From an uncultured delta proteobacterium (GTDB taxonomy: Bacteria; Desulfobacterota; Desulfobaccia; Desulfobaccales; 0-14-0-80-60-11): a DNA stretch of 64,000 nucleotides. The notes beneath the pieces are model-generated. The model saw only the letters and a list, made by a program, of their open reading frames with translations, searched no databases and was not told the DNA's origin. The number at the start of each line of letters is the position of its first letter. Positions within the stretch are counted from its first letter, which is position 1. Below are positions 1 to 64,000 of the stretch, piece by piece. A program made the translations under genes and the position numbers. The stretch is from positions 96,001 to 160,000 of the forward strand of contig CAWETI010000002.1 of the NCBI GenBank assembly GCA_963812015.1, in the 5' to 3' direction.

Positions 1-1328
1 TTGATGGGGCTCAGGATCAGGCCGGTCATCACCTTGGGGTAGAAGTAGGTGGATTTGCGCGGCATGACCAAGCCGGCGGTCGCCACTTCCTGCACCTGCT
101 CAATGCGGGTGGGGTTCAGCAGAAACGCCAGGCGGGCTTCTCCCCGGCTCACTGCCTCCACCGCTTCGCTGATCTTGCTGGTGTACTTGCAGGTTTCCGA
201 GTCATCCTGGGCCTGGGCGTCGAGCCCCAGAACCTTCTCAAAAATCAGATAGTTCAAAACCGCCACATCCAATTGGGCCAGGGCCGGGTGCATCTGCCGG
301 GCCAGCACCGTTTGCCGCACCCCCGGGCGCATGATCAGGCGCCAGGCCTTGCGCCCGAACCCCAGGACCACAAAGGCGGTCTCCCCCGCCGGGACCTCCG
401 CCAGGGTTTGCTGGAGAAAGTCTTCGTAGGCCTCGCCAAATTCGTGGGCCGCCGGCAGCGAGACGATATCGAAATATTCCTTGAGGCGCCCCATGACCCA
501 GGCCTCTTCCAGGTGTTTCAGCCGGGGGCCCCCCAACAGGCGGTGGGCCATCAGAATGAGCAAGTCCGGGTCGAACATATTGGACAGGTACATGAGGGTA
601 TAATTGAACGGCGCTTCCGGCGACGCCTTGGGATAGCGTTGTTTCATCAACTTCTGGAAGTTCAGGGAAGTTTCATAACGGTGGTGCCCGTCGGCGATGA
701 ACAGGGGCATCTCCAAAAAGGCCCGGTGCACCGCCTTGACCGCCTCGGCATCGGTGACCCGGTAGAGGCGCTGAACGTAGCCCAGGACGTCTTTTAAGGC
801 CATCATGGGGGCGTCGGGCCGGGCGCCCTTCAGCAGGCTTATCACCTGGCCGGCGGGGTCGGGATAGAGGGAAAAGATGGGGGAGAAGTTGGCCTGGGAG
901 GCCTTGAACAACTCCAGGCGGTCGGCCTTGGCCGCGGAAAAGGTCTGCTCGTGAGGCCGGATGCCGCCCCCGCTCAAAGATTCCAGGCGCACCAGGGCCG
1001 CCAGCCCGGACCGGGTCCAGGTGCGTCCGGCATGGACAAATTCGGTTTCCCAGGAGTAGAACGCCGGCACCGGGTCCCGCACCAGCACCTCTTCTTTTTC
1101 CCATTGGCGGAAGAGGGTCCCCGCCCGGGTGTAGCGGTTGGCGAGCCGGTCGTCCCCAGGCTGGGGCTGGGGCAGGATCAGGTGGACCATATTATAGGGA
1201 TGGCCGCTGGCAAAGGCCTGGCGCTCCTCCGGCCGGATGACATCATAGGGCGGCGTGACCACCTTGGTGAGATCGGGGACTTTGGCAGGATTATAATGCA
1301 GCCCCCTGAAAGGGGCGATGATGGCCAA
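1..1328 (-). CDS. DUF1015 family protein (3' end runs off the window)
   Basis: Not in the ORF track. The reverse strand from TTG at 1328 (GGAGGAGG RBS upstream) reads MAIIAPFRGLHYNP, contains IRPHEQTF and IADGHHR-like motifs, and ends near the window edge with MPRKSTYFYPKVMTGL, typical of DUF1015. Confidence 0.85.
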   Translation of the reverse strand, partial: MAIIAPFRGLHYNPAKVPDLTKVVTPPYDVIRPEERQAFASGHPYNMVHLILPQPQPGDDRLANRYTRAGTLFRQWEKEEVLVRDPVPAFYSWETEFVHAGRTWTRSGLAALVRLESLSGGGIRPHEQTFSAAKADRLELFKASQANFSPIFSLYPDPAGQVISLLKGARPDAPMMALKDVLGYVQRLYRVTDAEAVKAVHRAFLEMPLFIADGHHRYETSLNFQKLMKQRYPKASPEAPFNYTLMYLSNMFDPDLLILMAHRLLGGPRLKHLEEAWVMGRLKEYFDIVSLPAAHEFGEAYEDFLQQTLAEVPAGETAFVVLGFGRKAWRLIMRPGVRQTVLARQMHPALAQLDVAVLNYLIFEKVLGLDAQAQDDSETCKYTSKISEAVEAVSRGEARLAFLLNPTRIEQVQEVATAGLVMPRKSTYFYPKVMTGLILSPI

Positions 1329-1450
1329 CTTGTCGGTCCTCCTCCTGACGAAATACCTTTTTAAATTTACCATCGATCTGCTGAGCGTCAATAGTTATTG
1401 GCATAATATCCGGTTCTGAATTTATCCGCGCCCCAAAACCTAAAAAATTA

Positions 1451-1479
1451 TTGACCGGCGATAATGCGCAAGTTATATT
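1451..1479 (+). promoter_or_regulatory. sigma70-type promoter for speD-corC
   Basis: TTGACC-17 bp-TATATT. Confidence 0.55.
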
Positions 1480-1746
1480 TACCGAATAAACTTTTTGATT
1501 AAGGGATGGGCTTATGCGGATAACCCCTTTTGTAGTAATTGAGAGGGGTTAACAAGGTTTCGGGGCAAAAAATATATGGGGCGCTGAGCTCCCTTCCTCG
1601 TGCTCTCCGAACCAGTTGCCGGGGCCCAAGACCTTATTTTCTCCGGAATGGCAGCATTCCGGGGTTGCGCTGGCCACAGCGCACGGTTCGCCTACCGGGC
1701 ATTACCCGGTGACGCCCTTACCTTAGGGTGCGAGGAGGATACCAAT

Positions 1747-2184
1747 TTGAAAAAACCGGCGGTTGGCTTTGGACTGCATCTGACCCTGGATGGTTATGAA
1801 TGCAGTTATGAGCGGCTGACGAATCTGGATGCCATTTACGAGTTCCTGGAGACCTGCCCGGACCTGATCCACATGACCAAGATCATGCCTCCTTATGCCT
1901 TCAAATATCACGGCAAAGTGCCTGATGATTGGGGGCTGTCCGGATTTGTTCTCATTGCGGAAAGCCATATCAGCATTCACACCTTCCCTGAGCGCGGCTA
2001 CCTGAGCCTGGATATTTTTTCCTGTAAGGGCTTCGATTACCAGCAGGCGGTGGACTTTGCCACCGAATGTTTCGGTATTGCTCGCCACGAAATCAACCTG
2101 TTGGACCGGGGTCTGGAATTTCCCCGGGAAATCAGGACCGTGGAACGCCTGATGCGCCAGGAGCGAAAACAGATGCGAGGCTGA
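1747..2184 (+). CDS. speD: S-adenosylmethionine decarboxylase proenzyme (class 1B, pyruvoyl)
   Basis: G-x-H-L-x-L-D-G N-terminus, LIAESHISIHTFPE autocleavage motif and LDIFSC. Start placed at TTG 1747 after the GAGGAGG RBS. Confidence 0.85.
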   Translation: MKKPAVGFGLHLTLDGYECSYERLTNLDAIYEFLETCPDLIHMTKIMPPYAFKYHGKVPDDWGLSGFVLIAESHISIHTFPERGYLSLDIFSCKGFDYQQAVDFATECFGIARHEINLLDRGLEFPREIRTVERLMRQERKQMRG

Positions 2185-2186
2185 GC

Positions 2187-3047
2187 ATGGAAGAGGCCGA
2201 CAGTCCTCACCCTAGTTTCCTCAAGCGCCTTCTTCAGATGTTCTCCCGGAGGATCATCACGCAACCGGAAGATCTGGAGCGTGAAATCCAGCACATCATC
2301 GATGAAGGCGAGGAACGGGGCCTCATCACCCGCCAGGAAGGCCAACTGATCGAGAGTATCTTTGAGTTTAAGGACACCCTCGTCCGGGAAATCATGGTGC
2401 CCCGTCTGGAGATGGTGGGGGTGGAGCTCGATACCCCCCTTGACCAGATCATCGCCCTGGTCCTGTCCTGCGGCCATTCCCGCCTGCCCGTGTTCGCCGG
2501 TGACATCGACCACGTCAAGGGTGTCCTCCTGGCCAAAGACCTCCTGGTGTTCTGGCAGACCCCGGATTCGACCTGGGACCTGGGGCGGGTGCTCCGCCCC
2601 GCCTATTTTATCCCCGAAAGCAAGAAGATCAGCGACCTCTTACGAGACCTGGTGGAACGCAAAACCCAGATCGCCATCGTCATCGACGAATACGGCGGCA
2701 CCGCCGGCCTCATCACCCTGGAGGATATTCTCGAAGAGATCGTCGGGGAGATCTATGACGAGTACGACCTCCAGGAACCCCGCCTCGTGCCCCAGGAAGA
2801 CGGCGCCGTCCTGGTGGACGCCCGCCTGGACGTGGAAGAATTGATGGACCACTTCGATCTGCCCCGCCCGGAAGGCAAGTTCGAATCCGTGGGGGGCCTC
2901 TTGATCCACCTCCTGGGCCGGGTGCCCCAAATCAACGACCGGGTGGAGATCCCCGACCTGGAGTTGACCGTCATCGCCGCCGACGAACGCCGGGCCAAAT
3001 TGGTCCAGGCCCGCCGGCTGCCCCTGGAAGAGGGGGTCAGGGATTAG
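2187..3047 (+). CDS. corC: CorC/HlyC-family CBS-domain protein
   Basis: VREIMVPR, GHSRLPV, IVIDEYGGTAGLITLEDILEEIVGEI and a C-terminal CorC_HlyC domain. Confidence 0.85.
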   Translation: MEEADSPHPSFLKRLLQMFSRRIITQPEDLEREIQHIIDEGEERGLITRQEGQLIESIFEFKDTLVREIMVPRLEMVGVELDTPLDQIIALVLSCGHSRLPVFAGDIDHVKGVLLAKDLLVFWQTPDSTWDLGRVLRPAYFIPESKKISDLLRDLVERKTQIAIVIDEYGGTAGLITLEDILEEIVGEIYDEYDLQEPRLVPQEDGAVLVDARLDVEELMDHFDLPRPEGKFESVGGLLIHLLGRVPQINDRVEIPDLELTVIAADERRAKLVQARRLPLEEGVRD

Positions 3048-3061
3048 GGGTCAGGGGTTAG
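3031..3061 (+). repeat. short heptamer tandem repeat (AGGGGTC/AGGGATT-like)
   Basis: ggggtc agggatt aggggtc aggggtt ag spanning the corC stop codon. Confidence 0.45.
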
Positions 3062-3279
3062 AAAAAGCCCCTTACTGTCCGCCATCCCGCCCCTTGCCTC
3101 ATTTTGTCCGGTCTTCAGTTTTCCTATGCCGCTCAATCCCGCGTTCAATAATCTGAATTTTTTAACTAGACAATTAGCTACATTTTGTCCAGTGATCGAG
3201 TAGGAGTTTTGCCCCTGAGAAAATTTGTCCCCCTACGGGAAATTTCTGGCGAACTATTCAGGCTTGTTAGTATATTGGG

Positions 3280-3897
3280 ATGGGAAAGAATAATGAGGGA
3301 AAGAGAATGTTTAACGACATGCCATTATCCATAGCAGCGCGGATGCATGAGTTAGAGGTAATCGACGCACGCGACCGCACTGACGGGACGCCGCGCATGC
3401 AGCGCCTGCGTCAGATCACGCCGGAGGTAGGTAGATTTATCGCCCTCTTGGCCGCAACCGCTCCTGCAGGTCAATACCTAGAGATTGGAACGAGCGCGGG
3501 CTATTCCACCCTTTGGCTCGCTTTGGCGTGCCGGTCCATCGGCAGAAAGGTCACGACTTTTGAGATTTTGGACGACAAAGCTGAACTTGCACGGCAGACA
3601 TTTAAAGCAACCTGCGTGACCGACGTGGTGGAACTCGTTCACGGGGATGCACTCACTCATCTTCCGAACTGTAGAGACATTGCCTTCTGTTTCCTCGATG
3701 CGGAAAAGGAAATCTACGGCTCTTGTTATGAATCTGTGGTTACGCACATGGTGAGTGGCGGCATTCTGGTCGCAGACAACGCCATCAACCATCAGGCGGT
3801 CCTGCAACCAATGCTTGACCGAGCAATGGCCGATGACAGAGTTGATGCATTGATTGTTCCCATCGGCAGAGGGGAACTGGTTTGCAGAAGAAGGTAG
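3280..3897 (+). CDS. class I SAM-dependent O-methyltransferase (start may be 3307)
   Basis: [21 protein letters not shown] and GGILVADN motifs. Confidence 0.85.
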
Positions 3898-4002
3898 TAT
3901 TGGCCTGACATCAGACAAAATGCTTCATTTCGTCTAATGAAGCCGCGCAGCCTAATTCTGCCCAGGCGCCAGCCACAGAAGAACCGGACGCGGCCTGAGC
4001 CC

Positions 4003-4033
4003 GTAGGGCGGGAAAGCGTAGCGCATCCCGCCT
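4003..4033 (+). repeat. GTAG-type REP-like palindrome
   Basis: GTAG followed by ggcggga...tcccgcc hairpin. Confidence 0.55.
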
Positions 4034-4301
4034 TTAGCATTATTCCATATCTAGACTTCGACCGTTTTTCAACTCATTCCCAAGCTTAGCTTGGAATAAG
4101 AAGAAAATCAAACAGCGGCTAGCTGCTATGTATGAGCGATCTGCTACTCGGAAGATATTATATTGATTTGATGATCATAGTATAATCTACACCGGCCGCG
4201 GTATATCCAGGAATTCAGGAGCCAAGTCCCCAATACGCTTACTTACCCCTGCCCCCTATTTTCTTTCCCTTCCCCCGTAATCCGGCTATAATCCCACCAG
4301 C

Positions 4302-5819
4302 ATGAACAAGCGCACCAGCCCCTCTCAGGTTATAGCCGCGGTGCTCTCCGGCCTGCTCCTGGCCGCGGCCTTCCCCAAGTGGGACCAGACCTGGCTGTTG
4401 ATCTTCGCCTTGGCACCCCTCCTCTGGGCCCTTAAGGGCCGATCCCTGAAGGCGGCCTTCTGGCTGGGGGCGGTCTCGGGTCTGGCCCATTACGTGGCCA
4501 TGCTCTACTGGATCGTCTTTGTCACCCATGTCTTCGGGCACCTGCCCCTGATCGTCTCCATCGGCATCCTCCTCCTCCTGGCCGGGTATTTATGTCTCTA
4601 CCCCGCCGTGTGGGGCTTAGGGGTCGCCTGGGGGGCGCGCAAGGGGCTCAGCCTCCTCTGGTGGGCCCCCGCCCTGTGGGTGGCCCTGGAGTTCGGCAAA
4701 ACCTATATCATCAGCGGCTTTCCTTGGGAACTGTTGGGCAACGGCCTCTCCCCCCATCCCCTGTTGCTCCAGCTCGCCGATATCACCGGGGTCTACGGTC
4801 TCTCGTTCCTGGTGGTCCTGGTGAACGTCAGCCTCTTTCTCCTCTTCTTCCCCCCCCGGGGCAAGGCGTTGCGGCTCGGCCAGGCCGTGGTCGTCTGCCT
4901 GCTCCTGGCCCTCTGGATCGGCTATGGTTTTTACCGCCTCCAGGCAGTGGACGCGCTTATGGCCGCCAGCCCCAAAATCAAGGTGGCGGTGTGCCAAGGC
5001 AATATCAAGCAGGGGGAGAAATGGCAGAAAAGCATGGTCCAGATCACCCTGGACCGCTATGCCGAGCTGACCCGGCGGGTCCAGGGGGCCCGGCTCATCA
5101 TCTGGCCCGAAACCGCGGCGCCCTTCTTATATGTGCGGACCCCGGACCTGGCCGCCGAGGTCCAGAAGATCGCCCAAGACAGCGGTGGCTATCTGTTGTT
5201 CGGCAGCCCCGCCTATGAGCTGACCTCCGAGGGCGAGCGCTATTTTAACCGGGCGTATCTCTTGAACCCCCAGGCCGAGACCATCGGCTCCTACGACAAG
5301 GCCCACCTGGTGCCTTACGGGGAGTATGTTCCCTTCCGGCGCTTTTTTCCCTTCATCGGCAAGATGGTGCCCATGGTGGGGGACTTTGCCGAAGGCCCGG
5401 TGGGGGCCACCGTGTCCCTGCCGGAAGGGGCCATCGGGGTCCTGGTCTGCTACGAGTCCATCTTTCCCTATCTGTCCCGGGCCCAGGTGGGCAACGGGGC
5501 CCAGCTATTGGTCAACATCACCAATGACGCCTGGTTCGGCAAAACCGCCGCGGCTTACCAGCACCTGGCCATGGCGGTGCTCCGGGCGGTGGAGAACCAC
5601 GTCTGCCTGGCCCGGGCCGCCAACACCGGGATTTCCGCCTTTATCGACGGCGCCGGCCGCCTCCTGTGGACCTCGGAGCTCTATGTCCCCGAGGCCCACG
5701 CCCTGGAGCTGGCCTGGCTCCCCGGCGGCAGCCTCTACACCCAAATCGGCGACGTCTTTGCCTGGGCCTGCGTCATCATGTGCGGCCTGGCCCTCATCCT
5801 GCCCCGCCGGCGTCGCTAA
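4302..5819 (+). CDS. lnt: apolipoprotein N-acyltransferase
   Basis: N-terminal TM helices, GFPW, QGNI, WPET, YDKAHLVPYGEY, VCYES, NITNDAWF and RAANTGIS (nitrilase E-K-C triad). Confidence 0.95.
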   Translation: MNKRTSPSQVIAAVLSGLLLAAAFPKWDQTWLLIFALAPLLWALKGRSLKAAFWLGAVSGLAHYVAMLYWIVFVTHVFGHLPLIVSIGILLLLAGYLCLYPAVWGLGVAWGARKGLSLLWWAPALWVALEFGKTYIISGFPWELLGNGLSPHPLLLQLADITGVYGLSFLVVLVNVSLFLLFFPPRGKALRLGQAVVVCLLLALWIGYGFYRLQAVDALMAASPKIKVAVCQGNIKQGEKWQKSMVQITLDRYAELTRRVQGARLIIWPETAAPFLYVRTPDLAAEVQKIAQDSGGYLLFGSPAYELTSEGERYFNRAYLLNPQAETIGSYDKAHLVPYGEYVPFRRFFPFIGKMVPMVGDFAEGPVGATVSLPEGAIGVLVCYESIFPYLSRAQVGNGAQLLVNITNDAWFGKTAAAYQHLAMAVLRAVENHVCLARAANTGISAFIDGAGRLLWTSELYVPEAHALELAWLPGGSLYTQIGDVFAWACVIMCGLALILPRRRR

Positions 5820-5966
5820 GCCCGGCCAACTTCCCCCTGCGGTTTTCTTCCCCTGATGATGGCCTTACCCCAAAGTTGGTCCTGATCCATGAGGGCGGTT
5901 ATCCCCGGGGCCGGTCCTCTGAGCCGCGACAGCTCCAGCTCCCTGCAATATCGCCAAGAAATCTAG

Positions 5967-6097
5967 TGTTCCGTCCCAGATATATCTTTCAAAAATATTT
6001 CCACTTGGTGGGGAGTTTTCGTAGGGGCGGTTCGCGAACCGCCCCTACAACAGCCTCCGGGAAGGGAAGCCGGAAATTGTTAGATACTCCCGGAACA
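5967..6097. repeat. MITE-like element A, copy 1, with a perfect 28-bp GTAG palindrome at 6021-6048
   Basis: gtaggggcggttcg/cgaaccgcccctac. Ends tgttccg...cggaaca. The left part resembles 27428-27470. Confidence 0.55.
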
Positions 6098-6102
6098 TGA
6101 CA

Positions 6103-8235
6103 CTAGTGGCCGCGAGTCTCGCCGGCCTCGATGAATTGCCGGAGGGCAACCTGCTGTAGTTCGCTCAGCTGGTGGCGCTTCATAAGGGTGCGGGTCCGGT
6201 CCAGCATGCTGCCCGCCTCCAGGAAATGCTCCAGGGCCTTATGGTTCAGGCGGTGTCGGAGGCCGTCGTCAGCCTTGATCATCGTTTGACTGAAGTCCTT
6301 TTCCAGAAATTGCTCCAGGAGTTTCAAGAGGTTGCCGTCGTCGCCGGCTACTTGAGTAACCCAGTTTTTGGGTTCGGCCTCCCCGGCCAGATTTTTCCAC
6401 ATGGATAAGAGTTCCGGCAGCTTGGGGCAATTGAGGAGGGCCTCTCCCTTGGCGGCGTCCCGGATTTTGGCGAGCACTAGTGCTTCCAGGTTGACCTGGT
6501 CATCGTGGCGGATCAGCTTGTTGGCCTCCGGACGCCCCTCACCGGCTCGCTTGCCGTCGAGTTTACCCAACACCATGACGAGCCTGGTGCTGGTGTACAC
6601 GGCCCGGACTTTGGTGATGGCGTGCCGCAGGACGTCAAAACGGGTTTCTGCCGGCAGCCGCTGGAGAAGCTGCCAGATTATCTGGGCCATACGCTGGTCG
6701 TTACCGATGTGGAGCCTACCCATAGGCTCGTCTTCGGGCTCCAGGAGCTGATCGCCCACATCCAGAAGGCTGAGGAGAATTGACGGGATGGACTCCGGGG
6801 CAATCTCCTTGCCGGTATAATCCAACAGCCGCTCCAGGAAAGCATTGAGCCGGTTGCGGCCATCCAGGCGAACCTGGGTTGCCAGGTCCAGCAGTCGCGC
6901 GGAAAAGGCCTGGGGTTGGTCCACCAGAAAGAGGATCGCCATGATTTCGGCATTGGAAATGGTGCCCTGGGGCAGCGCCAGATGAAAATAAATGGGGAAG
7001 ATATCCGGACTGCAAATGCGCAATTGTTTGCGCCAGGTGGCCTCCAGAGGCAGGTCAAACCCCAGATCCTCCCAGACGTTTTCCAACTTGGGAAAGAGCC
7101 GCGCCAACAGTCCCTTGACGGCTTCCCGATCCTCCTCCGCCACCTGGGTAATCCAGGATTCGTGAAAGATCCGTAATTGTTCGATCTTACTGGTCACCAA
7201 TTCCCGGCCGGTGAATTTTGCCGGATAGGTGCGGATCATATTATAGGCGTCGGAACAAAAGATCCGCAGGGTCTCAATGCCGATAAAATCCACGGGATTA
7301 ACTTCCCCCCGGACTGCCGAATAGGTGATCCTCAAGGTATTGGTGAGCAAATTGATCTTGCGGGGGGTGCTGATGAAGTGCTCAATGCCCTTCATGAACA
7401 CATTGGCCCAATAGGTCTGGTCAAAAAGCTCTGCCGGGGTGCCCGCCATGATGGCCTCCAGGTTACCCAAGAGTAAGCGGTACAAAGAACACCGGTCGGG
7501 CAGGGGCAGTTCAAAGGGGGACTGGACTATTTTCTCCAGATAGCTTTCCCCTGAATTACCCTGGGTTTCTCTCAAAGCCTCGATAACCACCCGCTTGTCG
7601 AAGGTGAGCAGATAAATGATGTTGGGAAAATCGGCAATGGATTTGATTACCCCGAAGAGCTGCCGGACCTCTTCCGGACTCAGGCGGTCAATGTCGTCCA
7701 CCGTGACGAAAATCCGGCGGCTTTGCTTCCGGAGCTCCTCGGCAATTTCCATCTTTAGCTTGACCACGTTTTTAATCGCAGGTTTCAACGGGGTGAATTC
7801 CACCGCCACTTTGCCGATGGCAATGTAAGGAATATGGATGCTGGCGGGTAGCTCCGACACCATGTCGGCAAACTCGGCGATTTTTTTCTCCAAACCCGCC
7901 AGGGCGAGATCGCTGCCGGCCAGGGAGGCCTGGAATTGGTCGAAGAAATGCTTGGTCAGCTTTTCGTGCCCGGAAAACCACCAGGGATTGAAGGGCACAA
8001 TGATGGGCTGCTCATCCGGGGGGGCTTGTTTAAAGTAATGGAACAGAAAATTCAACAGCGTGGTCTTGCCCGAGCCCCAGGGCCCATAGATGGCCACGAC
8101 AAAGCCCTCGGCCGGCACCATCGTGGTTAAAGATGAGGCCAGATGCCTGGCGAAATTGGCATAACCCAGTTGGTCGTCTTGGGGGTCGGTCAGGGGTTTG
8201 TCTGCCGAGAGGGTGCAGCAAGGCTCCACGGTCAT
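6103..8235 (-). CDS. KAP-family P-loop NTPase
   Basis: D-x-LGY-x-x-FA N-terminus, Walker A GPWGSGKT, FNPWWFSG, Walker B VTVDDIDRL, YLEKIVQ and TPR motifs. Start placed at ATG 8235. Confidence 0.85.
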   Translation of the reverse strand: MTVEPCCTLSADKPLTDPQDDQLGYANFARHLASSLTTMVPAEGFVVAIYGPWGSGKTTLLNFLFHYFKQAPPDEQPIIVPFNPWWFSGHEKLTKHFFDQFQASLAGSDLALAGLEKKIAEFADMVSELPASIHIPYIAIGKVAVEFTPLKPAIKNVVKLKMEIAEELRKQSRRIFVTVDDIDRLSPEEVRQLFGVIKSIADFPNIIYLLTFDKRVVIEALRETQGNSGESYLEKIVQSPFELPLPDRCSLYRLLLGNLEAIMAGTPAELFDQTYWANVFMKGIEHFISTPRKINLLTNTLRITYSAVRGEVNPVDFIGIETLRIFCSDAYNMIRTYPAKFTGRELVTSKIEQLRIFHESWITQVAEEDREAVKGLLARLFPKLENVWEDLGFDLPLEATWRKQLRICSPDIFPIYFHLALPQGTISNAEIMAILFLVDQPQAFSARLLDLATQVRLDGRNRLNAFLERLLDYTGKEIAPESIPSILLSLLDVGDQLLEPEDEPMGRLHIGNDQRMAQIIWQLLQRLPAETRFDVLRHAITKVRAVYTSTRLVMVLGKLDGKRAGEGRPEANKLIRHDDQVNLEALVLAKIRDAAKGEALLNCPKLPELLSMWKNLAGEAEPKNWVTQVAGDDGNLLKLLEQFLEKDFSQTMIKADDGLRHRLNHKALEHFLEAGSMLDRTRTLMKRHQLSELQQVALRQFIEAGETRGH

Positions 8236-8703
8236 GATGCCCTCATGCTTTTTCGTGCTGCCCGCCCTGCCTGGCGGGGGCGGCAACTTCTTATTTTCCA
8301 TACCGTGGCGTTGCAGCTCATCCAAGATCATCCGGCAGCCCCCGTTCACTCTCCCTTATTGAAGATTCGGACCTTTTCCCCCGAACTTAAATCCAAAGCG
8401 CCCCTTTTTTCCGCGCCACCCCGTATCATGAATGATTCAAGACACTTCATCCCATCAATTTTCCGCCCGATCCCGGGCCGGCTCGACCCTCCATGGCCAC
8501 TCGCTGCCGCGCCTGGCCGCTGGAGCACCGGATGGTTAAACTGGATAAAAATGGGGCAGTGATAGTTGGGCTAAAGAACTGAGTACCTGGTTGGGTAAAT
8601 GAGGGATATTTTCAGCAGGGTTTTCATGTCCCCCTTTTCTCAAGGGTGGCGGGAGGGCAGGCGGGTTCAGGGCGGCAGGACCCCCCCGAACCCGGGCGCG
8701 GCA

Positions 8704-9939
8704 TTACATGTGGTCGATGAGAGCCTGGCCGAACTCGGAGCACGACACTTCCCGGGAGCCCGGCAGGAGGCGGGCCAGATCGTAGGTGGCGATCCCGTCC
8801 TTGAGGGTCCGGGGCAGGCTCTGGTGGATATGCTGGGCGGCTTCACCCCAGCCGAGATATTCCAACAGCATGGCGCCGGAGAGAATCAGGGAGCTGGGGT
8901 TGACCTTATCCTGGCCGGCGTACTTGGGGGCGCTGCCGTGGGTGGCTTCGAAGATGGCGCAGTTGTCGCCGATATTGGCCCCCGGGGCCATCCCCAATCC
9001 TCCCACTTGGGCCGCCAGGGCGTCGGAGATATAATCGCCGTTCAGGTTCGGGGTGGCGATGACCTGGTATTCCTCCGGTCGCAGCAGCACTTGCTGAAAC
9101 AGATTGTCCGCCAGCCGGTCCTTGAGCACCGTCTTGCCGGCCGGGAGTCGGCCCTGGCAGACCGTGGACAGCTCGGCCTCCGAGATCACCCCCCCCGGCA
9201 ACTCCGCGGCCACTTCATATCCCCAGGTTTGGAAAGCCCCTTCGGTGTATTTCATGATATTGCCTTTGTGCATCAGGGTGACCGAGGCCAGCCGGTGTTT
9301 CACCGCGTGCTTCAAAGCCATGCGGATCAGGCGCTTGCTGCACCGTTCGGTCATGGGTTTGATGCCGATCGCCGCGGCAATATCCAGGGTGCAGCCCAAT
9401 TCGTTATTGAGAAAATTGATCAGGCGCTGGGCCTCGGGGGTGTTGGCGGCCCACTCGATGCCGGCATAGAGGTCTTCGGTGTTTTCCCGGAAAATCACCA
9501 TATCGATTTTTTCCGGTTCCTTCAAGGGGCTGGGCACCCCGGCGTAGTAACGCACCGGGCGGATGCAGGCGTACAGGTCCAGGACCTGGCGCAGGGTGAC
9601 GTTTAAGGACCGGAAGCCCCCGCCGATGGGGGTGGTGAGGGGTCCTTTGAGGGCCACCCGGTATTCCCGGAGGGCCGTCAGGGTTTCCACCGGCAGATAA
9701 CTGCGGCTCAGTTTAAACGCCTTTTCTCCGGCCAAAACTTCCTGCCAGAAGATGCGCTTGCTGTCGCCGTAGGCCTTGGCCACCGCCGCGTCCAGCACCG
9801 GCCGGGTGGCCTGCCAGATATCCGGGCCGGTGCCGTCCCCCTCGAGGTAGAGAATAATCGGCCCATCGGGAACCACGAGTCCGCCGCCGGGGCCGGCGGT
9901 AACCATCTCACCCTGTCCATGCGCATGCTGTGCCATCAT
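8704..9939 (-). CDS. icd: NADP-dependent isocitrate dehydrogenase
   Basis: [49 protein letters not shown] and [13 protein letters not shown]. Confidence 0.95.
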
Positions 9940-10075
9940 CGCCCTCGCTTACAATAATAACTATATATTTCACCCTATTTTTGCCGCCGACGCAACTAAT
10001 TCCTGGCCCCCCGGCCAACCCAGGCGCGCCGCCCCCCGCCCCGGCCCTGAACCTCGGATGCCTCAGAGCATGAGC

Positions 10076-10198
10076 AGCCATTGCCAACCCGGTTTTTTCC
10101 GTCACCCTGAGCGAAGCGAAGGGTCTCAACCTCCCCCATAAACGAGATTCTTCCCTGCCCTCAGCATGACCAGAGAGAACGCCGGGACGTTTTGCCAT
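10076..10198. repeat. MITE-like element B, copy 1 (CGTC-type REP core)
   Basis: ccgtcaccctgagcgaagcgaagggtctc...gagattcttccctgccctcagcatgac. Shares layout with 51810-51941. Confidence 0.55.
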
Positions 10199-11077
10199 CC
10201 CCCCCCAAAGCTGATTCTGCTATGCAGTCCATATCTGCAGCTTCTGCTATCCCGATGATAATTGAGGTATTTGGCAAGCTATCGATGCTCGGGCTTGGGC
10301 TCACATCCTATTCTGATGCCGTGGGGAAGGGTAGGAAAATCAGAAGATAGAATTAGGGAATTCCTTATTATAATTTTATCATGATAAGTTACAATTTACC
10401 ATCTCAAGAGCGGAATAAAAAGGTAGGGCGGGAAACAATGGCCAGGAGGCTCAGATCTCTGGGATTCGCCCGGTCTTTGGTCTTGGTCGCTTATCCCCTC
10501 GTGGCCGCGGGGACCAAAATTCAAGATAGCGCCTCGGCCAAATCTGCCCTACCTGGCCAAGTTACCCCGGCTCCCTCAACTCCAACTGCTCCAAATACCC
10601 CCCACACCGCGGCTTTCCGTGGGGGTAGAGCACGTTTCCCCGGCAGGTATTCTGGTGGCCACCAGCGACCAGGAGAAAACCTTTGCTCCTGATATTAAGT
10701 AAGAACGAGCATTTTCCCCAAGGTTAAGGGCAGGGATACCAATGTGAAGGCAAAGGCCTTTACCCCCCGTGGCCCCACCCTGGCGGCTGACCTGCCTCCA
10801 AGAGCGTTATCCGGCCCTGTCGGGATAAAAGTTATCCCAGGCCGGTTCTAACCTGTAGGCCCTTCAAAAGATCCGGAGCACCTCCGGGCTCCTGGAGTCG
10901 AGGCCGACGTGCCCCTGGACCCGGAACGCCTGAAGAGGCCAGGCGCATCGCCGGAAAGGAGGCCAGCCCGAAACTAGAAATCACCTTCATCCCGATTATC
11001 CATTGATTCTGGTCTGACCCCACCTTCACCCCTTGCTAGACGTGCGGGGGAGCCACCCCGCCGGTCAAGGAGGTCTG

Positions 11078-14000
11078 ATGCCTGAGACAAATCCGCCAAG
11101 ACTACTGATCAAGATGCCGCCCGCGGTGAGGGAGGCCCTGGCGGGCCAACCCTTGCGGCTGGCGGGCCATACCTTCCAGCTGCCTGTCTTGTGCCCCAAC
11201 GAAACTCTGGGGGCCCTGGCCACGGCCGCACCTGCCCCCAGGTGGTACGTAGCCGAAGGGCCGCCCGGAGCGGTTACGGTAGCTGAACTCTGGGAGTTGG
11301 CCCACCAGGCCCTGGCTGCCGAAGGCACCCCCCTGGCCGCGGCCGGCGTCTATATCGAGCCGGACCTGCTGCACCCCTGGTTTTACGATAATCCCTGCCG
11401 CACCGCCGGGCTTGGGGCCGCCCCGGTCGACACCTGCGTTTACAACCGCCAGGCCGCCGATTTGCCCCAAGGACCCGGGTTCGCCTGGCATTTGGGCCAG
11501 GATTTTTCCCAGCTCAGGGAGGCCCGGGACCAGGTAGCCGCCGCCGACCGGGCGTCGGTGCGCCTTGGCATCATGGACGTGGGCTTCGACTTTTCCCATC
11601 GAGCTATGCCGGAGGCATCGCAACTGCTGGTTGACCTGCAGCGCAACTTCGTGGACGATGGCCAATCGCCGAAGGACGCCTCCGATCCTTATCCAAGGGG
11701 GCTGTTCAAGAATCCCGGGCACGGCACCGCCACCATCGCCATTCTGGCCGGCGGCCGCTTGATCGGCATGGCCCCGCCCGCGGATACCAACGACTACCTG
11801 GGCGGGGCGCCTTTGGCCAAGGTCATCCCGGTGCGCATCGCCAGTTCGGTGATCCTGCTCTACACCAGCGCCTTTGTCAAAGGTCTGGACTACCTTATCG
11901 CCCCTTACCAAGACCCCGCTGACACCGGCGACCGGGATCAGGGCGCCGACGTGATCTCCATGAGCATGGGGGGGCTGGCCTCCAAGGCCTGGGCCGATGT
12001 GGTGAACCGGGCCTACGAGGCCGGGATTTGCCTGGTGACCGCGGCGGGCAATAACTTTTTCGGGACCCCGCAAACCATCGTCTATCCGGCGCGTTTTAAG
12101 CGCGTCATCGCCGCCTGCGGCATCATGGCCGATGGAAACCCGTATATTCGCGACAAGGTGCCGTCCCTTCGCATGGCCGGCAACTACGGGCCGGACAGCA
12201 AGATGGACACGGCCCTGGCGGCCTATACCCCGAATATGACCTGGGCCGAGATCAACTGCCCGACCATTGTCGATATGGACGGCGCCGGGACCTCTGCGGC
12301 CACCCCTCAGGTGGCGGCCGCCGCGGCCCTCTGGTTGCAAAAATACAAGGCTCAACTCCTGAGCCGGGCCCCTTGGGAGCGGGTCGAGGCCGTGCGCCAG
12401 GCCCTATTCGCCAGCGCTAGGAAGACCGACCCCGATTGCCGGAAGTACTTCGGTCAGGGCGTCCTCCAGGCGGCCGCGGCGCTGGCGGTGCAGCCCGCGG
12501 CGAAACTCACCACGACCCCGGCCGACCAGGTTTCCCTGCCGTTTCTGAGCGTCCTCACCGGGGTGGGGGTGGCCGGGGCCCCCGGCACCGAGATGCTGGA
12601 GGTCGAAGCGCTTCAGCTTCTCCAACGGGATCGGTTGATAGAAAAGACCATCAAAGATCCCGAGCTACCGGAGATCAAGAGGAAGGAGATCAAGGACTTC
12701 ATGGAGGCGTCCATCGCCAGTGAGCTGGCTTCCTCCACCTTGAAGAACTATTTTAAGGAGGTCTATATGAACAATTTCGCCAACGTCTCGTTGCCGCAAC
12801 AACATTCCCAATCACCGCCCCCGATAACCGAAAGAAAGGTCCACACTCCTCGTCCGGTGTGCCGGCGGTTGCGCGGTTTTGCCTTCGATCCGGAGATGTC
12901 CACCCGCCTGGAAACCGCCCGCATCAACTCGGTGGTGTTTGAGGTCCCCTGGGAAATGGGCCTCAAGCTCGGTCCCTCCGGTGAATATGTGGAGGTGATC
13001 GATCATGATCCGGCCAGCGGCTGTTTTTATGCTCCGGTGGATTTAAACAATCAGTTCCTCCTGGCAGCTGACGGGCTCTCACCTTCCGAGGGTGACCCCA
13101 AATTCCATCAACAAATGGTCTATGCCGTGTCCATGCGCACCATCAATAATTTCGAGATCGCCCTGGGCCGCAAGGCCTTGTGGTCCCCAAAGATGCTCGA
13201 CAAGGATGACCACCTATACGTTCAAAAGTTGAGAATTTATCCACACGCCCTACGAGAACGCAATGCCTACTATGACCCGGAGAAGAAGGCCCTGCTGTTC
13301 GGCTACTTCCCCGCCACTGCCGCCGATCCGGGGCAGCAGTATCCCGGCGGCATGGTCTTCACTTGCCTGTCGCACGACATCGTGGCCCACGAAACCACCC
13401 ATGCCCTGCTGGACGGCATGCACCGGAATTTCATCCAGCCAAGCAATGAGGACCAACTGGCTTTTCACGAAGCCTTTGCCGACATTGTGGCCCTGTTCCA
13501 GCACTTCTCCATGCCGGAGGTGTTGCGGCACCAAATCGCCAAAACCAGAGGCGACATGCGGACCCGGAACCTGTTGGGCGAATTGGCCCAGCAGTTCGGC
13601 CAAGCCACCGGCATGCGCGGCGCCTTACGCAGCGCCATCGGCCAGACGGACCCCAAAACCGGCCAGTGGAGTCCGCTAATCCCTGACCCCGCGCTTTATG
13701 TGACGGCAACCGAACCTCACGCTCGTGGAGCCTTGTTGGTAGCCGCGGTATTTGACGCCTTTATGTCGATCTACGAGATCCGGACCGCCGACCTTTTGCG
13801 CCTGGCCACCTCTGGGACGGGCGTCCTGCCCGGCGGCGCCATTCACCCCGACCTGGTGGGGCGCTTAAGTGAAGAGGCTGCCATGGTTTCCCAGCATGTG
13901 CTGAATATATGCATCCGGGCCCTGGATTATTGTCCGCCGGTGGATTTGACCTTCGGGGATTATTTGCGGGCCCTGATCACTGCGGACTACGATTTAGTGC

Positions 14001-14692
14001 CGGACGATCCGTACGGCTACCGAATCGCCTTTGTCGAAGCCTTCCGCCGCTGGGGCATTTACCCCCGGGACTTGAGGAGCCTGTCCGTCGACGCCTTGTT
14101 GTGGCGTCCAGCCTGGGAGGATCTGGAAGGTGACGATAAAGAGTCGGACCCGCTCCACCCCATATTGCTCAATTTGCGCGCCTTTGCCGAAGAATTCCGC
14201 TATCTCGAGTCCAGGAAAGAGATGTTCCGCCGCACCCGGGAATGGCGCAGAAAAGTGCATGGGGACCTGAAGCGTCTCTTCAAAAGCATTTCCAGAGATC
14301 AATGGAAACAACAAAAGCTCATGTCCGCCCTGGGGCTCGATCTGAAAGAGCCTTTTGAGGTGCACGCCCTGCGGGTATCAGACCGACAGGGTCCCGATAC
14401 CGAGCCTCGTCCCCCCAAAATTCTGCTGTCTTTGGTGCAGGAGCGCCAGGTGCCGGGTGATGCCGACGGGGGCGGTCAACCCTTCGTGTACAGCGCCGGC
14501 TGTACGATTATTGCCGACCAGCGGCAGGCCGCAGTCGATTACTACGTGAGCAAGAGCATATTCAGCGAGGGGAGGCTCGCTCGCCAGCGAACCTTCAATG
14601 CTACCTCAAGCCAACCTTTGGCCGCGCTTTACTTCGGCGCCAGCCCACTGACCGGTATGGCCCAGCGTTTTGCCATGCTGCATGCAGACTAG
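11078..14692 (+). CDS. S8 subtilase fused to a thermolysin/gluzincin-like (M4-like) metallopeptidase
   Basis: S8 triad IMDVG / GHGT / GTSAATP with oxyanion AAGN. C-terminal half has NAYYD, VAHETTH (HExxH), FHEAFAD (third ligand) and EPHARG. AAGGAGG RBS before ATG 11078. No signal peptide apparent. Confidence 0.85.
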   Translation: MPETNPPRLLIKMPPAVREALAGQPLRLAGHTFQLPVLCPNETLGALATAAPAPRWYVAEGPPGAVTVAELWELAHQALAAEGTPLAAAGVYIEPDLLHPWFYDNPCRTAGLGAAPVDTCVYNRQAADLPQGPGFAWHLGQDFSQLREARDQVAAADRASVRLGIMDVGFDFSHRAMPEASQLLVDLQRNFVDDGQSPKDASDPYPRGLFKNPGHGTATIAILAGGRLIGMAPPADTNDYLGGAPLAKVIPVRIASSVILLYTSAFVKGLDYLIAPYQDPADTGDRDQGADVISMSMGGLASKAWADVVNRAYEAGICLVTAAGNNFFGTPQTIVYPARFKRVIAACGIMADGNPYIRDKVPSLRMAGNYGPDSKMDTALAAYTPNMTWAEINCPTIVDMDGAGTSAATPQVAAAAALWLQKYKAQLLSRAPWERVEAVRQALFASARKTDPDCRKYFGQGVLQAAAALAVQPAAKLTTTPADQVSLPFLSVLTGVGVAGAPGTEMLEVEALQLLQRDRLIEKTIKDPELPEIKRKEIKDFMEASIASELASSTLKNYFKEVYMNNFANVSLPQQHSQSPPPITERKVHTPRPVCRRLRGFAFDPEMSTRLETARINSVVFEVPWEMGLKLGPSGEYVEVIDHDPASGCFYAPVDLNNQFLLAADGLSPSEGDPKFHQQMVYAVSMRTINNFEIALGRKALWSPKMLDKDDHLYVQKLRIYPHALRERNAYYDPEKKALLFGYFPATAADPGQQYPGGMVFTCLSHDIVAHETTHALLDGMHRNFIQPSNEDQLAFHEAFADIVALFQHFSMPEVLRHQIAKTRGDMRTRNLLGELAQQFGQATGMRGALRSAIGQTDPKTGQWSPLIPDPALYVTATEPHARGALLVAAVFDAFMSIYEIRTADLLRLATSGTGVLPGGAIHPDLVGRLSEEAAMVSQHVLNICIRALDYCPPVDLTFGDYLRALITADYDLVPDDPYGYRIAFVEAFRRWGIYPRDLRSLSVDALLWRPAWEDLEGDDKESDPLHPILLNLRAFAEEFRYLESRKEMFRRTREWRRKVHGDLKRLFKSISRDQWKQQKLMSALGLDLKEPFEVHALRVSDRQGPDTEPRPPKILLSLVQERQVPGDADGGGQPFVYSAGCTIIADQRQAAVDYYVSKSIFSEGRLARQRTFNATSSQPLAALYFGASPLTGMAQRFAMLHAD
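12755..12769 (+). promoter_or_regulatory. in-frame internal RBS + ATG between the S8 and metallopeptidase halves
   Basis: AAGGAGGTCTATATG, nearly identical to AAGGAGGTCTGATG at the main start and in the same frame. Confidence 0.5.
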
Positions 14693-14706
14693 GGAGGATA
14701 ATTGCG

Positions 14707-16161
14707 ATGCCTGAGACTGTGTCCTATCAAGTTCCCGCCGGGAGCAAGGTTCGTATCCGGATGTATCGCCAGGGGCTGGGCGATTGTTTCCTCCTCACCT
14801 TTTACGACAATAACGGACCCAATCATATCCTCATCGACTGCGGCGTCTTGCTTGGTACTCCGAACGGCAGTCAGAAAATTCTCCAGGTGGCTCAAGACAT
14901 TGCCACGGAAACCAATGGCAAACTTAAGGCCCTAGTGGCGACCCATGAACATTGGGATCATATCTCCGGGTTTTTCGACGCCGCCGAGGTTTTCGATCCC
15001 TTCGATATCGGGGAAATCTGGGTAGCCTGGACAGAGGACCCCAGCAACCCGACAGCCAAGAGCCTAAAGCGCCAGAATAGCCTCAAGCTTCAGGCCATCC
15101 ATCTGGCCCTGGCCCAACTGGCCGAGACCGGCGAGCCCCAGTTCCAGGCCTACGGGCAAGGGGTGGCAGGACTGCTCGCTTTCTTCGGGGGTCCGGCTGC
15201 AGGTGCCACCCTGGCCGCTTTCTCGGATAAAACCTCCCAGGCGATGGCCAAAGTGACGCAACGCCATCCGGTTCCCACCTATTGCAAGCCCGGTGATGTG
15301 ATCCGGCGTGATTGGCTGCCGGGCGTGGGGATCTATGTCATGGGGCCGCCGGAAGACCCGGCTATGCTCCATCTGATGGAAGGCCCGGTGGGCAAAGACA
15401 TGTACGGTCTGACCGGGGCCGACAGCGCCTTTGCCGCAGCCCTGGAAGCGTCGGCACTCGCCGCCATGGGGGAGGAGGCGGATCCAATCAGCGCCGGACT
15501 CATTGATGCGGCCCTGCCCTTCAATGCTTCTTTGCAATGGCACGATAAGCCAGGAAAAAATAGGATTCTGGAGGACCCACAGTTCGGACCACTCTATAAG
15601 TCGTATATGGCTGACGACGCCAGTTGGCGGCGCATCGATCAGGACTGGCTTCTTTCAATGGCCCGGCTGGGGCTCCAGTTGGACAACGCCACCAACAACA
15701 CCAGCCTGGTTCTGGCCTTCGAGTTCAGCGACACTAAGGAAGTCCTGTTGTTCGCCGCCGACGCCCAGATCGGCAATTGGAAGTCCTGGTTTACCATTAA
15801 GGCATTTGATGCCGCCGATCTCATGCGGCGCACCGTATTCTACAAGGTGGGACATCACGGCAGCCACAACGCCACCCTGAAGGAAGGCGGCCTGGAGGCC
15901 ATGACCACGCCGGGGTTGGTGGCCGCCATCCCGGTGGACGAGAATTTCGCCAACAACGTCAAGCACTGGCCGATGCCGGCGAAGCCGCTTTATGCCCGCT
16001 TGCAGGATTTGACCCGGGGCCGCATCTTGCGCGCCGATAAGACTTGGCCCAGCGACGCCGATCAACCCCCGCCGGGTCTATCGACCGAGGATTGGCGGGA
16101 CTTTACCGGAATGGTCCAACTGGCCCCGGATGGCTTGTTCATCGATTTCTATATGAAATAG
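14707..16161 (+). CDS. ComEC/Rec2-type metallo-beta-lactamase-fold hydrolase
   Basis: GLGDCFLL, LIDCG, THEHWDH, NNTSLV, LLFAADAQ and KVGHHGSHN. No TM segments. Confidence 0.85.
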   Translation: MPETVSYQVPAGSKVRIRMYRQGLGDCFLLTFYDNNGPNHILIDCGVLLGTPNGSQKILQVAQDIATETNGKLKALVATHEHWDHISGFFDAAEVFDPFDIGEIWVAWTEDPSNPTAKSLKRQNSLKLQAIHLALAQLAETGEPQFQAYGQGVAGLLAFFGGPAAGATLAAFSDKTSQAMAKVTQRHPVPTYCKPGDVIRRDWLPGVGIYVMGPPEDPAMLHLMEGPVGKDMYGLTGADSAFAAALEASALAAMGEEADPISAGLIDAALPFNASLQWHDKPGKNRILEDPQFGPLYKSYMADDASWRRIDQDWLLSMARLGLQLDNATNNTSLVLAFEFSDTKEVLLFAADAQIGNWKSWFTIKAFDAADLMRRTVFYKVGHHGSHNATLKEGGLEAMTTPGLVAAIPVDENFANNVKHWPMPAKPLYARLQDLTRGRILRADKTWPSDADQPPPGLSTEDWRDFTGMVQLAPDGLFIDFYMK

Positions 16162-16303
16162 AGGATGTTGGCGCCTAATGGACCTGTGGTCCAGGCCCAC
16201 TCATGGGGTGCTTGCCGTCCTTAAAGAGAGTACAGGTCAATACCAGAAGAACACCAGATAGTTTTCTCCAATCGCGGCTATTAACACATAGGAGGATCGC
16301 TTT

Positions 16304-18013
16304 ATGCCCAACGCTGACGACATCCTTTGGCTTAAGAAGCAGTTTCACCGGCAGATTAAAGCTGCGGTGAAAGACACCCCATTTAGCCTCGACATGCTCA
16401 CCGCAATCGCTTGCCAGGAGTCGGGTGAAATCTGGCCAATCCTTCGTAAAAAACCACTAAGCCTCGGGCAATTGCTGGAGTTGTGCGTTGGCGACACCAT
16501 TGACACAAGTGGTGGGCGCCAAGCGTTTCCGAAAACCAAGAGCGATTTGTTGGCCAAGCCGAAGGGAGAGCAGATGTTTGCTATCGCTCGGCAAGCCCTG
16601 GTGGACATGGCCCATTACATCAAGGGCTACCAGGCGGCAGCGGCAAACCCGGAAAAATTTTGCCATGGTTTCGGCATCTTCCAATACGACCTGCAGTTCT
16701 TCCTGGAGGACCCGGACTATTTCCTCCAAAAGCGCTACGCCGACTTTGATGCGTCCCTTGGGAAATGCATTGGAGAACTTCATAATGCCATGAAGCGGAT
16801 CCACTGGGATAACAAGACCACGCTCACGGATTATGAGATGGCGTGCGTGGCCATTGCCTACAATACTGGCGGCTTCAAGCCGGGCAGGGGACTGCAGCAA
16901 GGCTACAGACCCCCTGGGGGCAAGTACTACGGGGAAGAAATCTTTGCTTTGCTGCGTTTGTCAAAGACGGTGGCGCTGCCGGGCGCTGGCCCGGCGGCGC
17001 TATCCGCTCCCCAGCCTGGAAACGCGGCGGTACCGCCACCCACGCCGGTGGAGGCTACCGGGCCGTTTTACGAGGTGGATGTCCGCCAGGCACCCTTGCG
17101 CTTGCGCCGCGAGCCGCAGATTGACGCGAATGATCCGAACGCCAACGTGATGGCGCTGCTGCCTGACGGCCAGCCCGTGCGGGCCGTCAAGAACCGAGAG
17201 GTCAATGGCTTCCTGGAGGTGGAGACGAGCTTGTGGGGCGCACACCACCGCGGCTTTGCCTCCGCTCGGTATCTTAAGCCTGCTCCGGGCGGGGCCAAGG
17301 TGCCGATAGTAACACCGGCGCCGGCGCCGCCAAGCCGCGGCATCGTCGCGGTCTACATGCCAAGTCAGCCGGGGGTAGTGACCAGGCGTACCGACCCCCC
17401 CGACGCACATTCACTCAACGAACCGAACCAGCCGGGCCGCAGGGGCGCCACCCCTGACGATCTCCGCGCCGAGCTGGCGGCGATTATCGATTGGCTGGCG
17501 GTAGACGACGCCACCCACAGGCGCTACCAACCTGGTAAGAATACTTATTGCAACATCTATGCGCATGACTATTGCTATCTGGCCGGCGCTTATCTGCCTA
17601 GGGTATGGTGGACGCCGGGGGCCATCGAGAAGCTGGCCCAAGGGAAAGACGTTCAACCGTTTTTAGAAAACACCATAGACGAGCAGCGCGCCAATGACCT
17701 CTTCCGCTGGCTGCGCGACTTTGGCCCGCGCTTCGGTTGGCAGGGGACTGGCACCGTGAGCAAGCTGCAACTGGAGGTCAACCAGGGGGCGATCGGCCTC
17801 ATCGTCGCTCGACGCAAGGAGGACGGGAGGCCAGGCCATATCGTCGCGGTGGTGCCTGAGACCGATAATCACCGGGCGCGGCGCGACGCCGCCGGGGAGG
17901 TGATCGCACCGCTGCAAAGCCAGGCTGGATCGACTAATTTCCGTTACGGGACCAGACTCAACTGGTGGAGGGATGACCGATTTGCCGACAGCGCTTTTTG
18001 GCTGCACTCCTGA
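16304..18013 (+). CDS. putative peptidoglycan hydrolase: lysozyme-like domain + SH3b + CHAP/NlpC-like amidase domain
   Basis: IACQESG...GFGIFQYD...AYNTG (lysozyme/SLT motifs), LRLRREP...LPDGQPV...GFASARYL (SH3b) and TYCNIY...GHIVAV...QAG (Cys/His amidase). Pro-rich linkers. Confidence 0.65.
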   Translation: MPNADDILWLKKQFHRQIKAAVKDTPFSLDMLTAIACQESGEIWPILRKKPLSLGQLLELCVGDTIDTSGGRQAFPKTKSDLLAKPKGEQMFAIARQALVDMAHYIKGYQAAAANPEKFCHGFGIFQYDLQFFLEDPDYFLQKRYADFDASLGKCIGELHNAMKRIHWDNKTTLTDYEMACVAIAYNTGGFKPGRGLQQGYRPPGGKYYGEEIFALLRLSKTVALPGAGPAALSAPQPGNAAVPPPTPVEATGPFYEVDVRQAPLRLRREPQIDANDPNANVMALLPDGQPVRAVKNREVNGFLEVETSLWGAHHRGFASARYLKPAPGGAKVPIVTPAPAPPSRGIVAVYMPSQPGVVTRRTDPPDAHSLNEPNQPGRRGATPDDLRAELAAIIDWLAVDDATHRRYQPGKNTYCNIYAHDYCYLAGAYLPRVWWTPGAIEKLAQGKDVQPFLENTIDEQRANDLFRWLRDFGPRFGWQGTGTVSKLQLEVNQGAIGLIVARRKEDGRPGHIVAVVPETDNHRARRDAAGEVIAPLQSQAGSTNFRYGTRLNWWRDDRFADSAFWLHS

Positions 18014-18205
18014 TTTGGTCCGGAGGGTAACAAACCCCCCACGCGGAGTCTGGGATCCTGATCAGGTTTATCTTAGGAAAGACTTAAAGAAGCGGTTCAG
18101 AGGATAAATTCTAAAATGAGTTAGGGGCCGGTTAATCCAGGTTAATTTCCCGGATTCTTTTGAGCCAGGCTGTCGGCAAATTGCAGTCACAGGCAAGGAG
18201 GAACA

Positions 18206-19054
18206 ATGAAGACCACTGCTGCCCTGTTAGGAGCCTTTCTTGGTTGCTGGTTCATTTTTTGCCCGGTCCCGGGGTGGGCTCAAGCCCCGGAGGTTCCGAA
18301 GGCTACCGCACCAAGCCAACCAATTACTGAGCCCGCTACGAGTACCCCTGCGCCGAGTCCGCCAGCCAAACCCGGTGCATCGGCCCAGCCGGTGGCAGTC
18401 CCTCCCGGGGGGCCAGTCCCGCCGTCGCCAGCCTCTCCCGGGGGGGCAGCCCAGCCGGCGTCAGTTACTTCCCTGGAACCTTCGAAAGCCTTAAATGCAG
18501 CTGCTCTGGCCAAGGGGCTGGACTGGAACCTGATCTTGGTTCTGCTCCTAACTTTCGTTACGGGTGGGATGGGGGGCATCGTTTATGAGTTGCTCATCCT
18601 CCAGGGCAATATCGAATTGCCCCATAAACCTGACCAGGATGAGATAACTGAAAAGTTTCCCTACGCCATCCCCAAATTTCTATTTGATCTGGGGATTTTT
18701 GCCCGGGTTATTATCGGGGCCGCCGCGGCATTGGCCGCGCTTCTGGTCTTGACGCCAACTACAGCCACAACCTTGCTGGCAACTTCCTTAGTCGCGGGTT
18801 CCGCAGGCACCTCGGTATTCCGCTCCATCCAGGACCGGCTGTTGGCGGCTCTGGCTCAAAAGGACGCGGCCAATAAGGGGACCCAGCTGACCAAAATGAA
18901 CACCATTAACACCCAGGCCCTTGAAAAACTAAGCAGGCTCAAGACTGCTGCTGTCCCCCCCGCTACCGGAGGCAAAGGGCTCACCGGCGTCGGCCTAGAT
19001 GACCTGGATGAGATCGAAAAATTGCTGAGTGAGGCCAAGGGGCTGGGCGCCTAG
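18206..19054 (+). CDS. membrane protein: signal peptide, Pro-rich stalk, 3 TM helices, C-terminal helical tail
   Basis: Hydrophobic N-terminus ending GWA-Q, a P/A/S-rich region, and Gly-rich TM helices (GGMGG, IIGAAAA, LVAGSAG). Confidence 0.7.
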   Translation: MKTTAALLGAFLGCWFIFCPVPGWAQAPEVPKATAPSQPITEPATSTPAPSPPAKPGASAQPVAVPPGGPVPPSPASPGGAAQPASVTSLEPSKALNAAALAKGLDWNLILVLLLTFVTGGMGGIVYELLILQGNIELPHKPDQDEITEKFPYAIPKFLFDLGIFARVIIGAAAALAALLVLTPTTATTLLATSLVAGSAGTSVFRSIQDRLLAALAQKDAANKGTQLTKMNTINTQALEKLSRLKTAAVPPATGGKGLTGVGLDDLDEIEKLLSEAKGLGA

Positions 19055-19248
19055 CGGAACCTTGAATAAGCGCCGGCTACCGGAACTCTAACCGAAATGA
19101 CCGGCGTTTAACGCCTGCCCTCAAGCTATGGGAGGGATTTTAAGGCGGAATCTCGACAAGGGTTGCAAGATTAAGGACAGCCTCGGCTAAGGCTGTCAAA
19201 AATAAACCGGCCGCTAAGTTGGCGTAAAAACCGGCAAAGGAGCAGGGA

Positions 19249-20850
19249 ATGACACCGGCGACAAGTAAAATTGACAAAGTCATAGTTACTAATTTTTCGG
19301 CGCTTAATGCAAAGTACGGTAACCAGGGGGGGCAAAAGATTCAGACTGCGGTACAAGATTTAATTGCCGCAGACCAAAGCCGCGGCCTGGTTACCGGCTT
19401 TTATCGCCTGGATGACCTGGCTACTATGCAGCAGTTTAAGGTGGCGCCCGTTACCATCCCAACCAATCCGAAGCAAAACAAAGAGGCGGTCGATGCCGTT
19501 TACCGGGCCCTCGCTCCGGATTATATTCTCATGTTAGGCAGCATAGACATCATTCCGCATCAGGACCTGAAAAACCCTATCTTTTCGTCAGGGAATGATG
19601 CGGACGAATTTGCCTTCGGTGACCTCCCCTATGCCTGTGAATCCCCTTACATTCAAAATCCTGAAGATTTTTTTGGGCCGACCCGGGTTGTCGGCCGGGT
19701 GCCGGATATTACCGGAGCCAATGATCCCCAGTACCTGATAGATTTATTGAAAATCGCCGCGACCTATACGGAGAACGATGCTGAGCAGTATCGCCCGTAT
19801 TTCGGGATCTCGGCGGAAATCTGGGAACAATCAACCAGGTCAAGTACTTCTAACATCTTCGGGAATTCCCAAGGCCTCAAGACGGTTCCACCGCAAGGTC
19901 CAAATTGGCCTCCCGCCCTGTTGATTCAGCTGGCTCACTTCATCAACTGTCATGGCGCTCCGGCCGACTCCCATTTTTATGGACAGCCGGCCACCGGTGC
20001 CCAAAAATATCCCATCGCCCTCGATGCCACCAACCTGGAACAAAATATTTCTGAAGGGGCGGTGGTTGCCGCCGAATGTTGTTATGGCGCCCAGCTCTTC
20101 GATCCGGCCCTGAACGGCGGACAAAGCGGGATATGCAACACCTACCTTGGCAACAAGGCCTACGGGTTTTTTGGCAGCACCACCATTGCTTATGGACCTG
20201 CTGATGCCAATGACCAGGCTGATCTGATCTGCCAATACTTCCTGCAAGGCGTCTTGCAGGGGGCCTCGTTGGGAAGAGCGGCCCTTGCGGCTCGGCAAAA
20301 ATTCATCCATACTGCCAGCATGTATGACCCCTCCAATGTTAAGACTATCGCGCAATTCAATCTCTATGCCGACCCATCTATAACCCCGATCAGACCGCCG
20401 CTGGCGCCGACAAAGGCCTTGGCCCGGTTCGCCCCCATGAACCTGCGCCTGGAGAGGGTGGAGCGCCGTCGGGACTTTTTCAGCCGCGGCCTTGCCTTAG
20501 CCCAGAGCCAGCCAAGCCTTAGCAAAGATGTAAGTAAGAAAGAAGACGTGGTATTGGCTGCTTTGCATAAAGTTGCAGGTGACTACGGTCTTCGCACGAA
20601 AGAAATATTGACGTTCAACGTGAAAGAGCCGCCTATATCGAAATCTATGCCCCTTGGACTTGTGGCAAGGGAAACACTTCCCAGTCGCATACACATAATC
20701 TTCGGAACCACCGAGGACATGGCTAGGGAAAATACCATGAAGATGGTATCCGGGGAAACAAAGCTTCCTAATGTAGTGGGAATCGTTGCCCTGATTATCA
20801 AGGAAATAAACGGGACTATAGCTTCCGTCAAAAAAATCTTCAGCAGATAG
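19249..20850 (+). CDS. C25 (gingipain-like, caspase/hemoglobinase fold) cysteine peptidase
   Basis: ILMLG..IIP, GDLPYA, VGRVP, FINCHG (catalytic His-Gly), AECCYG (catalytic Cys) and NLYADP. Confidence 0.75.
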   Translation: MTPATSKIDKVIVTNFSALNAKYGNQGGQKIQTAVQDLIAADQSRGLVTGFYRLDDLATMQQFKVAPVTIPTNPKQNKEAVDAVYRALAPDYILMLGSIDIIPHQDLKNPIFSSGNDADEFAFGDLPYACESPYIQNPEDFFGPTRVVGRVPDITGANDPQYLIDLLKIAATYTENDAEQYRPYFGISAEIWEQSTRSSTSNIFGNSQGLKTVPPQGPNWPPALLIQLAHFINCHGAPADSHFYGQPATGAQKYPIALDATNLEQNISEGAVVAAECCYGAQLFDPALNGGQSGICNTYLGNKAYGFFGSTTIAYGPADANDQADLICQYFLQGVLQGASLGRAALAARQKFIHTASMYDPSNVKTIAQFNLYADPSITPIRPPLAPTKALARFAPMNLRLERVERRRDFFSRGLALAQSQPSLSKDVSKKEDVVLAALHKVAGDYGLRTKEILTFNVKEPPISKSMPLGLVARETLPSRIHIIFGTTEDMARENTMKMVSGETKLPNVVGIVALIIKEINGTIASVKKIFSR

Positions 20851-20858
20851 TAGGCGAT

Positions 20859-21101
20859 ATGGCCGAGTTTATCGGTAAAGTGATCAAGAAACCGTTTGGT
20901 ATTGGTTCCAAGAGCGAGCACGAAGCAGTCTTTCTGGAAACCGAAAATAACCAATATGTCCTGCGCCGCCAGGGGGGTAACCCTTTTTATGATGAGGCCA
21001 TGCAAGAAATCGTTGGCAAGACCATTCGTTGCACCGGTGTGGTCGTCGATTATGCTCTCTTGATTTCAGATTGGGCGGTACTTGAGGAGGGGGAAAAATA
21101 A
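20859..21101 (+). CDS. small hypothetical protein (80 aa, likely beta-barrel/OB-like)
   Basis: Starts 8 bp after the C25 gene. Alternating beta-strand pattern ending GKTIRCTGVV. Confidence 0.7.
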   Translation: MAEFIGKVIKKPFGIGSKSEHEAVFLETENNQYVLRRQGGNPFYDEAMQEIVGKTIRCTGVVVDYALLISDWAVLEEGEK

Positions 21102-21299
21102 CGGACAACAGGTTGAGCTTATATCGGAATCCCGCCTGGCACTAAGGCCTTTAAGGTCGTGCTGCGGAAATCATCCTTTGCCGGGTCCGATGGCTGGCCG
21201 CCAGGACTGGCCCAGGGAGGTAAAGGTAGGAATCACGGCGACAGATAAGATTGATGCATTCAAAATTATTGAAATTTAGACAAAGGAGGATAGCTGATT

Positions 21300-22466
21300 A
21301 TGAACTTATTTTATATTGCCATGGCAGTTTGGTTGTCGATGATTCTATCTGGATGTGCCACGCCGGTCGTTACATCAATAACACCAATAAGCTTTTATGA
21401 AAAGCCGGTTGAAAATAAAACCCCCCCCTATATGATTGTCGATGGTGTGCCTTATTTCTTACCAAAATCAGTGATAAATGTTGATATTACCTGGAATAAA
21501 GATCAGTATAATTGGACTGTTACCGTAGCGTCCGTGATTCAACCTGACGAAAAGTCCAAATACTTACTCAAAAGAATCTCCAACGCCTGGTTTGATGATG
21601 ATATTACTTTTGCGGTTGATCAAAACGGCCTTCTGCAAACTATGAATATCTCAACGGCGGACAAGACGGTTTCGTCAATTACCGATCTCGCTACGGCTGT
21701 TGGCAATATTTTTGCCTTTGGCGCTGGCTTAATGCCAATGGGTCCGGTTGCGATGATGAAAGGGAAAGCGGAGGAGCCCCCGTTCAAGGATATACTTTGT
21801 TCCTTTCATGGTGAATATGATCCCTTCAAACCGATTGAAAAAACGATACCAACTTTAACTAGTCCCGTGTTCCAATTATATGAAAAGCCCGTTCAAAAGT
21901 GGGAACAGGTCAGCGCGACTTTCGATATAAAGATCGAGCCTCTTGGCGATCTTCCTTTAACCGCCATTCCGGACCAGAATGAAATTGAAAAAATCCGTAA
22001 GATGGTCCCCTCTGCTGATGAAAGTGAATATGAAGAGATGCGTAAGGTTGCCAAGGATTCAAGCCAAGCTATTCATGGGATTGTCGTAAGGACTCCGGTT
22101 CCATGTAAAATAAGCATCACTAAGCACGAGCATGTTATTACATACACTGATAAAAAAGACCTGGATAGAAGTGAAACACACACTTGTACTCTAATGCTTC
22201 CGGATGTAAGGCGGGATTATATTTTGCCGATGAACCGCCGATATCTCGTTACGGATCAGACGAAAATCGCCTTAAAGGATGGCATGATCCAAAGTATACA
22301 GCAAGTCAGACCAAGCATGGTAGCCGGGGTTGTAGGTATTCCAAAAACAATTCTATGTGCGTTGGTTCCAATACCATTGCAAATCAGAAATACCCAATCT
22401 CAAAGCCTGCAAGCCATAGATACTTCTATTAAGACTAAGGCTGACATCAAGTTACAATCACAATAG
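21300..22466 (+). CDS. hypothetical lipoprotein
   Basis: Lipobox LSGC, AAGGAGG RBS, GVPYFLPKS motif. Visibly AT-richer than the host genes. Confidence 0.7.
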   Translation: MNLFYIAMAVWLSMILSGCATPVVTSITPISFYEKPVENKTPPYMIVDGVPYFLPKSVINVDITWNKDQYNWTVTVASVIQPDEKSKYLLKRISNAWFDDDITFAVDQNGLLQTMNISTADKTVSSITDLATAVGNIFAFGAGLMPMGPVAMMKGKAEEPPFKDILCSFHGEYDPFKPIEKTIPTLTSPVFQLYEKPVQKWEQVSATFDIKIEPLGDLPLTAIPDQNEIEKIRKMVPSADESEYEEMRKVAKDSSQAIHGIVVRTPVPCKISITKHEHVITYTDKKDLDRSETHTCTLMLPDVRRDYILPMNRRYLVTDQTKIALKDGMIQSIQQVRPSMVAGVVGIPKTILCALVPIPLQIRNTQSQSLQAIDTSIKTKADIKLQSQ

Positions 22467-23178
22467 CCATCTAACAGTCGAAGCAGTCTCTGGCTAGATG
22501 GTCGCCCGGTTGGAAGGCGCTGACGCCACGATGCTGCAAGAAAACTTGGTAAATTATAGCCTGGTCTTGGATGCAACAATAGACTGGTGTGGGACTTATA
22601 GTTCCAGATGGAGGACACCCCCGCTTGGTGATCATTGAAGTTGCCATTATCGATGTCTCCAGCGGAGTGAATTCGATTGACATCTAACCCTCTATTGTGA
22701 AGAAGTGATATCTTTGGGGCGTGTTCTCCTATGGCCAGTGTCGGGTCGATAGTTCTGCTATTTATGCGCTCATCAAGTGGGTCTGGAAGTGTTTCACTAT
22801 CCAGATCATACCCGCAACTTTTCCGGGTTTGGGGATAATTGCTGGGTTTAGCAAATAACTTGGAATTTCTCTATCTAGAAATCTGAACTGGTCAAAGGCC
22901 TCCTTTTCCTTTGGCTTCCCCTTATCGGGCGATGCTGTCATGGGTTCCTTAACCTCCGCAGCAGTGAAGCGTTCGGGTATTGAGGGTTAAGTATGTCCAA
23001 AACTCAGGGAAAAGGTGCTTTTCCCTGAAAATTTGTGCTAACATGCCGGTGACGAGGGGATTCGGCTTCAAGAACAGAAACTTTGGGTGATTTTCCCCCG
23101 GCACCGAGGTCCCCAAAAGCATGCTTGGACTAGGATGGCCAAGCTTGCCGGATAATTGCGGCATTATAGGGAATAAAC

Positions 23179-24645
23179 TTGAATCCTGCCCCAAACCGTG
23201 ATGCCACTGAAGAGCCCCTGTTGAACATCGTTTTGGCGACCTCACCGATTGATATCGCCTGGAATTCCGGATCATTCCCGCCCTTGGGACTCTTGTATCT
23301 AGCTGCAAATATAAAGAATCTGCCCGGTGTCCGGGTAAAGATCGTGGACGCGTTTTGCGAAGGGCTGAACGTGGACCAGACCGCGGAAAGGATTCTGGCC
23401 CTCTCCCCCGATGTGGTGGGAGTTTCGGTGATGAGCACGAAACTCGAAAACCTTCCCAGGCTACTGGGGAGGATCAAAGCAGCCCGACACGATACCCTGA
23501 CTTTGGCCGGTGGCCTTCACGCCACCCTCTTTGACCGTCTCCTCCTCAAAGAGATACCCGAACTCGATCTAGTCCTGAGGGGAGAAGCGGAAGAAAGTTT
23601 CTTGGAGCTGGGCAAACGCCTCCTGGCGGGGAAGGAAACTGCCGGTCTACCGGGACTGTCTTATCGGGCCCAGGGAAAAGTAATCCGGGGGGAACCCCAG
23701 CAAATTGAGGATCTGGACTCCCTGCCTTTCCCAGACCGGAGCCTCCTGGATTACCCCGGTTATGGGAAGCAATGGTATGGCTTCGAGCTTCCCCTCTTGC
23801 CCCGTTTCACCACCGCGTTCTCCTCCAGAGGCTGCCTGTTTAACTGCACCTTCTGCGCCGGCACCAAACTGAGTGGCAATCGGCTCAGAATCAGAAGTGC
23901 CGAGAACGTCTTGCAAGAACTGCTAGTGCTGTCCCAGGAAGGATACGAGTTTGTCATCTTCTTTGACGATAATTTCACCGGCAACGTGGATCGCCTCGAC
24001 AAGCTCTGTCACTTGATCATAGAACATATCCCCAACATGCGCTTGGCCTGCGCCGGGACCTTGCACCATGTACCGGACGCCACGTTAGATCTTATGCACC
24101 GGGCTGGCTTTGACCTGGTTTTTTTGGGAGTAGAGAGTGGCAGCGATGAACAGCTCAGACGCTACCGGAAACCCACCACGCGCAAACAGCTGGCAACCGA
24201 CATTATCCGGACCAAAAAAGCCCATATCGCCACCATCGCCAGCTTCATCACCGGCGGCCTGGGAGAGACGGATCAAGATCACGAGGCTACCAGGACACTC
24301 GTCTGGGAAGTAATGCCGATTATTGCGGAAATCAACCCGCTGATGGTCCATCCCGGTAGTTGCCTCTGGGATGAAATCCATGGCTCCCAAGAGCCTAAAA
24401 CCTTGAAGGAATCCGAGAGCCTCTTGGTTTCGAATTTTCCGGGGCAAATGGATAAGGCGACTTTAAAGTTCCGAGAGCGCGATTTCCGGAGGACCTTCCT
24501 CAAAAGCTGGCTGCATTGGCGGCGAATTTTTGACTTCCTGGATCTACTCAGACATAATCGCTTAATAGGAGGGATCATCAAGGATGTTTTCCGAACTCCT
24601 CAGACCCTCTTCATGTACTTGCTAAGGCAAAACTACCGTGAGTAA
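23179..24645 (+). CDS. cobalamin-binding radical SAM enzyme
   Basis: PPLGLLYLAA, GGLHAT, RGEAE (B12 domain), SSRGCLFNCTFC, FDDNF and GVESG. Confidence 0.9.
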   Translation: MNPAPNRDATEEPLLNIVLATSPIDIAWNSGSFPPLGLLYLAANIKNLPGVRVKIVDAFCEGLNVDQTAERILALSPDVVGVSVMSTKLENLPRLLGRIKAARHDTLTLAGGLHATLFDRLLLKEIPELDLVLRGEAEESFLELGKRLLAGKETAGLPGLSYRAQGKVIRGEPQQIEDLDSLPFPDRSLLDYPGYGKQWYGFELPLLPRFTTAFSSRGCLFNCTFCAGTKLSGNRLRIRSAENVLQELLVLSQEGYEFVIFFDDNFTGNVDRLDKLCHLIIEHIPNMRLACAGTLHHVPDATLDLMHRAGFDLVFLGVESGSDEQLRRYRKPTTRKQLATDIIRTKKAHIATIASFITGGLGETDQDHEATRTLVWEVMPIIAEINPLMVHPGSCLWDEIHGSQEPKTLKESESLLVSNFPGQMDKATLKFRERDFRRTFLKSWLHWRRIFDFLDLLRHNRLIGGIIKDVFRTPQTLFMYLLRQNYRE

Positions 24646-24841
24646 TATCCTTTAGATTTCTCGTCTGACTTCACCTGAGGCGAAGGTAAATCAGAGGCGC
24701 CCGACTGCTAGATAGTCTCAGCGGTGATCTCCTGGCCAGCCTCGGGGTAGCCCCGGATTATCCGACCATCGCCGCGGTTTGGAGATTTTTCAGGAAGCCG
24801 ATCAAGATGGCAAGCCTGTAACTGACCCGGAGAACCATATT

Positions 24842-26263
24842 ATGCGCATTCTCTTACTGGCCATGCCCGATACGGTTGATTTTATTGATGCCACCGCCCG
24901 CATCCCCAACCTGGGCCTGGTTTCCCTGGCCGGCAATCTGCCGGACCATGAAGTTAAGGTAATGGATTTGGTGCTCTATAAGCCAAACATCCGCAAGGCG
25001 GTGGAAGCGAGCCTGGCCACATTTCGGCCCCAGTTGGTGGGATTGAGCGCCATGACCTTTCAGTATGATACCCTACTGAGGGTGGCCAGAGTGGTGCGCC
25101 GGTTCGACCCCGATATCAAGCTGGTGGCCGGCGGTTATCATCCGAGTCTGATGGCTCGGGAACTAGCCGAGGAAGATCTGCTGCTTCTCGACTTCATCGT
25201 GCGGGGGGAAGGGGAGGCCACGTTGGGCGAACTGGTTGCCGAGCTGGAGCGGGCCCAACCTGATTTTTCCGGGGTTGCCGGATTAAGTTACCGCCAGGGG
25301 GCACACTGGGAGCATAATGCCGATCGCCCCCTCCTGGACTTGGACCAGGTTCTCCTCCCCCGGCGCGAGTCCCGTTTGGACGAGGGCTTTTTCTTTTTGG
25401 ACATGCCCATGGAGGTGGCCGAAACCTCGAGGGGCTGCCCGTTCAATTGCAAGTTTTGCTCGATCAACCGAATCTACGGCAACACCTATCGCCGTTTTCC
25501 CCTGGCCCGGATCATTGCGGACCTCAAGGCGATTCGACGCCGGGGCGCCAAATCGGTGTTTTTCGTCGATGATAACATCACTTATGATATCGACCATTTC
25601 CGGCAGGTGTGTCAGGCCATTGTCCAGCATGGGTTAAATGACCTATGTTATCTGACCCAGGTGACGGCGGCGGGTATCGCCAAAAATCCGGCCTTGGTGG
25701 CTGACATGGACCGGGCCAATTTCCGCCTCATATTTGTGGGATTTGAATCCATGGAGCCGGCCGCCTTGCAGAAAATGCGCAAGCCCACCAGTCCGGCCAT
25801 TAACCAGCAAGCCGCGGCCCTACTCAGGCAACATCGGATGGCGATAATTGCCGGGGGAATTATAGGCTATCCGGACGATACCCAAGAATCAGTGAAACGA
25901 CAATTTCGGCAGATTTGGGGACTGAAACCCGATGTTCTCTATATGCAAATCTTGACGCCCTATCCCCAGACGGCGCTCCGTCAGGAATTGCTGGAAGCCG
26001 GCCTTATCGTCAATTTGGATGATTACCGGTCCTATAACGGCTTCGTCAGCAATATCCGCACCAAGCACTTGAGTCGCAAAGAGCTGAATAAATTAAAAGG
26101 TAACCTGGCTTTCTGGGGGGCGGTCAATCCGGGTTTTTTGGCCCGTAATTACTTTCTCAGAAACCACTTCCTTTATTATCTCAAAACTATAGTCAATCAT
26201 GTCGCCCTTTATTTCTACTATCGTCTGATTTCCAAAGAAGATCCACGCCAATTGAATATCTAG
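24842..26263 (+). CDS. cobalamin-binding radical SAM enzyme
   Basis: PNLGLVSLA, GGYHPS, RGEGE, TSRGCPFNCKFC, VDDNI, GFES and LTPYP. Confidence 0.9.
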   Translation: MRILLLAMPDTVDFIDATARIPNLGLVSLAGNLPDHEVKVMDLVLYKPNIRKAVEASLATFRPQLVGLSAMTFQYDTLLRVARVVRRFDPDIKLVAGGYHPSLMARELAEEDLLLLDFIVRGEGEATLGELVAELERAQPDFSGVAGLSYRQGAHWEHNADRPLLDLDQVLLPRRESRLDEGFFFLDMPMEVAETSRGCPFNCKFCSINRIYGNTYRRFPLARIIADLKAIRRRGAKSVFFVDDNITYDIDHFRQVCQAIVQHGLNDLCYLTQVTAAGIAKNPALVADMDRANFRLIFVGFESMEPAALQKMRKPTSPAINQQAAALLRQHRMAIIAGGIIGYPDDTQESVKRQFRQIWGLKPDVLYMQILTPYPQTALRQELLEAGLIVNLDDYRSYNGFVSNIRTKHLSRKELNKLKGNLAFWGAVNPGFLARNYFLRNHFLYYLKTIVNHVALYFYYRLISKEDPRQLNI

Positions 26264-27030
26264 TTATTTTAGGTGGGAAATGATTTCTGTCCGGTTAAGC
26301 GGTCTAGAGCGATACCTGCCCGGGATCATTAATATTAAATATATTGGGGTGGTCCAAAATCTCCTGTAACGTATACCCTCGGAATAGGCTAAGTTGTTGT
26401 ATTCGAAATAAATTCTGGAGACTAATATCGAAACCGAAAGGAACTTGCTGTAACAAAGCAAAAGAAAAGCAATGCGAGATAGATAGATTTGAGTCATTAC
26501 GGCATTCTCAGAATTGCCGAGGAATGCTTTGATCTTGAGGTTCTGCTTAATCCAACGAAAGAAGATTTAGATTTGTCAACGTTTTTTGAACAGACCACCC
26601 ACTTGGGTCGGAAATTTTTGGTTGGGCGTCGACCTATAAATCCCGTGCAGCACCCCTCGGTTATGGTGCGCCAGAGGATAAGCCGAGGCCACACGCATAT
26701 ACCACCAATAGAAGATTTCTGCTATATATCACCACTCTGTTAACCCAGAGAAAAGTTTTTGATAGCAAGACCATAGCTGCATCTCAAATCCTGCCGGCAG
26801 GTAAATTTTAGCCCGCCTTGTCAGCTCGAATCTGATTTTGATTTGATGCTAGTCAACTAACGTTCTAATTATTGCTTCTAAGGATATACACCTCTTCCCC
26901 CTTTCCACCCGTCTTTTCCGTGCCATCTTTCCCGCCCGTTCTGGCCTCCCGGCCGCCTGCCCTGCTACCCTCCGGTGAGTGGCACAAGCGTCTCGCCGGT
27001 GCGAAACCATCACCCTTGAGGAGTAATACT

Positions 27031-27420
27031 ATGGCGAAACATTACGGCCCCGCCCATCAGTCTGCCCGCTGTACCGTCTGTAATCACCCCTCCCGCCCTG
27101 AGATCGACCGCGCCCTGATCGATGGCGTGCCCCTTCGCACCCTGGCCGCCACCCATGGCCTCAGTGCCTCGGCCCTCTGTCGCCATACCCGGCATCTCCG
27201 CCATCAACTGGTGATCCAGCAGCGCCAGGCCGATCAGTCCCAGGCCTCCGCCTTCCTGGAAAAATTGGCGCTCCTGGAGGTCCGCCTGGACCGCCTCTTC
27301 CGCAAGGCCGAAGAGTCCCATTCCCTCCACGTCTCCCTGGGGTGTCTGCAGGAATCCATCCGCGTCCTCTCTCTCCGGGAGAAAGTCCGCCACTCCCTGG
27401 GTGGACCGGCTGCATGGTAA
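27031..27420 (+). CDS. small CxxCxH + helix-turn-helix protein with helical tail
   Basis: CTVCNHP...IDRALIDG-PLRTLAATHGLSASALCRH. GAGGAG RBS before ATG 27031. Confidence 0.65.
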   Translation: MAKHYGPAHQSARCTVCNHPSRPEIDRALIDGVPLRTLAATHGLSASALCRHTRHLRHQLVIQQRQADQSQASAFLEKLALLEVRLDRLFRKAEESHSLHVSLGCLQESIRVLSLREKVRHSLGGPAAW

Positions 27421-27427
27421 AATGCCG

Positions 27428-27553
27428 CGTCCCAAATTTTCCTTTAAAAAGTATTTAACACTTTTCGTAGGGGCGGACCCATGTGTCCGCCCTGATAGAG
27501 GGCGCCCACGCGGGTGCGCCCCTACAAAACTATGTCAAGGTACATCCGGGATA
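27428..27553. repeat. MITE-like element A, copy 2, containing an inverted GTAG REP doublet
   Basis: cgtccca...ttttcgtaggggcggacccatgtgtccgccc...gggcgcccacgcgggtgcgcccctac...tccgggat. Confidence 0.55.
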
Positions 27554-27828
27554 GAAGCCCAGCCGTTAGCGGACCAGCCGGCTTTCTCTCTGTTCCGCTG
27601 CATGGCTGGTTCCTTGGCGATTTTAAGCGTAAATCAAGGGGGTTGCGCCATAAACGCCACCGGTTTTAAGCGGCGCCCCATCGCCACAAGTCTCGCGGCC
27701 CACCGGTACAACGGCCTCTTTCATTTGACAGAACCGCGCCGGGGTGACATATTTTTCTTAAACGGCGTCATTAAAATGTGGGGGAGGCGCCCTCGCCTGC
27801 CCTTGAATAACGCCACCAAGGAGGTCCA

Positions 27829-28545
27829 ATGCCCCGGATTATCCTCTCGTCCTTAATGGTTGCCTTGGCAATCGCCGGCCTGTCCCTGCCCCCGGCCCGG
27901 GGCGCGGAAACCCCGTCTCCCCCCAGCATCAGTGTGGAGGCGGAGGGCAAGGTGATGGCCACCCCGGACCTGGCCAGGTTGACCCTGGAGGTGGAGACCC
28001 AGGCGGCCACTGCCGCCGCCGCAGCCCAGGACAACGCCCAACAGGCCGACCGGGTGCTGAAAGCCGTGAAGCACGTGCTGGGTCCCGAAGACAAGCTGCG
28101 GACCATAGGCTATCGCCTAATGCCGGTGTACGCCGCCAAAGACAAAACCTCCCCTCCGGAAATCAAGGCCTACCGGGCCGTCAATCAGCTCGAGGTTAAG
28201 GTCCTGGATGTGGCCCGGCTGGGTCCGGTGATGGACACCGCCTTGAAAAACGGCGCCTCCCAAGTCAGAGGACCGTTTTGGGGCCACGCTCACCAGGAAG
28301 AACTGCAGCAGCAGGCGGCGGTGAATGCCCTGGAACGGGCCCGGCGCTTGGCGGAAGCCCTGGCCCAGGCGGCGGGGCTCAAAATCAAAGGCGTGGACAA
28401 GATCTTCACCGGGATTCGCTTTCTGCCTCCCCGGGGTGCGGGGGAAACGTATCTGAAAGCGGCAAGTCCTACGCCCACCCCCATCGAAGTGGGGGAGGAA
28501 GAGATCAGGGCCCATATCCAGGCGGTATTCCTGGTAAGCCCCTGA
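27829..28545 (+). CDS. SIMPL (DUF541) periplasmic protein
   Basis: Signal peptide, ISVEAEGKV.ATPD, AV..A..RA..LA.AAG and PIEVGE. Confidence 0.85.
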   Translation: MPRIILSSLMVALAIAGLSLPPARGAETPSPPSISVEAEGKVMATPDLARLTLEVETQAATAAAAAQDNAQQADRVLKAVKHVLGPEDKLRTIGYRLMPVYAAKDKTSPPEIKAYRAVNQLEVKVLDVARLGPVMDTALKNGASQVRGPFWGHAHQEELQQQAAVNALERARRLAEALAQAAGLKIKGVDKIFTGIRFLPPRGAGETYLKAASPTPTPIEVGEEEIRAHIQAVFLVSP

Positions 28546-28626
28546 CGTGCGACTTTTCCCCGGCCTTGCTTTACAAGGGTTGAATCAGCGGTTATCATTA
28601 AAATAATTAACCTTTGGAGGACATCC

Positions 28627-28854
28627 GTGAACGACATCAAGAAATCGGTGGAACAAGCCCTGGAAAAAATCCGTCCCCTGTTGCAGCGGGATGGGGGCGA
28701 TATTGAACTCGTGGAAGTGAACGACGGCGTGGTGAAAGTCCGCCTCACCGGTGCGTGCAAAGGCTGCCCCATGTCTCAGATGACTCTGAAACAGGGGGTG
28801 GAAAAGCTGCTCCTGAAAGAAGTGCCGGGCCTGAAGGAGGTCCAGGCCGTTTAG
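28627..28854 (+). CDS. NifU/NfuA C-terminal domain Fe-S carrier
   Basis: IRPLLQRDGGDIELV...LTGACKGCPMS. Confidence 0.9.
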   Translation: MNDIKKSVEQALEKIRPLLQRDGGDIELVEVNDGVVKVRLTGACKGCPMSQMTLKQGVEKLLLKEVPGLKEVQAV

Positions 28855-28917
28855 CTCATGGGGGCCGGGGGCTGGCCCGGAAGTCCCGCCCTGCTGCCCG
28901 GCCCGGCTCAAATATGC

Positions 28918-28945
28918 TTGACATCAGGTCGTAACCCGCCATAAT
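28918..28945 (+). promoter_or_regulatory. sigma70-type promoter of tRNA-Ala
   Basis: TTGACA-16 bp-CATAAT, 10 bp upstream of the tRNA. Confidence 0.6.
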
Positions 28946-28955
28946 TAAACCACGT

Positions 28956-29031
28956 GGGGATGTAGCTCAGCTGGAAGAGCGCCTGCTTCGCATGTAGGAG
29001 GTCAGGGGTTCGAGTCCCCTCATCTCCACCA
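28956..29031 (+). tRNA. tRNA-Ala (anticodon CGC)
   Basis: 76-nt cloverleaf GGGGATG...CATCTCC ACCA with G3:U70, D-arm TAGCTCAGCTGG, anticodon loop TTCGCAT and T-loop TTCGAGT. Confidence 0.97.
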
Positions 29032-29052
29032 CGAATTAGGAAGGATTACAAG

Positions 29053-29083
29053 AGGTTGACAAACACCATGTTGTCAGCCTTTT
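29053..29083 (+). terminator. intrinsic terminator after the tRNA
   Basis: aggttgacaa/ttgtcagcct stem plus T-tract. Confidence 0.6.
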
Positions 29084-29722
29084 GACTTTCTGAGGGTTTG
29101 GTGACCGGCTCTTCCTGGTCAACAACTTTTTTTAGGGAAAATGCGGCTGCGTTTCATTCTGGTCAAAATGCGGCCACACTGATCCAAGAATAGATAGAAA
29201 CAAATGAGCGCCAGCCCGAAAGCAGTATCAATTATTAGCCAATTCATACCCGCTGTCCTTTCCGGGTGCGAAACCGCGGCCAGCCCTTCCCTGGCGGCGG
29301 GGAGTACCCCCGGAGACCCCAGACTGCCAAGTCCAAATCCTCACCAGAGGTGAAGCCCAGGTCCATGGTTGTTCCCACCTTTGAGAGGGCAGCCCTTTTT
29401 AAAGTTCATCAGGTCTACACTCCTGCACCCCGGTAAGTCAGACCACCGGCACTGATATCTATCCCTTCTAATCTCATAAACCCGGATGATTAAAAAAACC
29501 GGCGCATTTCCCCAAAAAAACTGTACCACTTCCAAACAGGCCCAGGCCATAGTCGTAAGCCTTACGGGGTCCCCCTCTCTGGAGAACTTCAATGCCCATG
29601 ATCGCCACCTTCTTAAAATTTTTGCCAAGCTGCGCCGATTTTGGGCATTTTTAGGGTTTAAATAAGAAAAAGCTAAATATCTGGACTTGAAAACCGCAAA
29701 ACAAAAAATGGAGGGAAGGAGC

Positions 29723-30193
29723 ATGAAAAGGGGAACATTATCCATAGGGTTACTGTTGGCCCTGGGTTTAATTCTGACCATGGGCTTTACTTGTTGGGCC
29801 GGCCCTGATGGGACGGGGCAGCACCAGGGGCACTGGGGTCATCACGGCAAATTTGCCAAACTTACCCCGGAGCAAGTGGGAAAACTCTTTGATCTGCGGC
29901 AGAAATTTCTGGATGACACCGCCAGTTTGCGCAAGGAAAAGTTAGTCAAAAAGGCGGAGTTGAGGGCTCTCTGGCGCTCAGAAAATCCGGATGAGAAACA
30001 AATCCTGGCCAAGCTCAAAGAGATCAATGCTGTCAAGGCTAAGCTGCAGGAGAAGTTCGTACCCTTTCGAATCGAAGTAAAGAAAATCCTTCCTAAATGC
30101 CACGGCCCCAAGGGCAGTGTCAGCATGGAAGAGGAAGACATGAATTTGAACCCTATCATGGCCATGGAGCCTAGCGATCGCACTGGCGTGTAA
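29723..30193 (+). CDS. Spy/CpxP/ZraP-like periplasmic protein
   Basis: Signal peptide, His/Gly-rich segment, LTPEQ motif and helical hairpin (EL.AL....PD...I). Confidence 0.75.
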   Translation: MKRGTLSIGLLLALGLILTMGFTCWAGPDGTGQHQGHWGHHGKFAKLTPEQVGKLFDLRQKFLDDTASLRKEKLVKKAELRALWRSENPDEKQILAKLKEINAVKAKLQEKFVPFRIEVKKILPKCHGPKGSVSMEEEDMNLNPIMAMEPSDRTGV

Positions 30194-30256
30194 AAAATTA
30201 GGCCGGTTTTCTCTTGGTGAGGCCGCCCATCCTTACCACACTCTAACCTCTAACCT

Positions 30257-30290
30257 GGCCCGGGCTCCCTCGGGGCCTGGGCCTCTTTTT
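30257..30290 (+). terminator. intrinsic terminator
   Basis: ggcccgggctcc/ggggcctgggcc stem plus tcttttt. Confidence 0.65.
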
Positions 30291-30424
30291 ATGAAAAAGC
30301 AAAGAAGAATGAATAAGAGATTAACTTAGTGAAAAATAAGGTTCCAAAAGCAACATGGGGAAAATGAGATTAAGGTATGAACTTTAGTTAGATCGGATGG
30401 TGGATCAGTCTGGAGGAATGCTGT

Positions 30425-31000
30425 ATGCAAGGAATTCGCTTGACGAACAGATGGTTGTGGTTCTCGTCTTTAATAATCCTTACCATACTACTGGAACTTG
30501 CTTGGCCCGCAGCGGCGCAACAGCTTGGTTTTCCTGGTGGTGGCAGACGGCATGGAGGCTCAGAAACCCAGGAGCGCCTGGAATACAATCCCCAGACAGT
30601 GACTACGATGAAGGGACAAGTGGAGACCCTGGGAAGTTATGGCATGACGGGATGGCGGGTCGCCCCGGGCATGCAGTCCCAAGGATTGGTTCTTAAAACC
30701 GATAAAGGTAATATTACTATCAACTTAGGGCCGCCTTGGTATGTCAGGAAGCAGGGCTTTGATTTAAAACAAGGGGACTCCCTGGAAGTGACCGGCTCTC
30801 AAGTTACCAAAGACGGCCAGACCCTGCTTCTCGCTGCCCAAGTCAAAAAAGATGGGCAGACCTTGAAAGTGCGGGATGAGAAAGGTGTGCCGCTTTGGCA
30901 GGAGCAGGAGCGTGGTGGGCAAGGTGCCGGAGGCAGGGGCCGGGGAGGAATGGGCTCTGGTGGGAGGAGTCCCGGCGGCCAAGGGCTAATCAATTGGTAA
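30425..31000 (+). CDS. exported OB-fold protein (MamS/MamX-like domain)
   Basis: YNPQTVTT..G.V, INLGPPWYV, GDSLEVTGS and VRDEKGVPLW. Signal peptide. Confidence 0.65.
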   Translation: MQGIRLTNRWLWFSSLIILTILLELAWPAAAQQLGFPGGGRRHGGSETQERLEYNPQTVTTMKGQVETLGSYGMTGWRVAPGMQSQGLVLKTDKGNITINLGPPWYVRKQGFDLKQGDSLEVTGSQVTKDGQTLLLAAQVKKDGQTLKVRDEKGVPLWQEQERGGQGAGGRGRGGMGSGGRSPGGQGLINW

Positions 31001-31401
31001 CCGAAGGCTTGGACCCTTATCAAGATCATTGCTCTGAATAGTTTGCCGGGGAAGGATAATTAACCGGTAAATATAATATGTTAGATGAAATGGCGTCTTT
31101 ACTTAGTTTACATAACAAATCCGCCCTGGGCACCATTCATGGTCTCGGGTGTGCCCTGGTCCTTTGAAAAAAATTAAAGCGCCGAGTTAGATTTATCTTC
31201 GATGAGTGTTAAATCAAGGAGAAAGGTTAAATCTCTAAAGATTGGTGCCTTTCGAAAACGATTCCCGATCTCGTTCAAGCTGATCCGTTCACTTGCAGGA
31301 ATGAAGGAGCTGAGCGTTCGGTTTAGTAGTTAAAACCCTGAAAAAACTCCAAGCGAACGCCACTAAGGTAGCCGAATAATCTCGGAGAGAGCGGGATCAA
31401 C

Positions 31402-32658
31402 GTGAAAGATGCCAATCAACCATTACACCACCAAAGCCGCTTGAAAAAATGGGCCTTAAACGGCGGGCTCATCGCGCTAAGCGTCGTAGCAGCGCTCACC
31501 TGCATCGAGATTGCCCTGCGCTTGACCTCTTATCGCGACCTGTTAATCCGGAATCGCCACCTGCGCTATTATTACCAGTTCGATCCCGTGAAAGGCTTCG
31601 ACATCAAGCCCAACGTCAAGAGCATCCCCGTATCGGTGGACAATCGGGTCGAATACCGTATCTGGTCCAATGAGCTGGGATGTTTCGATGCGCCTTATCA
31701 CGGCGAGGAACAGATTATCCTGCTGGTGGGGGGCAGTTTCACCCACTGCTTTGCCCCGTTCCAAGATATGTGGGGGACCCAGATTGAAAAGCTGCTGCAT
31801 TATCGGGTGCTGAAATGCGGGGTTAGCGGGTACGGGACCTATCAGGAGCTTGAAAAGGCCAAAGAGATTATTAATAAGATCCAGAAAAAACCCCAGCTAA
31901 TCATCGTGGGCTATTTCTGGAATGACCTGAGCGACGACTACTCCTTTCCCAATCTGACGGTGATCGATGGCTTCCTGGTGGAGTCCGCCAAGTATAGAGA
32001 CCCAAAAACGAATCAATTGTCCAAAGAAAAGTTGGAGAAGCGGTATACCTTTTGGGACCGGTGGGTGAGCGGCGACTACCCCCTAAGCTTTGGCGAGATG
32101 ATCAGGTACTATCTGGACCAGCACCTTATTGTCATGAACCTGATCAATGATGCCGTGGCCAAATACTTTCCAGGAAAACTCGCTCAAGCGAATCCCTCCT
32201 ATTTCCTGGCCTTTCAAGACCGGCCCTGGATCCGGGAGGTCTGGAAGCGGCACTTACAGAACGTGGCCGCCTTGAAAAAACTGGCCGAGGCCAATCATGC
32301 CAACCTGCTGATGGTATTGATCCCCACCAATATCCAGGTCTATCCCTTTCTGGCGGCCCACGAGGGCATTGATCTGGAAAAGCCTGATAGAATTCTAACA
32401 CGGTTCTTGAGAGCTCAGGGCATTGATTTTATTGATCTGCTGCCTCTCATGCGCACTTACGCCGATGAAACCCCGCGTTCATCCCTGAATCCGGACAAGG
32501 ATCTGTACTGGCGACATAATTCTCACTGGAGCATCCAGGGTAATCACCTGGCCGGCCTGCTGGTATCCCGGTACATCCTGGAACATCGCCTGGTACAAGT
32601 GCCGGACCGGGATGAGAAACTCAGAAAGATCGAGGATAAATTGGCCAACTGTCATTAA
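31402..32658 (+). CDS. membrane-anchored SGNH/AlgX-like hydrolase or acetyltransferase
   Basis: N-terminal TM, NELG, LVGGSFT, GVSGYG, FWND and HWSIQGN. Confidence 0.75.
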   Translation: MKDANQPLHHQSRLKKWALNGGLIALSVVAALTCIEIALRLTSYRDLLIRNRHLRYYYQFDPVKGFDIKPNVKSIPVSVDNRVEYRIWSNELGCFDAPYHGEEQIILLVGGSFTHCFAPFQDMWGTQIEKLLHYRVLKCGVSGYGTYQELEKAKEIINKIQKKPQLIIVGYFWNDLSDDYSFPNLTVIDGFLVESAKYRDPKTNQLSKEKLEKRYTFWDRWVSGDYPLSFGEMIRYYLDQHLIVMNLINDAVAKYFPGKLAQANPSYFLAFQDRPWIREVWKRHLQNVAALKKLAEANHANLLMVLIPTNIQVYPFLAAHEGIDLEKPDRILTRFLRAQGIDFIDLLPLMRTYADETPRSSLNPDKDLYWRHNSHWSIQGNHLAGLLVSRYILEHRLVQVPDRDEKLRKIEDKLANCH

Positions 32659-32909
32659 CTGCGCGTTGAAGACGGGGCTGACCTGCCCCCACAAAACCAA
32701 CCCACAAGCTATGTTAGGGGGCAGACCACCAGCCGGTTGGTTAATTTCACCTTAAACTAGCCTTTCCCATGGACCAGGGGAATATGCCGATTTATCTTTA
32801 AAAAGACTCATGCGCCATTCACTCACTTATGAAATCCCGATCCGAGATCGGTAGCGCCTTTCTGAAATCCCATGGGGCGTTCAAGATTACTCGGGGAAGA
32901 ATCTAAGCT

Positions 32910-35027
32910 ATGTCCGCTAACGTCAAACTTTCGAAAATTCCCCGGCATCTTATTTTTATCTTCTCTTTACTATCGGTTGCATTAATAACTACCGGATATT
33001 TTTATTATAAATACCAAGTAGCTTACCTTACAAAGGAAAAACAGGGTGAACTGGCCGCCATCGTTGATCTGAAAGTCAATCAAATTGTCGCCTGGCGTCA
33101 GGAGCGTACTGCGGACGCTGATGTTATTTTGAATGATCAATTTTTTGCCGCTAAGGTTGAAGATTGGCTGGGAGGCGCCAAAGAGCCGGCTCTCAAAGAA
33201 GAGATACACAACTATTTAGCGAGCTTAATAATCCACCAGTATAAAAGTATTGTTCTCTTAGACCCCCAGGGAACGGCGAGATTATCCATTCCAGAGGAGA
33301 ACCGGAGAATATCTTTGCATCCCCAAGAACTGGCCAGGAGGGCCCTGGAGACCAGGCAACCAGTTTTTTCGGATCTTTATCGCAGCGAGGATTCCAAGGC
33401 AATTCAACTCAGCCTCCTAGTGCCCCTCCTGGCAGTCAGGGGCGGTCACAAGAGGGCTGTGGGTGTGGTCTTACTGAGCTTGGACCCGAAACAATTCCTC
33501 TATCCCTTGGTGCAGTCATGGCCTACCCCCAGTCGGACTTCTGAGATTCTATTGGTCCGCCGCCAAGGAAATGAGGTGGCGGTCTTAAATGAACTCCGTT
33601 ACCGGAAAGATACTGCCCTCAACTTGCGCTTCCCCCTCTCGGAGCCCAGGCTGCCCGCCGCTATGGCGGCCCGGGGAGAGAAAGGGGTAGTAGAAGGGAT
33701 CGATTACCAGGGCGTTCCCGTCATCGCCGCCCTGGCCCCGGTTCCAGATTCCCCCTGGTTTCTCGTCGGGAAAGTTAATGCGGGGGAGCTCTATGCTCCC
33801 CTGCGTGAACACTTCCTTTTGGTGGTGATTTTTTTAACCATATCGATTTGGGCTGCCGGTATAAGTGTCGCCTTAATATGGCGCAATCAGCAAGCCCGGT
33901 TCTACCGCCGGCAATATGAAGTGGAGCGGGAAAGGCGTAGCCTGGCGCAACGCTATGAATATTTGACTAGACATGCCAATGATATTATCCTGCTGGCCGA
34001 CCAGGATCAGAAGATTGTGGAAGCCAATGAGCAGGCGGTAGTAGCCTATGGCTATGTGCGGGATGAACTGCTCAAGTTGCACTTCGCCGATTTGCACCCG
34101 CCCGAGACCAGGCCAGCCCTTGAAGGATATCTCCGGGAAGTGGCCCAAAATGGTAGCCGGGTGTTTGAGATCATGCAGCATCACAAGTCTGGGGCCACAT
34201 TTCCTGCAGAAATCAGTTGCTGCATTATGGACATGGAAGGCCAAAAATTTTTCCAAAACATCATTCGGAACATCAGTGAGCGCAAACAATCGGAAGATGC
34301 CCTCCGAGAGTCCGAAAAAAATCTGCGCTACCTCAGCTCTCAGCTGCTTACCAGCCAGGAAACGGAACGCAAGCGCATTGCCGCGGAATTGCACGATGGC
34401 TTGGGGCAAGCTTTGATGGTTGCCAAAATGCGACTGAAGGTTATCGAGCGCAGCTTGCCGGCGGGTGAATCCAAAGAAGAATGTGTGGAATTAATAAAAT
34501 ATATCAATGAGCTTATCGAGAACATACGACGCCTTTCTCATGACTTGATGCCTTCAATCCTGGAAGATTTGGGGCTGCAAGCGGCCTTGCAGCATCTCTT
34601 AGACGAATTTTCCAGGTACACAGGGATACGGTTATCGACTGACTTGGATGACATGCAGGCCTTATTTTCGCCGGAAAAACAACTGATCATGTACCGAATC
34701 TGCCAGGAAAGCCTCAACAACATCACCAAGCACGCCCACGCTACCGAAGTTTCCGTGGCCATGAAAAGGCAGCCCGGAGGTATCTCCTTTCGATTGGAGG
34801 ATAATGGCGAAGGGTTCGATGTCCAGAAGGTCCTGTCCAGCGATTCCAGAAAGCGAGGCATGGGGTTGGCGACTTTGGAGGAACGGGTCCGAATGATGGG
34901 AGGTTCCTTGGAAATATTGAGTCAAATAGGAATCGGCACCAGGATATCCTTCTTTATTTCAACTCAAGAAAATCTGCCCAATAATGAGAATAACCTATCA
35001 ATTTCAGCCAACGTTATGAAGAAATAA
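32910..35027 (+). CDS. membrane sensor histidine kinase (periplasmic Cache-like, PAS, HisKA_3/HATPase)
   Basis: Two TMs, PAS, QETERKRIAAELHDGLGQ, ESLNNITKHA, DNGEGF and GMGL. Confidence 0.9.
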   Translation: MSANVKLSKIPRHLIFIFSLLSVALITTGYFYYKYQVAYLTKEKQGELAAIVDLKVNQIVAWRQERTADADVILNDQFFAAKVEDWLGGAKEPALKEEIHNYLASLIIHQYKSIVLLDPQGTARLSIPEENRRISLHPQELARRALETRQPVFSDLYRSEDSKAIQLSLLVPLLAVRGGHKRAVGVVLLSLDPKQFLYPLVQSWPTPSRTSEILLVRRQGNEVAVLNELRYRKDTALNLRFPLSEPRLPAAMAARGEKGVVEGIDYQGVPVIAALAPVPDSPWFLVGKVNAGELYAPLREHFLLVVIFLTISIWAAGISVALIWRNQQARFYRRQYEVERERRSLAQRYEYLTRHANDIILLADQDQKIVEANEQAVVAYGYVRDELLKLHFADLHPPETRPALEGYLREVAQNGSRVFEIMQHHKSGATFPAEISCCIMDMEGQKFFQNIIRNISERKQSEDALRESEKNLRYLSSQLLTSQETERKRIAAELHDGLGQALMVAKMRLKVIERSLPAGESKEECVELIKYINELIENIRRLSHDLMPSILEDLGLQAALQHLLDEFSRYTGIRLSTDLDDMQALFSPEKQLIMYRICQESLNNITKHAHATEVSVAMKRQPGGISFRLEDNGEGFDVQKVLSSDSRKRGMGLATLEERVRMMGGSLEILSQIGIGTRISFFISTQENLPNNENNLSISANVMKK

Positions 35028-35490
35028 CTGCGCTAATGCCAATAAAGATATTTTTTTAATAAGGTGTGACTAGCTGCTATAGATCATCGGTTATAAGATC
35101 TATGAAAGTGCTTTGATATCTGTATGATATTTAAACAGCGAACTATTTCAACTGGCGAAGTTCCACATCTAAATGACAGTGAAACAATCCTTAAAGTCTT
35201 GAAGAACGCCTAGCATTACTCCGACCACCTGGTAGCTTTTTTGCCAAGGTGAGAAGCGTTTTTAGCCCCGATTTCGAACGATAAGTCGCCACCCCTACTC
35301 TTACCTTCACCCGCCCATCAGCTCCCCAATTAGGTTAGTTTGACGGCCTACCGTCCATATCGCGCCGACCGTCAGGGAACCCCGTTATGGGGACCATAAC
35401 CCTCTGCTTCACGGATAACGGACGATAAATTTGTGGGCTGGATTTACTGCGGGTTTTAAACTTCCTGGCAGGCAACCCGGTATAAAGAGA

Positions 35491-35937
35491 TCAGAGGTTG
35501 CCGATATTTTGATAAATCTTGTTTAAGGCGGCCTTGATGAGGTCGATTTCCTGCGGGGCCAGGTTTTGGGTGACTCGCTGCCGCAGCGTTTGGGTCAGGG
35601 GGAAGAGGCCTTCGTGCAGCTGCCGGCCTTCTTTGGTGAGGTAAATGCAATATTTGCGGCGGTCCCGGGGATCGGGTTGGCGAAAGACCAGGCGTTTTTT
35701 CTCGAGAGCATCGAGCATCCGGGTGATGTTGGGTTTGTCTTTCGAGGTCTGTTCGGCGATTTCCCTTTGGGACAGGCCATCCGCCTCCCAGAGATGGCGG
35801 ATGATGGCCCATTGCTCACCGGTAATCTCGTAGCCGTGCTCCTTAAAGAAGCGCTGCAAGGCTGACTTTAAGGCCAGGGCAGTCCGGTAGATAATGAAGC
35901 CCAGGGAATCTTTGGTGGAAGCGGAGTCCTCATTCAT
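35491..35937 (-). CDS. MarR-family transcriptional regulator
   Basis: ITGEQW.I..L, LSQREIA, DKPNITRMLD.LE and DPRDRR..IYLT..G. Confidence 0.92.
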   Translation of the reverse strand: MNEDSASTKDSLGFIIYRTALALKSALQRFFKEHGYEITGEQWAIIRHLWEADGLSQREIAEQTSKDKPNITRMLDALEKKRLVFRQPDPRDRRKYCIYLTKEGRQLHEGLFPLTQTLRQRVTQNLAPQEIDLIKAALNKIYQNIGNL

Positions 35938-35942
35938 AGCAA

Positions 35943-35961
35943 TAATTGTACTTGATAACTA
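35943..35961. promoter_or_regulatory. possible MarR operator (imperfect palindrome)
   Basis: taattgt-acttg-ataacta immediately upstream of the marR start. Confidence 0.35.
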
Positions 35962-36300
35962 CTAGATATATAATGACTTGTCAAAGAAATTTTCATTTTC
36001 AGCTCGGCCATCCGGTTGGATTCCCTGAGTCTGCTGCAACAGTGAGCGGTAATCTGCAATTCTCGTCATCCTTTTTTTTCAAGGGGGTGATTTTAGCGCG
36101 CCGGCTTTCTCCCTAAAATTGGTTACAATAATAACGATCAGTTTGATCACAAGATTTGACAAGGTGAGGGATTCCATTCATAATCTTCTTGAACCGGTTG
36201 ACCTTTTCATCCCCTAAAACCCCTGGAAGCTATGGCCGGAGGCATGAATGGCCATAGAGAGGTTATCCGCCCCCGGGCGGAGGATATTTGGACCCCAAAG

Positions 36301-37676
36301 ATGAATCTTAAGATAAAGCTTCATAGTAAGCGGACCATGGTCATCGCCGTGGTGGCGGTGGTTGCCGCCCTGGCTCTCATGGGCTACCTGCTGCGCGGCA
36401 GCGGGAGGTCGGCAGAGTTTCGCACGGTCCAGATGAAGCGGGGCGACCTGCTGGCCACGATTAGCGCCACAGGCACGGTGGAGCCGGAGGAAGTCGTCGA
36501 TATCGGGGCCCAAGTCGCCGGCAGGATAGTGGCCTTCGGTAAAGATAAGAATGGCAAAGAGGTTGATTACGGCTCCGTCGTGGAGGCCGCGATGGTGCTG
36601 GCCCGGATTGACGACGCCTTGTACGCCGCGGATGTAGCCTCTGCTAAGGCCCAACTGGCCCAGAACAAGGCCGGGGTGAAATACGCCGAAGCCAACCTGG
36701 ATCAGCTCAAGGCCAAACTCTACCAGGCGCAGCGAGACTGGGCCCGGGCTGAGAAGCTCGGCCCCTCCGACGCCCTGTCCCAGGCCGACTATGATGCGGC
36801 GCAGTCGGCCTATGAGTCCGCCAAAGCCAACGTGGAAGTGGGACAGGCCGCCATTGTCCAGGCTAAAAGCGCTGTGGACCAGGCCGAAGCCACCTTGAAG
36901 CGGGCCCAGCAAAACCTGGATTATTGCACCATCGTCTCGCCGGTCAAGGGGGTAATTGTCGATCGGCGGGTCAACATCGGCCAGACCGTGGTGTCCAGCC
37001 TCAATGCCCCCAGCCTCTTTTTAATAGCCAAGGACCTGACACGCATACAGGTTTGGGTCTCGGTCAATGAAGCGGATATTGGCCTGATCCATCCGGGCCA
37101 GCCAGCCTCTTTTACCATCGATGCCTTTCCCGGCGAGTTATTCAAAGGCGAAGTGGGGAAGGTGCGGTTCAACGCCACCATGACCCAAAATGTCGTCACC
37201 TACACGGTGGAGGTTAACACCGATAATTCCAGCGGCCAGCTGCTGCCGTATCTGACGGCCAACGTCAAGTTTGTCGTGGGCGAACGCAAAAATGTCCTCC
37301 TCGTTCCCAACGTCGCCCTCCGTTGGGCTCCCCCCCGGAACAGATCGTGTCCGAGTTCCGGAAAACCAAGAAGGGTAAGGGGGCCGAGGCGCCACCCCAG
37401 GGCAAACCGTCTCCCGAGGCCGGCAAGAAGGAGCAAGCCCGGGGGGTCGTTTGGGTTCCACAAGGAAATCTGGTGCGCCCGGTCAAGGTCCGTCATGGCT
37501 TGAGCGATGGCACCATGACGGAGGTGGAGAGCGCCGAGCTTAAGGAAGACACCCCGGTAGCGGTAGGAGTAATGGAAAGCCAGCAGGCCGGTAGCGGCAA
37601 GCCTGCACCCGGCGGCAGCCCCTTTGCGCCCCAAATTTTCCGTGGTGCGGCCCAGCCCAAGGGGGAGGGCCGTTAA
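36301..37676 (+). pseudogene. MacA-like periplasmic adaptor, frameshifted in a C7 run at 37330-37336 (or sequencing error)
   Basis: ISATGTVEP, IVSPVKGVIVDRRVNIGQTV and VPNVALRW. The natural C-terminus (V..GLSDG.MTEV...L.E...V) continues in another frame (37323..37676). Confidence 0.75.
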
Positions 37677-37719
37677 CGGCCGCATCTGTTTGCCTGAGAA
37701 GTGAGATAGCTAAACCCCT

Positions 37720-39855
37720 ATGGAACTGATCGAACTGCGCGATATTTATAAGACTTATCACCTGGGCGAGATCGATGTGCCGGTGCTGAAAGGCATCTCG
37801 CTGACGGTTTCGCAGGGGGAGTTTGTCGCCCTCATGGGCACCTCGGGGTCAGGTAAGACCACCCTCATGAACATCCTGGGGTGCCTGGACCGGCCCACCT
37901 CCGGGGAATTCTGGCTGGATGGGCAGGATGTGGTGGCCTTGTCACCCGACGAGTGGGCCCAACTGCGCAACGAAAAGATCGGCTTCGTCTTTCAAACTTT
38001 CAACCTGCTGCCCCGGACCAGCGCCCTGGAAAACGTCATCATGCCCCTATCGTACACCGCGGCGCACCTCTCCGACCGGGAGGCGCGCCAGCGGGGCGGA
38101 GACCTGCTTCAGCGCGTAGGCTTGGGGGATCGCCTGGACCACGAACCCTCTCAACTCTCCGGCGGGCAGCAGCAACGGGTGGCCATCGCCCGGGCCCTCG
38201 TCAACCAGCCTTCCATCCTATTCGCGGATGAGCCCACCGGCAACCTCGACTCCCAAACCAGCGAAGAAGTCTTGGAACTATTCCGGAAACTCAACGAAGA
38301 AGAAGGGGTAACCATCATCCTGGTGACGCATGACGCCGCCGTGGCCAAGTATGCCGAACGGACTATCAGGGTTTCCGACGGGGTGGTGGAAGCCGAAGAA
38401 CCCCGTCCTCAAGAAGCCCCGGGCAGACAGCCAGGCACAATCCTGCCGAAGCTACGCTCAGGCTTGGCATGGTTGCGACTCCAGTGGATGGTGCGAACCG
38501 CCCTGCACGGCCTGCGCCGCAACGTCCTCAGGGCCGCCCTGACCACTCTCGGCATTATCATCGGCGTGGCCGCGGTCATCACCATGATGGAGATCGGGCG
38601 CGGCTCTTCCAGGGCTATCCAGTCGACCATTGCCAGCATGGGGGCCAATAATCTGTTAGTCTTACCGGGTACGGCCTCCAGCGGCGGCGTCAGCATGGGG
38701 GCCGGCAGCGTCATGACCCTCACCCCCGAGGACGGCGAGGCGATTCTGAACGAATGTCCGGCAGTTAAGGGCGTGGCGCCCATTGTCCGAGCCCGGACCC
38801 AGGTCATTTATGGCAACCGCAACTGGGTGCCCGTCTTTATTTATGGCACCACCCCCGAATTCCTTGATGTCCGGGAATGGCCCCTGGCCGAGGGCGAGGT
38901 CTTCACGGAGAGGGATGTCCGCAATGCCAGCAAGGTCTGCCTGCTGGGCCAGAGGCTGGTCCGCGAGCTTTTCCAGGGCGAGTCCCCTTTGGGCAAAGAA
39001 GTGCGGGTGCAGAACGTCTCCTTCCGGGTGATCGGGATCCTCAGCAGCAAAGGCGCCAACATGATGGGCATGGATCAGGATGATGTCCTGCTGGCGCCCT
39101 GGACGACGATTAAATTTCGCGTGACCGGCTCCTCCGCGACAACCGCCAACCAGAGCGCCGCCGCCGCCACTTCCTCGTCAAGCACCTCCACGACCGTGAA
39201 CACGCTCAACCAGATCTACCCTAATATTCAAAACCAGCTTTATCCCGTACCAGTTGCTACCCAGGCCGCGGATACTCCCCAACCGGTGCGCTTTGTCAAC
39301 GTGGATCAGCTCCTGACCGCAGGCCGCTCCACCAAGGAAATTCAGGCCGCTATCAATCAAATCACCCAATTGTTGCGGGAGCGGCATCGGATTCGCCCGG
39401 GGGAGGCGGATGACTTCAACATCCGGGATATGACTGAAATGGCCTCAGCCCTCTCTTCCACCAGCACCATGATGACCAAGCTTTTACTCGCCGTGGCCCT
39501 GATCTCCCTGTTGGTGGGGGGCGTCGGGATCATGAATATCATGCTGGTGTCGGTGACGGAGCGTACCCGGGAGATCGGCCTGCGCATGGCCGTGGGGGCC
39601 TGGGCCCGGGATATCCTCCAGCAGTTTCTGGCTGAATCCGTGATTCTCTGTTTCTGCGGAGGAGTGGCGGGCATCATCGTGGGCCGGGGGATTTCCATTT
39701 TGGTCAGGATTTTGATGAAATGGCCGACAGAGTTGTCCCTGGAGGCGATCTTCGCGGCCTTTGCGGTCTCGGTGACCGTGGGCATCGTTTTCGGCTACTA
39801 CCCGGCCTGGAAGGCGGCGCACCTGGACCCGATCATTGCCCTCCGTTACGAATAG
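37720..39855 (+). CDS. macB: MacB-like ABC transporter, ATPase-permease fusion
   Basis: GTSGSGKT, LSGGQQQRVAIARAL, ADEPTGNLD, GIMNIMLVSVTERTREIG and LDPIIALRYE. Confidence 0.85.
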   Translation: MELIELRDIYKTYHLGEIDVPVLKGISLTVSQGEFVALMGTSGSGKTTLMNILGCLDRPTSGEFWLDGQDVVALSPDEWAQLRNEKIGFVFQTFNLLPRTSALENVIMPLSYTAAHLSDREARQRGGDLLQRVGLGDRLDHEPSQLSGGQQQRVAIARALVNQPSILFADEPTGNLDSQTSEEVLELFRKLNEEEGVTIILVTHDAAVAKYAERTIRVSDGVVEAEEPRPQEAPGRQPGTILPKLRSGLAWLRLQWMVRTALHGLRRNVLRAALTTLGIIIGVAAVITMMEIGRGSSRAIQSTIASMGANNLLVLPGTASSGGVSMGAGSVMTLTPEDGEAILNECPAVKGVAPIVRARTQVIYGNRNWVPVFIYGTTPEFLDVREWPLAEGEVFTERDVRNASKVCLLGQRLVRELFQGESPLGKEVRVQNVSFRVIGILSSKGANMMGMDQDDVLLAPWTTIKFRVTGSSATTANQSAAAATSSSSTSTTVNTLNQIYPNIQNQLYPVPVATQAADTPQPVRFVNVDQLLTAGRSTKEIQAAINQITQLLRERHRIRPGEADDFNIRDMTEMASALSSTSTMMTKLLLAVALISLLVGGVGIMNIMLVSVTERTREIGLRMAVGAWARDILQQFLAESVILCFCGGVAGIIVGRGISILVRILMKWPTELSLEAIFAAFAVSVTVGIVFGYYPAWKAAHLDPIIALRYE

Positions 39856-39907
39856 GCGAATACGCCCAGATTATTAAAAGCCGACGATGGTTGAGGAGAT
39901 TTTAAAT

Positions 39908-41436
39908 ATGCAACCTGCGGTAAAGCGGAGCCCCATCAGCCGGAAGATCAGGCATATCGGTTTGGTATGCTTGCCGGCGGTGATCTGGGCGACGCTGGTG
40001 GGCTGTGCCGTGGGCCCGGATTACAAGCGACCGGAGACCAAGGTCCCGGAGAACTGGAATGGCCAGGAGGTCGTCACCCCGGCCACACCCAGCAAAACGA
40101 CCACTGATCCGGCGGCCCTGGTGGAATGGTGGAACGCCTTTAAAGATCCGACCCTATCTTCCCTGGTCGAAATGGCTATCCGGGCCAATCTGGATGTGCG
40201 CCTGGCCGAAGCCCGCATCCGCCAGGCCCGGGCGGCCCAGGGAGTGGCGGGCGCGCCCCTCTTTCCGGAGGTGGATGCTTCAGCGCTTTTCCAAAGGAGC
40301 CAGGGCTCCAGCGAAGTCGGCACCGGCGGCGGTGTCGCTACCATCGGGGGACTCGGGAATTTGTGGCAGGCGGGTCTCGATGCCACCTGGGAAGTGGATA
40401 TTTTCGGGGGACGCGACGCAGCCTCGAGGCCGCCGGGGCCGATCTCAAGGCCGCGGTGGAAGACCGCCGCGATGTCCTGGTGACCCTGGTGGGAGACGTG
40501 GGGAACAACTATATCACCCTGCGGGGATTGCAACAGCAAATCGACATTGCCCGCAGAAACCTTAAGGCGCAGCAGCATACCGCCGCAATCACCCAGAAGC
40601 GACATGACGCCGGCTTTGTGGGCGGGTTGGATGTGGCCAACGCCAATGCCCAGGTAGCCACCACCGAAGCCACGATACCGGTTTTAGAGTCCTCGGCCCG
40701 GGCGGCCATTTACAGCCTGGGGGTGCTCCTGGGGCGGGAGCCGGCCGCGTTGGAAAAAGATTTGGCCAGGCAAGGGCCGATTCCTCCCACCCCCCTGGCA
40801 ATTCCCGTGGGGCTGCCCTCGGACCTGCTGCGGCGCCGCCCGGACATCCGCCGGGCCGAAGCCCAGATCCACGCCGCCACAGCCCGCATCGGGGTGGCCA
40901 CCGCCGACCTGTTCCCCAAGTTTAACCTGGCCGGGTCCTATGGCTTGTCCGCCAGTGACGTAACCAGGCTGGGAAAAATGACCAGTAATTACTGGTCCTG
41001 GGGACCCAGCGTCACCTGGCCGATTTTCGCCGGCGGTCGCTTCTACTATAATATCAAAGTCCAGAACGCCCTCACCGAGCAGGCGCGGCTGACGTATGAA
41101 AAGACCGTGCTCACCGCCTTAAAAGACGTGGAAACCGCGCTGGTGGCTTATGCCAAGGAACAGCAACACCGCAAATCCCTGGCCGAGGCCGTGGTTAACA
41201 ACCGCAAGGCCGTGGACCTGGCCACGACGCTTTACGTCGCCGGCAAGTCGGATTTCTTGAACGTCCTCATCGCCCAGCTCTCTCTATTTGCCACCGAAGA
41301 TGCCCTGGCCCAGAGCACCCGCACCGTGGATACCAACCTGATTGCCCTCTACAAGGCGTTGGGCGGAGGCTGGGAAAAGGAGCCGCAAACCGCTGCGGCC
41401 GGAAAGCCGGAAAATAACCAGGCGGCAAGTAAATAG
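39908..41436 (+). pseudogene. NodT/OprM-family outer-membrane efflux lipoprotein, frameshifted in a G5 run at 40406-40410 (or sequencing error)
   Basis: LVGC-AVGPDY lipobox, WW..F.DP.L and WEVDIFG, then in the next frame GTRRSLEAA, PSDLLRRRPDI and LYKALGGGW. Confidence 0.8.
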
Positions 41437-41526
41437 CCCCAAAGCGGTCTTCAATCTTATCCGCAATCACCCGGCCCCCATCGGCCAACATCCGGCATTT
41501 GCCGCCTAATCCCCAGGTCAGCCGGG

Positions 41527-42057
41527 CTACTCCTCAAGGCCGGCATAAGGCAGGGCATGCCCCAGGTGTTTCTGAAAATTCTCCCGGTAGGCCCGGGTGA
41601 TCTCGGGGATGTCCTCCAGGATCAAGAGGTTCTCGGCGTTCTTGTTTTCCGCCGCCGCGGTAAAATTAAAGGAGCCGGTAATCACCACCCGGTTGTCGAT
41701 AATCATGATTTTATTGTGGGCGATGGCGTGCTTGTCGTCGATGAAGACGGGGATTTCCATATTCTTCAAAAACGTCGCGGCGGAATATTTCTGGGTCCGG
41801 TTGGACTTATCCAAGACTGCGGTGATCTTGACGCCGCGCTTTTTCGCCTGAATCAACGCCTGGGCGATGGGCTGACTGGTGAAGGAATAGGCCTGGAGAA
41901 GAATTTCGGTTTTGGCCCGGTTGATCTGGCTGAGGATGGCGTCGGTGCAGCCGCCCTGGGGGGAGAAGTAGACCTTGATGGACCCGGCCTGGGCCAGGCC
42001 GCAGGTTAACCCCAGGAACAGGATCAACCACAGGAGAGCTAAGGCTTTTTTCTTCAT
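41527..42057 (-). CDS. exported single-HKD phospholipase D / Nuc-like endonuclease
   Basis: Signal peptide, VYFSP.GGC, AYSFT, HNKIMIID and TGSFNFT...NAEN. Confidence 0.85.
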   Translation of the reverse strand: MKKKALALLWLILFLGLTCGLAQAGSIKVYFSPQGGCTDAILSQINRAKTEILLQAYSFTSQPIAQALIQAKKRGVKITAVLDKSNRTQKYSAATFLKNMEIPVFIDDKHAIAHNKIMIIDNRVVITGSFNFTAAAENKNAENLLILEDIPEITRAYRENFQKHLGHALPYAGLEE

Positions 42058-42255
42058 GGCAAATCTCCGTTTTGGCAGGGCGCCTTGAGGCATTTCTTAT
42101 CTGAGTCGTCGGCTTTTGGCAATCCATTTCCCCATTTTCGCCTGGCCATATTGCCGACCCCGGGAACATGGTAAGATGGGGATAAGCTGAGAGGCAGGCC
42201 AGCGGCACCTGGCGTATCCCCAGGCACTAGTTTATCGGGTTATCATTAAGGCGGC

Positions 42256-43332
42256 ATGCGTATCATCGGCCATCTGGATATGGACGCCTTTTTTGCGGCC
42301 ATTGAAGCGCGAGACCACCCGGAACTCCAGGGGCGGCCCCTGGTGGTGGGGGCCGACCCCGGGGGCGGTCAGGGCCGGGGGGTGGTGTCCACCGCCAATT
42401 ATGCGGCCCGGATCTACGGCATCCATTCGGCTATGCCCATTTCCCGGGCCTGGCAACTGGCCGAAGCCGCCCGGCGCCGGGGCCGGCCTGCCACGGTATT
42501 CATTCGAGTCAATCATCGGCGCTACGCCGAGGTCTCGGAGAGAATCATGGCCATCCTGCACCGCTATGCCCCGGTGGTGGAAGAGGCGAGCATCGACGAG
42601 GCCTATTTCGACCTGAGCTTCACCGGCTCCTATGAGCAGGCGGCGGAGTTAGCCCGGCGGATCAAGGCGGCAATCCTGGCCCAAGAAAGGCTCACCGCTT
42701 CCATCGGCATCGGCCCCAATAAATTGGTGGCCAAGATCGCCTCGGACTTTCAGAAGCCCGACGGCCTGACGGTGGTCACCGAGGCTGAGGCCGAAGCCTT
42801 CCTGGCGCCAATGGCGGTGCGCAAAATCCCCGGCATCGGCCCCAAGACGGAACAATCCCTGGCCCGCCTGGGCATTAGGACCGTCAAAGATTTAAAGAGG
42901 TTGACGCCGGAGGAACTGCACGGAAGATTCGGCAAGTGGGGGCCGGAGTTATACGAGCGCCTCCGGGGCCGGCATGACAGCCCCCTGGTGACCGAATGGG
43001 AGCCCAAATCCGTGGGGGAGCAGGAAACCTTTGCCCAAGACACCCGGGACCTGGAGTTCATCTTCACCCGCCTCTGGGCCATGTGCCGGGAAGTGCATCA
43101 GCGCCTCCTCGCCGAAGGCTTTCACACCTTTCGCACCGTGGTGGTCACCGTGCGCTTCGCCGATTTTGCCACCTCCTCCCGCTCCCATACCCTGGCTGAG
43201 CCCGCGGCCTCCCTCCGCACCCTGACGTTCCACGCCATGAAACTCCTGATGCCCTTCCTGGACCGCCGGGAAAACCCCCGACACAAACTCCTCCGCCTCA
43301 TCGGCGTGCGGGTGGAAAAGCTGGGGAAGTGA
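42256..43332 (+). CDS. dinB: DNA polymerase IV
   Basis: HLDMDAFFA, STANY.AR.YG, SIDEAY, AKIASD.QKPDG and IPGIG. Confidence 0.93.
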   Translation: MRIIGHLDMDAFFAAIEARDHPELQGRPLVVGADPGGGQGRGVVSTANYAARIYGIHSAMPISRAWQLAEAARRRGRPATVFIRVNHRRYAEVSERIMAILHRYAPVVEEASIDEAYFDLSFTGSYEQAAELARRIKAAILAQERLTASIGIGPNKLVAKIASDFQKPDGLTVVTEAEAEAFLAPMAVRKIPGIGPKTEQSLARLGIRTVKDLKRLTPEELHGRFGKWGPELYERLRGRHDSPLVTEWEPKSVGEQETFAQDTRDLEFIFTRLWAMCREVHQRLLAEGFHTFRTVVVTVRFADFATSSRSHTLAEPAASLRTLTFHAMKLLMPFLDRRENPRHKLLRLIGVRVEKLGK

Positions 43333-43440
43333 TTTTGGGGGGAGGGCCAGGGGCTTTTCATAAGTGGCCCCTGCCCTCCCCCGGTTGAGTCTTCGCACCA
43401 TCATTGCAGGCAGGCACGGAGGCCTGCCCCACCCAATAAG

Positions 43441-43466
43441 AAGGAGGGCCATTTCTGGCCCTCCTT
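43441..43466. terminator. hairpin between convergent dinB and nfnB
   Basis: aaggagggcca-tttc-tggccctcctt, with further palindromes at about 43333-43382 and 43497-43543. Confidence 0.55.
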
Positions 43467-43549
43467 ATGTTTAAGCTTATGGGATTGGGGGTGGGGTTTG
43501 GGGAGGGGGTAAGGGCCGTCGGCCCTTAGCCCCCTCCCCAAAATCTATC

Positions 43550-44965
43550 TTACCACCCCATGGTCAAATAGTCATGGATGGAGTTGGAGGCCATGCGGCC
43601 GGCGCCCATGGCCAGGATGACGGTGGCGGCGCCGGTGACGATGTCGCCGCCGGCCCAGACCCTCGGTTTCATGGTCTTACCGGTTTTGGGGTCGGCGATG
43701 ATATAGCCCCACTTGTTCAGGGCCAGGCCTGGGGTGCTCTTGGTGAGCAGCGGGTTGGACCCGGAGCCGATGGAGATCACCGCGGTGTCGATTTCTACGG
43801 TGAACTCGGAGCCCGGGATGGGGACGGGACGCCGGCGCCCGGAGGCATCGGGTTCGCCCAGTTCCATCTTCAGGCACTCGACCGCGGTGAGGCGGCCGTC
43901 GCTGTCGCCCAGGAAACGCAGGGGGTTGGACAGGAGCAGGAATTCCACCCCTTCTTCCTCGGCGTGGTGAACCTCCGCCCCACGAGCCGGCAATTCGTCC
44001 CGGGAGCGCCGGTAGATGATATAGGAGTGATCGGCCCCCAGGCGCAGGGCGGTGCGGGCCCCGTCCATGGCGACGTTGCCGCCGCCGAAGGTGGCGACGT
44101 TTTTGCCCTTGACGATGGGGGTGTCGTAGTTGGGGAAGTCGTAGGCCTTCATGAGGTTGGAGCGGGTGAGGTATTCGTTGGCCGAGTACACCCCGATGTG
44201 GTGCTCCCCGGGGATTTTCAGGAACACGGGCAGGCCGGCGCCCACGCCCAGATAGACCACGTCGAAGTGCTCCAGGAGCTCATCCACGGTATCGGAGCGG
44301 CCGATGACGGAGTTGACTTCGACTTTGCAGCCCAGGCGCTCGAGGTAGCGGCACTCCGAGGCGACGATCTCCTTGGGCAGCCGGAACTCGGGGATGCCGT
44401 AGATCAAGACGCCGCCGGGGAGGTGCAGGGCCTCGAAGATGGTGACCTCATGGCCCTTCAAGATCAGGTCGCCGGCCACCGTCAGGCCCGAAGGCCCGGA
44501 GCCCACTACCGCCACCTTCTTGCCGGTGGGTTCGGCCTTGGGGGGCAGGATGTCCCGGCCGTGCTTGCGCTGGTAGTCGGCGGTAAAGGCCTCCAAATTG
44601 CCGATGGCCACCGGGGCGTCCTTTTTGCCCACGACGCACATGCCTTCGCACTGGACTTCCTGGGGGCAGACCCGACCGCACACCGCGGGCAGGGCGTTCT
44701 TTTCCCAGATCTTGCGGATGGCGCCTTCGAAGTCGCCTTCCTTGATCTTGGCGATAAACTGGGGAATATCGATTTCCACCGGGCACCCCTGCTTGCAGCG
44801 GGGGTCCTTGCACTGAATGCAGCGTTCCGCCTCTTGCATGGCCAGTTCGGGGGTGTACCCGAGGGGCACTTCCTCGAAATTATGCCGCCTGACGTTGGCG
44901 GGCTGCTCCGGCATTTTTTGCCTGGGGATCTTTTCTTTTTTGGGGGCTTTGACTTCTTCCGACAT
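43550..44965 (-). CDS. nfnB: NfnB / SudA (GltD-like) large subunit of electron-bifurcating transhydrogenase
   Basis: EAERCIQC...C.QGCP, CGRVCPQE.QCE, two Rossmann motifs and GGDIVTGAATVILAMGAG. Paired with an nfnA-like gene. Confidence 0.8.
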   Translation of the reverse strand: MSEEVKAPKKEKIPRQKMPEQPANVRRHNFEEVPLGYTPELAMQEAERCIQCKDPRCKQGCPVEIDIPQFIAKIKEGDFEGAIRKIWEKNALPAVCGRVCPQEVQCEGMCVVGKKDAPVAIGNLEAFTADYQRKHGRDILPPKAEPTGKKVAVVGSGPSGLTVAGDLILKGHEVTIFEALHLPGGVLIYGIPEFRLPKEIVASECRYLERLGCKVEVNSVIGRSDTVDELLEHFDVVYLGVGAGLPVFLKIPGEHHIGVYSANEYLTRSNLMKAYDFPNYDTPIVKGKNVATFGGGNVAMDGARTALRLGADHSYIIYRRSRDELPARGAEVHHAEEEGVEFLLLSNPLRFLGDSDGRLTAVECLKMELGEPDASGRRRPVPIPGSEFTVEIDTAVISIGSGSNPLLTKSTPGLALNKWGYIIADPKTGKTMKPRVWAGGDIVTGAATVILAMGAGRMASNSIHDYLTMGW

Positions 44966-45007
44966 TATCCTTCTCCTCCTGGTTTTGAAGCCATCAAGGG
45001 TAATTTC

Positions 45008-45865
45008 TTATTTGCCACAGGAGCATTTTCCAGAGCCGTGGCCTTCCTTGTACTGATCGTAAGAAACCTTCTCCTCGGCACAATAGGACCGCAGCCGGAG
45101 GGTAAGCTCCTCGAAATCGGTGGCGTGGCCGTCAAACTCCGGGCCATCCACGCAGGCGAACTTCATCTCGCCGCCCACCCTCACGCGACAGCAGCCGCAC
45201 ATGCCGGTGCCGTCCACCATGATGGGGTTGAGGCTCACCAGGGTCTTGACCCCGAATTCCTTGGTGACCACGCAGCAGAACTTCATCATGGGCACCGGGC
45301 CGATGCACACCGCCAGCTTGATATCCTTATCCTTGGAGAGGGTTTCCTTGAGCTTGTCGGTGACGAAGCCGTGGTGGCCGTAGGTGCCGTCGTCGGTGCA
45401 GATCATCAGCTCATCGGACGCGGCCTTCATCCGGTCTTCCATAATGAGCAGGTCTTTGGAGCGGGCGCCGATCACCGAGTAGACATAGTTGCCCGCCTGC
45501 TTCAGCCCCCGGGTGATGGGGTGCAGGACCGCGATGCCGGTGCCGCCGCCGACGCAGATCACCTTGCCGACCTTTTCCAGGTGGGTGGGCTGCCCCAGGG
45601 GGCCGATGACGTCCTGGTAGGACTGTCCCACCTGCAGGGTCTTGAAGAGCGCGGTGCTCTTGCCCACCACCATATAAATGATGTTGATCAGCCCTTTGGC
45701 CGGATCGGTGTCCGCCATGGTCAGGGGGATGCGCTCCCCCTTGTCATTGGCGCGCAGAATGACGAACTGCCCCGGTTTGGCCTTGGCCGCAATCTTGGGG
45801 GCTTTTATCCAGTTGCTGACGATGGTGCCCTGGGCCATTTCGCTGCGTTCCACTATCTCAAACAT
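45008..45865 (-). CDS. nfnA: NfnA / SudB small subunit (PyrK-like flavo-[2Fe-2S])
   Basis: PGQFVILR..GERIPLT, GPLG, GGGTG, TDDGTYG and MVDGTGMCGCCR...ACVDGPEFD. Confidence 0.85.
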   Translation of the reverse strand: MFEIVERSEMAQGTIVSNWIKAPKIAAKAKPGQFVILRANDKGERIPLTMADTDPAKGLINIIYMVVGKSTALFKTLQVGQSYQDVIGPLGQPTHLEKVGKVICVGGGTGIAVLHPITRGLKQAGNYVYSVIGARSKDLLIMEDRMKAASDELMICTDDGTYGHHGFVTDKLKETLSKDKDIKLAVCIGPVPMMKFCCVVTKEFGVKTLVSLNPIMVDGTGMCGCCRVRVGGEMKFACVDGPEFDGHATDFEELTLRLRSYCAEEKVSYDQYKEGHGSGKCSCGK

Positions 45866-46051
45866 ACGAAACTCTCCTCACTTCATGAAAATTTATGGCC
45901 GCCGCCGAGGTGGGGTTGGGGCCGGGTAAGGCCGCCTTGCCGGACGCAAAACTCAGGGGAGCTGCCGTCATGCCCCGGCCGACTCCAGTCTGAGCCTGCC
46001 TTGTTCTCTGTTATATCGGATGATTATTACCACGATCGGGGGCAAAGACGC

Positions 46052-46069
46052 AAGTGATAAATATCACAA
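46052..46069. promoter_or_regulatory. Rex/CRP-like palindromic operator upstream of nfnA
   Basis: TTGTGA-TATTTA-TCACTT on the minus strand. Confidence 0.5.
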
Positions 46070-46129
46070 ACAGGGAGAAAAATCACGGGAGCCTCGCAGG
46101 CCGTTAGAACCAGCCCCGGAGGAGTCAGG

Positions 46130-46173
46130 AAAAAAACCGGCTTCCCCGGGCCTTGGCCCCGGGAAGCCGGTTT
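46130..46173 (-). terminator. intrinsic terminator after fhs
   Basis: Long GC stem (aaaccggcttccc...gggaagccggttt) followed by a T-tract on the minus strand. Confidence 0.75.
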
Positions 46174-46185
46174 GGGATGCAGATA

Positions 46186-46207
46186 AGGTGGGCAGCGCCC
46201 ACCCTAC
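46186..46207 (-). repeat. GTAG-type REP-like palindrome
   Basis: Minus strand GTAG GGTGGGC gct GCCCACC. Confidence 0.5.
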
Positions 46208-46217
46208 ATTAGGTCAC

Positions 46218-48002
46218 TTAGAACAGGCCGGTCACTTTGCCGGTCTTGACATCCACGTCGACGCGGCGGTAGGCCGGGTCGGAGGAGGTGCCGGGCATCA
46301 GCGAGATAGCGCCGCACACCGGGCAGATGAACTTGGCGCCGCCGTAAACGAGGAAGTCCCGCACCGGCAGCCGCCAGCCCTTGGGGGTGCCTTTCTTGGT
46401 GGGATCGGCAGTCAAGGATAGGTGGGTCTTAACCATCATGGTGGCGTATTCGTTGAACTTCGGATCCGCCTCGAACTTCTTGGCCTTGGCGTTGGCTTCA
46501 GGAGCGAAGTCCACGCCGTCGGCCCCGTACACTTCCTTGGCGATGAGCTCAACCCGCTTGCGCAGCGGCAGCTCGTTGGGATAGAGGAACTTGAAGTTGT
46601 TCTTCTCTTTGCAGGCGTCCATGACCGCGTCGGCAAATTCCAGGGCGCCTTCGCCGCCGAACTGCCAGTGCTTGGACACCGCTACCCGGGCGCCTTCGGC
46701 CTCGCAGGCCCGACGAATCACATCGTGCTCTTCCTTAGAATCGAAATGGAAGGCATTGATGCAGACCACCGGGTTGATGCCGGCCTTTTTGATGTTGCGG
46801 ACATGGTGCACCGCGTTCTGCACGCCCTCTTCCAGCCATTTCAAGGTCTCTTTCGAGGACGAGAAATATTCTTTGGGGACCGGTTTGCCCGGAGGACACG
46901 GCAGGGCGCCGGCCTTGACCCCGTGGTGCTTCAGGCCCCGGACGGTGGCGGTGAGCACCGCGACATTGGGTTTCAGGCCGCTGAACCGGCATTTGACGTT
47001 CCAGAACTTCTCAAAGCCGATGTCGGCGCCGAAGCCGGACTCGGTGATATGGTAGTCAAAGAGCTTCAGGCCGATCTGGTCGGCGACGATGGAGGACTGG
47101 CCCACCGCGATGTTGGCGAAGGGGCCGGCGTGCACGAAGATGGGCTGCTTCTCCACGCTCTGCATCAGGGTGGGGTTAATGGAGGGCACCATCCAGGCCA
47201 TCATGGCGTTGCCCACTTCCAGGTCGCCGGTGGTGATGGGGTCGCCCTTCATGTTGTAGGCCACCACGATTTCGTTCAACCGCTTCTTGAAGTCCGCCAG
47301 GCCGTTGAAGATGGACAGGATGGCCATGACTTCCGAGGATACCGCGATGCCGAACTTGGAATCCATCAAGAAGCCGTCCATCTTGCCGCCCCGGCCGATG
47401 GTGATATTGCGCAGGGCCTGGGCGCAGAAGTCCAGGATCCAGCCCATCTCGATGTTTTTAGGGTTGATGCCCAGGCGGACCAGTTTCCGTTTGGCCAACT
47501 GGGCGTCGTCATAGTTGAATTCGTGCTGTATCCGGGAGGTCAGCGCCACCATGGCCAGGTTGTGGGCGTTCATGATGTTGTTGATGTCGCCGGTGAGGCC
47601 CAGGGAGAACTCGGTCATGGGGATCAGCAACGAGATGCCGCCGCCGGCCGCGGTGCCCTTGATGTTCATGGTGGGGCCGCCGGAAGGCTGGCGGAGGGCG
47701 CCGCCCACGTTCACGCCCCGCTTGCCCAGGCCCTCGATCAGGCCCAAGGAAGTGGTGGATTTGCCTTCACCGAGGGGGGTGGGGGTGATGGCGGTGACGT
47801 CGATGTAATAGCCGTCGGGTTTGCTTTTCAGGCGCTCCAGGCACTTCATGTAGTCGACGCGGCCGATTTTCTGGCCATGGGGGATGCGCTCGTCTTTGGG
47901 GATTTCCAGCTTATCGCACATTGCGTCAAAGGGAATCATCTCCGCTTCGGCTATTTCAGCAATCTGCCAGTCTGCCTGTTTAACCGGATCATACTTCGCC
48001 AT
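46218..48002 (-). CDS. fhs: formate-tetrahydrofolate ligase
   Basis: [49 protein letters not shown] and MPG. Confidence 0.95.
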
Positions 48003-48449
48003 AAAAACTGCCTCCTTAAGGTATGGTAATTATTGACTGGGTAATGGACATCGCCCGGTGGCCCGGGTGATGATAAAGCAGTCTCCAGCCTTAAGGTCCC
48101 TGGAACGGGGGCCAGCCAGAGCTCATACTTTTTTTCACATAGTCCCGCATTTAATCGAACTCAAGTGCGTTTGTCAATAATTTTTTGATCTCCCATACCA
48201 GATAGCTGAAAATTCTTCTGGATTTTTATATTTGACAATGCCCCTGGTTTCGCCATAAAATTAAGTGAACACTTGTACAAGTTTGCCTTGTAGGTATTTT
48301 CCGTATTGATTTGAGTAAGTTGCCCGCATAATTCGGCAACTGTCCGGCCTTAGTGGGAAAAGTGAATTCAGGGGGGTTCGGATTAGCGACAAGTTGGGAC
48401 CTTAAGGCACTTTTTTTTTGCTCTGGATGCACGGGCGGGGAGGAACGCA

Positions 48450-49121
48450 ATGGTCATCGGGGAATCAAAACCCCTTGCGGAAATCCTGGATATGGTCAAG
48501 GATTTCCAAAAGATCGTCGTGGCCGGCTGTAAAGGCTGCGTGACCATATGTTGCGCGGGTGGGGAAAAAGAGGTGGCCATCCTGTCTTCCGAACTCCGCA
48601 TCGCCCGGCGAGCCTCCGGCAGCGACCTGGAAGTGAAGGAATACACCTGTGAACGGCAGTGTGATCCCGAATATATCGAAGGGCTGGACGACTTGGTGGA
48701 AGACGTTGACGCCGTGGTCTCCATCGCTTGTAGTGTCGGACCCCAGTATATCGTCGCCCGCTACCCCTATCTCAAGGTGTTTCCGGGCCTCAACACCACC
48801 AGCATCGGCGGGGCCGTGGAACCCGGCGTCTGGAGGGAGTTCTGCCAGGCCTGCGGCGACTGCCTGATTCATCATTTCGGGGGGCTGTGCCCCATAACCC
48901 GCTGCGCCAAGCAGCTCTTGAACGGGCCCTGCGGCGGTTCTTCCCAAGGGCTCTGCGAAGTGGGCAAGGGGACCATCCCCTGCGTCTGGCAGCAGATTTA
49001 CGATCGCTTGAAAAATCTCGGGGAGCTGCACAAGCTCACCCAGGTGCATCTCTATAAAAATTGGTCTACCAGCCGTGACGGCGGGTTACGCACCACGATA
49101 CGGGAGGAATTGAAGCAATGA
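48450..49121 (+). CDS. metV: methylene-THF reductase small Cys-rich subunit
   Basis: GC.GCVTIC..GG, ERQC and CQACGDC.......CPITRCAKQLLNGPCGG. Overlaps the metF start. Confidence 0.85.
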   Translation: MVIGESKPLAEILDMVKDFQKIVVAGCKGCVTICCAGGEKEVAILSSELRIARRASGSDLEVKEYTCERQCDPEYIEGLDDLVEDVDAVVSIACSVGPQYIVARYPYLKVFPGLNTTSIGGAVEPGVWREFCQACGDCLIHHFGGLCPITRCAKQLLNGPCGGSSQGLCEVGKGTIPCVWQQIYDRLKNLGELHKLTQVHLYKNWSTSRDGGLRTTIREELKQ

Positions 49122-50062
49122 CCGCCGAGTATTCCGCTGGAAGCAAACTCGAAAAGGTCCTGAGAAGCGGCCAGAAGGCCGTAACCTGCGAATGTGGCCC
49201 GCCCCGGGGCGCGGATGCCGAACCTTTCCGGCGTAAGGCCGCGTTTCTGAAAAACTGCGGGGACGCAGTGAATGTCACCGACAATCAGACCGCGGTGGTA
49301 CGGTTTTGTTCCCTGGCGGCCTGTCGCATTCTCCTGGACATGGGCATCGAGCCGGTGATGCAGATGGTCACCCGGGACATGAACCGCATCGCGCTCCAGA
49401 GCAACGTTCTGGGGGCCGCGGCCCTGGGGATCAAGAACCTGCTGTGCCTCACCGGCGACCATCAGTCCTTCGGCGACCACCCCCAGGCCAAGAATGTTCA
49501 CGACTTGGATTCCGTCATGTTGGCCCACGCCGTGAAGACCATGCGGGATGAAGGTAAGATGATCAGCGGTAGCGAGGTGACGGGCCGGCCCAAGATCTTC
49601 ATCGGGGCCGCGGCCAACCCCTTCGCCGATCCCCAGGAATTCCGGGTGGTGCGCATGGGCAAGAAGATCGCCGCCGGGGTCCAGTTCATCCAGACCCAGT
49701 GCATTTATAACCTGGAGAAGTTCCGCCAGTTCATGGAGATGGCCAACGACATGGGCCTCACGGAGAAGGCCTACATCATGGCCGGGATTACGCCGTTGAA
49801 ATCCGTCGGGATGGCGAACTATATGAAAAATTTCGTCCCCGGCCTGGACGTGCCCGACTCCTACATCACCCGCTTAAAGGGCCTGCCCAAGGAGAAGGTG
49901 GCCGCGGAGGGCATCAAGATCGCGGTGGAGCAGATCCAGGAGTGCCTGGCGATAAAAGGCGTCGCCGGCATCCACCTCATGGCCATCGAATGGGAAGAAA
50001 AGGCCCCGGAGATCCTCGAAGCCGCCGGCCTCCTGCCCCGCCCCAAGGTGGAAGCGGACTGA
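49118..50062 (+). CDS. metF: methylenetetrahydrofolate reductase
   Basis: NVTDNQTA, QMVTRDMNRIALQS, LTGDH, KKIAAG..FIQTQ and GIHLM. Confidence 0.92.
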   Translation: MTAEYSAGSKLEKVLRSGQKAVTCECGPPRGADAEPFRRKAAFLKNCGDAVNVTDNQTAVVRFCSLAACRILLDMGIEPVMQMVTRDMNRIALQSNVLGAAALGIKNLLCLTGDHQSFGDHPQAKNVHDLDSVMLAHAVKTMRDEGKMISGSEVTGRPKIFIGAAANPFADPQEFRVVRMGKKIAAGVQFIQTQCIYNLEKFRQFMEMANDMGLTEKAYIMAGITPLKSVGMANYMKNFVPGLDVPDSYITRLKGLPKEKVAAEGIKIAVEQIQECLAIKGVAGIHLMAIEWEEKAPEILEAAGLLPRPKVEAD

Positions 50063-50082
50063 GATAGCCCACTGTCTTAAGG

Positions 50083-50111
50083 AAAAGCCCGGTCCTTGAC
50101 CGGGCTTTTTT
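50083..50111 (+). terminator. intrinsic terminator after metF
   Basis: aaaagcccggtc-ctt-gaccgggcttttt. Confidence 0.8.
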
Positions 50112-50344
50112 ATTGATGACCCCGGCTTCCGGAGGCGGCGGATTGGTCAGTCACCGCCTACCCTCCCCCTGGTCTTGGTCGGCCCACCGGGGAAAAAAGC
50201 CCTCCCATAATCGATAAAAACCACCTTACCGCACCTGAACGTGGCATAATGGCATCACCTGGGAAAACCTGGTGGGCCTAAGATTAAACCCCAGGGCCAC
50301 GTTATCTTTATGCGTCTAAGGCCCCTTTCCTGGAGGAAAACATC

Positions 50345-50959
50345 ATGAAAGTCTCCCTCGGTTTAAGGACTTCGGCGGTTCTGTTAGTCCTGACGCTAAC
50401 GGCCGCGCTATTCTTGCTGCCTGGCTGCCTCGATAATCTCTGCAAGCTCAGGCTCTATCTCTACCGCGATATCGAGCAAAAGAGTCTCCCCCCCACGGAC
50501 ATGGCCTTGCTGATTATTGATCCTGCCATAGTCGCCGCGGTCCTGCCCGAAGCTGCCGCAAAACTACCCTCCGGGCTGCCATGGGCCCCCGAACAACCGA
50601 ACTATGAGAAGGACTATTATCAGCTCTCCATCGACCAACTGGACAACCGGGCGGTTTATCAGGGCCGATGCCTGAATGTCACTCCCACTTACATTTGCGA
50701 GGTCCGGCCGGGAACCCGGCGGGTCATGGCCAGCTTGGGGCTTTTCGGACCCTCGGGCCAGCAGTCCCGCAAGGATAATGCCTCCTTAACCTTAGAACCA
50801 GGCGGGGTCTATTTCTTATATCCTGATTGGTCCGCGGCCGCGCAAAAAACGCTGCGCCTTAAAGCCGAGCGCTTACCGGTCCGTTATGATGCCGAATTAC
50901 GCTCTAAACTGATGGATTGGCTGCACCGCAATACTCAAGGACGTTCCCTGGAAGACTGA
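50345..50959 (+). CDS. hypothetical lipoprotein
   Basis: GGAGG RBS, hydrophobic leader ending LPGC. Confidence 0.65.
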   Translation: MKVSLGLRTSAVLLVLTLTAALFLLPGCLDNLCKLRLYLYRDIEQKSLPPTDMALLIIDPAIVAAVLPEAAAKLPSGLPWAPEQPNYEKDYYQLSIDQLDNRAVYQGRCLNVTPTYICEVRPGTRRVMASLGLFGPSGQQSRKDNASLTLEPGGVYFLYPDWSAAAQKTLRLKAERLPVRYDAELRSKLMDWLHRNTQGRSLED

Positions 50960-51049
50960 CCAGGCTGGCAGACTCTGAGAGCAGAAAGGGGATGAGAACG
51001 GCCCAGGTGAGGATCTTTCACCGGCGAACGGGGTTTCTTTATGGCCCCT

Positions 51050-51272
51050 AAGAAGGCCGCCACCATCGCCGGCTATGCCGTGGCCTGCGGCATCTGCACG
51101 GTGCTGGGAGTGACACCTGGGCAGCGCCACGGTCACCGACCTCCTGCTCATCGGCCTGGAGGCGCACCTGGGGGCCACCTTCGCAGTGGAGCCGGACCCG
51201 GCCAAAGCGGCGGACCTCATCATCAACCATGTGGAGGGCAAGCGCCGGTCCCTGGGCCTGGAGGCCCGCTGA
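51050..51272 (+). pseudogene. cooS: relic of the anaerobic CO dehydrogenase catalytic subunit (C-terminal ~70 aa, frameshifted)
   Basis: KAATIAGYAVACGICTVLGV, then after a frameshift LGSATVTDLLLIGLEAHLGATFAVEPDPAKAADLIINHVEGKRRSLGL*, matching the CooS C-terminus. Confidence 0.75.
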
Positions 51273-51373
51273 GTAAGAAGGTAAGCTCTAGAGTTGCGCC
51301 CCCGCAATCCGGTGGCCAGGCGCGATGGGAACGCCACGGGGAATACGTTACTCGATAGCTGGGGGAAATACTT

Positions 51374-51610
51374 ATGGCAAACGAAATCGACAAGCTGGGA
51401 CCAAAAGACTTCATCACGGGTTGCGTGGTAATTATTGTGGCCATAGTTGTGGTTCCCCTGCTGGTACTGATGTTTAAAATAAGTATCTACCTCGCCATAG
51501 CAGCAGGAGTAATTATTGCCATTATTTTAGGAATCGCACTGTTGGGCAAGGCAATAAGACTCATTTTTTTCGGAACCAAGTCAGAAGATCAGCGTAACAA
51601 CGACGCATAA
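51374..51610 (+). CDS. small two-TM membrane protein
   Basis: 78 aa with two hydrophobic stretches. Confidence 0.55.
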   Translation: MANEIDKLGPKDFITGCVVIIVAIVVVPLLVLMFKISIYLAIAAGVIIAIILGIALLGKAIRLIFFGTKSEDQRNNDA

Positions 51611-51809
51611 ATTCAAAACTGTTTGTGGGTGGCAGCCAGGGTGGACCCTTGGCGCCGGTCACGTGAGCGCTGCCAGGCTGTCAAAATTCGACCCCGGCTC
51701 GGCATGATCCCGGAACGTGCAGCCCTGGCGAGGCGACTGGACCGGCCGAGCCTCACCGCAAGCTGGCCGGGACTTCGGCAATGCCGGCGAGACAGAAGAG
51801 GAACCCCCA

Positions 51810-51941
51810 TAAGCTCTGTCAAAACCGGGTTTTTCCGTCAGCCGGAACGGCGTGAAGGATAGCAACTTATTAAAAATACTAGAATATTCGCTTCATTCAG
51901 CATGACACTTCCTCTGCAAAACCAGGTTTTGCAAGAGCTTA
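51810..51941. mobile_element. MITE-like element B, copy 2, with 24-bp terminal inverted repeats
   Basis: taagctctgtcaaaaccgggtttt ... aaaaccaggttttgcaagagctta (21/24 match) around a ccgtca...cagcatgac core. Confidence 0.6.
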
Positions 51942-52209
51942 TAGAGTCTTGCCAGCTGCACAACCGATGTTCTTAGTCATCCTGGCTAGAGTGCAGGTCC
52001 TCAATTTATTGGCCACGCGGGATGGGTCGCGCCCCTCAGCCCGACAGCCGGCGATACCGCAAGATTTTGAATAATCAGCAGAATCGAGGCAGATGGAGGC
52101 CTGGGTCGATGCTCCCGGCCGGCCGCGCCCCCGGAAAAGTCATTGACAAAAAGCAGTCAAAAAAGATAGTAATAACAAATTGGTCCCATTATATCTCAGG
52201 AGGAAAGGA

Positions 52210-52533
52210 ATGGCTGAACCTCTTCAGGTAAGTGACGCTGACTTCGAACAGGAAATCCTGAAGTCCGATATTCCGGCCTTGGTGGATTTTTGGGCGGCGT
52301 GGTGCGGCCCCTGCCGGGCCATCGCCCCGGTGGTGGAGGAACTGGCCCGGGATTATACGGGCAAGGTCAAAGTGGCCAAGATGAACGTGGATGAAAACGC
52401 CAAAACCCCGGCAAAGTATGGCATCCGGGCCATCCCGACCCTGATCATCTTCAAAGGGGGCCAGGTGGTGGAGCAGATCACCGGCGCCGTATCCCGTTCC
52501 ATCATTGAGAACGCCCTGAAGAAAGCCCTCTAG
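52210..52533 (+). CDS. trxA: thioredoxin
   Basis: VDFWAAWCGPC and IPTL. Confidence 0.95.
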   Translation: MAEPLQVSDADFEQEILKSDIPALVDFWAAWCGPCRAIAPVVEELARDYTGKVKVAKMNVDENAKTPAKYGIRAIPTLIIFKGGQVVEQITGAVSRSIIENALKKAL

Positions 52534-52547
52534 TCCACCGGTCCAGC

Positions 52548-53489
52548 ATGCCATCGTGGGATTATGACCTGATCATCATTGGCGGTGGCCCTGCCGGCCT
52601 CACCGCCGGTATCTATGCCGGCCGGGCGCGTCTGAAAACCCTGCTCCTGGAAAAACTCATCCACGGCGGGCAGATGATGACCACCGATCTGGTGGAGAAC
52701 TACCCGGGCTTCCCCGAGGGGATTACCGGGTTCGAGCTCAGCGACCGGATGCGGCAACAGGCCGAACGCTTCGGCATGGAGATCCGCAGCCAGGAGGTCT
52801 TGGAGCTGAAACCCGGGAAACCGACCCAAACGGTGGTCCTGGAGGATAGCCGGCTCACCGCGGGCGCCGTCATCATCGCCACGGGGGCCCGTTATCGGCG
52901 CCTGGGAGTTCCGGGAGAAGACAAACTGGTCGGCAGGGGGGTAAGTTTCTGCGCCACCTGCGACGGCGCCTTTTTTAAAGATGAGGAAATCGCCATGGTG
53001 GGCGGCGGTGACAACGCCCTCACCGAGACCATTTTCCTGGAGCGCTTTGCCAAGAAAATTCACATAATCCACCGGCGGAATCAATTCCGGGCTGCCAAAT
53101 ACCTCCAGGAAAGGGTCTTCCAACTGGAAAAGCTGGGCAAGGTGGAGATTCATTGGGACAGCGAAGTGGTGGAGTTCCAGGGCCGGGACAACCTGGAAGC
53201 TGCCGAGATTAAGAATGTGAAAACCCTCAAAGACGCCAAGCTCCCGCTGACCGGGGCCTTCATCGCCATCGGCATGCTGCCCAACAGCGGCTGGCTCAAT
53301 GATCTTCTGCCCCTAGACGAATGGGGGTTCATTTTTACCGACGCCATCATGGCCACTGAGTTCCCGGGCATCTTTGCCGCGGGGGACGTGCGCTCCAAAC
53401 TCTGGCGGCAGATCAGCACTGCTGTGGGAGATGGGTCGGTGGCGGCCATCGCCGCCGAAAACTATCTGGAAGAGCTGAAGCGAGGGTAA
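52548..53489 (+). CDS. trxB: thioredoxin reductase
   Basis: GGGPAG, VENYPG, GVSFCATCDG, GGGDNA and FAAGDV. Confidence 0.95.
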   Translation: MPSWDYDLIIIGGGPAGLTAGIYAGRARLKTLLLEKLIHGGQMMTTDLVENYPGFPEGITGFELSDRMRQQAERFGMEIRSQEVLELKPGKPTQTVVLEDSRLTAGAVIIATGARYRRLGVPGEDKLVGRGVSFCATCDGAFFKDEEIAMVGGGDNALTETIFLERFAKKIHIIHRRNQFRAAKYLQERVFQLEKLGKVEIHWDSEVVEFQGRDNLEAAEIKNVKTLKDAKLPLTGAFIAIGMLPNSGWLNDLLPLDEWGFIFTDAIMATEFPGIFAAGDVRSKLWRQISTAVGDGSVAAIAAENYLEELKRG

Positions 53490-53492
53490 CCT

Positions 53493-54224
53493 ATGCCGAA
53501 AAAAGCTGTCATCCGAGGTCTCCTGGCACTGGTTCTGGTGTTCGCCTTTAGCGGTTGCAGCACCGTCAAGGGCTGGTTCGGCAAAAAAGATACAACCGAT
53601 AAGCCCCCGGATGTGTTGGCGGAGGAAGGCATCAAGGATTTGAAGAAGGAGAAATATGTCGATGCCATCGAGACCTTCGAAAAAATCCGGGACCGCTACC
53701 CTTACAGTGAGCAGGCTCTTCTGGCCCAGCTCAAGGTAGCCGACGCCTATTTTTATAAAAAGAAGTACGATGAAGCCTTCAACGCCTACCGGGAATTCGA
53801 AAAACTTCATCCCACCAACAAGGCCGTACCTTACTGTATCTATCGGGAAGGCCTGTCGTGCTATCGCCAGCGCACCACCATTGACCGGGATCAGACCTAT
53901 ACCCAGAAGGCCATAGATGAATTTAAGCGCCTTAAGCAGAAATTTCCGGACAGCGAATACATCCCCAAGGCGGAACAATATCTGTCCCGTTGTCGCATGG
54001 ATCTGGTGGAACACGAATTCTATGTGGCCGAGTTTTACTATAAGACCAAGCGCTACCAGGCCGCCCTTGACCGCTATCAAGCCATTACGCAGGATTATCC
54101 CGATTTCGCCAAGAATGCCGAAGCCAAGGAGCGCATCGGGGAGTGCCAGGAACTCCTGGCCGCCAAGGACAAGCCCAAAGGTATCCTCTCCAAAGTTACC
54201 AGCATTTTCGACGCCAAGTGGTAA
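53493..54224 (+). CDS. bamD: outer-membrane assembly lipoprotein BamD
   Basis: Lipobox FSGC, TPR helices, YPYS, DRDQ and HEFYVA.FY. Confidence 0.9.
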   Translation: MPKKAVIRGLLALVLVFAFSGCSTVKGWFGKKDTTDKPPDVLAEEGIKDLKKEKYVDAIETFEKIRDRYPYSEQALLAQLKVADAYFYKKKYDEAFNAYREFEKLHPTNKAVPYCIYREGLSCYRQRTTIDRDQTYTQKAIDEFKRLKQKFPDSEYIPKAEQYLSRCRMDLVEHEFYVAEFYYKTKRYQAALDRYQAITQDYPDFAKNAEAKERIGECQELLAAKDKPKGILSKVTSIFDAKW

Positions 54225-54329
54225 CGGCTGCCCAGGGGGCCGGAGCAGTTCCGGCCCTGCCGGCCCGTCCCCGCCTCACCCCTCGTCTCATCCCGGTCGA
54301 GCCGCGCCACCTCCCCTCGCCTCCCGGAA

Positions 54330-54711
54330 AGGATTCTTCCGCCTCTCCCCGGAGGATCAGGTCCACCTCGGGAACCTCCCGGAGCAGCAGGCGATCAAAG
54401 AGGGTGGCATGGAGGCCGCCCAAAACCGTCGTCAGGCTTGGACGCGCCTGTTTCACTAGCCTGAGAAGTTTGAGGCCCCGGTTAATATTGGCGCTCATCA
54501 CTGATATCCCAAAAATATCCGGTTCAAGGGCGAGGACCCGGGCCGCGGCCTCCTGGGCGTACCGTCCTTCCACGCAGGCATCCACGATCTTGATCTCCAC
54601 CCCGAGCTTTTCCCTGGCGGCCATGGCGATATAAAAGAGACCGAGGGGCGGAGGCGTTCCTGGTCCCAGCACCTCCACCTCCAACGGGGGAGAGGCTAAC
54701 ACGATTTTCAT
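54330..54711 (-). pseudogene. truncated B12-binding radical SAM paralog (B12 domain only)
   Basis: PPLGLFYIA...GGLHATLFDRLLLREVPEVDLILRGEAEESF, very similar to 23179..24645, then drifts into non-homologous sequence overlapping the bamD end. No CxxxCxxC. Confidence 0.7.
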
Positions 54712-54986
54712 GCACCCCACCTTTGCCGCCATGCTTCGTCCCTAGTAACCCGGGATAATCCGGCAACCGCCGCGGCCCGTATCGGGGGAAGGGGGTGGTT
54801 TAACAGGGGGGAATCTAGGCGATCAGGCTTTTGGCCTCGAGGAGAGGCCGGGGGCCCATCAGGTGGCGGGTGAACCAGCCCGCATAATCCTCCGCCCCCA
54901 GGGTCGAGGTCTGGCGTTGCGATCCAAGAGAGAGGTTTTGTGGCCGCAGACTTCAGCCTGGGCCGCTTGTTTGCCGGGGACTTATG

Positions 54987-55748
54987 TTAACCCCACTTCA
55001 GGGCCTTAAGATCATTCAGATTGCGGTAATCGGTGAGGTCGTGGTGGAGGGGGGTGACGGAGACATAGCCCTGGGCCAGGGCCCCGTAGTCCGTGTCCGG
55101 GTCCAGGGCCGGGCGGGCGTTGATTTCCGCCAGCCAGTAATAGACATGCCGTCGGGGGTCCACCCGGTGCTCGAAGTGCTCCACCAAGGGCCCGGTGTCC
55201 TGGCGGGTGACCCTGACCCCCTGTACCTCTCCCCGGGGCAGGTCCGGCAGGTTGATATTGAGGCAGACCCCGTTGGTCCAGGCGGCCCAGCCTCTGAGCT
55301 GTTCCAGCAGTTCCCGGGCCAGGCGGGCGGCGGCGGCGAAGTCGGCGTTTTTGTCATAGGAGTTCAGGGAAAAGGCCACCCCCTTTACTCCCAGGATGGC
55401 GGCCTCGGTGGCCGCCGAGACGGTCCCGGAGTAGAGCACGTTGATGCCCACGTTGGGTCCCAGGTTGATGCCCGAGACCACCAACTCCGGCGGGTTGGGA
55501 AGCAGCTCCGCCAGGGCGATCTTGACGCAGTCGGCGGGGGTACCGCTCACCGCCCAGCCTTCCACACCGCCATTGATGGACACCTCTTTCACCCTTAGCG
55601 GGGTGATCAGGCTGATGGCATGTCCCACCGCGCTCTGTTCGCTCTCCGGAGCCACCACCGTCACGTCCCCCAGGCGCTTCAATTCCCGGTAGATGGCCGC
55701 CAGCCCCGGGGCGTAAATGCCGTCATCATTGGTCAGCAGTATGGTCAA
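54987..55748 (-). CDS. surE: 5'/3'-nucleotidase SurE
   Basis: ILLTNDDG, VVAP..EQS, GTPADC, VSGIN.G.N and YSGTVSAA.E. Confidence 0.95.
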   Translation of the reverse strand: MTILLTNDDGIYAPGLAAIYRELKRLGDVTVVAPESEQSAVGHAISLITPLRVKEVSINGGVEGWAVSGTPADCVKIALAELLPNPPELVVSGINLGPNVGINVLYSGTVSAATEAAILGVKGVAFSLNSYDKNADFAAAARLARELLEQLRGWAAWTNGVCLNINLPDLPRGEVQGVRVTRQDTGPLVEHFEHRVDPRRHVYYWLAEINARPALDPDTDYGALAQGYVSVTPLHHDLTDYRNLNDLKALKWG

Positions 55749-55762
55749 AGGATGCTCTCCCT

Positions 55763-55789
55763 AATGGCAGAAATGGCAGAAATGGCAGA
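55763..55789. repeat. 9-bp tandem repeat (AATGGCAGA)x3
   Basis: Three perfect copies just upstream of the surE RBS. Confidence 0.8.
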
Positions 55790-55840
55790 TCGTTTGCAAA
55801 GAAACATTTCCCATCGGTTGCAGGCGCCGGCTCACGATAA

Positions 55841-55866
55841 GGGCGGACACGCAAGTCTGCCCCAAC
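55841..55866 (-). repeat. REP-like palindrome related to element A
   Basis: Minus strand GTTGGGGCAGACTTGCGTGTCCGCCC, similar to GTAGGGGCGGACCCATGTGTCCGCCC at 27467. Confidence 0.5.
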
Positions 55867-55948
55867 GATTATTTCTTTGAAAGGAGCCCGAGACTTCTTG
55901 AAAATGATGGGCAAGATGAACGGTGGCAGGCGCCAGGGCCTGCCATAA

Positions 55949-57334
55949 TCACTCCTGCTTACCCTTGGCACTCTCACCCTTCTCCGGGGCTGCCCCGGTT
56001 TTCCCGGTAGACGCGGTCAGCCGGTGCATTTCTTCCTGCCACTGGCGGAATGGCGCTTGGGGTATCTGGGTCATCACGGTTTTATCCCCCACCCGGGTGA
56101 GGACCGTGAGACGGTCTTTCCCCGGGACCCCCAACTCCTCCAGGTGGAAGAGGGGTTTGCCGGCCTGGTCCATAAGTTCCAGGACAAAGGCCGGGGGACC
56201 TTTCGGGGCGCCACCCGGGGGCGGGATCTTATCTGCTTCCAGCTTCTGGAAATTCCATAAGGCCATCTCCAGCCGCAACGCGGGCTGCTGGGTGGCTGCC
56301 TGGTCCGGCCCGGTCATCTTCCAGGTATTCTGGTCTTTCCGAGCGGTCCAGGCCTTGCCGGGAGGGCCCCAGACGACCTGGCGGACGGCGAGAATGTCCC
56401 CGGACCACAGGCGGCGGTCCGCCAAAGACGCCAGGGTTTGGTCGATCTCAGCGGGCAGGGCCGCATCCACCAGCGCCACGGGGCCTTCGGCCCCTCTCCG
56501 GGCGTACACCGCGTCGTCTTTTTTGGCCCCCAGGAAGAGGGTCTGGTCTCCGGCCGGCGTTATTACCGTAATTTCGATCTGGCGACCCGGGACCAGGCCC
56601 AGTGCCTCCAGATTGGGAGAGGGGGCTTCCAGAAAGTTTTTGGCCCGGGCAATATGGATGTCCCGCAGGAGTTTTTCCACCCGGTCGCCCCGTACCCGGA
56701 AGTCCGGGTGTCCCACCCAGCTCCAACCCTGGGGGCCGGTTTTCGCCAGGTCCACCGTAGTCTTGCCGCGCTTGATCTTGAGACCCTTGACTTCATCCGA
56801 GAGGAAGGCCAGCAGGGTCTTGTCCCGGAGGGCCAGGAGTTGGCGGTCCAGGGAATCCCCGCTCCCCGTCGTGATCATGAGCAGCTGGGGGTCCCGGTCC
56901 TTGAGGACGTAATAGCTCTGGCCTCCCGGGACCTTGGCGCCGATGGCCAACTGGTGCGGCTGCCCCTGGGCCGTGAATTTCACCAACAGGCCGGGCGAAT
57001 CCAGGCCAAAAGGCTTAAGATCCTTTTCCACGCCGATCTCCCGCTCCTTCCGGAGCCGGGCCAGGGTGGTCAGCATGGAGTCCACGGTAGTCTGGTCGGC
57101 CCTGGTGCTCAGGGGGGCGGCGAGGTACCATTCCTGATTCTTTTTGACCAGGCGCACCTCGTTTTTCCCCCGGACCAGGCTCAGGTCGCTGACGTCGCTT
57201 TCCTTGAGGTGAAAGACTTTTGTGGCCTGTTCTTCCCGGGCGACCTGCTTTTCCTGGCGCCACCGGAGACCGCCATAGGTTCCTACCAGGATGAGGAAAA
57301 TCAACACATAAGGGATCAGCCGCCGGGGAGTCAT
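55949..57334 (-). CDS. DUF4340 domain protein (Gld-type ABC accessory)
   Basis: N-terminal TM, L..FGL..P and LRDK motifs. Last gene of a gldA/F/G-like operon. Confidence 0.75.
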   Translation of the reverse strand: MTPRRLIPYVLIFLILVGTYGGLRWRQEKQVAREEQATKVFHLKESDVSDLSLVRGKNEVRLVKKNQEWYLAAPLSTRADQTTVDSMLTTLARLRKEREIGVEKDLKPFGLDSPGLLVKFTAQGQPHQLAIGAKVPGGQSYYVLKDRDPQLLMITTGSGDSLDRQLLALRDKTLLAFLSDEVKGLKIKRGKTTVDLAKTGPQGWSWVGHPDFRVRGDRVEKLLRDIHIARAKNFLEAPSPNLEALGLVPGRQIEITVITPAGDQTLFLGAKKDDAVYARRGAEGPVALVDAALPAEIDQTLASLADRRLWSGDILAVRQVVWGPPGKAWTARKDQNTWKMTGPDQAATQQPALRLEMALWNFQKLEADKIPPPGGAPKGPPAFVLELMDQAGKPLFHLEELGVPGKDRLTVLTRVGDKTVMTQIPQAPFRQWQEEMHRLTASTGKTGAAPEKGESAKGKQE

Positions 57335-58773
57335 CGCCGGGCCCTCCGGCGCCGGTAAGCCCAGATGCCGGCGATGAGCATCACCAGGGGGGCCCAAACC
57401 AGGCTACCTATAAACAACATCCAGGCCTGCCCGCCCTTAAGGGTCAAGATCTGGGCCTGGCCGGGGCTCCGCACCGTAATCTGCTCCATGGCCCGGGCCA
57501 GGAAGTTCGTGGTATTCAAAAACAGGTCCCCGTTCCCAAACAGGTTGAAAAAGCTGTTGGCCGCGAAGTCCGCATCCCCGAAGACCACCAGGTAGGTTTT
57601 GCTCTCGGCTTGGGGGGCTTTGGGCTGGTTACCGGCCTGACCCTGGTCCCCCTTCCGGGCCGGCTCGCCCTTGGGGGGCGTCAGTTTGATTTCAGCCTGG
57701 GCGGCCACGGTGAAGGGGCCCTTCTTATCGGTCTTGTCATCGAAGGAGGCTTTGTCGGCCTTGATCCACTCCTTCCCCAGCTTCTCGTAGCTGGTGGACA
57801 TGGTGGTGGCCAGGGCCTGCAGGGAGACCTCCGGCTGGTCCTTGGCCAAGATCAGGGGCCGGGCCATGGGAAAAATGGTGACGATGTTCTTGAAATTCTC
57901 GGTAATCTTGGAGGGACCGTAGTCGGAAACCAGGGGCATGACCGCGCTGAGGCGCATGGCCTGGCTCACCTGGTTGACGTCCAGGATGATGCCGTCGTCC
58001 AGGACCACGCCGTAGCCCGCCAGGAATCCTTGGAGGCCGGCATTCTCAAAGGCCTCCAGCATCACCAGGAGACGCCCGCCCTTTTCCAGGTAGGCCTTCA
58101 GGCTCTGCACCTCGGTGGACAGTAGCGGCTTTTTGGGGGCAGCCAGGATAACCACCGCAGCATCCTGGGGGACCGCCCCCTGGCTCACCAGGTTGAGGGG
58201 CTCGATTTCGTAGCCTTCGTTGTCCAGGGCTCGTTTGGCCACCTGGAACCCCCCGGGCTTGGGGTCATTCAGGTCCCGCTCGCCGTGGCCGCCGAGAAAA
58301 TAGACCTTCTGGCGTTCCACCTTCAGGACCTTGCGCAGGGCATTGGTGATGGCGTTCTCGTCGGCCTGATCGGCCATCTGGTGCCGCCCCTGGTAGTCCA
58401 GCAGCACGTTGCCGGGAAAGCGGTACCCCGCCTGTTGGGCCTTAAGAGGTTCCCGCTCGGGGTCCACGAAGCGGTAGCTGACCTCCGGGTGGCGATAGAC
58501 GTAGAGCTGCAAGACCTCTTGGGCGGAATGGCGCTCCCCGGCGCCCTCGGGCAGAAATACCGTCATGGTGAGAGGCTTGGTGACCTCTTTCAGCAGGGCC
58601 TTGCTGGCCGGCGACAACGACTGGGTCTGTCCCCGGGTGGTGTCCCAGCGCATCGGGCGCCAGGTCACCAGCAAGGACGCCAGCAAGAGGATCCCTACCA
58701 CCAGCAGCACCGACAGCACGGAGCCGGCGCCATAAAGCACGTTGCGTCTTTGGAATCGATCTCGCCAACTCAC
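57331..58773 (-). CDS. GldG-family ABC auxiliary protein
   Basis: RWDTT...SLS, FVDP..P, VYFL.GHGE, VVFGDADF and GN.DLF.N. C-terminal TM. Confidence 0.85.
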   Translation of the reverse strand: MSWRDRFQRRNVLYGAGSVLSVLLVVGILLLASLLVTWRPMRWDTTRGQTQSLSPASKALLKEVTKPLTMTVFLPEGAGERHSAQEVLQLYVYRHPEVSYRFVDPEREPLKAQQAGYRFPGNVLLDYQGRHQMADQADENAITNALRKVLKVERQKVYFLGGHGERDLNDPKPGGFQVAKRALDNEGYEIEPLNLVSQGAVPQDAAVVILAAPKKPLLSTEVQSLKAYLEKGGRLLVMLEAFENAGLQGFLAGYGVVLDDGIILDVNQVSQAMRLSAVMPLVSDYGPSKITENFKNIVTIFPMARPLILAKDQPEVSLQALATTMSTSYEKLGKEWIKADKASFDDKTDKKGPFTVAAQAEIKLTPPKGEPARKGDQGQAGNQPKAPQAESKTYLVVFGDADFAANSFFNLFGNGDLFLNTTNFLARAMEQITVRSPGQAQILTLKGGQAWMLFIGSLVWAPLVMLIAGIWAYRRRRARR

Positions 58774-58775
58774 GG

Positions 58776-59564
58776 TTAAGCTCTCCAGCGCCGGGATTCC
58801 AACTGTCTCTTGGTGAGAAAGAGGAAGAAATAGATGAAACCCAGACAGTACACCAGGTCACGGGTATCAATTACCCCTTTGGTGAAGTTTTCGAAGTGGT
58901 CCAACAGGGACAGAGACTGGAGTATCCGGCCCAGGTCGCCGGTTCCCAGTTCCTGGACCCAGCCGATGATCCAGAAAAAGAGCAGCAAAGCAAAGGCCAC
59001 CACCCCGGCCACGATCTGATTTTCAGTGAGGCTGGAGGCGAAGAGCCCCAGGGAGAGGCAGGCGGCCCCCAACAGGACCAGACCCAGGTAGCCGGTCCCC
59101 AGGGCCCCCCAATCCAGCCGGGTGACGAGGCCCAAGACCAGGGGGTAGCTCACCGTAAAGCCCAGCAAGATGAGATAGACCAGCAAGGCGGCGCCAAACT
59201 TTCCCGAGATCACCGCCCAGTCGGTCAACGGGTAGGTGAACAACAGCTCCGCAGTCCCGGAACGCTTCTCTTCGGCCAACAGGCGCATGGTAATAAACGG
59301 CACCAGAAACAGCAGGACGAGGCCCAGAACCGCAAACAGGGGCCGAAAGACCATCTGCAGGGGATTGAGCTGGGCGGCCACCTGGGGGTTCCCGGCTTGC
59401 TGGGCCGCCTGGAGGCTGATAATGCTGTAATAGATGGCATTGGTGTAGAAGAAATATCCCGCCAGGAGCAGGAAGAAAAACCCCGTGATATAAAAAATGG
59501 GGGTGCCGAAGTAGATGGTCAATTCTTTCCGCACCACCGCCAGCCAACCTCTGATCTGTATCAT
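58776..59564 (-). CDS. ABC-2 permease (GldF-like)
   Basis: KEL..YF.TP, P.ITMRL.AEEKRSGT.ELL.T.P and SSLTENQIVA. Confidence 0.85.
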   Translation of the reverse strand: MIQIRGWLAVVRKELTIYFGTPIFYITGFFFLLLAGYFFYTNAIYYSIISLQAAQQAGNPQVAAQLNPLQMVFRPLFAVLGLVLLFLVPFITMRLLAEEKRSGTAELLFTYPLTDWAVISGKFGAALLVYLILLGFTVSYPLVLGLVTRLDWGALGTGYLGLVLLGAACLSLGLFASSLTENQIVAGVVAFALLLFFWIIGWVQELGTGDLGRILQSLSLLDHFENFTKGVIDTRDLVYCLGFIYFFLFLTKRQLESRRWRA

Positions 59565-60496
59565 GACTCTTCTTCCGTTACCAGATTGAGGAACACTTCT
59601 TCCAGGGTGAATTCCTGGGCCTTCAATTCCAGGAGCTGCCACCCCCGCTCCACCACTAGCCGGGCCAGCTCCGAGCGCAGTTCCTTGCCGCTGTCGGCCT
59701 CCACCAGGTATTTCTCCTCCCCCCGGCTGAGGACCTGGTTCACCCCGGCGACGGCCTGCAAGGCGGCTGCCACCTGATCAACCGGTCCGGACACCGTCAT
59801 CAGCACCCGGGACCCATGGCCGAGCTGCCGGGAGAGGTTTTCCGGGGTGTCGCTGGCCACAATCTGGCCCCGGTTGATGATGATCACCCGGTGGCACAAC
59901 TGGCTCACCTCCGGCAGGATGTGGCTGCTCAGGATCACTGTGTGGGCCCCCTCCAGGTTCTTGATCAACTCGCGGATTTCCACGATCTGGGAGGGGTCCA
60001 GCCCGATGGTGGGCTCATCCAGGATGAGCAGCGGCGGCTGGTTCAGCAGGGCCTGGGACAAACCCAGCCGCTGCCGGTAACCCTTGGACAGGGCCGACAC
60101 CATTTTGCCCCGGACCTCTTCTAGGCCGCAGGCCGCCGCCACCCGGTCAACCTCGCCTTTTTCGGCTTTGGACTCCACACCCTTGGCCCGGGCGGCGAAC
60201 CGCAGGAACTGGGTTACGGTGAGGTCCGGGTAAATGGCCACGTTCTCCGGCACGTATCCCAGGGAGCGCCGCACCGGCAGGGAGTCGGTGACGCAGTCGT
60301 AGCCGTTGATCCGGGCCGTGCCCGCCGACGGCGCCAGATACCCCGCCAGGATCTTTAAGGTGGTGGTCTTCCCGGCGCCGTTGGGACCCAGGAAGCCCAC
60401 GATCTCCCCGGCCGCCACCTGGAAATCCAGGCGGCTGACGGCCAGGTTGGGACCATAATACTTGGTCAAGTCCTTCACTTCGATCATTATTTCCAT
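59561..60496 (-). CDS. ABC transporter ATP-binding protein (GldA-like)
   Basis: GPNGAGKT, LSKGYRQR, ILDEPT and SSHIL. Confidence 0.9.
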   Translation of the reverse strand: MEIMIEVKDLTKYYGPNLAVSRLDFQVAAGEIVGFLGPNGAGKTTTLKILAGYLAPSAGTARINGYDCVTDSLPVRRSLGYVPENVAIYPDLTVTQFLRFAARAKGVESKAEKGEVDRVAAACGLEEVRGKMVSALSKGYRQRLGLSQALLNQPPLLILDEPTIGLDPSQIVEIRELIKNLEGAHTVILSSHILPEVSQLCHRVIIINRGQIVASDTPENLSRQLGHGSRVLMTVSGPVDQVAAALQAVAGVNQVLSRGEEKYLVEADSGKELRSELARLVVERGWQLLELKAQEFTLEEVFLNLVTEEES

Positions 60497-60727
60497 GTTT
60501 CAATCCATCCAATGTCCCTGGCTGACGCGTTATCCCAAGATGCTCTTGAAAAGTAGCCCAGGTGTTGCCGTAAAAACCAAAATCCCCCTCAATCCCCTTT
60601 TAAGGCAGGGGGACTTAAAACATCGGCATTGAGATCATGGCTCGCATTTTATCATATCATTGATGCATCACCGCGCTGGTTCAGCCTGCGACGGCACAGG
60701 CGAGACGTCCGTGCCGTTAAAGACGCA

Positions 60728-61666
60728 TTAGCCGCCCCCGGCCTTCCGGAAGGCCGCCACGGTCTGGGCCAGGCCCTCGGACAGGCTGATGCGGGGCTGC
60801 CAGCCCAGCTCGCTTTGGGCCCGGGAGCTGTCCAGGACGCTCCGGCGCTGCTCTCCGGGCTTGGCGGGGCCGTGCACCGGCCCCAGGGGAGAGCCCAGGA
60901 GTTCCTGGAGCTTCAGGTAAATGGTGAGGATATCGGTCTCTTGGCCGGTGCCGATATTAAAGGCCCCGGCTTTAGGGTAGGTAAGGGCCAACAGATTGGC
61001 GGCCACGATATCCCCCACAAAGACGAAATCCCGGGTTTGCAAACCGTCGCCGTTGATCCGGGGCTGCTCCCCGACCAGGAATTTTTCGATGAAGATGGCT
61101 ACCACCCCGGCTTCTCCCAGGCCGTTCTGGCGAGGCCCATAGACATTGGCATAGCGCAAGGCGATGGGGATAATGCCATGTTCCCGCTGATAGAAGTGGA
61201 GGTAGTGCTCCACCGCCAGCTTGGCAATGCCGTAGGGCGCCTCCGGCCGGGGCCGGTCTTCCTCCCGGGCCGGCAGCGGCGCATCATCCCCGTAAATAGC
61301 GCCGCCGGTGGAGGCGAAGATGATTTTCTCCACTCCCACCTGGGCCGCGGCCTGGAAGAGATTGAGAGATCCCAGGATGTTTTCCTGGGCGTCGAAGATG
61401 GGGTCCTGCACCGAGACCTGGACGCTCATCTGGGCGGCATGGTGCACGATAACCTGGGGCCGCCAGCGGCGGATGAGCTCAGCAGTCTCCCGGGACTTGA
61501 TGTCAAAAGGATAAAACTGGGCCGCGGCCGGCACATATTCCCGCTTGCCGAGGTTCAAATTGTCCACCACTACCACGTCGTGGCCGGTGGCGACCAGATG
61601 CTCCGCCACGTGGGAGGCGATGAAGCCGGCCCCGCCGGTGACCAGAATCCGTTTCGGTGCGGTCAT
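60728..61666 (-). CDS. NAD-dependent sugar epimerase (UDP-glucose 4-epimerase-like)
   Basis: VTGGAGFI, STGGAIYG, YGIAK, RYANVYGPRQ and RDFVFV.D. Confidence 0.88.
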   Translation of the reverse strand: MTAPKRILVTGGAGFIASHVAEHLVATGHDVVVVDNLNLGKREYVPAAAQFYPFDIKSRETAELIRRWRPQVIVHHAAQMSVQVSVQDPIFDAQENILGSLNLFQAAAQVGVEKIIFASTGGAIYGDDAPLPAREEDRPRPEAPYGIAKLAVEHYLHFYQREHGIIPIALRYANVYGPRQNGLGEAGVVAIFIEKFLVGEQPRINGDGLQTRDFVFVGDIVAANLLALTYPKAGAFNIGTGQETDILTIYLKLQELLGSPLGPVHGPAKPGEQRRSVLDSSRAQSELGWQPRISLSEGLAQTVAAFRKAGGG

Positions 61667-61748
61667 GGATTCCCCTTCCTTCAGCCTAATATAACATTTT
61701 AACTAATTTATCTTCCTTGATGCAATTGTTTCCCGACCCGGTACTGTC

Positions 61749-62567
61749 CTAATTTGCCAATTCCAAAAGCTCCGAGATGGTCCACAGACGGTTAGTTACC
61801 CCCGCTTCCATAGCTGGGGTAACTCGAAGTGAACTATGAACCCGGACAAAGTTATAATGAGCAAAGTGAAGGGCAACCGCCGCTTTGAGATTGTCCAGCT
61901 TCTTGCTAAAGGCATTGGTTAGCCTGGTGAAGCGACGCATCTGCATCCGCATGGTAAGGTTTTGCCGTTCCACGTATGAGGTTGAGATATTGGATTTCTT
62001 GGGATTGCCGAGAATAACCGTGCGCTCCGCACTAACCACGTGCGGAGGCGAATACCTACCAGCGCCCATCGGCTCCGCTTCGTATGTTTTTACCACTTGT
62101 CCGTAGTCTATCCCTGCCCCAAAAGTGTCCTCCACGGCATCGACATAGGCTTTAAGGCCATCACTGCTTAACTGGACCCGATTATCAAGCCTACCTGAAA
62201 GATCAGAAATGAAAGCATAGACATTATCAATTGTCCGTTTCCCCACTAAATAAGATGGTATCAATTTGCTTTCTGCGTCTAGGGCCACGAACACCCATTG
62301 GTCGCCGAAATCAGGATCATCGGTATCCTTAAGATGGCGCTGTTTCTTCCCGACAAAGCACCAGATTTCGTCAACCTGAACGGTCTGGCATTTCAGGTTC
62401 TTCATATAGGAGTCCATAAGGTTAGCGCAGCCTTGCCCCACTCGATATCCAAGGCGCATGATGGTATCGCGGTGAATCCCGGTCATGCGTTCGACTGAGC
62501 GGATTGAAGCACCTTCCACCAAGGCCGCTATCGCCGTTTCCTGTTTTTCTCGCCTTAAGACATTCAT
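61749..62567 (-). CDS. IS1-family DDE transposase with N-terminal HTH
   Basis: EGASIRSVERMTGIH..TI (HTH), VDEIWCFVGKK, SSDG...Y and TSYVERQNLTMR...RRF.R.T.AFSKK. Confidence 0.88.
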   Translation of the reverse strand: MNVLRREKQETAIAALVEGASIRSVERMTGIHRDTIMRLGYRVGQGCANLMDSYMKNLKCQTVQVDEIWCFVGKKQRHLKDTDDPDFGDQWVFVALDAESKLIPSYLVGKRTIDNVYAFISDLSGRLDNRVQLSSDGLKAYVDAVEDTFGAGIDYGQVVKTYEAEPMGAGRYSPPHVVSAERTVILGNPKKSNISTSYVERQNLTMRMQMRRFTRLTNAFSKKLDNLKAAVALHFAHYNFVRVHSSLRVTPAMEAGVTNRLWTISELLELAN

Positions 62568-62581
62568 CTCGGAATTTCCTG

Positions 62582-62610
62582 TTGACTAATGGGTAAATAC
62601 TTGCTATCTT
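62582..62610 (+). promoter_or_regulatory. outward-facing sigma70-type promoter next to the transposase start
   Basis: TTGACT-17 bp-TATCTT with TG one base before the -10 (extended -10). Confidence 0.55.
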
Positions 62611-62619
62611 GAACGAAAG

Positions 62620-62687
62620 TGGAGCGCCGGGGAATCGAACCCCGCCCGGAATGGGTGTAAGGGCCTCCTGGGAACCAATCGCGCCCC
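62620..62687 (-). ncRNA. candidate tRNA(Ala)/tmRNA-like mini RNA (68 nt)
   Basis: GGGGCGC/GCGCTCC acceptor stem with G3:U70 and A discriminator, perfect T-arm CGGGG-TTCGATT-CCCCG. No D-stem and no canonical anticodon arm. Confidence 0.55.
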
Positions 62688-62801
62688 ACGAATCGCCACG
62701 GCCTCATAGCCTAATCGCTGCCAACGACTACCAGGGTATGGGGCCTTGCTTTTGCGGTCCCTGCCAGGGCGATTCAAGGCCGACAGGAACCAAGTCTCTT
62801 C

Positions 62802-63296
62802 TCATATTTCACCTCCTTTTGCGGGCGGAGGCCCAACCTGAGTTGTTCTCTGAATATTCTTCCAAGTCCCCCTGCTAATGTTCTTGAAGAGTTTAGGTTT
62901 CCTTTGTAACGCACTCCTGATTACTTCCTGGGGATGATTTTGGCTTAATTTCCACCCTCTCTCCCGAAATTCAGCGACGATTTCCTTGATCTTCATGGGG
63001 CGCTTATATGTGTCAAAAATCATGGATATTCCCTTTTCGACCGGAATTTCAATGAGCTTGGTCTCCATTTTGGGTGGGATCGCGGCCGATAAATCAATTT
63101 CATCTGCAAATGGATCAATGCCCAGGTAAAGACGGTTATGAATCTGATTAATAAGAGATTTTATCCAATCACAATCGTTTTTTAGGGTCTCAAGTTTTGG
63201 TTCAAGTTCCTTAATTTCATTAAGTTTACTTTCAAGCTCATCCTCTAAGTTAGCGAGAGCCTTTGATAAACTTTGACGGGTAGCTTCTTCAAGCAT
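62802..63296 (-). CDS. hypothetical protein: coiled coil + C-terminal winged helix
   Basis: Heptad-rich N-terminus and RPMKIKEI...GW.......IRSAL.R...F.....GTW. Start placed at ATG 63296 after a G-rich RBS. Confidence 0.6.
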   Translation of the reverse strand: MLEEATRQSLSKALANLEDELESKLNEIKELEPKLETLKNDCDWIKSLINQIHNRLYLGIDPFADEIDLSAAIPPKMETKLIEIPVEKGISMIFDTYKRPMKIKEIVAEFRERGWKLSQNHPQEVIRSALQRKPKLFKNISRGTWKNIQRTTQVGPPPAKGGEI

Positions 63297-63465
63297 AAGA
63301 TGCCCCCCTATGCCGCTGTAAACTTCTTGATCTTCAAGAACTTTCCTGATATATACGAGATGCTTAATATTAGGCCATAAAATTTTATTGTCAATAAAAA
63401 AAGCGACTAAAAAAGCGAATATTTTTTTTGCGGATAGTCTATTTTTTTGAAAGCGTGGCCAGCGC

Positions 63466-63762
63466 ATGAGTAAAGGCTTAAAACATATTGTGGAGAAAAT
63501 ATGCGGTTGTCCCGCATCTTTTTTAGAAGATGTGGTTGTTGTTGAGAGCTTCGGGGGGCAAACCGTTTGGAGCGGTGTCGTATCCATTTTTAACCTCCAA
63601 GACCATCCGCAGGCCGATAAATGTTATGCTTGGTCATCTCCGATAGAGAGGAGCAGAAAGCGGAAATATTATGCCGTCCTTCATATCCCACCAATTGATT
63701 CCCCGGAAAAGGCTGTCAGGGCCTCCATTGTCCACGATCATAAGACGGAGAAATTGAATTAG
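63466..63762 (+). CDS. hypothetical protein (98 aa)
   Basis: Clean ORF with globular composition (TVWSGVV..F.L..HP....CYAWS...AVLH.PP..SP..AV.A.I). Confidence 0.65.
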   Translation: MSKGLKHIVEKICGCPASFLEDVVVVESFGGQTVWSGVVSIFNLQDHPQADKCYAWSSPIERSRKRKYYAVLHIPPIDSPEKAVRASIVHDHKTEKLN

Positions 63763-64000
63763 CCCTACACCTTGTGATTTCCTTATTGTCAAATTGCATT
63801 GACCTATCTCCAGCGGTAAGGTGATTTTTAGATTTCATAAATATAATCTCGGGGGTTGAGTGCCTTATGTCGGCAAAAAGGATATTCATCGCCCTAATAG
63901 TCTTGATTGCCGTTTCCCTTTGTCTTTCGGCATGGTCAGAACCAAATCCCAAACAGCCCATATCGCAAGGTAAAAGCGGCAAGTTGGCCGCACAGAAAAC

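Follow-up and report, generated by a model that had tools for sequence, protein, structure and literature searches.

A thermolysin-like protease gene paired with a ComEC-like MBL hydrolase gene in a mosaic accessory island of an uncultured delta proteobacterium

Gasdermin–protease pairs and similar bacterial death systems are built on a common logic, also proposed below for two genes of the locus described here, in which a protease frees a killing effector. The closest described systems are those in which MBL pro-nucleases are activated by proteolysis (Tuck et al. 2025, PMC12799240). In that paper, trypsin-like proteases are paired with gated MBLs in HamMAB (Hachiman), Avs1a/Avs1b (AVAST type 1), Lamassu and DRT, and the active site of the gated MBL pro-nucleases is obstructed by a pair of disordered insertions. 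The same source describes Canu (CanABC), which joins a caspase-family protease, a small partner protein and an MBL nuclease in loci of varying organization, and mentions further clades with ‘other diverse’ protease families. It was the sole coverage of gated nucleases found in the literature searched. Our literature searches returned no described defence pair of an M4/thermolysin-type protease and an MBL; Figures 4A and S2 of PMC12799240, which name those other families, may already include a thermolysin-like clade.

We analysed a 64,000-nucleotide stretch of DNA from an uncultured delta proteobacterium (the window), which carries a strain-specific island with seven genes of interest.

6103..8349, minus strand: PifA-like KAP-family NTPase gene on the other side of icd (Pfam KAP_NTPase)
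8704..9939, minus strand: icd (isocitrate dehydrogenase), the left anchor (Pfam Iso_dh, E 4.8e-92)
9940..27828, no strand assigned: strain-specific island of ~17.9 kb between icd and a SIMPL-family gene
11078..14692, plus strand: fusion of an S8 subtilase with a thermolysin-like (M4-like) zinc protease; the frame is open upstream as far as TTG 11033
11558..12460, plus strand: S8 catalytic domain, residues 176–476 of the 1,219-aa ORF (Pfam PF00082)
12827..14692, plus strand: M4-like module, residues 599–1219, a thermolysin-fold protease with a C-terminal beta-rich domain
14707..16161, plus strand: ComEC-like MBL hydrolase by motifs and fold, a probable gated pro-nuclease and conserved neighbour of the M4-like module
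16304..18013, plus strand: p569, with a lysozyme-like N-terminus, SH3-like middle and papain-like (Tox-PL/CHAP-like) C-terminus, all ESM Atlas leads
18206..19054, plus strand: p282, an exported membrane protein with signal peptide, Pro/Ala-rich linker and hydrophobic helices, as read from the sequence
19249..20850, plus strand: p533, a C25-like cysteine protease (clan CD, caspase-fold), cytoplasmic by reading
20859..21101, plus strand: p80, 80 aa, small partner and conserved neighbour of the C25-like protease
21300..22466, plus strand: p388, a DUF4831-like lipoprotein (Atlas lead) of G+C 0.42, with a lipobox read from the sequence

A preliminary description of this DNA had placed the seven genes in an insertion after icd, and the relatives bear this out. 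The icd gene is 89–93% identical to its counterparts in same-genus genomes. Two of these, G009 and G051, have only 360 bases and ~1.6 kb between icd and the SIMPL gene, as against 17.9 kb here, and none of the window proteins encoded between the two genes matched those loci. The SIMPL gene of the window starts at 27829, which marks the right border, and positions 9940–27828 are an insertion. No flanking direct or inverted repeats were found at the island ends and no tRNA lies at a border, the sole tRNA being a tRNA-Ala at 28956. Promoter and terminator scans gave 12 and 25 predictions (7.5±2.7 and 17.1±4.0 in shuffled sequence, respectively), which is near the shuffled expectation. Beyond icd, the product of the PifA-like gene matches the PADLOC PifA model at E 6.6e-113 over profile positions 5–709 of 720. 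The island genes are distributed sporadically: p569, p282, p533 and p388 were found in none of five close relatives, one of which has an S8-M4 homologue, and across 400 other genomes of the phylum a full-length S8-M4 homologue occurs in one and p569 in none.

All seven genes are co-oriented, as first described, with AGGAG-type ribosome-binding sites before six of the seven starts and a weak site before p80. They had been proposed to form one proteolytic cascade acting through nuclease, membrane and cell-wall effectors that three proteases set free. Their common orientation, mostly strong ribosome-binding sites and residence within a single strain-specific island would suit such a system, as would a metagenomic contig (L097) in which a C25–p80 pair again stands beside an M4-like gene, though the order of the genes differs. 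Surveys of 80 loci for each of the two protease families nevertheless retained only two pairs, S8-M4/M4 with MBL and C25-like with p80. Homologues of the other five genes (p569, p282, p533, p80 and p388) were found in none of the 80 S8-M4/M4 loci, and those of MBL, p569, p282 and p388 in none of the 80 C25-like loci, so that p282 and p388 are missing from all 160. None of the eight loci with a p569 homologue holds another island gene. In L017, the closest S8-M4 locus among the genome contigs retrieved (63% identical), a PrmA methyltransferase gene directly follows the pair. The composition and spacing of the genes point the same way, with G+C running in gene order through 0.62, 0.59, 0.61, 0.59, 0.52, 0.48 and 0.42, and with gaps of 14 bases between S8-M4 and MBL, 8 bases between p533 and p80 and 142–198 bases between the remaining units. 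The single cascade is thus largely refuted and retains almost no probability. At least five independent units make up the stretch, which is a mosaic accessory island and not one system; a run of co-oriented ‘interesting’ enzymes within an island need not form one.

The earlier statement that no named system matches held, as the seven genes correspond to no described defence system in PADLOC 2.0 or NCBIfam. PADLOC gave partial matches only, to S8-M4 (subtilase, 7e-6) and MBL; at E≤0.001 there was nothing for p569, p282, p533, p80 or p388, with one match to p388 at E 0.004. Neither Pfam nor PADLOC recognized a gasdermin-like protein in the stretch. PHROGs matches were confined to the S8 domain and a weak tail-protein match in MBL, with no phage family for p569.

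The start of the fusion gene is most likely ATG 11078, judged from the AGGAGG upstream of it. Its S8 domain scores 82.3 bits against Peptidase_S8 (PF00082; cut-off 21.8) and retrieves subtilisins in a PDB profile search, and the triad D182, H230 and S421 is invariant across 22 homologues. So are the zinc-site residues of the M4-like module (H786, E787, H790 and E813, 22 sequences), and both catalytic motifs, read as intact in the preliminary description, can be taken as such. The AlphaFold model of the M4-like module (pLDDT 82, pTM 0.88) has M4/M36 metalloproteases as its first 26 PDB matches in Foldseek, each with probability 1.00 and a target-normalized TM of 0.47–0.63. By sequence, Pfam at E≤0.01 finds only S8 in the fusion protein, leaving the M4-like half without a family match, and a PDB sequence profile search with the module returned no M4 chain. 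The module also exists as a stand-alone gene of ~640 aa in many genomes.

The secreted M4 peptidases thermolysin, LasB/pseudolysin, ProA, vibriolysin and aureolysin share with the module its fold and the HExxH/downstream Glu site. Unlike them, it has no propeptide, no Pfam M4 match and, by inspection, no signal peptide; its model contains an extra C-terminal beta-rich domain of ~170 residues, and an MBL gene is its regular neighbour (69/74 informative loci). These differences bear on the possibility that the proteases and hydrolases serve nutrition or predation outside the cell, which they would leave through lysis or an unrecognized secretion route. Relatives of thermolysin, subtilisin and gingipain are classically secreted, p282 and p388 carry apparent export signals, and p569 resembles a cell-wall hydrolase. 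Signal peptides, the lipobox and the three transmembrane helices were all called by reading the sequence alone, and on that reading S8-M4, MBL, p569 and p533 have no signal peptide. None of the propeptide families of secreted M4 enzymes occurs in the M4-like module, which has no Pfam match either, the distribution is sporadic and strain-specific (S8-M4 in 1/400 and p569 in 0/400 genomes), and strict pairing with an MBL would be unexpected for feeding enzymes. We regard export for feeding or predation as very unlikely.

The product of the second gene had been called ComEC-like, and both motifs and fold agree. Although Pfam matches are weak, the metal ligands H80, H82, D84, H85, D352, H383 and H384 (HxHxDH, D352 and HHGS) are invariant in 34 sequences, and this HxHxDH...D...HHGS set is common to the ComEC nuclease domain (9ic4). 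That domain is also the best structural match of the MBL model (pLDDT 83), at E 1.5e-9 with the next match at 2e-4, and the two align with a TM of 0.72 (target-normalized) in 437 alignment columns over the 266-residue ComEC domain. Unlike the ComEC domain, the window MBL is a soluble stand-alone protein and not part of a competence channel. It has ~190 more residues than that domain, in two regions, roughly 112–188 and 218–330, where pLDDT falls to 49–65 in parts; the low-confidence stretches, ~160–171 and 231–320, hold a conserved FF near residue 165 and an invariant P271-F272. Matches to PADLOC LmuA (2.5e-15), RTasMBL and Avs1a, and to NCBIfam Avs1a and 6A-MBL, are restricted to the N-terminal 100 residues. 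The NCBIfam scores, 34.7 bits for Avs1a (NF041809; cut-off 420) and 30.9 for 6A-MBL (NF058524; cut-off 220), cover residues 19–91 only, and all these matches lie far below the cut-offs of the models. The MBL is probably a gated pro-nuclease.

Pairing of the protease with this MBL is widespread. The survey of M4-like and S8-M4 genes covered 80 genome loci, 6 of which were uninformative (contig ends); an MBL gene is present in 69 of the 74 informative loci, drawn from many phyla, and is adjacent in 66 and nearby in 3. All five loci without one are S8-fused, while each of the 41 informative stand-alone M4 genes has an MBL partner. Pairwise identities of M4 and MBL are correlated (r = 0.65 over 37 pairs; reached in 0/999 permutations). 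The M4-like/MBL family comprises at least 488 encoding stretches confirmed in species-representative genomes. In 12 of 73 loci the gene immediately upstream encodes a patatin. No sensor domain was identified.

The pairing could be real and the MBL still not a nuclease: its target could be a small molecule or the envelope and its activity that of an esterase, lactonase or phosphodiesterase, which would place the pair in metabolism, signalling or interbacterial antagonism and not in phage defence. Next after ComEC in the structural ranking of the MBL model come Pce, a phosphorylcholine esterase, and other non-nuclease MBLs, with lactonases lower. Known defence genes are few among the neighbours: of 111 neighbours drawn at random from 55 loci, 7 matched a PADLOC model at E≤1e-15 as a raw count, each in a different locus, and one of the seven matches is weak and another a generic kinase. 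Peroxidases, sulfotransferases and TonB-type receptors also occur among the neighbours. Against such an enzyme, the ComEC nuclease domain is by far the best fold match, the PADLOC and NCBIfam matches are exclusively to defence-type MBL models, neither protein has a recognizable signal peptide, and the Lys/Ala-rich N-terminal tails found on many MBL partners are basic and suggest DNA binding. Taken together, a non-nuclease function appears unlikely.

As a candidate nuclease module, the pair fits, we infer, the protease-gated MBL pro-nuclease modules reported by Tuck et al., but with a protease of the thermolysin class. Those pairs (PMC12799240) and the one in the window have in common a ComEC-like MBL with extra insertions encoded beside a protease gene, the two travelling together as a unit, and a protease fused to variable partner domains. 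PADLOC and NCBIfam models of the published MBLs also match the N-terminal part of the window protein, though at scores far below the family cut-offs. The differences lie in the protease, which here is a thermolysin-like zinc enzyme joined to S8 and in the published systems is trypsin-like (Ham, Avs, Lmu, DRT) or caspase-like (Canu), and in gene order, the nuclease gene being downstream of the protease gene here and upstream in the published trypsin-like pairs. In addition, the window pair lacks a HamB, STAND or LmuB-type sensor, and the conserved insertion residues are aromatic (FF, PF) in the window MBL and isoleucines in the published MBLs. In Canu, as in the first unit of the island, a non-trypsin protease gene stands upstream of the MBL pro-nuclease gene, although Canu joins a caspase to its MBL and the window MBL has no caspase partner.

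By analogy, an infection signal would lead the apparently cytoplasmic M4-like protease to cleave the MBL protein within its low-confidence insertion loops, and the cut MBL would then be a freed DNase that degrades DNA, stopping the phage through cell death or arrest. The fused S8 subtilase would be an interchangeable second effector, as would the patatin lipase encoded upstream elsewhere. Everything in this scheme, from cleavage and DNase activity to a role in defence and S8 as an effector, is proposed. The idea in the preliminary description that a protease unleashes a nuclease is plausible for the first two genes, where it agrees with the 2025 mechanism for related MBL nucleases, and fails as a seven-gene cascade. 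The variable island and the PifA-like gene that flanks icd also speak for a defence role of the first two genes.

The C25-like protease belongs to another unit. p533 itself scores 15.6 bits against PF01364, below the cut-off of 23, but 22 of 24 family members match that profile at E≤0.01 (best 4.6e-10), like p533 over the C-terminal part of the profile, and the dyad is invariant in 24 sequences (H235-G236 and C277/C278), in agreement with the catalytic motif first read as intact. A PDB sequence profile search with p533 gave no match. The likeness to PF01364 and the His/Cys dyad are shared with the gingipains (C25, clan CD), from which p533 differs in appearing cytoplasmic, in falling below the Pfam cut-off and in being regularly followed by an 80-aa gene. 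Of the 80 loci that hold a p533 homologue, 75 also contain p80, and the other five have ≤343 bases of contig downstream. A relation of p80 to p533 as a free copy of the protease domain was rejected (profile–profile probability 0.3%).

The C25-like protease and p80 could be imagined as a Canu-like caspase–nuclease partner of the island MBL, with two proteases converging on one nuclease. CanABC (PMC12799240) does unite a caspase-family protease, a small partner and an MBL nuclease in variable loci, and the island MBL gene lies 3 kb upstream of p533. In L097, moreover, the C25–p80 pair is directly upstream of a stand-alone M4-like gene, and the two pairs may thus conceivably be linked. However, no homologue of the window MBL occurs in the 80 C25–p80 loci, none of 23 annotated neighbour proteins in such loci is an MBL, and CanA, described there as MALT1-like with an Ig-like domain, is set apart by that description from the C25-like p533. 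Convergence on the island MBL is accordingly highly improbable. C25-like/p80 is a separate, widespread, undescribed pair, and may be another conflict module.

Most domain calls of the preliminary description stood; the lysozyme–SH3–CHAP architecture of p569 is a lead from ESM Atlas look-alikes only. Homologues of p569 are 64–89% identical across phyla, the eight loci that hold them have no neighbours in common, and neither viral contigs, phage records nor a PDB sequence search yielded a match. A holin–endolysin pairing of p569 with p282 was discarded, with a p282 homologue in 0/8 p569 loci. p282 has a weak DUF4257 match and belongs to a small family (191 representatives at E≤0.001). p569, p282 and p388 are unrelated single genes.

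We consider it somewhat more probable than its opposite that all parts hold jointly: a mosaic island, an M4-like/MBL pair acting as a gated pro-nuclease-like module, a separate C25-like/p80 pair and three unrelated singles. A broader proposal, which we hold only tentatively, is that the thermolysin-like module is a general sensor-protease for MBL, subtilase and patatin effectors, and C25-like/p80 a second undescribed immune protease module; if true, the thermolysin-like module would represent a class of protease-triggered immunity in bacteria that is new and spans phyla. Should the pair work as proposed, proteolytic licensing of ComEC-like nucleases would not be confined to trypsin-like and caspase proteases: zinc metalloproteases would do the same, and serine proteases and lipases could be swapped in as effectors, which would widen a recently recognized immune principle. 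M4-like/MBL offers a compact two-gene system open to experiment, and C25-like/p80 a second widespread cytoplasmic protease module for study.

The seven co-oriented open reading frames that the preliminary description had read as one multi-protease lysis or conflict system were all recovered, and an AGGAG-type site before six of the seven starts bears out the strong ribosome-binding sites claimed for most of them. For the first gene, ATG 11078 is the likeliest start, over a TTG at 11033 further upstream.

Genes of the seven-gene stretch
11078-14692, +, S8-M4 gene (pair 1)
14707-16161, +, MBL gene (pair 1)
16304-18013, +, p569
18206-19054, +, p282
19249-20850, +, p533, C25-like (pair 2)
20859-21101, +, p80 (pair 2)
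21300-22466, +, p388, lipoprotein

Two junctions are tight, S8-M4/MBL (14 bases) and p533/p80 (8 bases), with 142-198 bases at the remaining ones. In gene order, G+C declines stepwise (0.62, 0.59, 0.61, 0.59, 0.52, 0.48 and 0.42), the value for the entire window being 0.57.

The proposed insertion after icd held up on comparison with two genomes of the same genus, G009 and G051. There, icd adjoins a SIMPL-family gene (360 bases and ~1.6 kb apart, respectively), and in the window the two lie 17.9 kb apart; window positions 9940-27828 are therefore strain-specific. No homologues of p569, p282, p533 or p388 were found in five relatives (three from the same genus, one from the same family and one from the same order), and a search of the island borders returned no integrase, flanking repeats or tRNA. 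At the 3' end of icd lies a gene for a PifA-like KAP-family NTPase (window 6103-8349, -; PADLOC E 6.6e-113). Synteny with G051 is also broken on this side, with lnt (window 4302-5819) located ~220 kb from icd in that genome, indicating that icd is variable on both flanks. Downstream of the seven genes, and still within the island, are two paralogous B12-binding radical SAM genes (23179-26263, +); behind them come two small ORFs that match no family (26872-27856). The best partial matches of the radical SAM genes were to BchE-, ApyD- and RiPP-methyltransferase-type models, all far under their cut-offs; together with the small ORFs, they could form a peptide- or lipid-modifying cassette. Elsewhere in the window (39887-41436, +), an OEP outer-membrane efflux gene that follows a MacB-type ABC pump is split over two overlapping ORFs, which may reflect a frameshift or a mis-called start.

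ORFs of the split OEP gene
39887-40483, +, first OEP ORF
40363-41436, +, second OEP ORF, overlapping the first

We next analysed the neighbourhoods of S8-M4 homologues, using one genome per species. This large family has members in many phyla; from at least 488 confirmed encoding stretches, we examined 80 loci, taking up to 10 kb per side, of which six were uninformative owing to contig ends. Of the 74 informative S8-M4 or M4 loci, 66 have an MBL gene directly beside the protease gene, 3 have one close by and 5 have none. All five MBL-less loci (L026, L031, L037 and L040 among them) encode S8-fused forms, while stand-alone M4 genes (~640 aa) had an MBL gene in 41/41 informative loci of this sample. 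Homologues of p569, p282, p533, p80 and p388 were absent from all 80 loci at E≤1e-5, a result that runs against the seven genes acting as one system. The sole other recurrent neighbour in the sample was a patatin-like lipase gene, immediately upstream in 12 of 73 loci. In L017, the closest S8-M4 locus among those fetched from species-representative contigs (63% identical), a housekeeping PrmA gene directly follows the pair. Only one (G154) of 400 other genomes from the phylum has a full-length S8-M4 homologue, and the 20 kb retrieved there contained no MBL gene.

Pairwise identities of the M4 and MBL proteins were correlated (r = 0.65 over 37 pairs; 0 of 999 permutations as high), which is the expectation for genes moving together and is tied to phylogeny. 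Of 111 neighbours drawn at random, only 7, spread over 7 of 55 loci, had a PADLOC match at E≤1e-15 (raw counts); these comprised RdrB, mad3, PtuB, a weak RT-protease match, PDC-M48B and the kinase-type PD-T4-6. In three loci, a second, shorter MBL protein of one cluster is encoded no more than three genes away from the M4-like/MBL pair, and that of L058 aligns along its entire length with the PADLOC candidate PDC-M48B (E 4.5e-149).

Shorter MBL proteins near the M4-like/MBL pair (same cluster)
L058 13828-14901, shorter MBL protein
L076 13563-14540, shorter MBL protein
L091 3-956, shorter MBL protein

Two MBL-less S8-M4 genes, one in L031 (region 4319-9826) and one in L037 (region 12975-18521), have a cluster of three genes in common beside them, with upstream placement in one case and downstream placement in the other; it encodes an animal-haem-peroxidase protein, a ~930-aa protein and a ~215-aa protein. 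A peroxidase gene also adjoins a p569 N-terminal homologue at L221 3866-5590.

The second tight pair behaved similarly. The p533 family is large, and p80 was present in 75 of 80 metagenomic p533 loci, the other five having no more than 343 bases of contig downstream; the MBL gene, p569, p282 and p388 were found in none of the 80. On the C25 side, too, p80 alone of the island genes therefore recurs, and the M4-like gene appears in one locus, L097. The reading of p533 as a C25-like cysteine protease is borne out by its family, in which H235 and C277/C278 are invariant and 22 of 24 relatives match PF01364, although p533 itself scores under the Pfam C25 cut-off. A profile-profile comparison showed no relation between p80 and p533 (probability 0.3%), which speaks against p80 being a copied protease domain. 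The other neighbours of pair 2 differ between loci and include FHA-ABC transporters, neprosin, SpoIIE phosphatases and conflict-type genes, the last of these as follows.

Conflict-type neighbours of C25-like/p80 pairs
L120 8914-12585, TIR-WD40-DUF4365 protein
L167 9837-10877, CAP12/Pycsar-type TIR protein
L150 3645-10886, 2414-aa Tc-toxin-A-like giant

The metagenomic contig L097 (1-2874) is the sole second case of a C25-like/p80 pair beside an M4-like gene. Its pair is 79% and 77% identical to p533 and p80. A gap of 68 bases separates this pair from the next gene downstream, which codes for a stand-alone M4-like protein, has a ribosome-binding site of its own and shares 63% identity with residues 598-922 of the S8-M4 protein. 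Pair 2 and an M4-like gene are thus neighbours in two places, and their order differs between the two. We read this placement as common residence in variable islands, and a functional link between the two pairs in some lineages is conceivable.

No match to p569 was found in Pfam, NCBIfam, PADLOC, PHROG or PDB sequence searches. Structural look-alikes in the ESM Atlas provide leads to an N-terminus resembling lysozyme, an SH3 domain and a C-terminus resembling papain, with residues 287-569 matching a 'Tox-PL' cluster (TM 0.90 normalised by that row). Homologues (entries P0242-P0360) are 64-89% identical over all 569 residues in at least four phyla, with examples from Geobacter, Blastocatellia, Pyrinomonadaceae, Binatus and others. 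No p569 homologue was found in the 400 other genomes of the phylum, and 15 of 301 genomes of another class gave matches (2 full-length, 4 N-terminal only and 9 C-terminal parts only). The family is unusually conserved yet rare among species-representative genomes. Its halves are also found as separate proteins, and on Rhizobium plasmids the N-terminal domain underlies genes annotated as S8 peptidase (H8, H9, H13). On an Azospirillum plasmid, a full-length copy has a helicase-related gene on one side and an HTH gene on the other. Eight p569 loci (up to 20 kb) contained no island gene and shared no neighbour. p282 belongs to a small membrane-protein family (191 representatives at E≤0.001), and p388 resembles DUF4831 lipoproteins (an Atlas lead). 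The observation of seven genes is confirmed, whereas their interpretation as a single system fails to gain support; two conserved protease modules of two genes each, plus three genes unrelated to them, make the island a mosaic. A literature search found no description of either pair, M4-like/MBL or C25-like/p80, and pair 2 is an undescribed module.

Both protease motifs reported for the first gene are intact. The S8 domain is certain (Pfam 82.3 bits); it retrieved subtilisins in a PDB profile search and retains D182, H230 and S421 in 22 homologues; in the C-terminal half, the zinc motif residues H786, E787, H790 and E813 are invariant. This half had no match in Pfam or by PDB sequence search. 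Its AlphaFold model from 25 sequences (pLDDT 82.1, pTM 0.88) gave top 26 PDB matches that were all M4/M36 metalloproteases, including ProA, LasB, thermolysin, vibriolysin and aureolysin, and ends in an additional beta-rich domain of ~170 residues. Elsewhere, the M4-like half is joined to other N-termini, such as an AAA_16-type ATPase (2069 aa).

The ComEC-like MBL assignment was likewise upheld. The 484-aa protein keeps its HxHxDH, Asp352 and HHGS motifs in 34 sequences, and its model (pLDDT 83.4, pTM 0.85) best matches the ComEC MBL nuclease domain 9ic4 (E 1.5e-9, target-normalised TM 0.72), the second match being five orders of magnitude weaker. In the model, ~190 residues in two regions extend beyond the ComEC-like core. 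Confidence is minimal at ~160-171 and 231-320, and aromatic motifs are conserved inside these regions (FF near residue 165; invariant P271-F272). The N-terminus was matched only by defence-type MBL models, with scores against Avs1a and 6A-MBL far under their cut-offs. In many of the MBL proteins that partner the M4-like protease (L020, L021, L022, L045, L061, L065, L093 and others), the sequence opens with a Lys/Ala-rich 'AKKA' tail, 20-60 residues long, which resembles histone-H1-like DNA-binding tails; L095 carries one at its end, and the window MBL has none. These basic tails suggest DNA binding by the MBL relatives.

Thermolysin-type (family M4) enzymes favour a bulky hydrophobic residue after the scissile bond, which suits the aromatic motifs in the MBL insertions. 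Tuck et al. 2025 (PMC12799240) show that the ComEC-like MBL proteins found in variants of Hachiman, AVAST, Lamassu and DRT act as pro-nucleases whose active site is blocked by two disordered insertions, which a trypsin-like partner protease cuts; in Canu, a caspase activates the MBL pro-nuclease likewise. They also state that additional nuclease clades occur together with proteases from 'other diverse families' that their text leaves unnamed. The modelled window MBL likewise appears to combine a ComEC-like core with extra residues in two regions. From this architecture, the defence-type matches, the basic tails and the aromatic motifs, we infer that the M4-like module would license the MBL nuclease through cleavage, with cuts predicted within ~160-171 and/or 231-320, close to the FF and PF motifs. 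The C-terminal beta-rich domain is a candidate for the sensing step. The S8 domain and patatin would be alternative or additional effectors rather than sensors, because S8-fused forms can be MBL-less and a patatin gene accompanies other forms. By analogy with the published immune modules, pair 1 is most plausibly a variant of that kind, with a thermolysin-like protease.

What the first reader, a model, noticed from the sequence alone, without database searches (positions are those of the whole stretch)
62620..62687. tRNA(Ala)/tmRNA-mimic mini RNA upstream of an IS1-family transposase
Seen (minus strand): GGGGCGC GAUUGGUU CCCAGGAG-GCCCUUACACCCA-UUCCGGG CGGGG-UUCGAUU-CCCCG GCGCUCC A. It has a 7-bp acceptor stem with G3:U70 and A73, a perfect T-arm, an unpaired D-loop-like strand and one bulged helix. 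It ends 52 nt before the transposase ATG on the same strand, and CCA is not encoded (ACT follows). Known: G3:U70 is the AlaRS identity element, and acceptor + stemless D-loop + helix + T-arm is the tmRNA tRNA-like-domain layout. Because both acceptor halves are present, it is not simply a 3' att fragment. Inference: an element-encoded tRNA mimic that directs RNase P/Z processing of the transposase mRNA, decoys SmpB/AlaRS or anticodon nucleases, or regulates transposition.
Basis: partly seen in the sequence, partly recalled or inferred. Interest (0 to 1): 0.75.

Follow-up and report, generated by a model that had tools for sequence, protein, structure and literature searches.

The report
Transposon-borne tRNA matching its transposase codon
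A 3.1-kb jumping gene carries its own odd, alanine-marked tRNA-like RNA just in front of its transposase gene, and the RNA's loop matches one strictly kept valine codon inside that gene, which suggests that the element controls, or even alters, its own transposase through a private tRNA.

Summary
Window 62687-62620 (minus strand) is a 68-nt tRNA-like RNA with a 7-bp acceptor stem, G3:U70, A73 and a canonical T-arm, ending 52 nt before the transposase ATG.

- **Not chance, and not a deleted host gene.** It differs from the host tmRNA and tRNA-Ala.
- **Conserved.** It lies 30-69 nt upstream of the transposase in 23 of 80 related genome loci. In an RNA-seeded metagenome scan, 35 of 45 assessable tRNA-like loci also carry the transposase.
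- **Structure supported.** Compensatory changes support its helices and a pseudoknotted leader upstream of it. G3:U70 is kept in 27 of 27 copies.
- **Real mobile unit.** It is a 3,132-bp IS1-like transposon (inverted repeats, 8-bp target duplication, empty site in congeners) with passenger genes.
- **New result.** The loop core reads as a valine anticodon: UAC in 22 loci, GAC and AAC in one each. Transposase codon V159 is GTA in 22 of 22 UAC loci and in 29 of 29 metagenome loci, but GTT and GTC in the two variants. GTA is depleted elsewhere in the gene.

Best reading: an element-encoded irregular tRNA, cut out of the transposase leader, that decodes this one codon. Its acceptor marks predict alanine.

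Processing, charging and decoding are all untested. The scan noted the same family earlier on other DNA (e1-7673396, e1-7746965, e1-6713720).

The parts
61740..64000 (-). IS1-like transposon. The whole element is 61740-64871 (3,132 bp), so it runs 871 bp past the window end. The transposase-side inverted repeat GGTACTGTCCTAATTTG is at 61740-61756. One copy of the 8-bp target duplication CCCGACCC is at 61732-61739; the other lies just beyond 64871.
   Evidence: In four same-genus genomes the epimerase and OEP genes are about 130 nt apart, which shows the empty site. The inverted ends and direct repeat were read. The same inverted repeat plus 8-bp duplications occur in L013, L015 and L034. The region has low GC and is single copy in the genome.
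61749..62567 (-). Single-ORF DDE transposase, 272 aa, distantly IS1-like
   Evidence: Pfam DDE_Tnp_IS1 scores 36.4 bits against a cut-off of 24.1. NCBIfam IS1 scores 62 bits, below its cut-off of 100. A genome scan confirmed 553 relatives.
62091..62093 (-). GTA codon for Val159 in the motif DYGQ(V/I)VK. This is the codon that matches the tRNA-like loop.
   Evidence: The codon is GTA in 22 of 22 UAC-loop loci, GTC in L024 (loop AAC) and GTT in L030 (loop GAC). It is the most codon-conserved of 81 columns tested. It is GTA in 29 of 29 metagenome loci.
62582..62610 (+). Sigma-70-like promoter pointing antisense into the tRNA-like RNA (TTGACT-17-TATCTT, TG-extended), in the spacer between the tRNA-like RNA and the ATG
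   Evidence: Consensus scan. Equivalent antisense sites occur at the same place in L016, L034 and L011 but not in L025, L057 or L019. This rests on a consensus match only.
62620..62687 (-). The flagged 68-nt tRNA-like RNA: acceptor with G3:U70 and A73, D-like strand GAUUGGUU, irregular 8-9-bp central helix with loop CCCUUACAC, no variable loop, and a T-arm
   Evidence: (92.4 bits to model R1)
62690..62815 (-). Structured leader. It holds an SD-like GGAGG plus AUG AGA AGA (AUG at 62805-62803), hairpin P1 (62791-62780 with 62767-62756), and hairpin P2 (62745-62734 with 62711-62700). The P1 loop GAAUCGCC (62775-62768) pairs with GGCGAUUC (62697-62690), forming a pseudoknot that encloses P2.
   Evidence: Alignment of 24 leaders. 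Changes on both sides occur in 12 of 12 P1 pairs, 5 of 8 pseudoknot pairs and 10 of 12 P2 pairs; 0 of 500 shuffles score as high. The long-range arms also appear as repeat I12.
62802..63296 (-). Passenger ORF of 164 aa (coiled coil plus a weak HARE-HTH match). Its stop codon overlaps the leader AUG.
   Evidence: HARE-HTH E = 6e-4, below the cut-off. Homologues occur only in L095 and L096.
63367..63394 (-). Promoter-like site TTGACA-16-TAATAT that could drive ORF164, the leader, the tRNA-like RNA and the transposase as one transcript
   Evidence: 10 of 12 matches. No sense-strand promoter-like site was found between it and the transposase ATG. Inference only.
63466..63762 (+). p98, a conserved 98-aa protein of unknown function, divergent from the transposase. 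It is the second core gene of this transposon family.
   Evidence: tblastn finds it in 46 of 80 loci, on the strand opposite to the transposase in 45 of them. It is 47% identical to the L034 copy. The AlphaFold model has pLDDT 90.6. No significant fold, Pfam or PADLOC match was found.

Best explanation
The flagged RNA is an irregular tRNA gene carried by an IS1-like transposon.

1. It is transcribed on the same strand as the transposase, directly upstream of it and behind a pseudoknotted leader.
2. The host tRNA-processing enzymes (RNase P at G1; RNase Z or exonucleases plus the CCA-adding enzyme at A73) most likely cut it out. This also sets the 5' end of the transposase mRNA.
3. Its acceptor stem carries the alanine identity set (G1:C72, G2:C71, G3:U70, mostly G4:C69, A73).
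4. Its loop presents a valine-family anticodon: UAC here, GAC or AAC in two relatives.
5. That anticodon is matched to a single, strictly kept codon (Val159, GUA) in the element's own transposase, and the same codon is avoided elsewhere in that gene.

So the element supplies a private decoder for one codon of its transposase. Either it gates how much transposase is made, or, if it is charged with alanine as the acceptor marks predict, it yields a Val159Ala isoform in proportion to the element's own transcription.

Shown here: conservation, structure, the transposon boundaries and the codon-loop covariation. Inferred: excision, charging, decoding and the regulatory outcome.
For: **Conservation with the transposase**
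- The RNA is present in 23 of 80 protein-seeded genome loci, always 30-69 nt upstream on the same strand.
- In the RNA-seeded metagenome scan, 35 of 45 assessable tRNA-like loci have the transposase downstream.
- On the transposase tree the tRNA-like rows cluster: 21 of a 22-row clade, with L015 as a loss. This is a quick tree with SH-aLRT 84.

**Structure**
- 13 of 18 pairs show changes on both sides, with 0 of 500 shuffles as high.
- G3:U70 is kept in 27 of 27 copies and A73 in 26 of 27, while pairs 4-7 turn over.
- The T-loop is UUCRANN and the D strand holds GG.
- Members of 70-71 nt have a 3-4-bp D hairpin plus a 9-bp anticodon-type stem, so the two arms have lengths like those of a tRNA.
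- 5 of 27 copies encode CCA, as do 16 of 49 metagenome copies.

**Codon match**
- V159 is GTA in 22 of 22 UAC loci, GTT in L030 (GAC) and GTC in L024 (AAC).
- Relatives without the RNA use GTT 28 times, GTA 8 times and other codons 21 times, out of 57.
- This is the highest codon conservation among 81 conserved columns (0.92; the next is 0.76), while neighbouring synonymous sites vary.
- V159 is GTA in 29 of 29 further metagenome loci.
- GTA elsewhere in the transposase is 19 of 481 Val codons, against 147 of 1249 in relatives without the RNA (Fisher p = 1.4e-7, uncorrected for phylogeny).
- In L024 and L030 most other Val codons are GTA (15 of 23 and 10 of 19 Val codons in all).
- L015, which lost the RNA, has CTA at this site.

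**Transcription**
- No sense-strand promoter-like site lies between the upstream promoter-like site and the ATG.
- RNA-library contigs of 85-95% relatives bridge the tRNA-like RNA and the 5' part of the transposase gene.
Against: - **Loop register.** In the 7-nt-loop members, nearest-neighbour folding puts UAC one nucleotide 3' of the canonical anticodon position (loop N-U-U-U-A-C-A). ARAGORN accordingly reads L057 as UUA and L038 as CUA. The window copy has a 9-nt loop, a degenerate D region and two mismatches in P2.
- **Thin covariation.** Only two non-UAC variants support it, and they are sister rows on the tree. AAC with GUC needs inosine or a mismatch.
- **Statistics.** The Fisher tests ignore relatedness.
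- **p98 is not depleted.** In the same elements p98 has 50 GTA of 211 Val codons. This sits awkwardly with alanine insertion at every GUA.
- **The host can read GUA anyway.** It has its own tRNA-Val(UAC).
- **No relative has Ala at 159.** None of 57 relatives without the RNA does.
- **The RNA is dispensable in places.** One close relative (L015) lacks it, and 10 of 45 RNA-seeded loci have the RNA without a detectable transposase.
- **No direct evidence** of processing, CCA addition, charging or ribosomal use. The RNA data are contigs of relatives, which cannot show RNA ends or strand and may include DNA.
Confidence: 0.55

Rival explanations
1. Valine-charged private tRNA acting as a rare-codon gate, in the manner of bldA. 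The RNA is charged by ValRS through A35, C36 and A73 (identity elements recalled from the literature). It raises decoding of the rare GUA at V159, and of the GUA-rich p98, so the protein sequence is unchanged and only the rate is controlled.
For: - All three loop variants are valine anticodons, and residue 159 is Val in most relatives without the RNA.
- GUA is the rarest host Val codon, at about 9.5% on a crude count.
- p98 of the same elements is GTA-rich, with 50 of 211 Val codons.
Against: - G3:U70, G2:C71 and A73 are invariant or nearly so while the neighbouring pairs covary. That is the AlaRS set, and ValRS has no need of it.
- The host already has tRNA-Val(UAC).
Confidence: 0.22
2. A processing signal only. 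The tRNA shape serves as an RNase P/RNase Z punctuation mark that separates the passenger and leader RNA from the transposase mRNA, as with mascRNA or mitochondrial tRNA punctuation (recalled). This would set the mRNA's 5' end and stability, and the excised RNA would have no role in translation.
For: - The position in the leader is fixed at 30-69 nt before the ATG.
- It appears to be co-transcribed with the transposase.
- Standard tRNA detectors fail on it.
- It gives a weak match to the mascRNA model, 23.6 bits.
- A compact pseudoknotted domain lies directly 5' of the cleavage site.
Against: This does not explain why the alanine identity pairs are invariant. It also does not explain why the loop is the best-conserved internal part, or why it covaries with codon 159.
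Confidence: 0.15
3. A decoy or mimic acting in trans. Candidates are a tmRNA-TLD mimic that binds SmpB or enters stalled ribosomes, a decoy for tRNA-targeting toxins or defence nucleases carried as cargo, or a nonsense suppressor (UUA/CUA reading of the loop).
For: - The best Rfam match is to the two ends of the tmRNA model.
- ARAGORN reads L057 as UUA and L038 as CUA.
- Some transposase-less copies lie beside DUF5343 (a PADLOC candidate) and methyltransferase genes.
- Published irregular tRNAs lie near toxin-antitoxin systems (PMC5389517, section 16 read).
Against: - There are no recurrent in-frame stops in the transposase or p98. Only L117 (TAA) and L068 (TAG) have one.
- The UUA/UAA/UGA reading of the loop variants makes an incoherent set, whereas the NAC reading gives valine anticodons throughout.
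- There is no mRNA-like domain.
Confidence: 0.06
4. A decayed relic of a captured tRNA or tmRNA gene, an att-site remnant, or a chance fold with no function.
For: The folding energy is not better than that of shuffles. The window copy has a degenerate D region.
Against: Compensatory changes occur across several phyla, and the G:U pair is strictly kept. The sequence differs from the host tmRNA and tRNA-Ala.
Confidence: 0.02

Closest known systems
tmRNA tRNA-like domain (Rfam RF00023); the jakobid mitochondrial tmRNA reduced to the TLD is recalled, not tested
   Same: A 7-bp acceptor with G3:U70 and A73, a canonical T-arm, a D stem replaced by an unpaired GG-containing strand, and a helix leaving the junction. 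It is the best Rfam match.
   Different: No tag ORF and no tmRNA pseudoknots (324 model positions are missing). The score of 25.7 is below the gathering score of 47. The central helix ends in an anticodon-like loop that covaries with a codon. It is encoded in a transposon. The host's own tmRNA has a different sequence.
Allo-tRNAs and other irregular tRNAs from soil and sediment bacteria (Mukai et al. 2017, PMC5389517; sections 13, 14 and 16 and passages of 15 read)
   Same: Non-canonical tRNAs from Acidobacteria and Deltaproteobacteria-type metagenomes. Some have G3:U70 with non-alanine anticodons and are charged with Ala in E. coli. They occur in polycistrons and are reported near toxin-antitoxin systems and a transposon-related ORF.
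   Different: Allo-tRNAs have 8/4 or 9/3 acceptor/T branches, a long variable arm and a long D stem. This RNA is 7/5 (perhaps 8/4 in L032 and L045), has no variable loop and has a reduced D arm. A search of the paper's held supplement for the loop motif, 'transposase' and 'IS1' found nothing. That paper reports no matched codon in a neighbouring gene.
bldA tRNA-Leu(UAA) and rare TTA codons in Streptomyces regulators (recalled, no call)
   Same: It works alike: a dedicated tRNA paired with a rare codon kept in a specific regulatory target gene.
   Different: bldA is a canonical, cognately charged chromosomal tRNA. Here the tRNA is irregular, carries acceptor marks for one amino acid and an anticodon for another, and sits in the same mobile element and transcript as its target.
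tRNA-like processing signals: MALAT1/mascRNA, mitochondrial tRNA punctuation, tRNAs embedded in bacterial operons (recalled; mascRNA model RF01684 tested)
   Same: A tRNA shape inside a longer transcript that would recruit RNase P and RNase Z, with a compact structured domain directly upstream of the cut.
   Different: The mascRNA model scores 23.6, below its gathering score of 42.5. Those signals need neither an aminoacylation identity set nor an anticodon.
IS1 family, including members with passenger genes (the ISfinder ISMhu11 group is recalled; my search for 'ISMhu11' found 0 papers)
   Same: A DDE_Tnp_IS1 domain, short terminal inverted repeats beginning GGT, and 8-bp target duplications.
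   Different: The transposase is a single ORF only distantly related to IS1 (NCBIfam score below its cut-off). The element also has a conserved divergent 98-aa gene and, in one clade, a structured leader plus the tRNA-like gene. My searches found neither described.

Membership tests
tmRNA (RF00023) | tRNA-like domain: acceptor with G3:U70 and A73, plus a T-arm | tested here: met
   Both ends of the model align.
tmRNA (RF00023) | mRNA-like domain with a tag reading frame and pseudoknots; score at or above gathering (47 bits) | tested here: not met
   324 model positions are replaced by 21 nt, and the score is 25.7 bits. Relatives score 17.6-32 bits. ARAGORN finds no tmRNA.
Canonical tRNA (RF00005, ARAGORN) | Cloverleaf with a D arm, a 5-bp anticodon stem, a 7-nt loop and a variable loop; detector score above threshold | tested here: not met
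   Neither ARAGORN nor Rfam at gathering thresholds calls the window copy. Of the 22 tRNA-like-bearing loci among the 60 scanned, ARAGORN calls only L057 (tta) and L038 (cta). Folds show a 9-bp stem and no variable loop.
tRNA-Ala identity (AlaRS substrates) | G3:U70 wobble pair with A73, G2:C71 and G4:C69 (the set is recalled; G3:U70 is cited in PMC5389517, section 15) | tested here: met
   G3:U70 in 27 of 27 copies and A73 in 26 of 27. G1:C72 and G2:C71 in 25 of 25 distinct rows, and G4:C69 in 23 of 25.
tRNA-Ala identity (AlaRS substrates) | Actual aminoacylation with alanine | not testable with these tools
   Needs an in vitro AlaRS assay or acid-gel analysis.
Allo-tRNA (Mukai 2017) | 8/4 or 9/3 acceptor/T branch, a long variable arm and a long D stem with a tetraloop | tested here: not met
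   The arrangement is 7/5 with no variable arm. L032 and L045 may be 8/4 (read).
IS1-family transposable element | DDE transposase of the IS1 type | tested here: inconclusive
   Pfam PF03400 scores 36.4, above its cut-off of 24.1. NCBIfam IS1 scores 62, below its cut-off of 100.
IS1-family transposable element | Terminal inverted repeats and a short target-site duplication around a discrete insertion | tested here: met
   Empty site in 4 congeners; inverted repeats GGTACTGTCC.../...GGACAGTACC; 8-bp duplication. The same is seen in L013, L015 and L034.
Dedicated tRNA with a rare-codon regulatory pair (bldA-like; works-like, not a family) | Anticodon matched to a codon that is kept in the target gene and avoided elsewhere | tested here: met
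   The matching codon occupies V159 in 24 of 24 loci (22 GTA; GTT and GTC in the two variants). GTA elsewhere is 4.0% of Val codons, against 11.8% in relatives without the RNA. Decoding itself was not tested.

The most novel reading that the evidence does not exclude
The transposon practises programmed, self-inflicted mistranslation. Its own tRNA-like RNA is charged with alanine (G3:U70) but reads the single GUA codon at position 159 of the transposase. It competes there with the host tRNA-Val, so cells make a mixture of Val159 and Ala159 transposase. The ratio would track the element's own transcription. One isoform could act as regulator or inhibitor, giving copy-number or dose control. The antisense promoter and the stalling-prone leader ORF (AUG AGA AGA) would add further layers of control.
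Probability: 0.3. Interest if true: 0.95.

Novelty: new variant of a known kind. Interest (0 to 1): 0.8.

Why it matters
Insertion sequences are known to restrain their transposases by frameshifting, antisense RNAs, occlusion of the ribosome-binding site and inhibitor proteins. A transposon that brings its own tRNA, matched to one codon of its own transposase, would be a further layer of control.

Because the acceptor marks say alanine and the anticodon says valine, this could be a natural case of targeted, element-encoded recoding. It would also give a function to at least one class of the 'irregular tRNAs' that metagenomics keeps finding near mobile and toxin-antitoxin genes.

On the practical side:
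- The family is missed by ARAGORN and Rfam, so it goes unannotated in many genomes across several phyla.
- The hypothesis is directly testable with a few constructs and mass spectrometry.
- A compact tRNA with a 9-bp anticodon stem and no variable loop that is still accepted by the ribosome would interest tRNA engineers.

Tried and rejected
- **Internally deleted host tmRNA or tRNA-Ala.** Rejected. The acceptor stem, T stem and T loop all differ.
- **A 1.08-kb IS bounded at the start of the leader.** Rejected. No inverted repeat lies there, and the empty-site comparison gives a 3.13-kb element.
- **The conserved ATGAG as the stop codon of an upstream passenger ORF.** A long ORF ends there in only 3 of 22 loci. 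A conserved leader peptide is also unlikely, because its length ranges from 11 to 80 aa.
- **Nonsense suppressor for the element's own genes.** The transposase and p98 lack recurrent in-frame stops.
- **Loop pairing with a complementary site in the element.** For L010, L011 and L013 no consistent complement was found. The script then failed and the test was not continued.
- **A sense promoter in the spacer.** None was found in the window.
- **p98 function.** No significant match in Pfam, PADLOC, the protein atlas, Foldseek or VIA (best Z 4.8).
- **RNA evidence.** Four wetland metatranscriptomes held only 4-9% of the sampled words. When laid, they gave contigs of relatives (only 4 of the 62 laid pieces reach 95% likeness or more, none 99%) that cannot show ends, strand or level. 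One adapter-flanked contig of about 150 nt spans the tRNA-like RNA, but it may come from a single fragment.
- **The scan's own index by sequence** returned nothing.
- **Literature searches** for this association found nothing. One search returned 0 papers, one search returned 1 unrelated paper, one search returned 0, and searches gave listings only.
Full report
**1. The observation**

- The acceptor stem is GGGGCGC/GCGCUCC, with G3:U70 and discriminator A73.
- An 8-nt unpaired strand, GAUUGGUU, follows the acceptor 5' arm.
- The central helix is irregular and closes the loop CCCUUACAC.
- No variable loop separates that helix from the T-arm CGGGG-UUCGAUU-CCCCG.
- CUU follows A73, so no CCA is encoded.
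- The transposase ATG (62567) lies 52 nt downstream.

Standard detectors miss it. ARAGORN and Rfam at gathering thresholds report only a normal tRNA-Ala(CGC) at 28956-29031. The folding energy is no better than that of shuffled sequence: z = -0.22, and 82 of 200 shuffles fold at least as well. A permissive Rfam search aligns both ends of the tmRNA model to it, with 324 internal model positions replaced by 21 nt. The score is 25.7 bits against a gathering score of 47. There is also a weak match to mascRNA at 23.6 bits.

**2. Not a host-gene derivative**

The host's real tmRNA lies on contigs C3 and C5. Its acceptor stem, T stem and T loop differ from those of the flagged RNA. The window's tRNA-Ala differs as well. 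The region is single copy in the genome. A covariance model built from the family finds no second strong copy; the best other hit scores 20 bits.

**3. Conservation and structure**

Distribution:
- A scan of species-representative genomes with the transposase protein confirmed 553 relatives, and the best 80 loci were kept.
- In 23 of these 80 loci the same kind of tRNA-like RNA lies 30-69 nt upstream of the ATG on the same strand.
- Six of 100 relatives' genomes carry the 121-nt region at 85-92% identity. None of the 17 same-genus genomes does.

Covariation on a model-based alignment of 27 copies (25 distinct):
- 92.3% of cells are paired.
- 13 of 18 pairs show changes on both sides.
- 0 of 500 shuffles reach the observed values.
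- Versions with the partner slid by 1-3 columns give 47-64% paired.

Identity marks:
- G1:C72 and G2:C71 never vary.
- G3:U70 is kept in 27 of 27 copies once three shifted rows are re-registered, and A73 in 26 of 27.
- Pairs 4-7 change by double substitutions.

Shape:
- Members of 70-71 nt fold with a 3-4-bp D hairpin and a 9-bp anticodon-type stem closing a 7-nt loop. They have no variable loop.
- The window's 68-nt class has a degenerate D region and a 9-nt loop.
- Five of 27 copies encode CCA.

**4. A structured leader**

Conservation starts about 130 nt upstream of the tRNA-like RNA.

An alignment of 24 leaders supports three helices:
- a 12-bp hairpin P1, with changes on both sides in 12 of 12 pairs;
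- a 12-bp hairpin P2, with such changes in 10 of 12 pairs;
- a long-range helix between the P1 loop (GAAUCGCC) and GGCGAUUC just 5' of the tRNA-like RNA, with such changes in 5 of 8 pairs. This forms a pseudoknot enclosing P2.

No shuffle of 500 reached the observed covariation. The many G:U pairs show that the structure is selected on the transposase strand.

The leader opens with an SD-like GGAGG and AUG AGA AGA (ATG in 20 of 22 loci). The frame that follows varies from 11 to 80 codons, so a conserved peptide is unlikely.

**5. What the mobile element is**

- Four same-genus genomes have the flanking epimerase and OEP genes about 130 nt apart.
- Comparison with them shows a 3,132-bp insertion at window 61740-64871, which runs past the window end.
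- The insertion has inverted ends GGTACTGTCC.../...GGACAGTACC and an 8-bp direct repeat CCCGACCC.
- The same 17-nt inverted repeat and 8-bp duplications bound elements of 3,309, 3,216 and 2,672 bp in L013, L015 and L034.
- The transposase is distantly IS1-like: Pfam is above its cut-off, NCBIfam below.

So this is an IS1-like transposon with passenger genes, not a compact IS.

A second core gene, p98 (63466-63762, plus strand), is found in 46 of 80 loci and is divergent from the transposase in 45 of them. Its model is confident (pLDDT 90.6), but it has no significant fold or family match.

In the window, a promoter-like site at 63394-63367 precedes ORF164, the leader, the tRNA-like RNA and the transposase. 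No further sense-strand promoter-like site was found.

**6. Reciprocal test from the RNA side**

- A degenerate DNA pattern for the loop, T-arm and 3' acceptor strand was scanned over metagenome contigs.
- Many of these are ordinary tRNA-Val(UAC) genes.
- The family model scores 29 bits or more in 46 loci.
- Of the 45 loci with enough downstream sequence, 35 have the transposase on the same strand and 10 do not.
- Some of those 10 lie beside DUF5343, MT-A70 or other methyltransferase genes.
- Three loci carry two tRNA-like genes in tandem.
- On a quick transposase tree the tRNA-like-bearing rows cluster. Twenty-one fall in one 22-row clade whose odd member, L015, lacks the RNA. Hosts span several phyla.

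**7. The codon-loop match**

A look-up of this scan's earlier notes gave a lead: other agents had noted GUA codons in transposases beside similar RNAs. I tested this on my own loci.

The loop:
- Its core is Y-U-U-A-C-A.
- Read as N-A-C, it is UAC in 22 of 24 loci, GAC in L030 (loop CUUGACA) and AAC in L024 (loop GUUAACG). All three are valine anticodons.

The codon for Val159 (motif DYGQ(V/I)VK; window 62093-62091):
- It is GTA in 22 of 22 UAC loci, GTT in L030 and GTC in L024.
- The 57 relatives without the RNA use GTT 28 times, GTA 8 times and other codons 21 times.
- Neighbouring synonymous sites vary freely.
- Among 81 columns with a conserved amino acid of four or more codons, this one has the highest codon conservation, 0.92 against 0.76 for the next.
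- All 29 metagenome transposases that cover the site have GTA. Their loops were fixed as UAC by my pattern, so this replicates the codon side only.

GTA elsewhere:

| Gene set | GTA / Val codons | Share |
|---|---|---|
| Transposase outside codon 159, UAC loci | 19 / 481 | 4.0% |
| Transposase outside codon 159, relatives without the RNA | 147 / 1249 | 11.8% |
| p98 of the same UAC elements | 50 / 211 | 24% |

- The first two rows differ at Fisher p = 1.4e-7, not corrected for phylogeny.
- L024 and L030 use GTA for 15 of 23 and 10 of 19 Val codons overall, but not at 159.
- L015, which lost the RNA, has CTA at the site.
- The host has tRNA-Val with TAC, GAC and CAC anticodons, and GTA is its rarest Val codon (crude count).

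**8. Interpretation**

Shown:
- The RNA is a conserved, structured, element-encoded tRNA-like gene.
- Its loop covaries with one codon of the adjacent transposase.

Three-base complementarity is meaningful only on the ribosome, so the simplest reading is that the RNA decodes that codon.

The inferred steps are:
- excision by RNase P and 3' processing;
- CCA addition;
- charging;
- use by EF-Tu and the ribosome.

The acceptor marks predict alanine. The A35-C36-A73 combination could also allow valine (identity rules recalled). The two outcomes differ:
- alanine would recode Val159 to Ala in a fraction of molecules;
- valine would make the RNA a private supplier for a rare gating codon.

Points against the decoding reading:
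- The thermodynamic loop register places UAC one position 3' of the canonical site. ARAGORN accordingly reads UUA or CUA in the two relatives it calls.
- Only two related variants support the covariation.
- AAC with GUC needs inosine.
- p98 is not depleted of GTA.
- No relative has Ala at 159.
- The host can read GUA without help.

**9. Other layers**

- A sigma-70-like promoter on the opposite strand lies in the spacer at 62582-62610. It would start an RNA antisense to the tRNA-like RNA.
- Equivalent sites occur in L016, L034 and L011 but not in L025, L057 or L019. That is 4 of the 7 regions examined, against 0.1-0.8 sites expected per 300-nt region of the six loci (3.4 for the 2.3-kb window region).
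- RNA-library contigs from four wetland studies contain relatives (only 4 of the 62 laid pieces reach 95% likeness or more, none 99%). Some bridge the tRNA-like RNA and the 5' part of the transposase gene. Contigs cannot show ends, strand or level.

**10. Literature**

- Searches for tRNA-like RNAs with IS1 or other transposases found nothing relevant. One search returned 0 papers. One search returned 1 unrelated paper (listing only). One search returned 0. Searches gave listings.
- The closest published kin are the allo-tRNAs and irregular tRNAs of Mukai et al. 2017 (PMC5389517). I read sections 13, 14 and 16 and passages of section 15. The held supplement has no hit for the loop motif, 'transposase' or 'IS1'.
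- I also read passages of the review PMC7609411.
- Allo-tRNAs differ in architecture, and no matched target codon was reported for them.
- bioRxiv supplements and subscription journals could not be checked.

**11. Verdict**

The finding is real. What lies there is a transposon-borne irregular tRNA with hybrid identity, matched to one codon of its own transposase. This is a new variant of known kinds (mobile-element tRNAs, and dedicated tRNA and rare-codon pairs). The same scan has already noted it on other DNA.

Noticed in passing
window 63466-63762 (+): p98, a 98-aa protein conserved in 46 of 80 related transposon loci and divergent from the transposase in 45 of them. Its alpha-beta4-alpha model is confident, but it has no family or fold match. 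It looks like a second core gene of this transposon family.
   Followed up: partly
window 62582-62610 (+); L016 2491-2464, L034 2501-2473, L011 2486-2458 (all antisense to the transposase): A conserved sigma-70-like promoter in the spacer that would fire antisense into the tRNA-like RNA. The two conserved spacer motifs are its -35 and -10 elements. It was seen in 4 of the 7 regions examined.
   Followed up: partly
window 62816-62797 (-); L054, L072, L075, L079, L081, L086, L087 about 130-145 nt upstream of the ATG: The leaders begin with an SD plus a short ORF rich in stalling-prone codons. In this clade it is AUG AGA AGA. In an Acidobacteria clade that lacks the tRNA-like RNA it is AUG CCG CCG CCA CC(A), encoding MPPPP, and two hairpins follow. 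This may be a translation-sensing attenuator.
   Followed up: no
L135 1093-1160 and 1173-1240; L107 1078-1149 and 1172-1239; L151 491-559 and 568-635: Tandem pairs of G3:U70 tRNA-like genes upstream of the transposase (none was detected in L151). The upstream members have other loops (for example GUCAGCA and CUUUAGA), and several encode CCA. Their target codons were not examined.
   Followed up: no
L051 2228-2303; L059 2289-2361: In two long-branch relatives a different, full cloverleaf tRNA-like gene lies 140-200 nt upstream of the transposase. ARAGORN gives its anticodon as ACU, and it lacks G3:U70. This suggests independent recruitment of tRNA shapes.
   Followed up: no
L161 400-1137, L176 405-1118 (DUF5343); L151 1017-1646 (MT-A70); L124: Copies of the tRNA-like RNA without a detectable transposase lie next to DUF5343 proteins (weak match to PADLOC candidate PDC-M34A) or DNA methyltransferase genes.
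   Followed up: partly
G000:C2:162695-162870 (outside the window): A repeat of about 175 bp with dozens of copies at 72-94% identity across contigs C2 and C3. It looks like a MITE-like or REP-like family.
   Followed up: no
G000:C3:2000863-2000977 (+): A 115-nt stretch that scores 21 bits against the tmRNA model and ends in ...CUCCACCA. ARAGORN calls nothing there. It remains unexplained.
   Followed up: partly
G000:C3:1901-2247 and C5:25265-25611: Two identical copies of the host tmRNA gene on different contigs. This is probably assembly redundancy; the genome's contamination estimate is 5.7%.
   Followed up: no
own genome (ARAGORN list): One tRNA was called with a four-base anticodon (ggtg) and an undetermined amino acid. 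Its location was not looked up.
   Followed up: no
L095 797-869: In a relative's copy of the island, a second small tRNA-like sequence (73 nt, 7-bp acceptor, T-arm) lies about 670 nt upstream of the main tRNA-like RNA.
   Followed up: no
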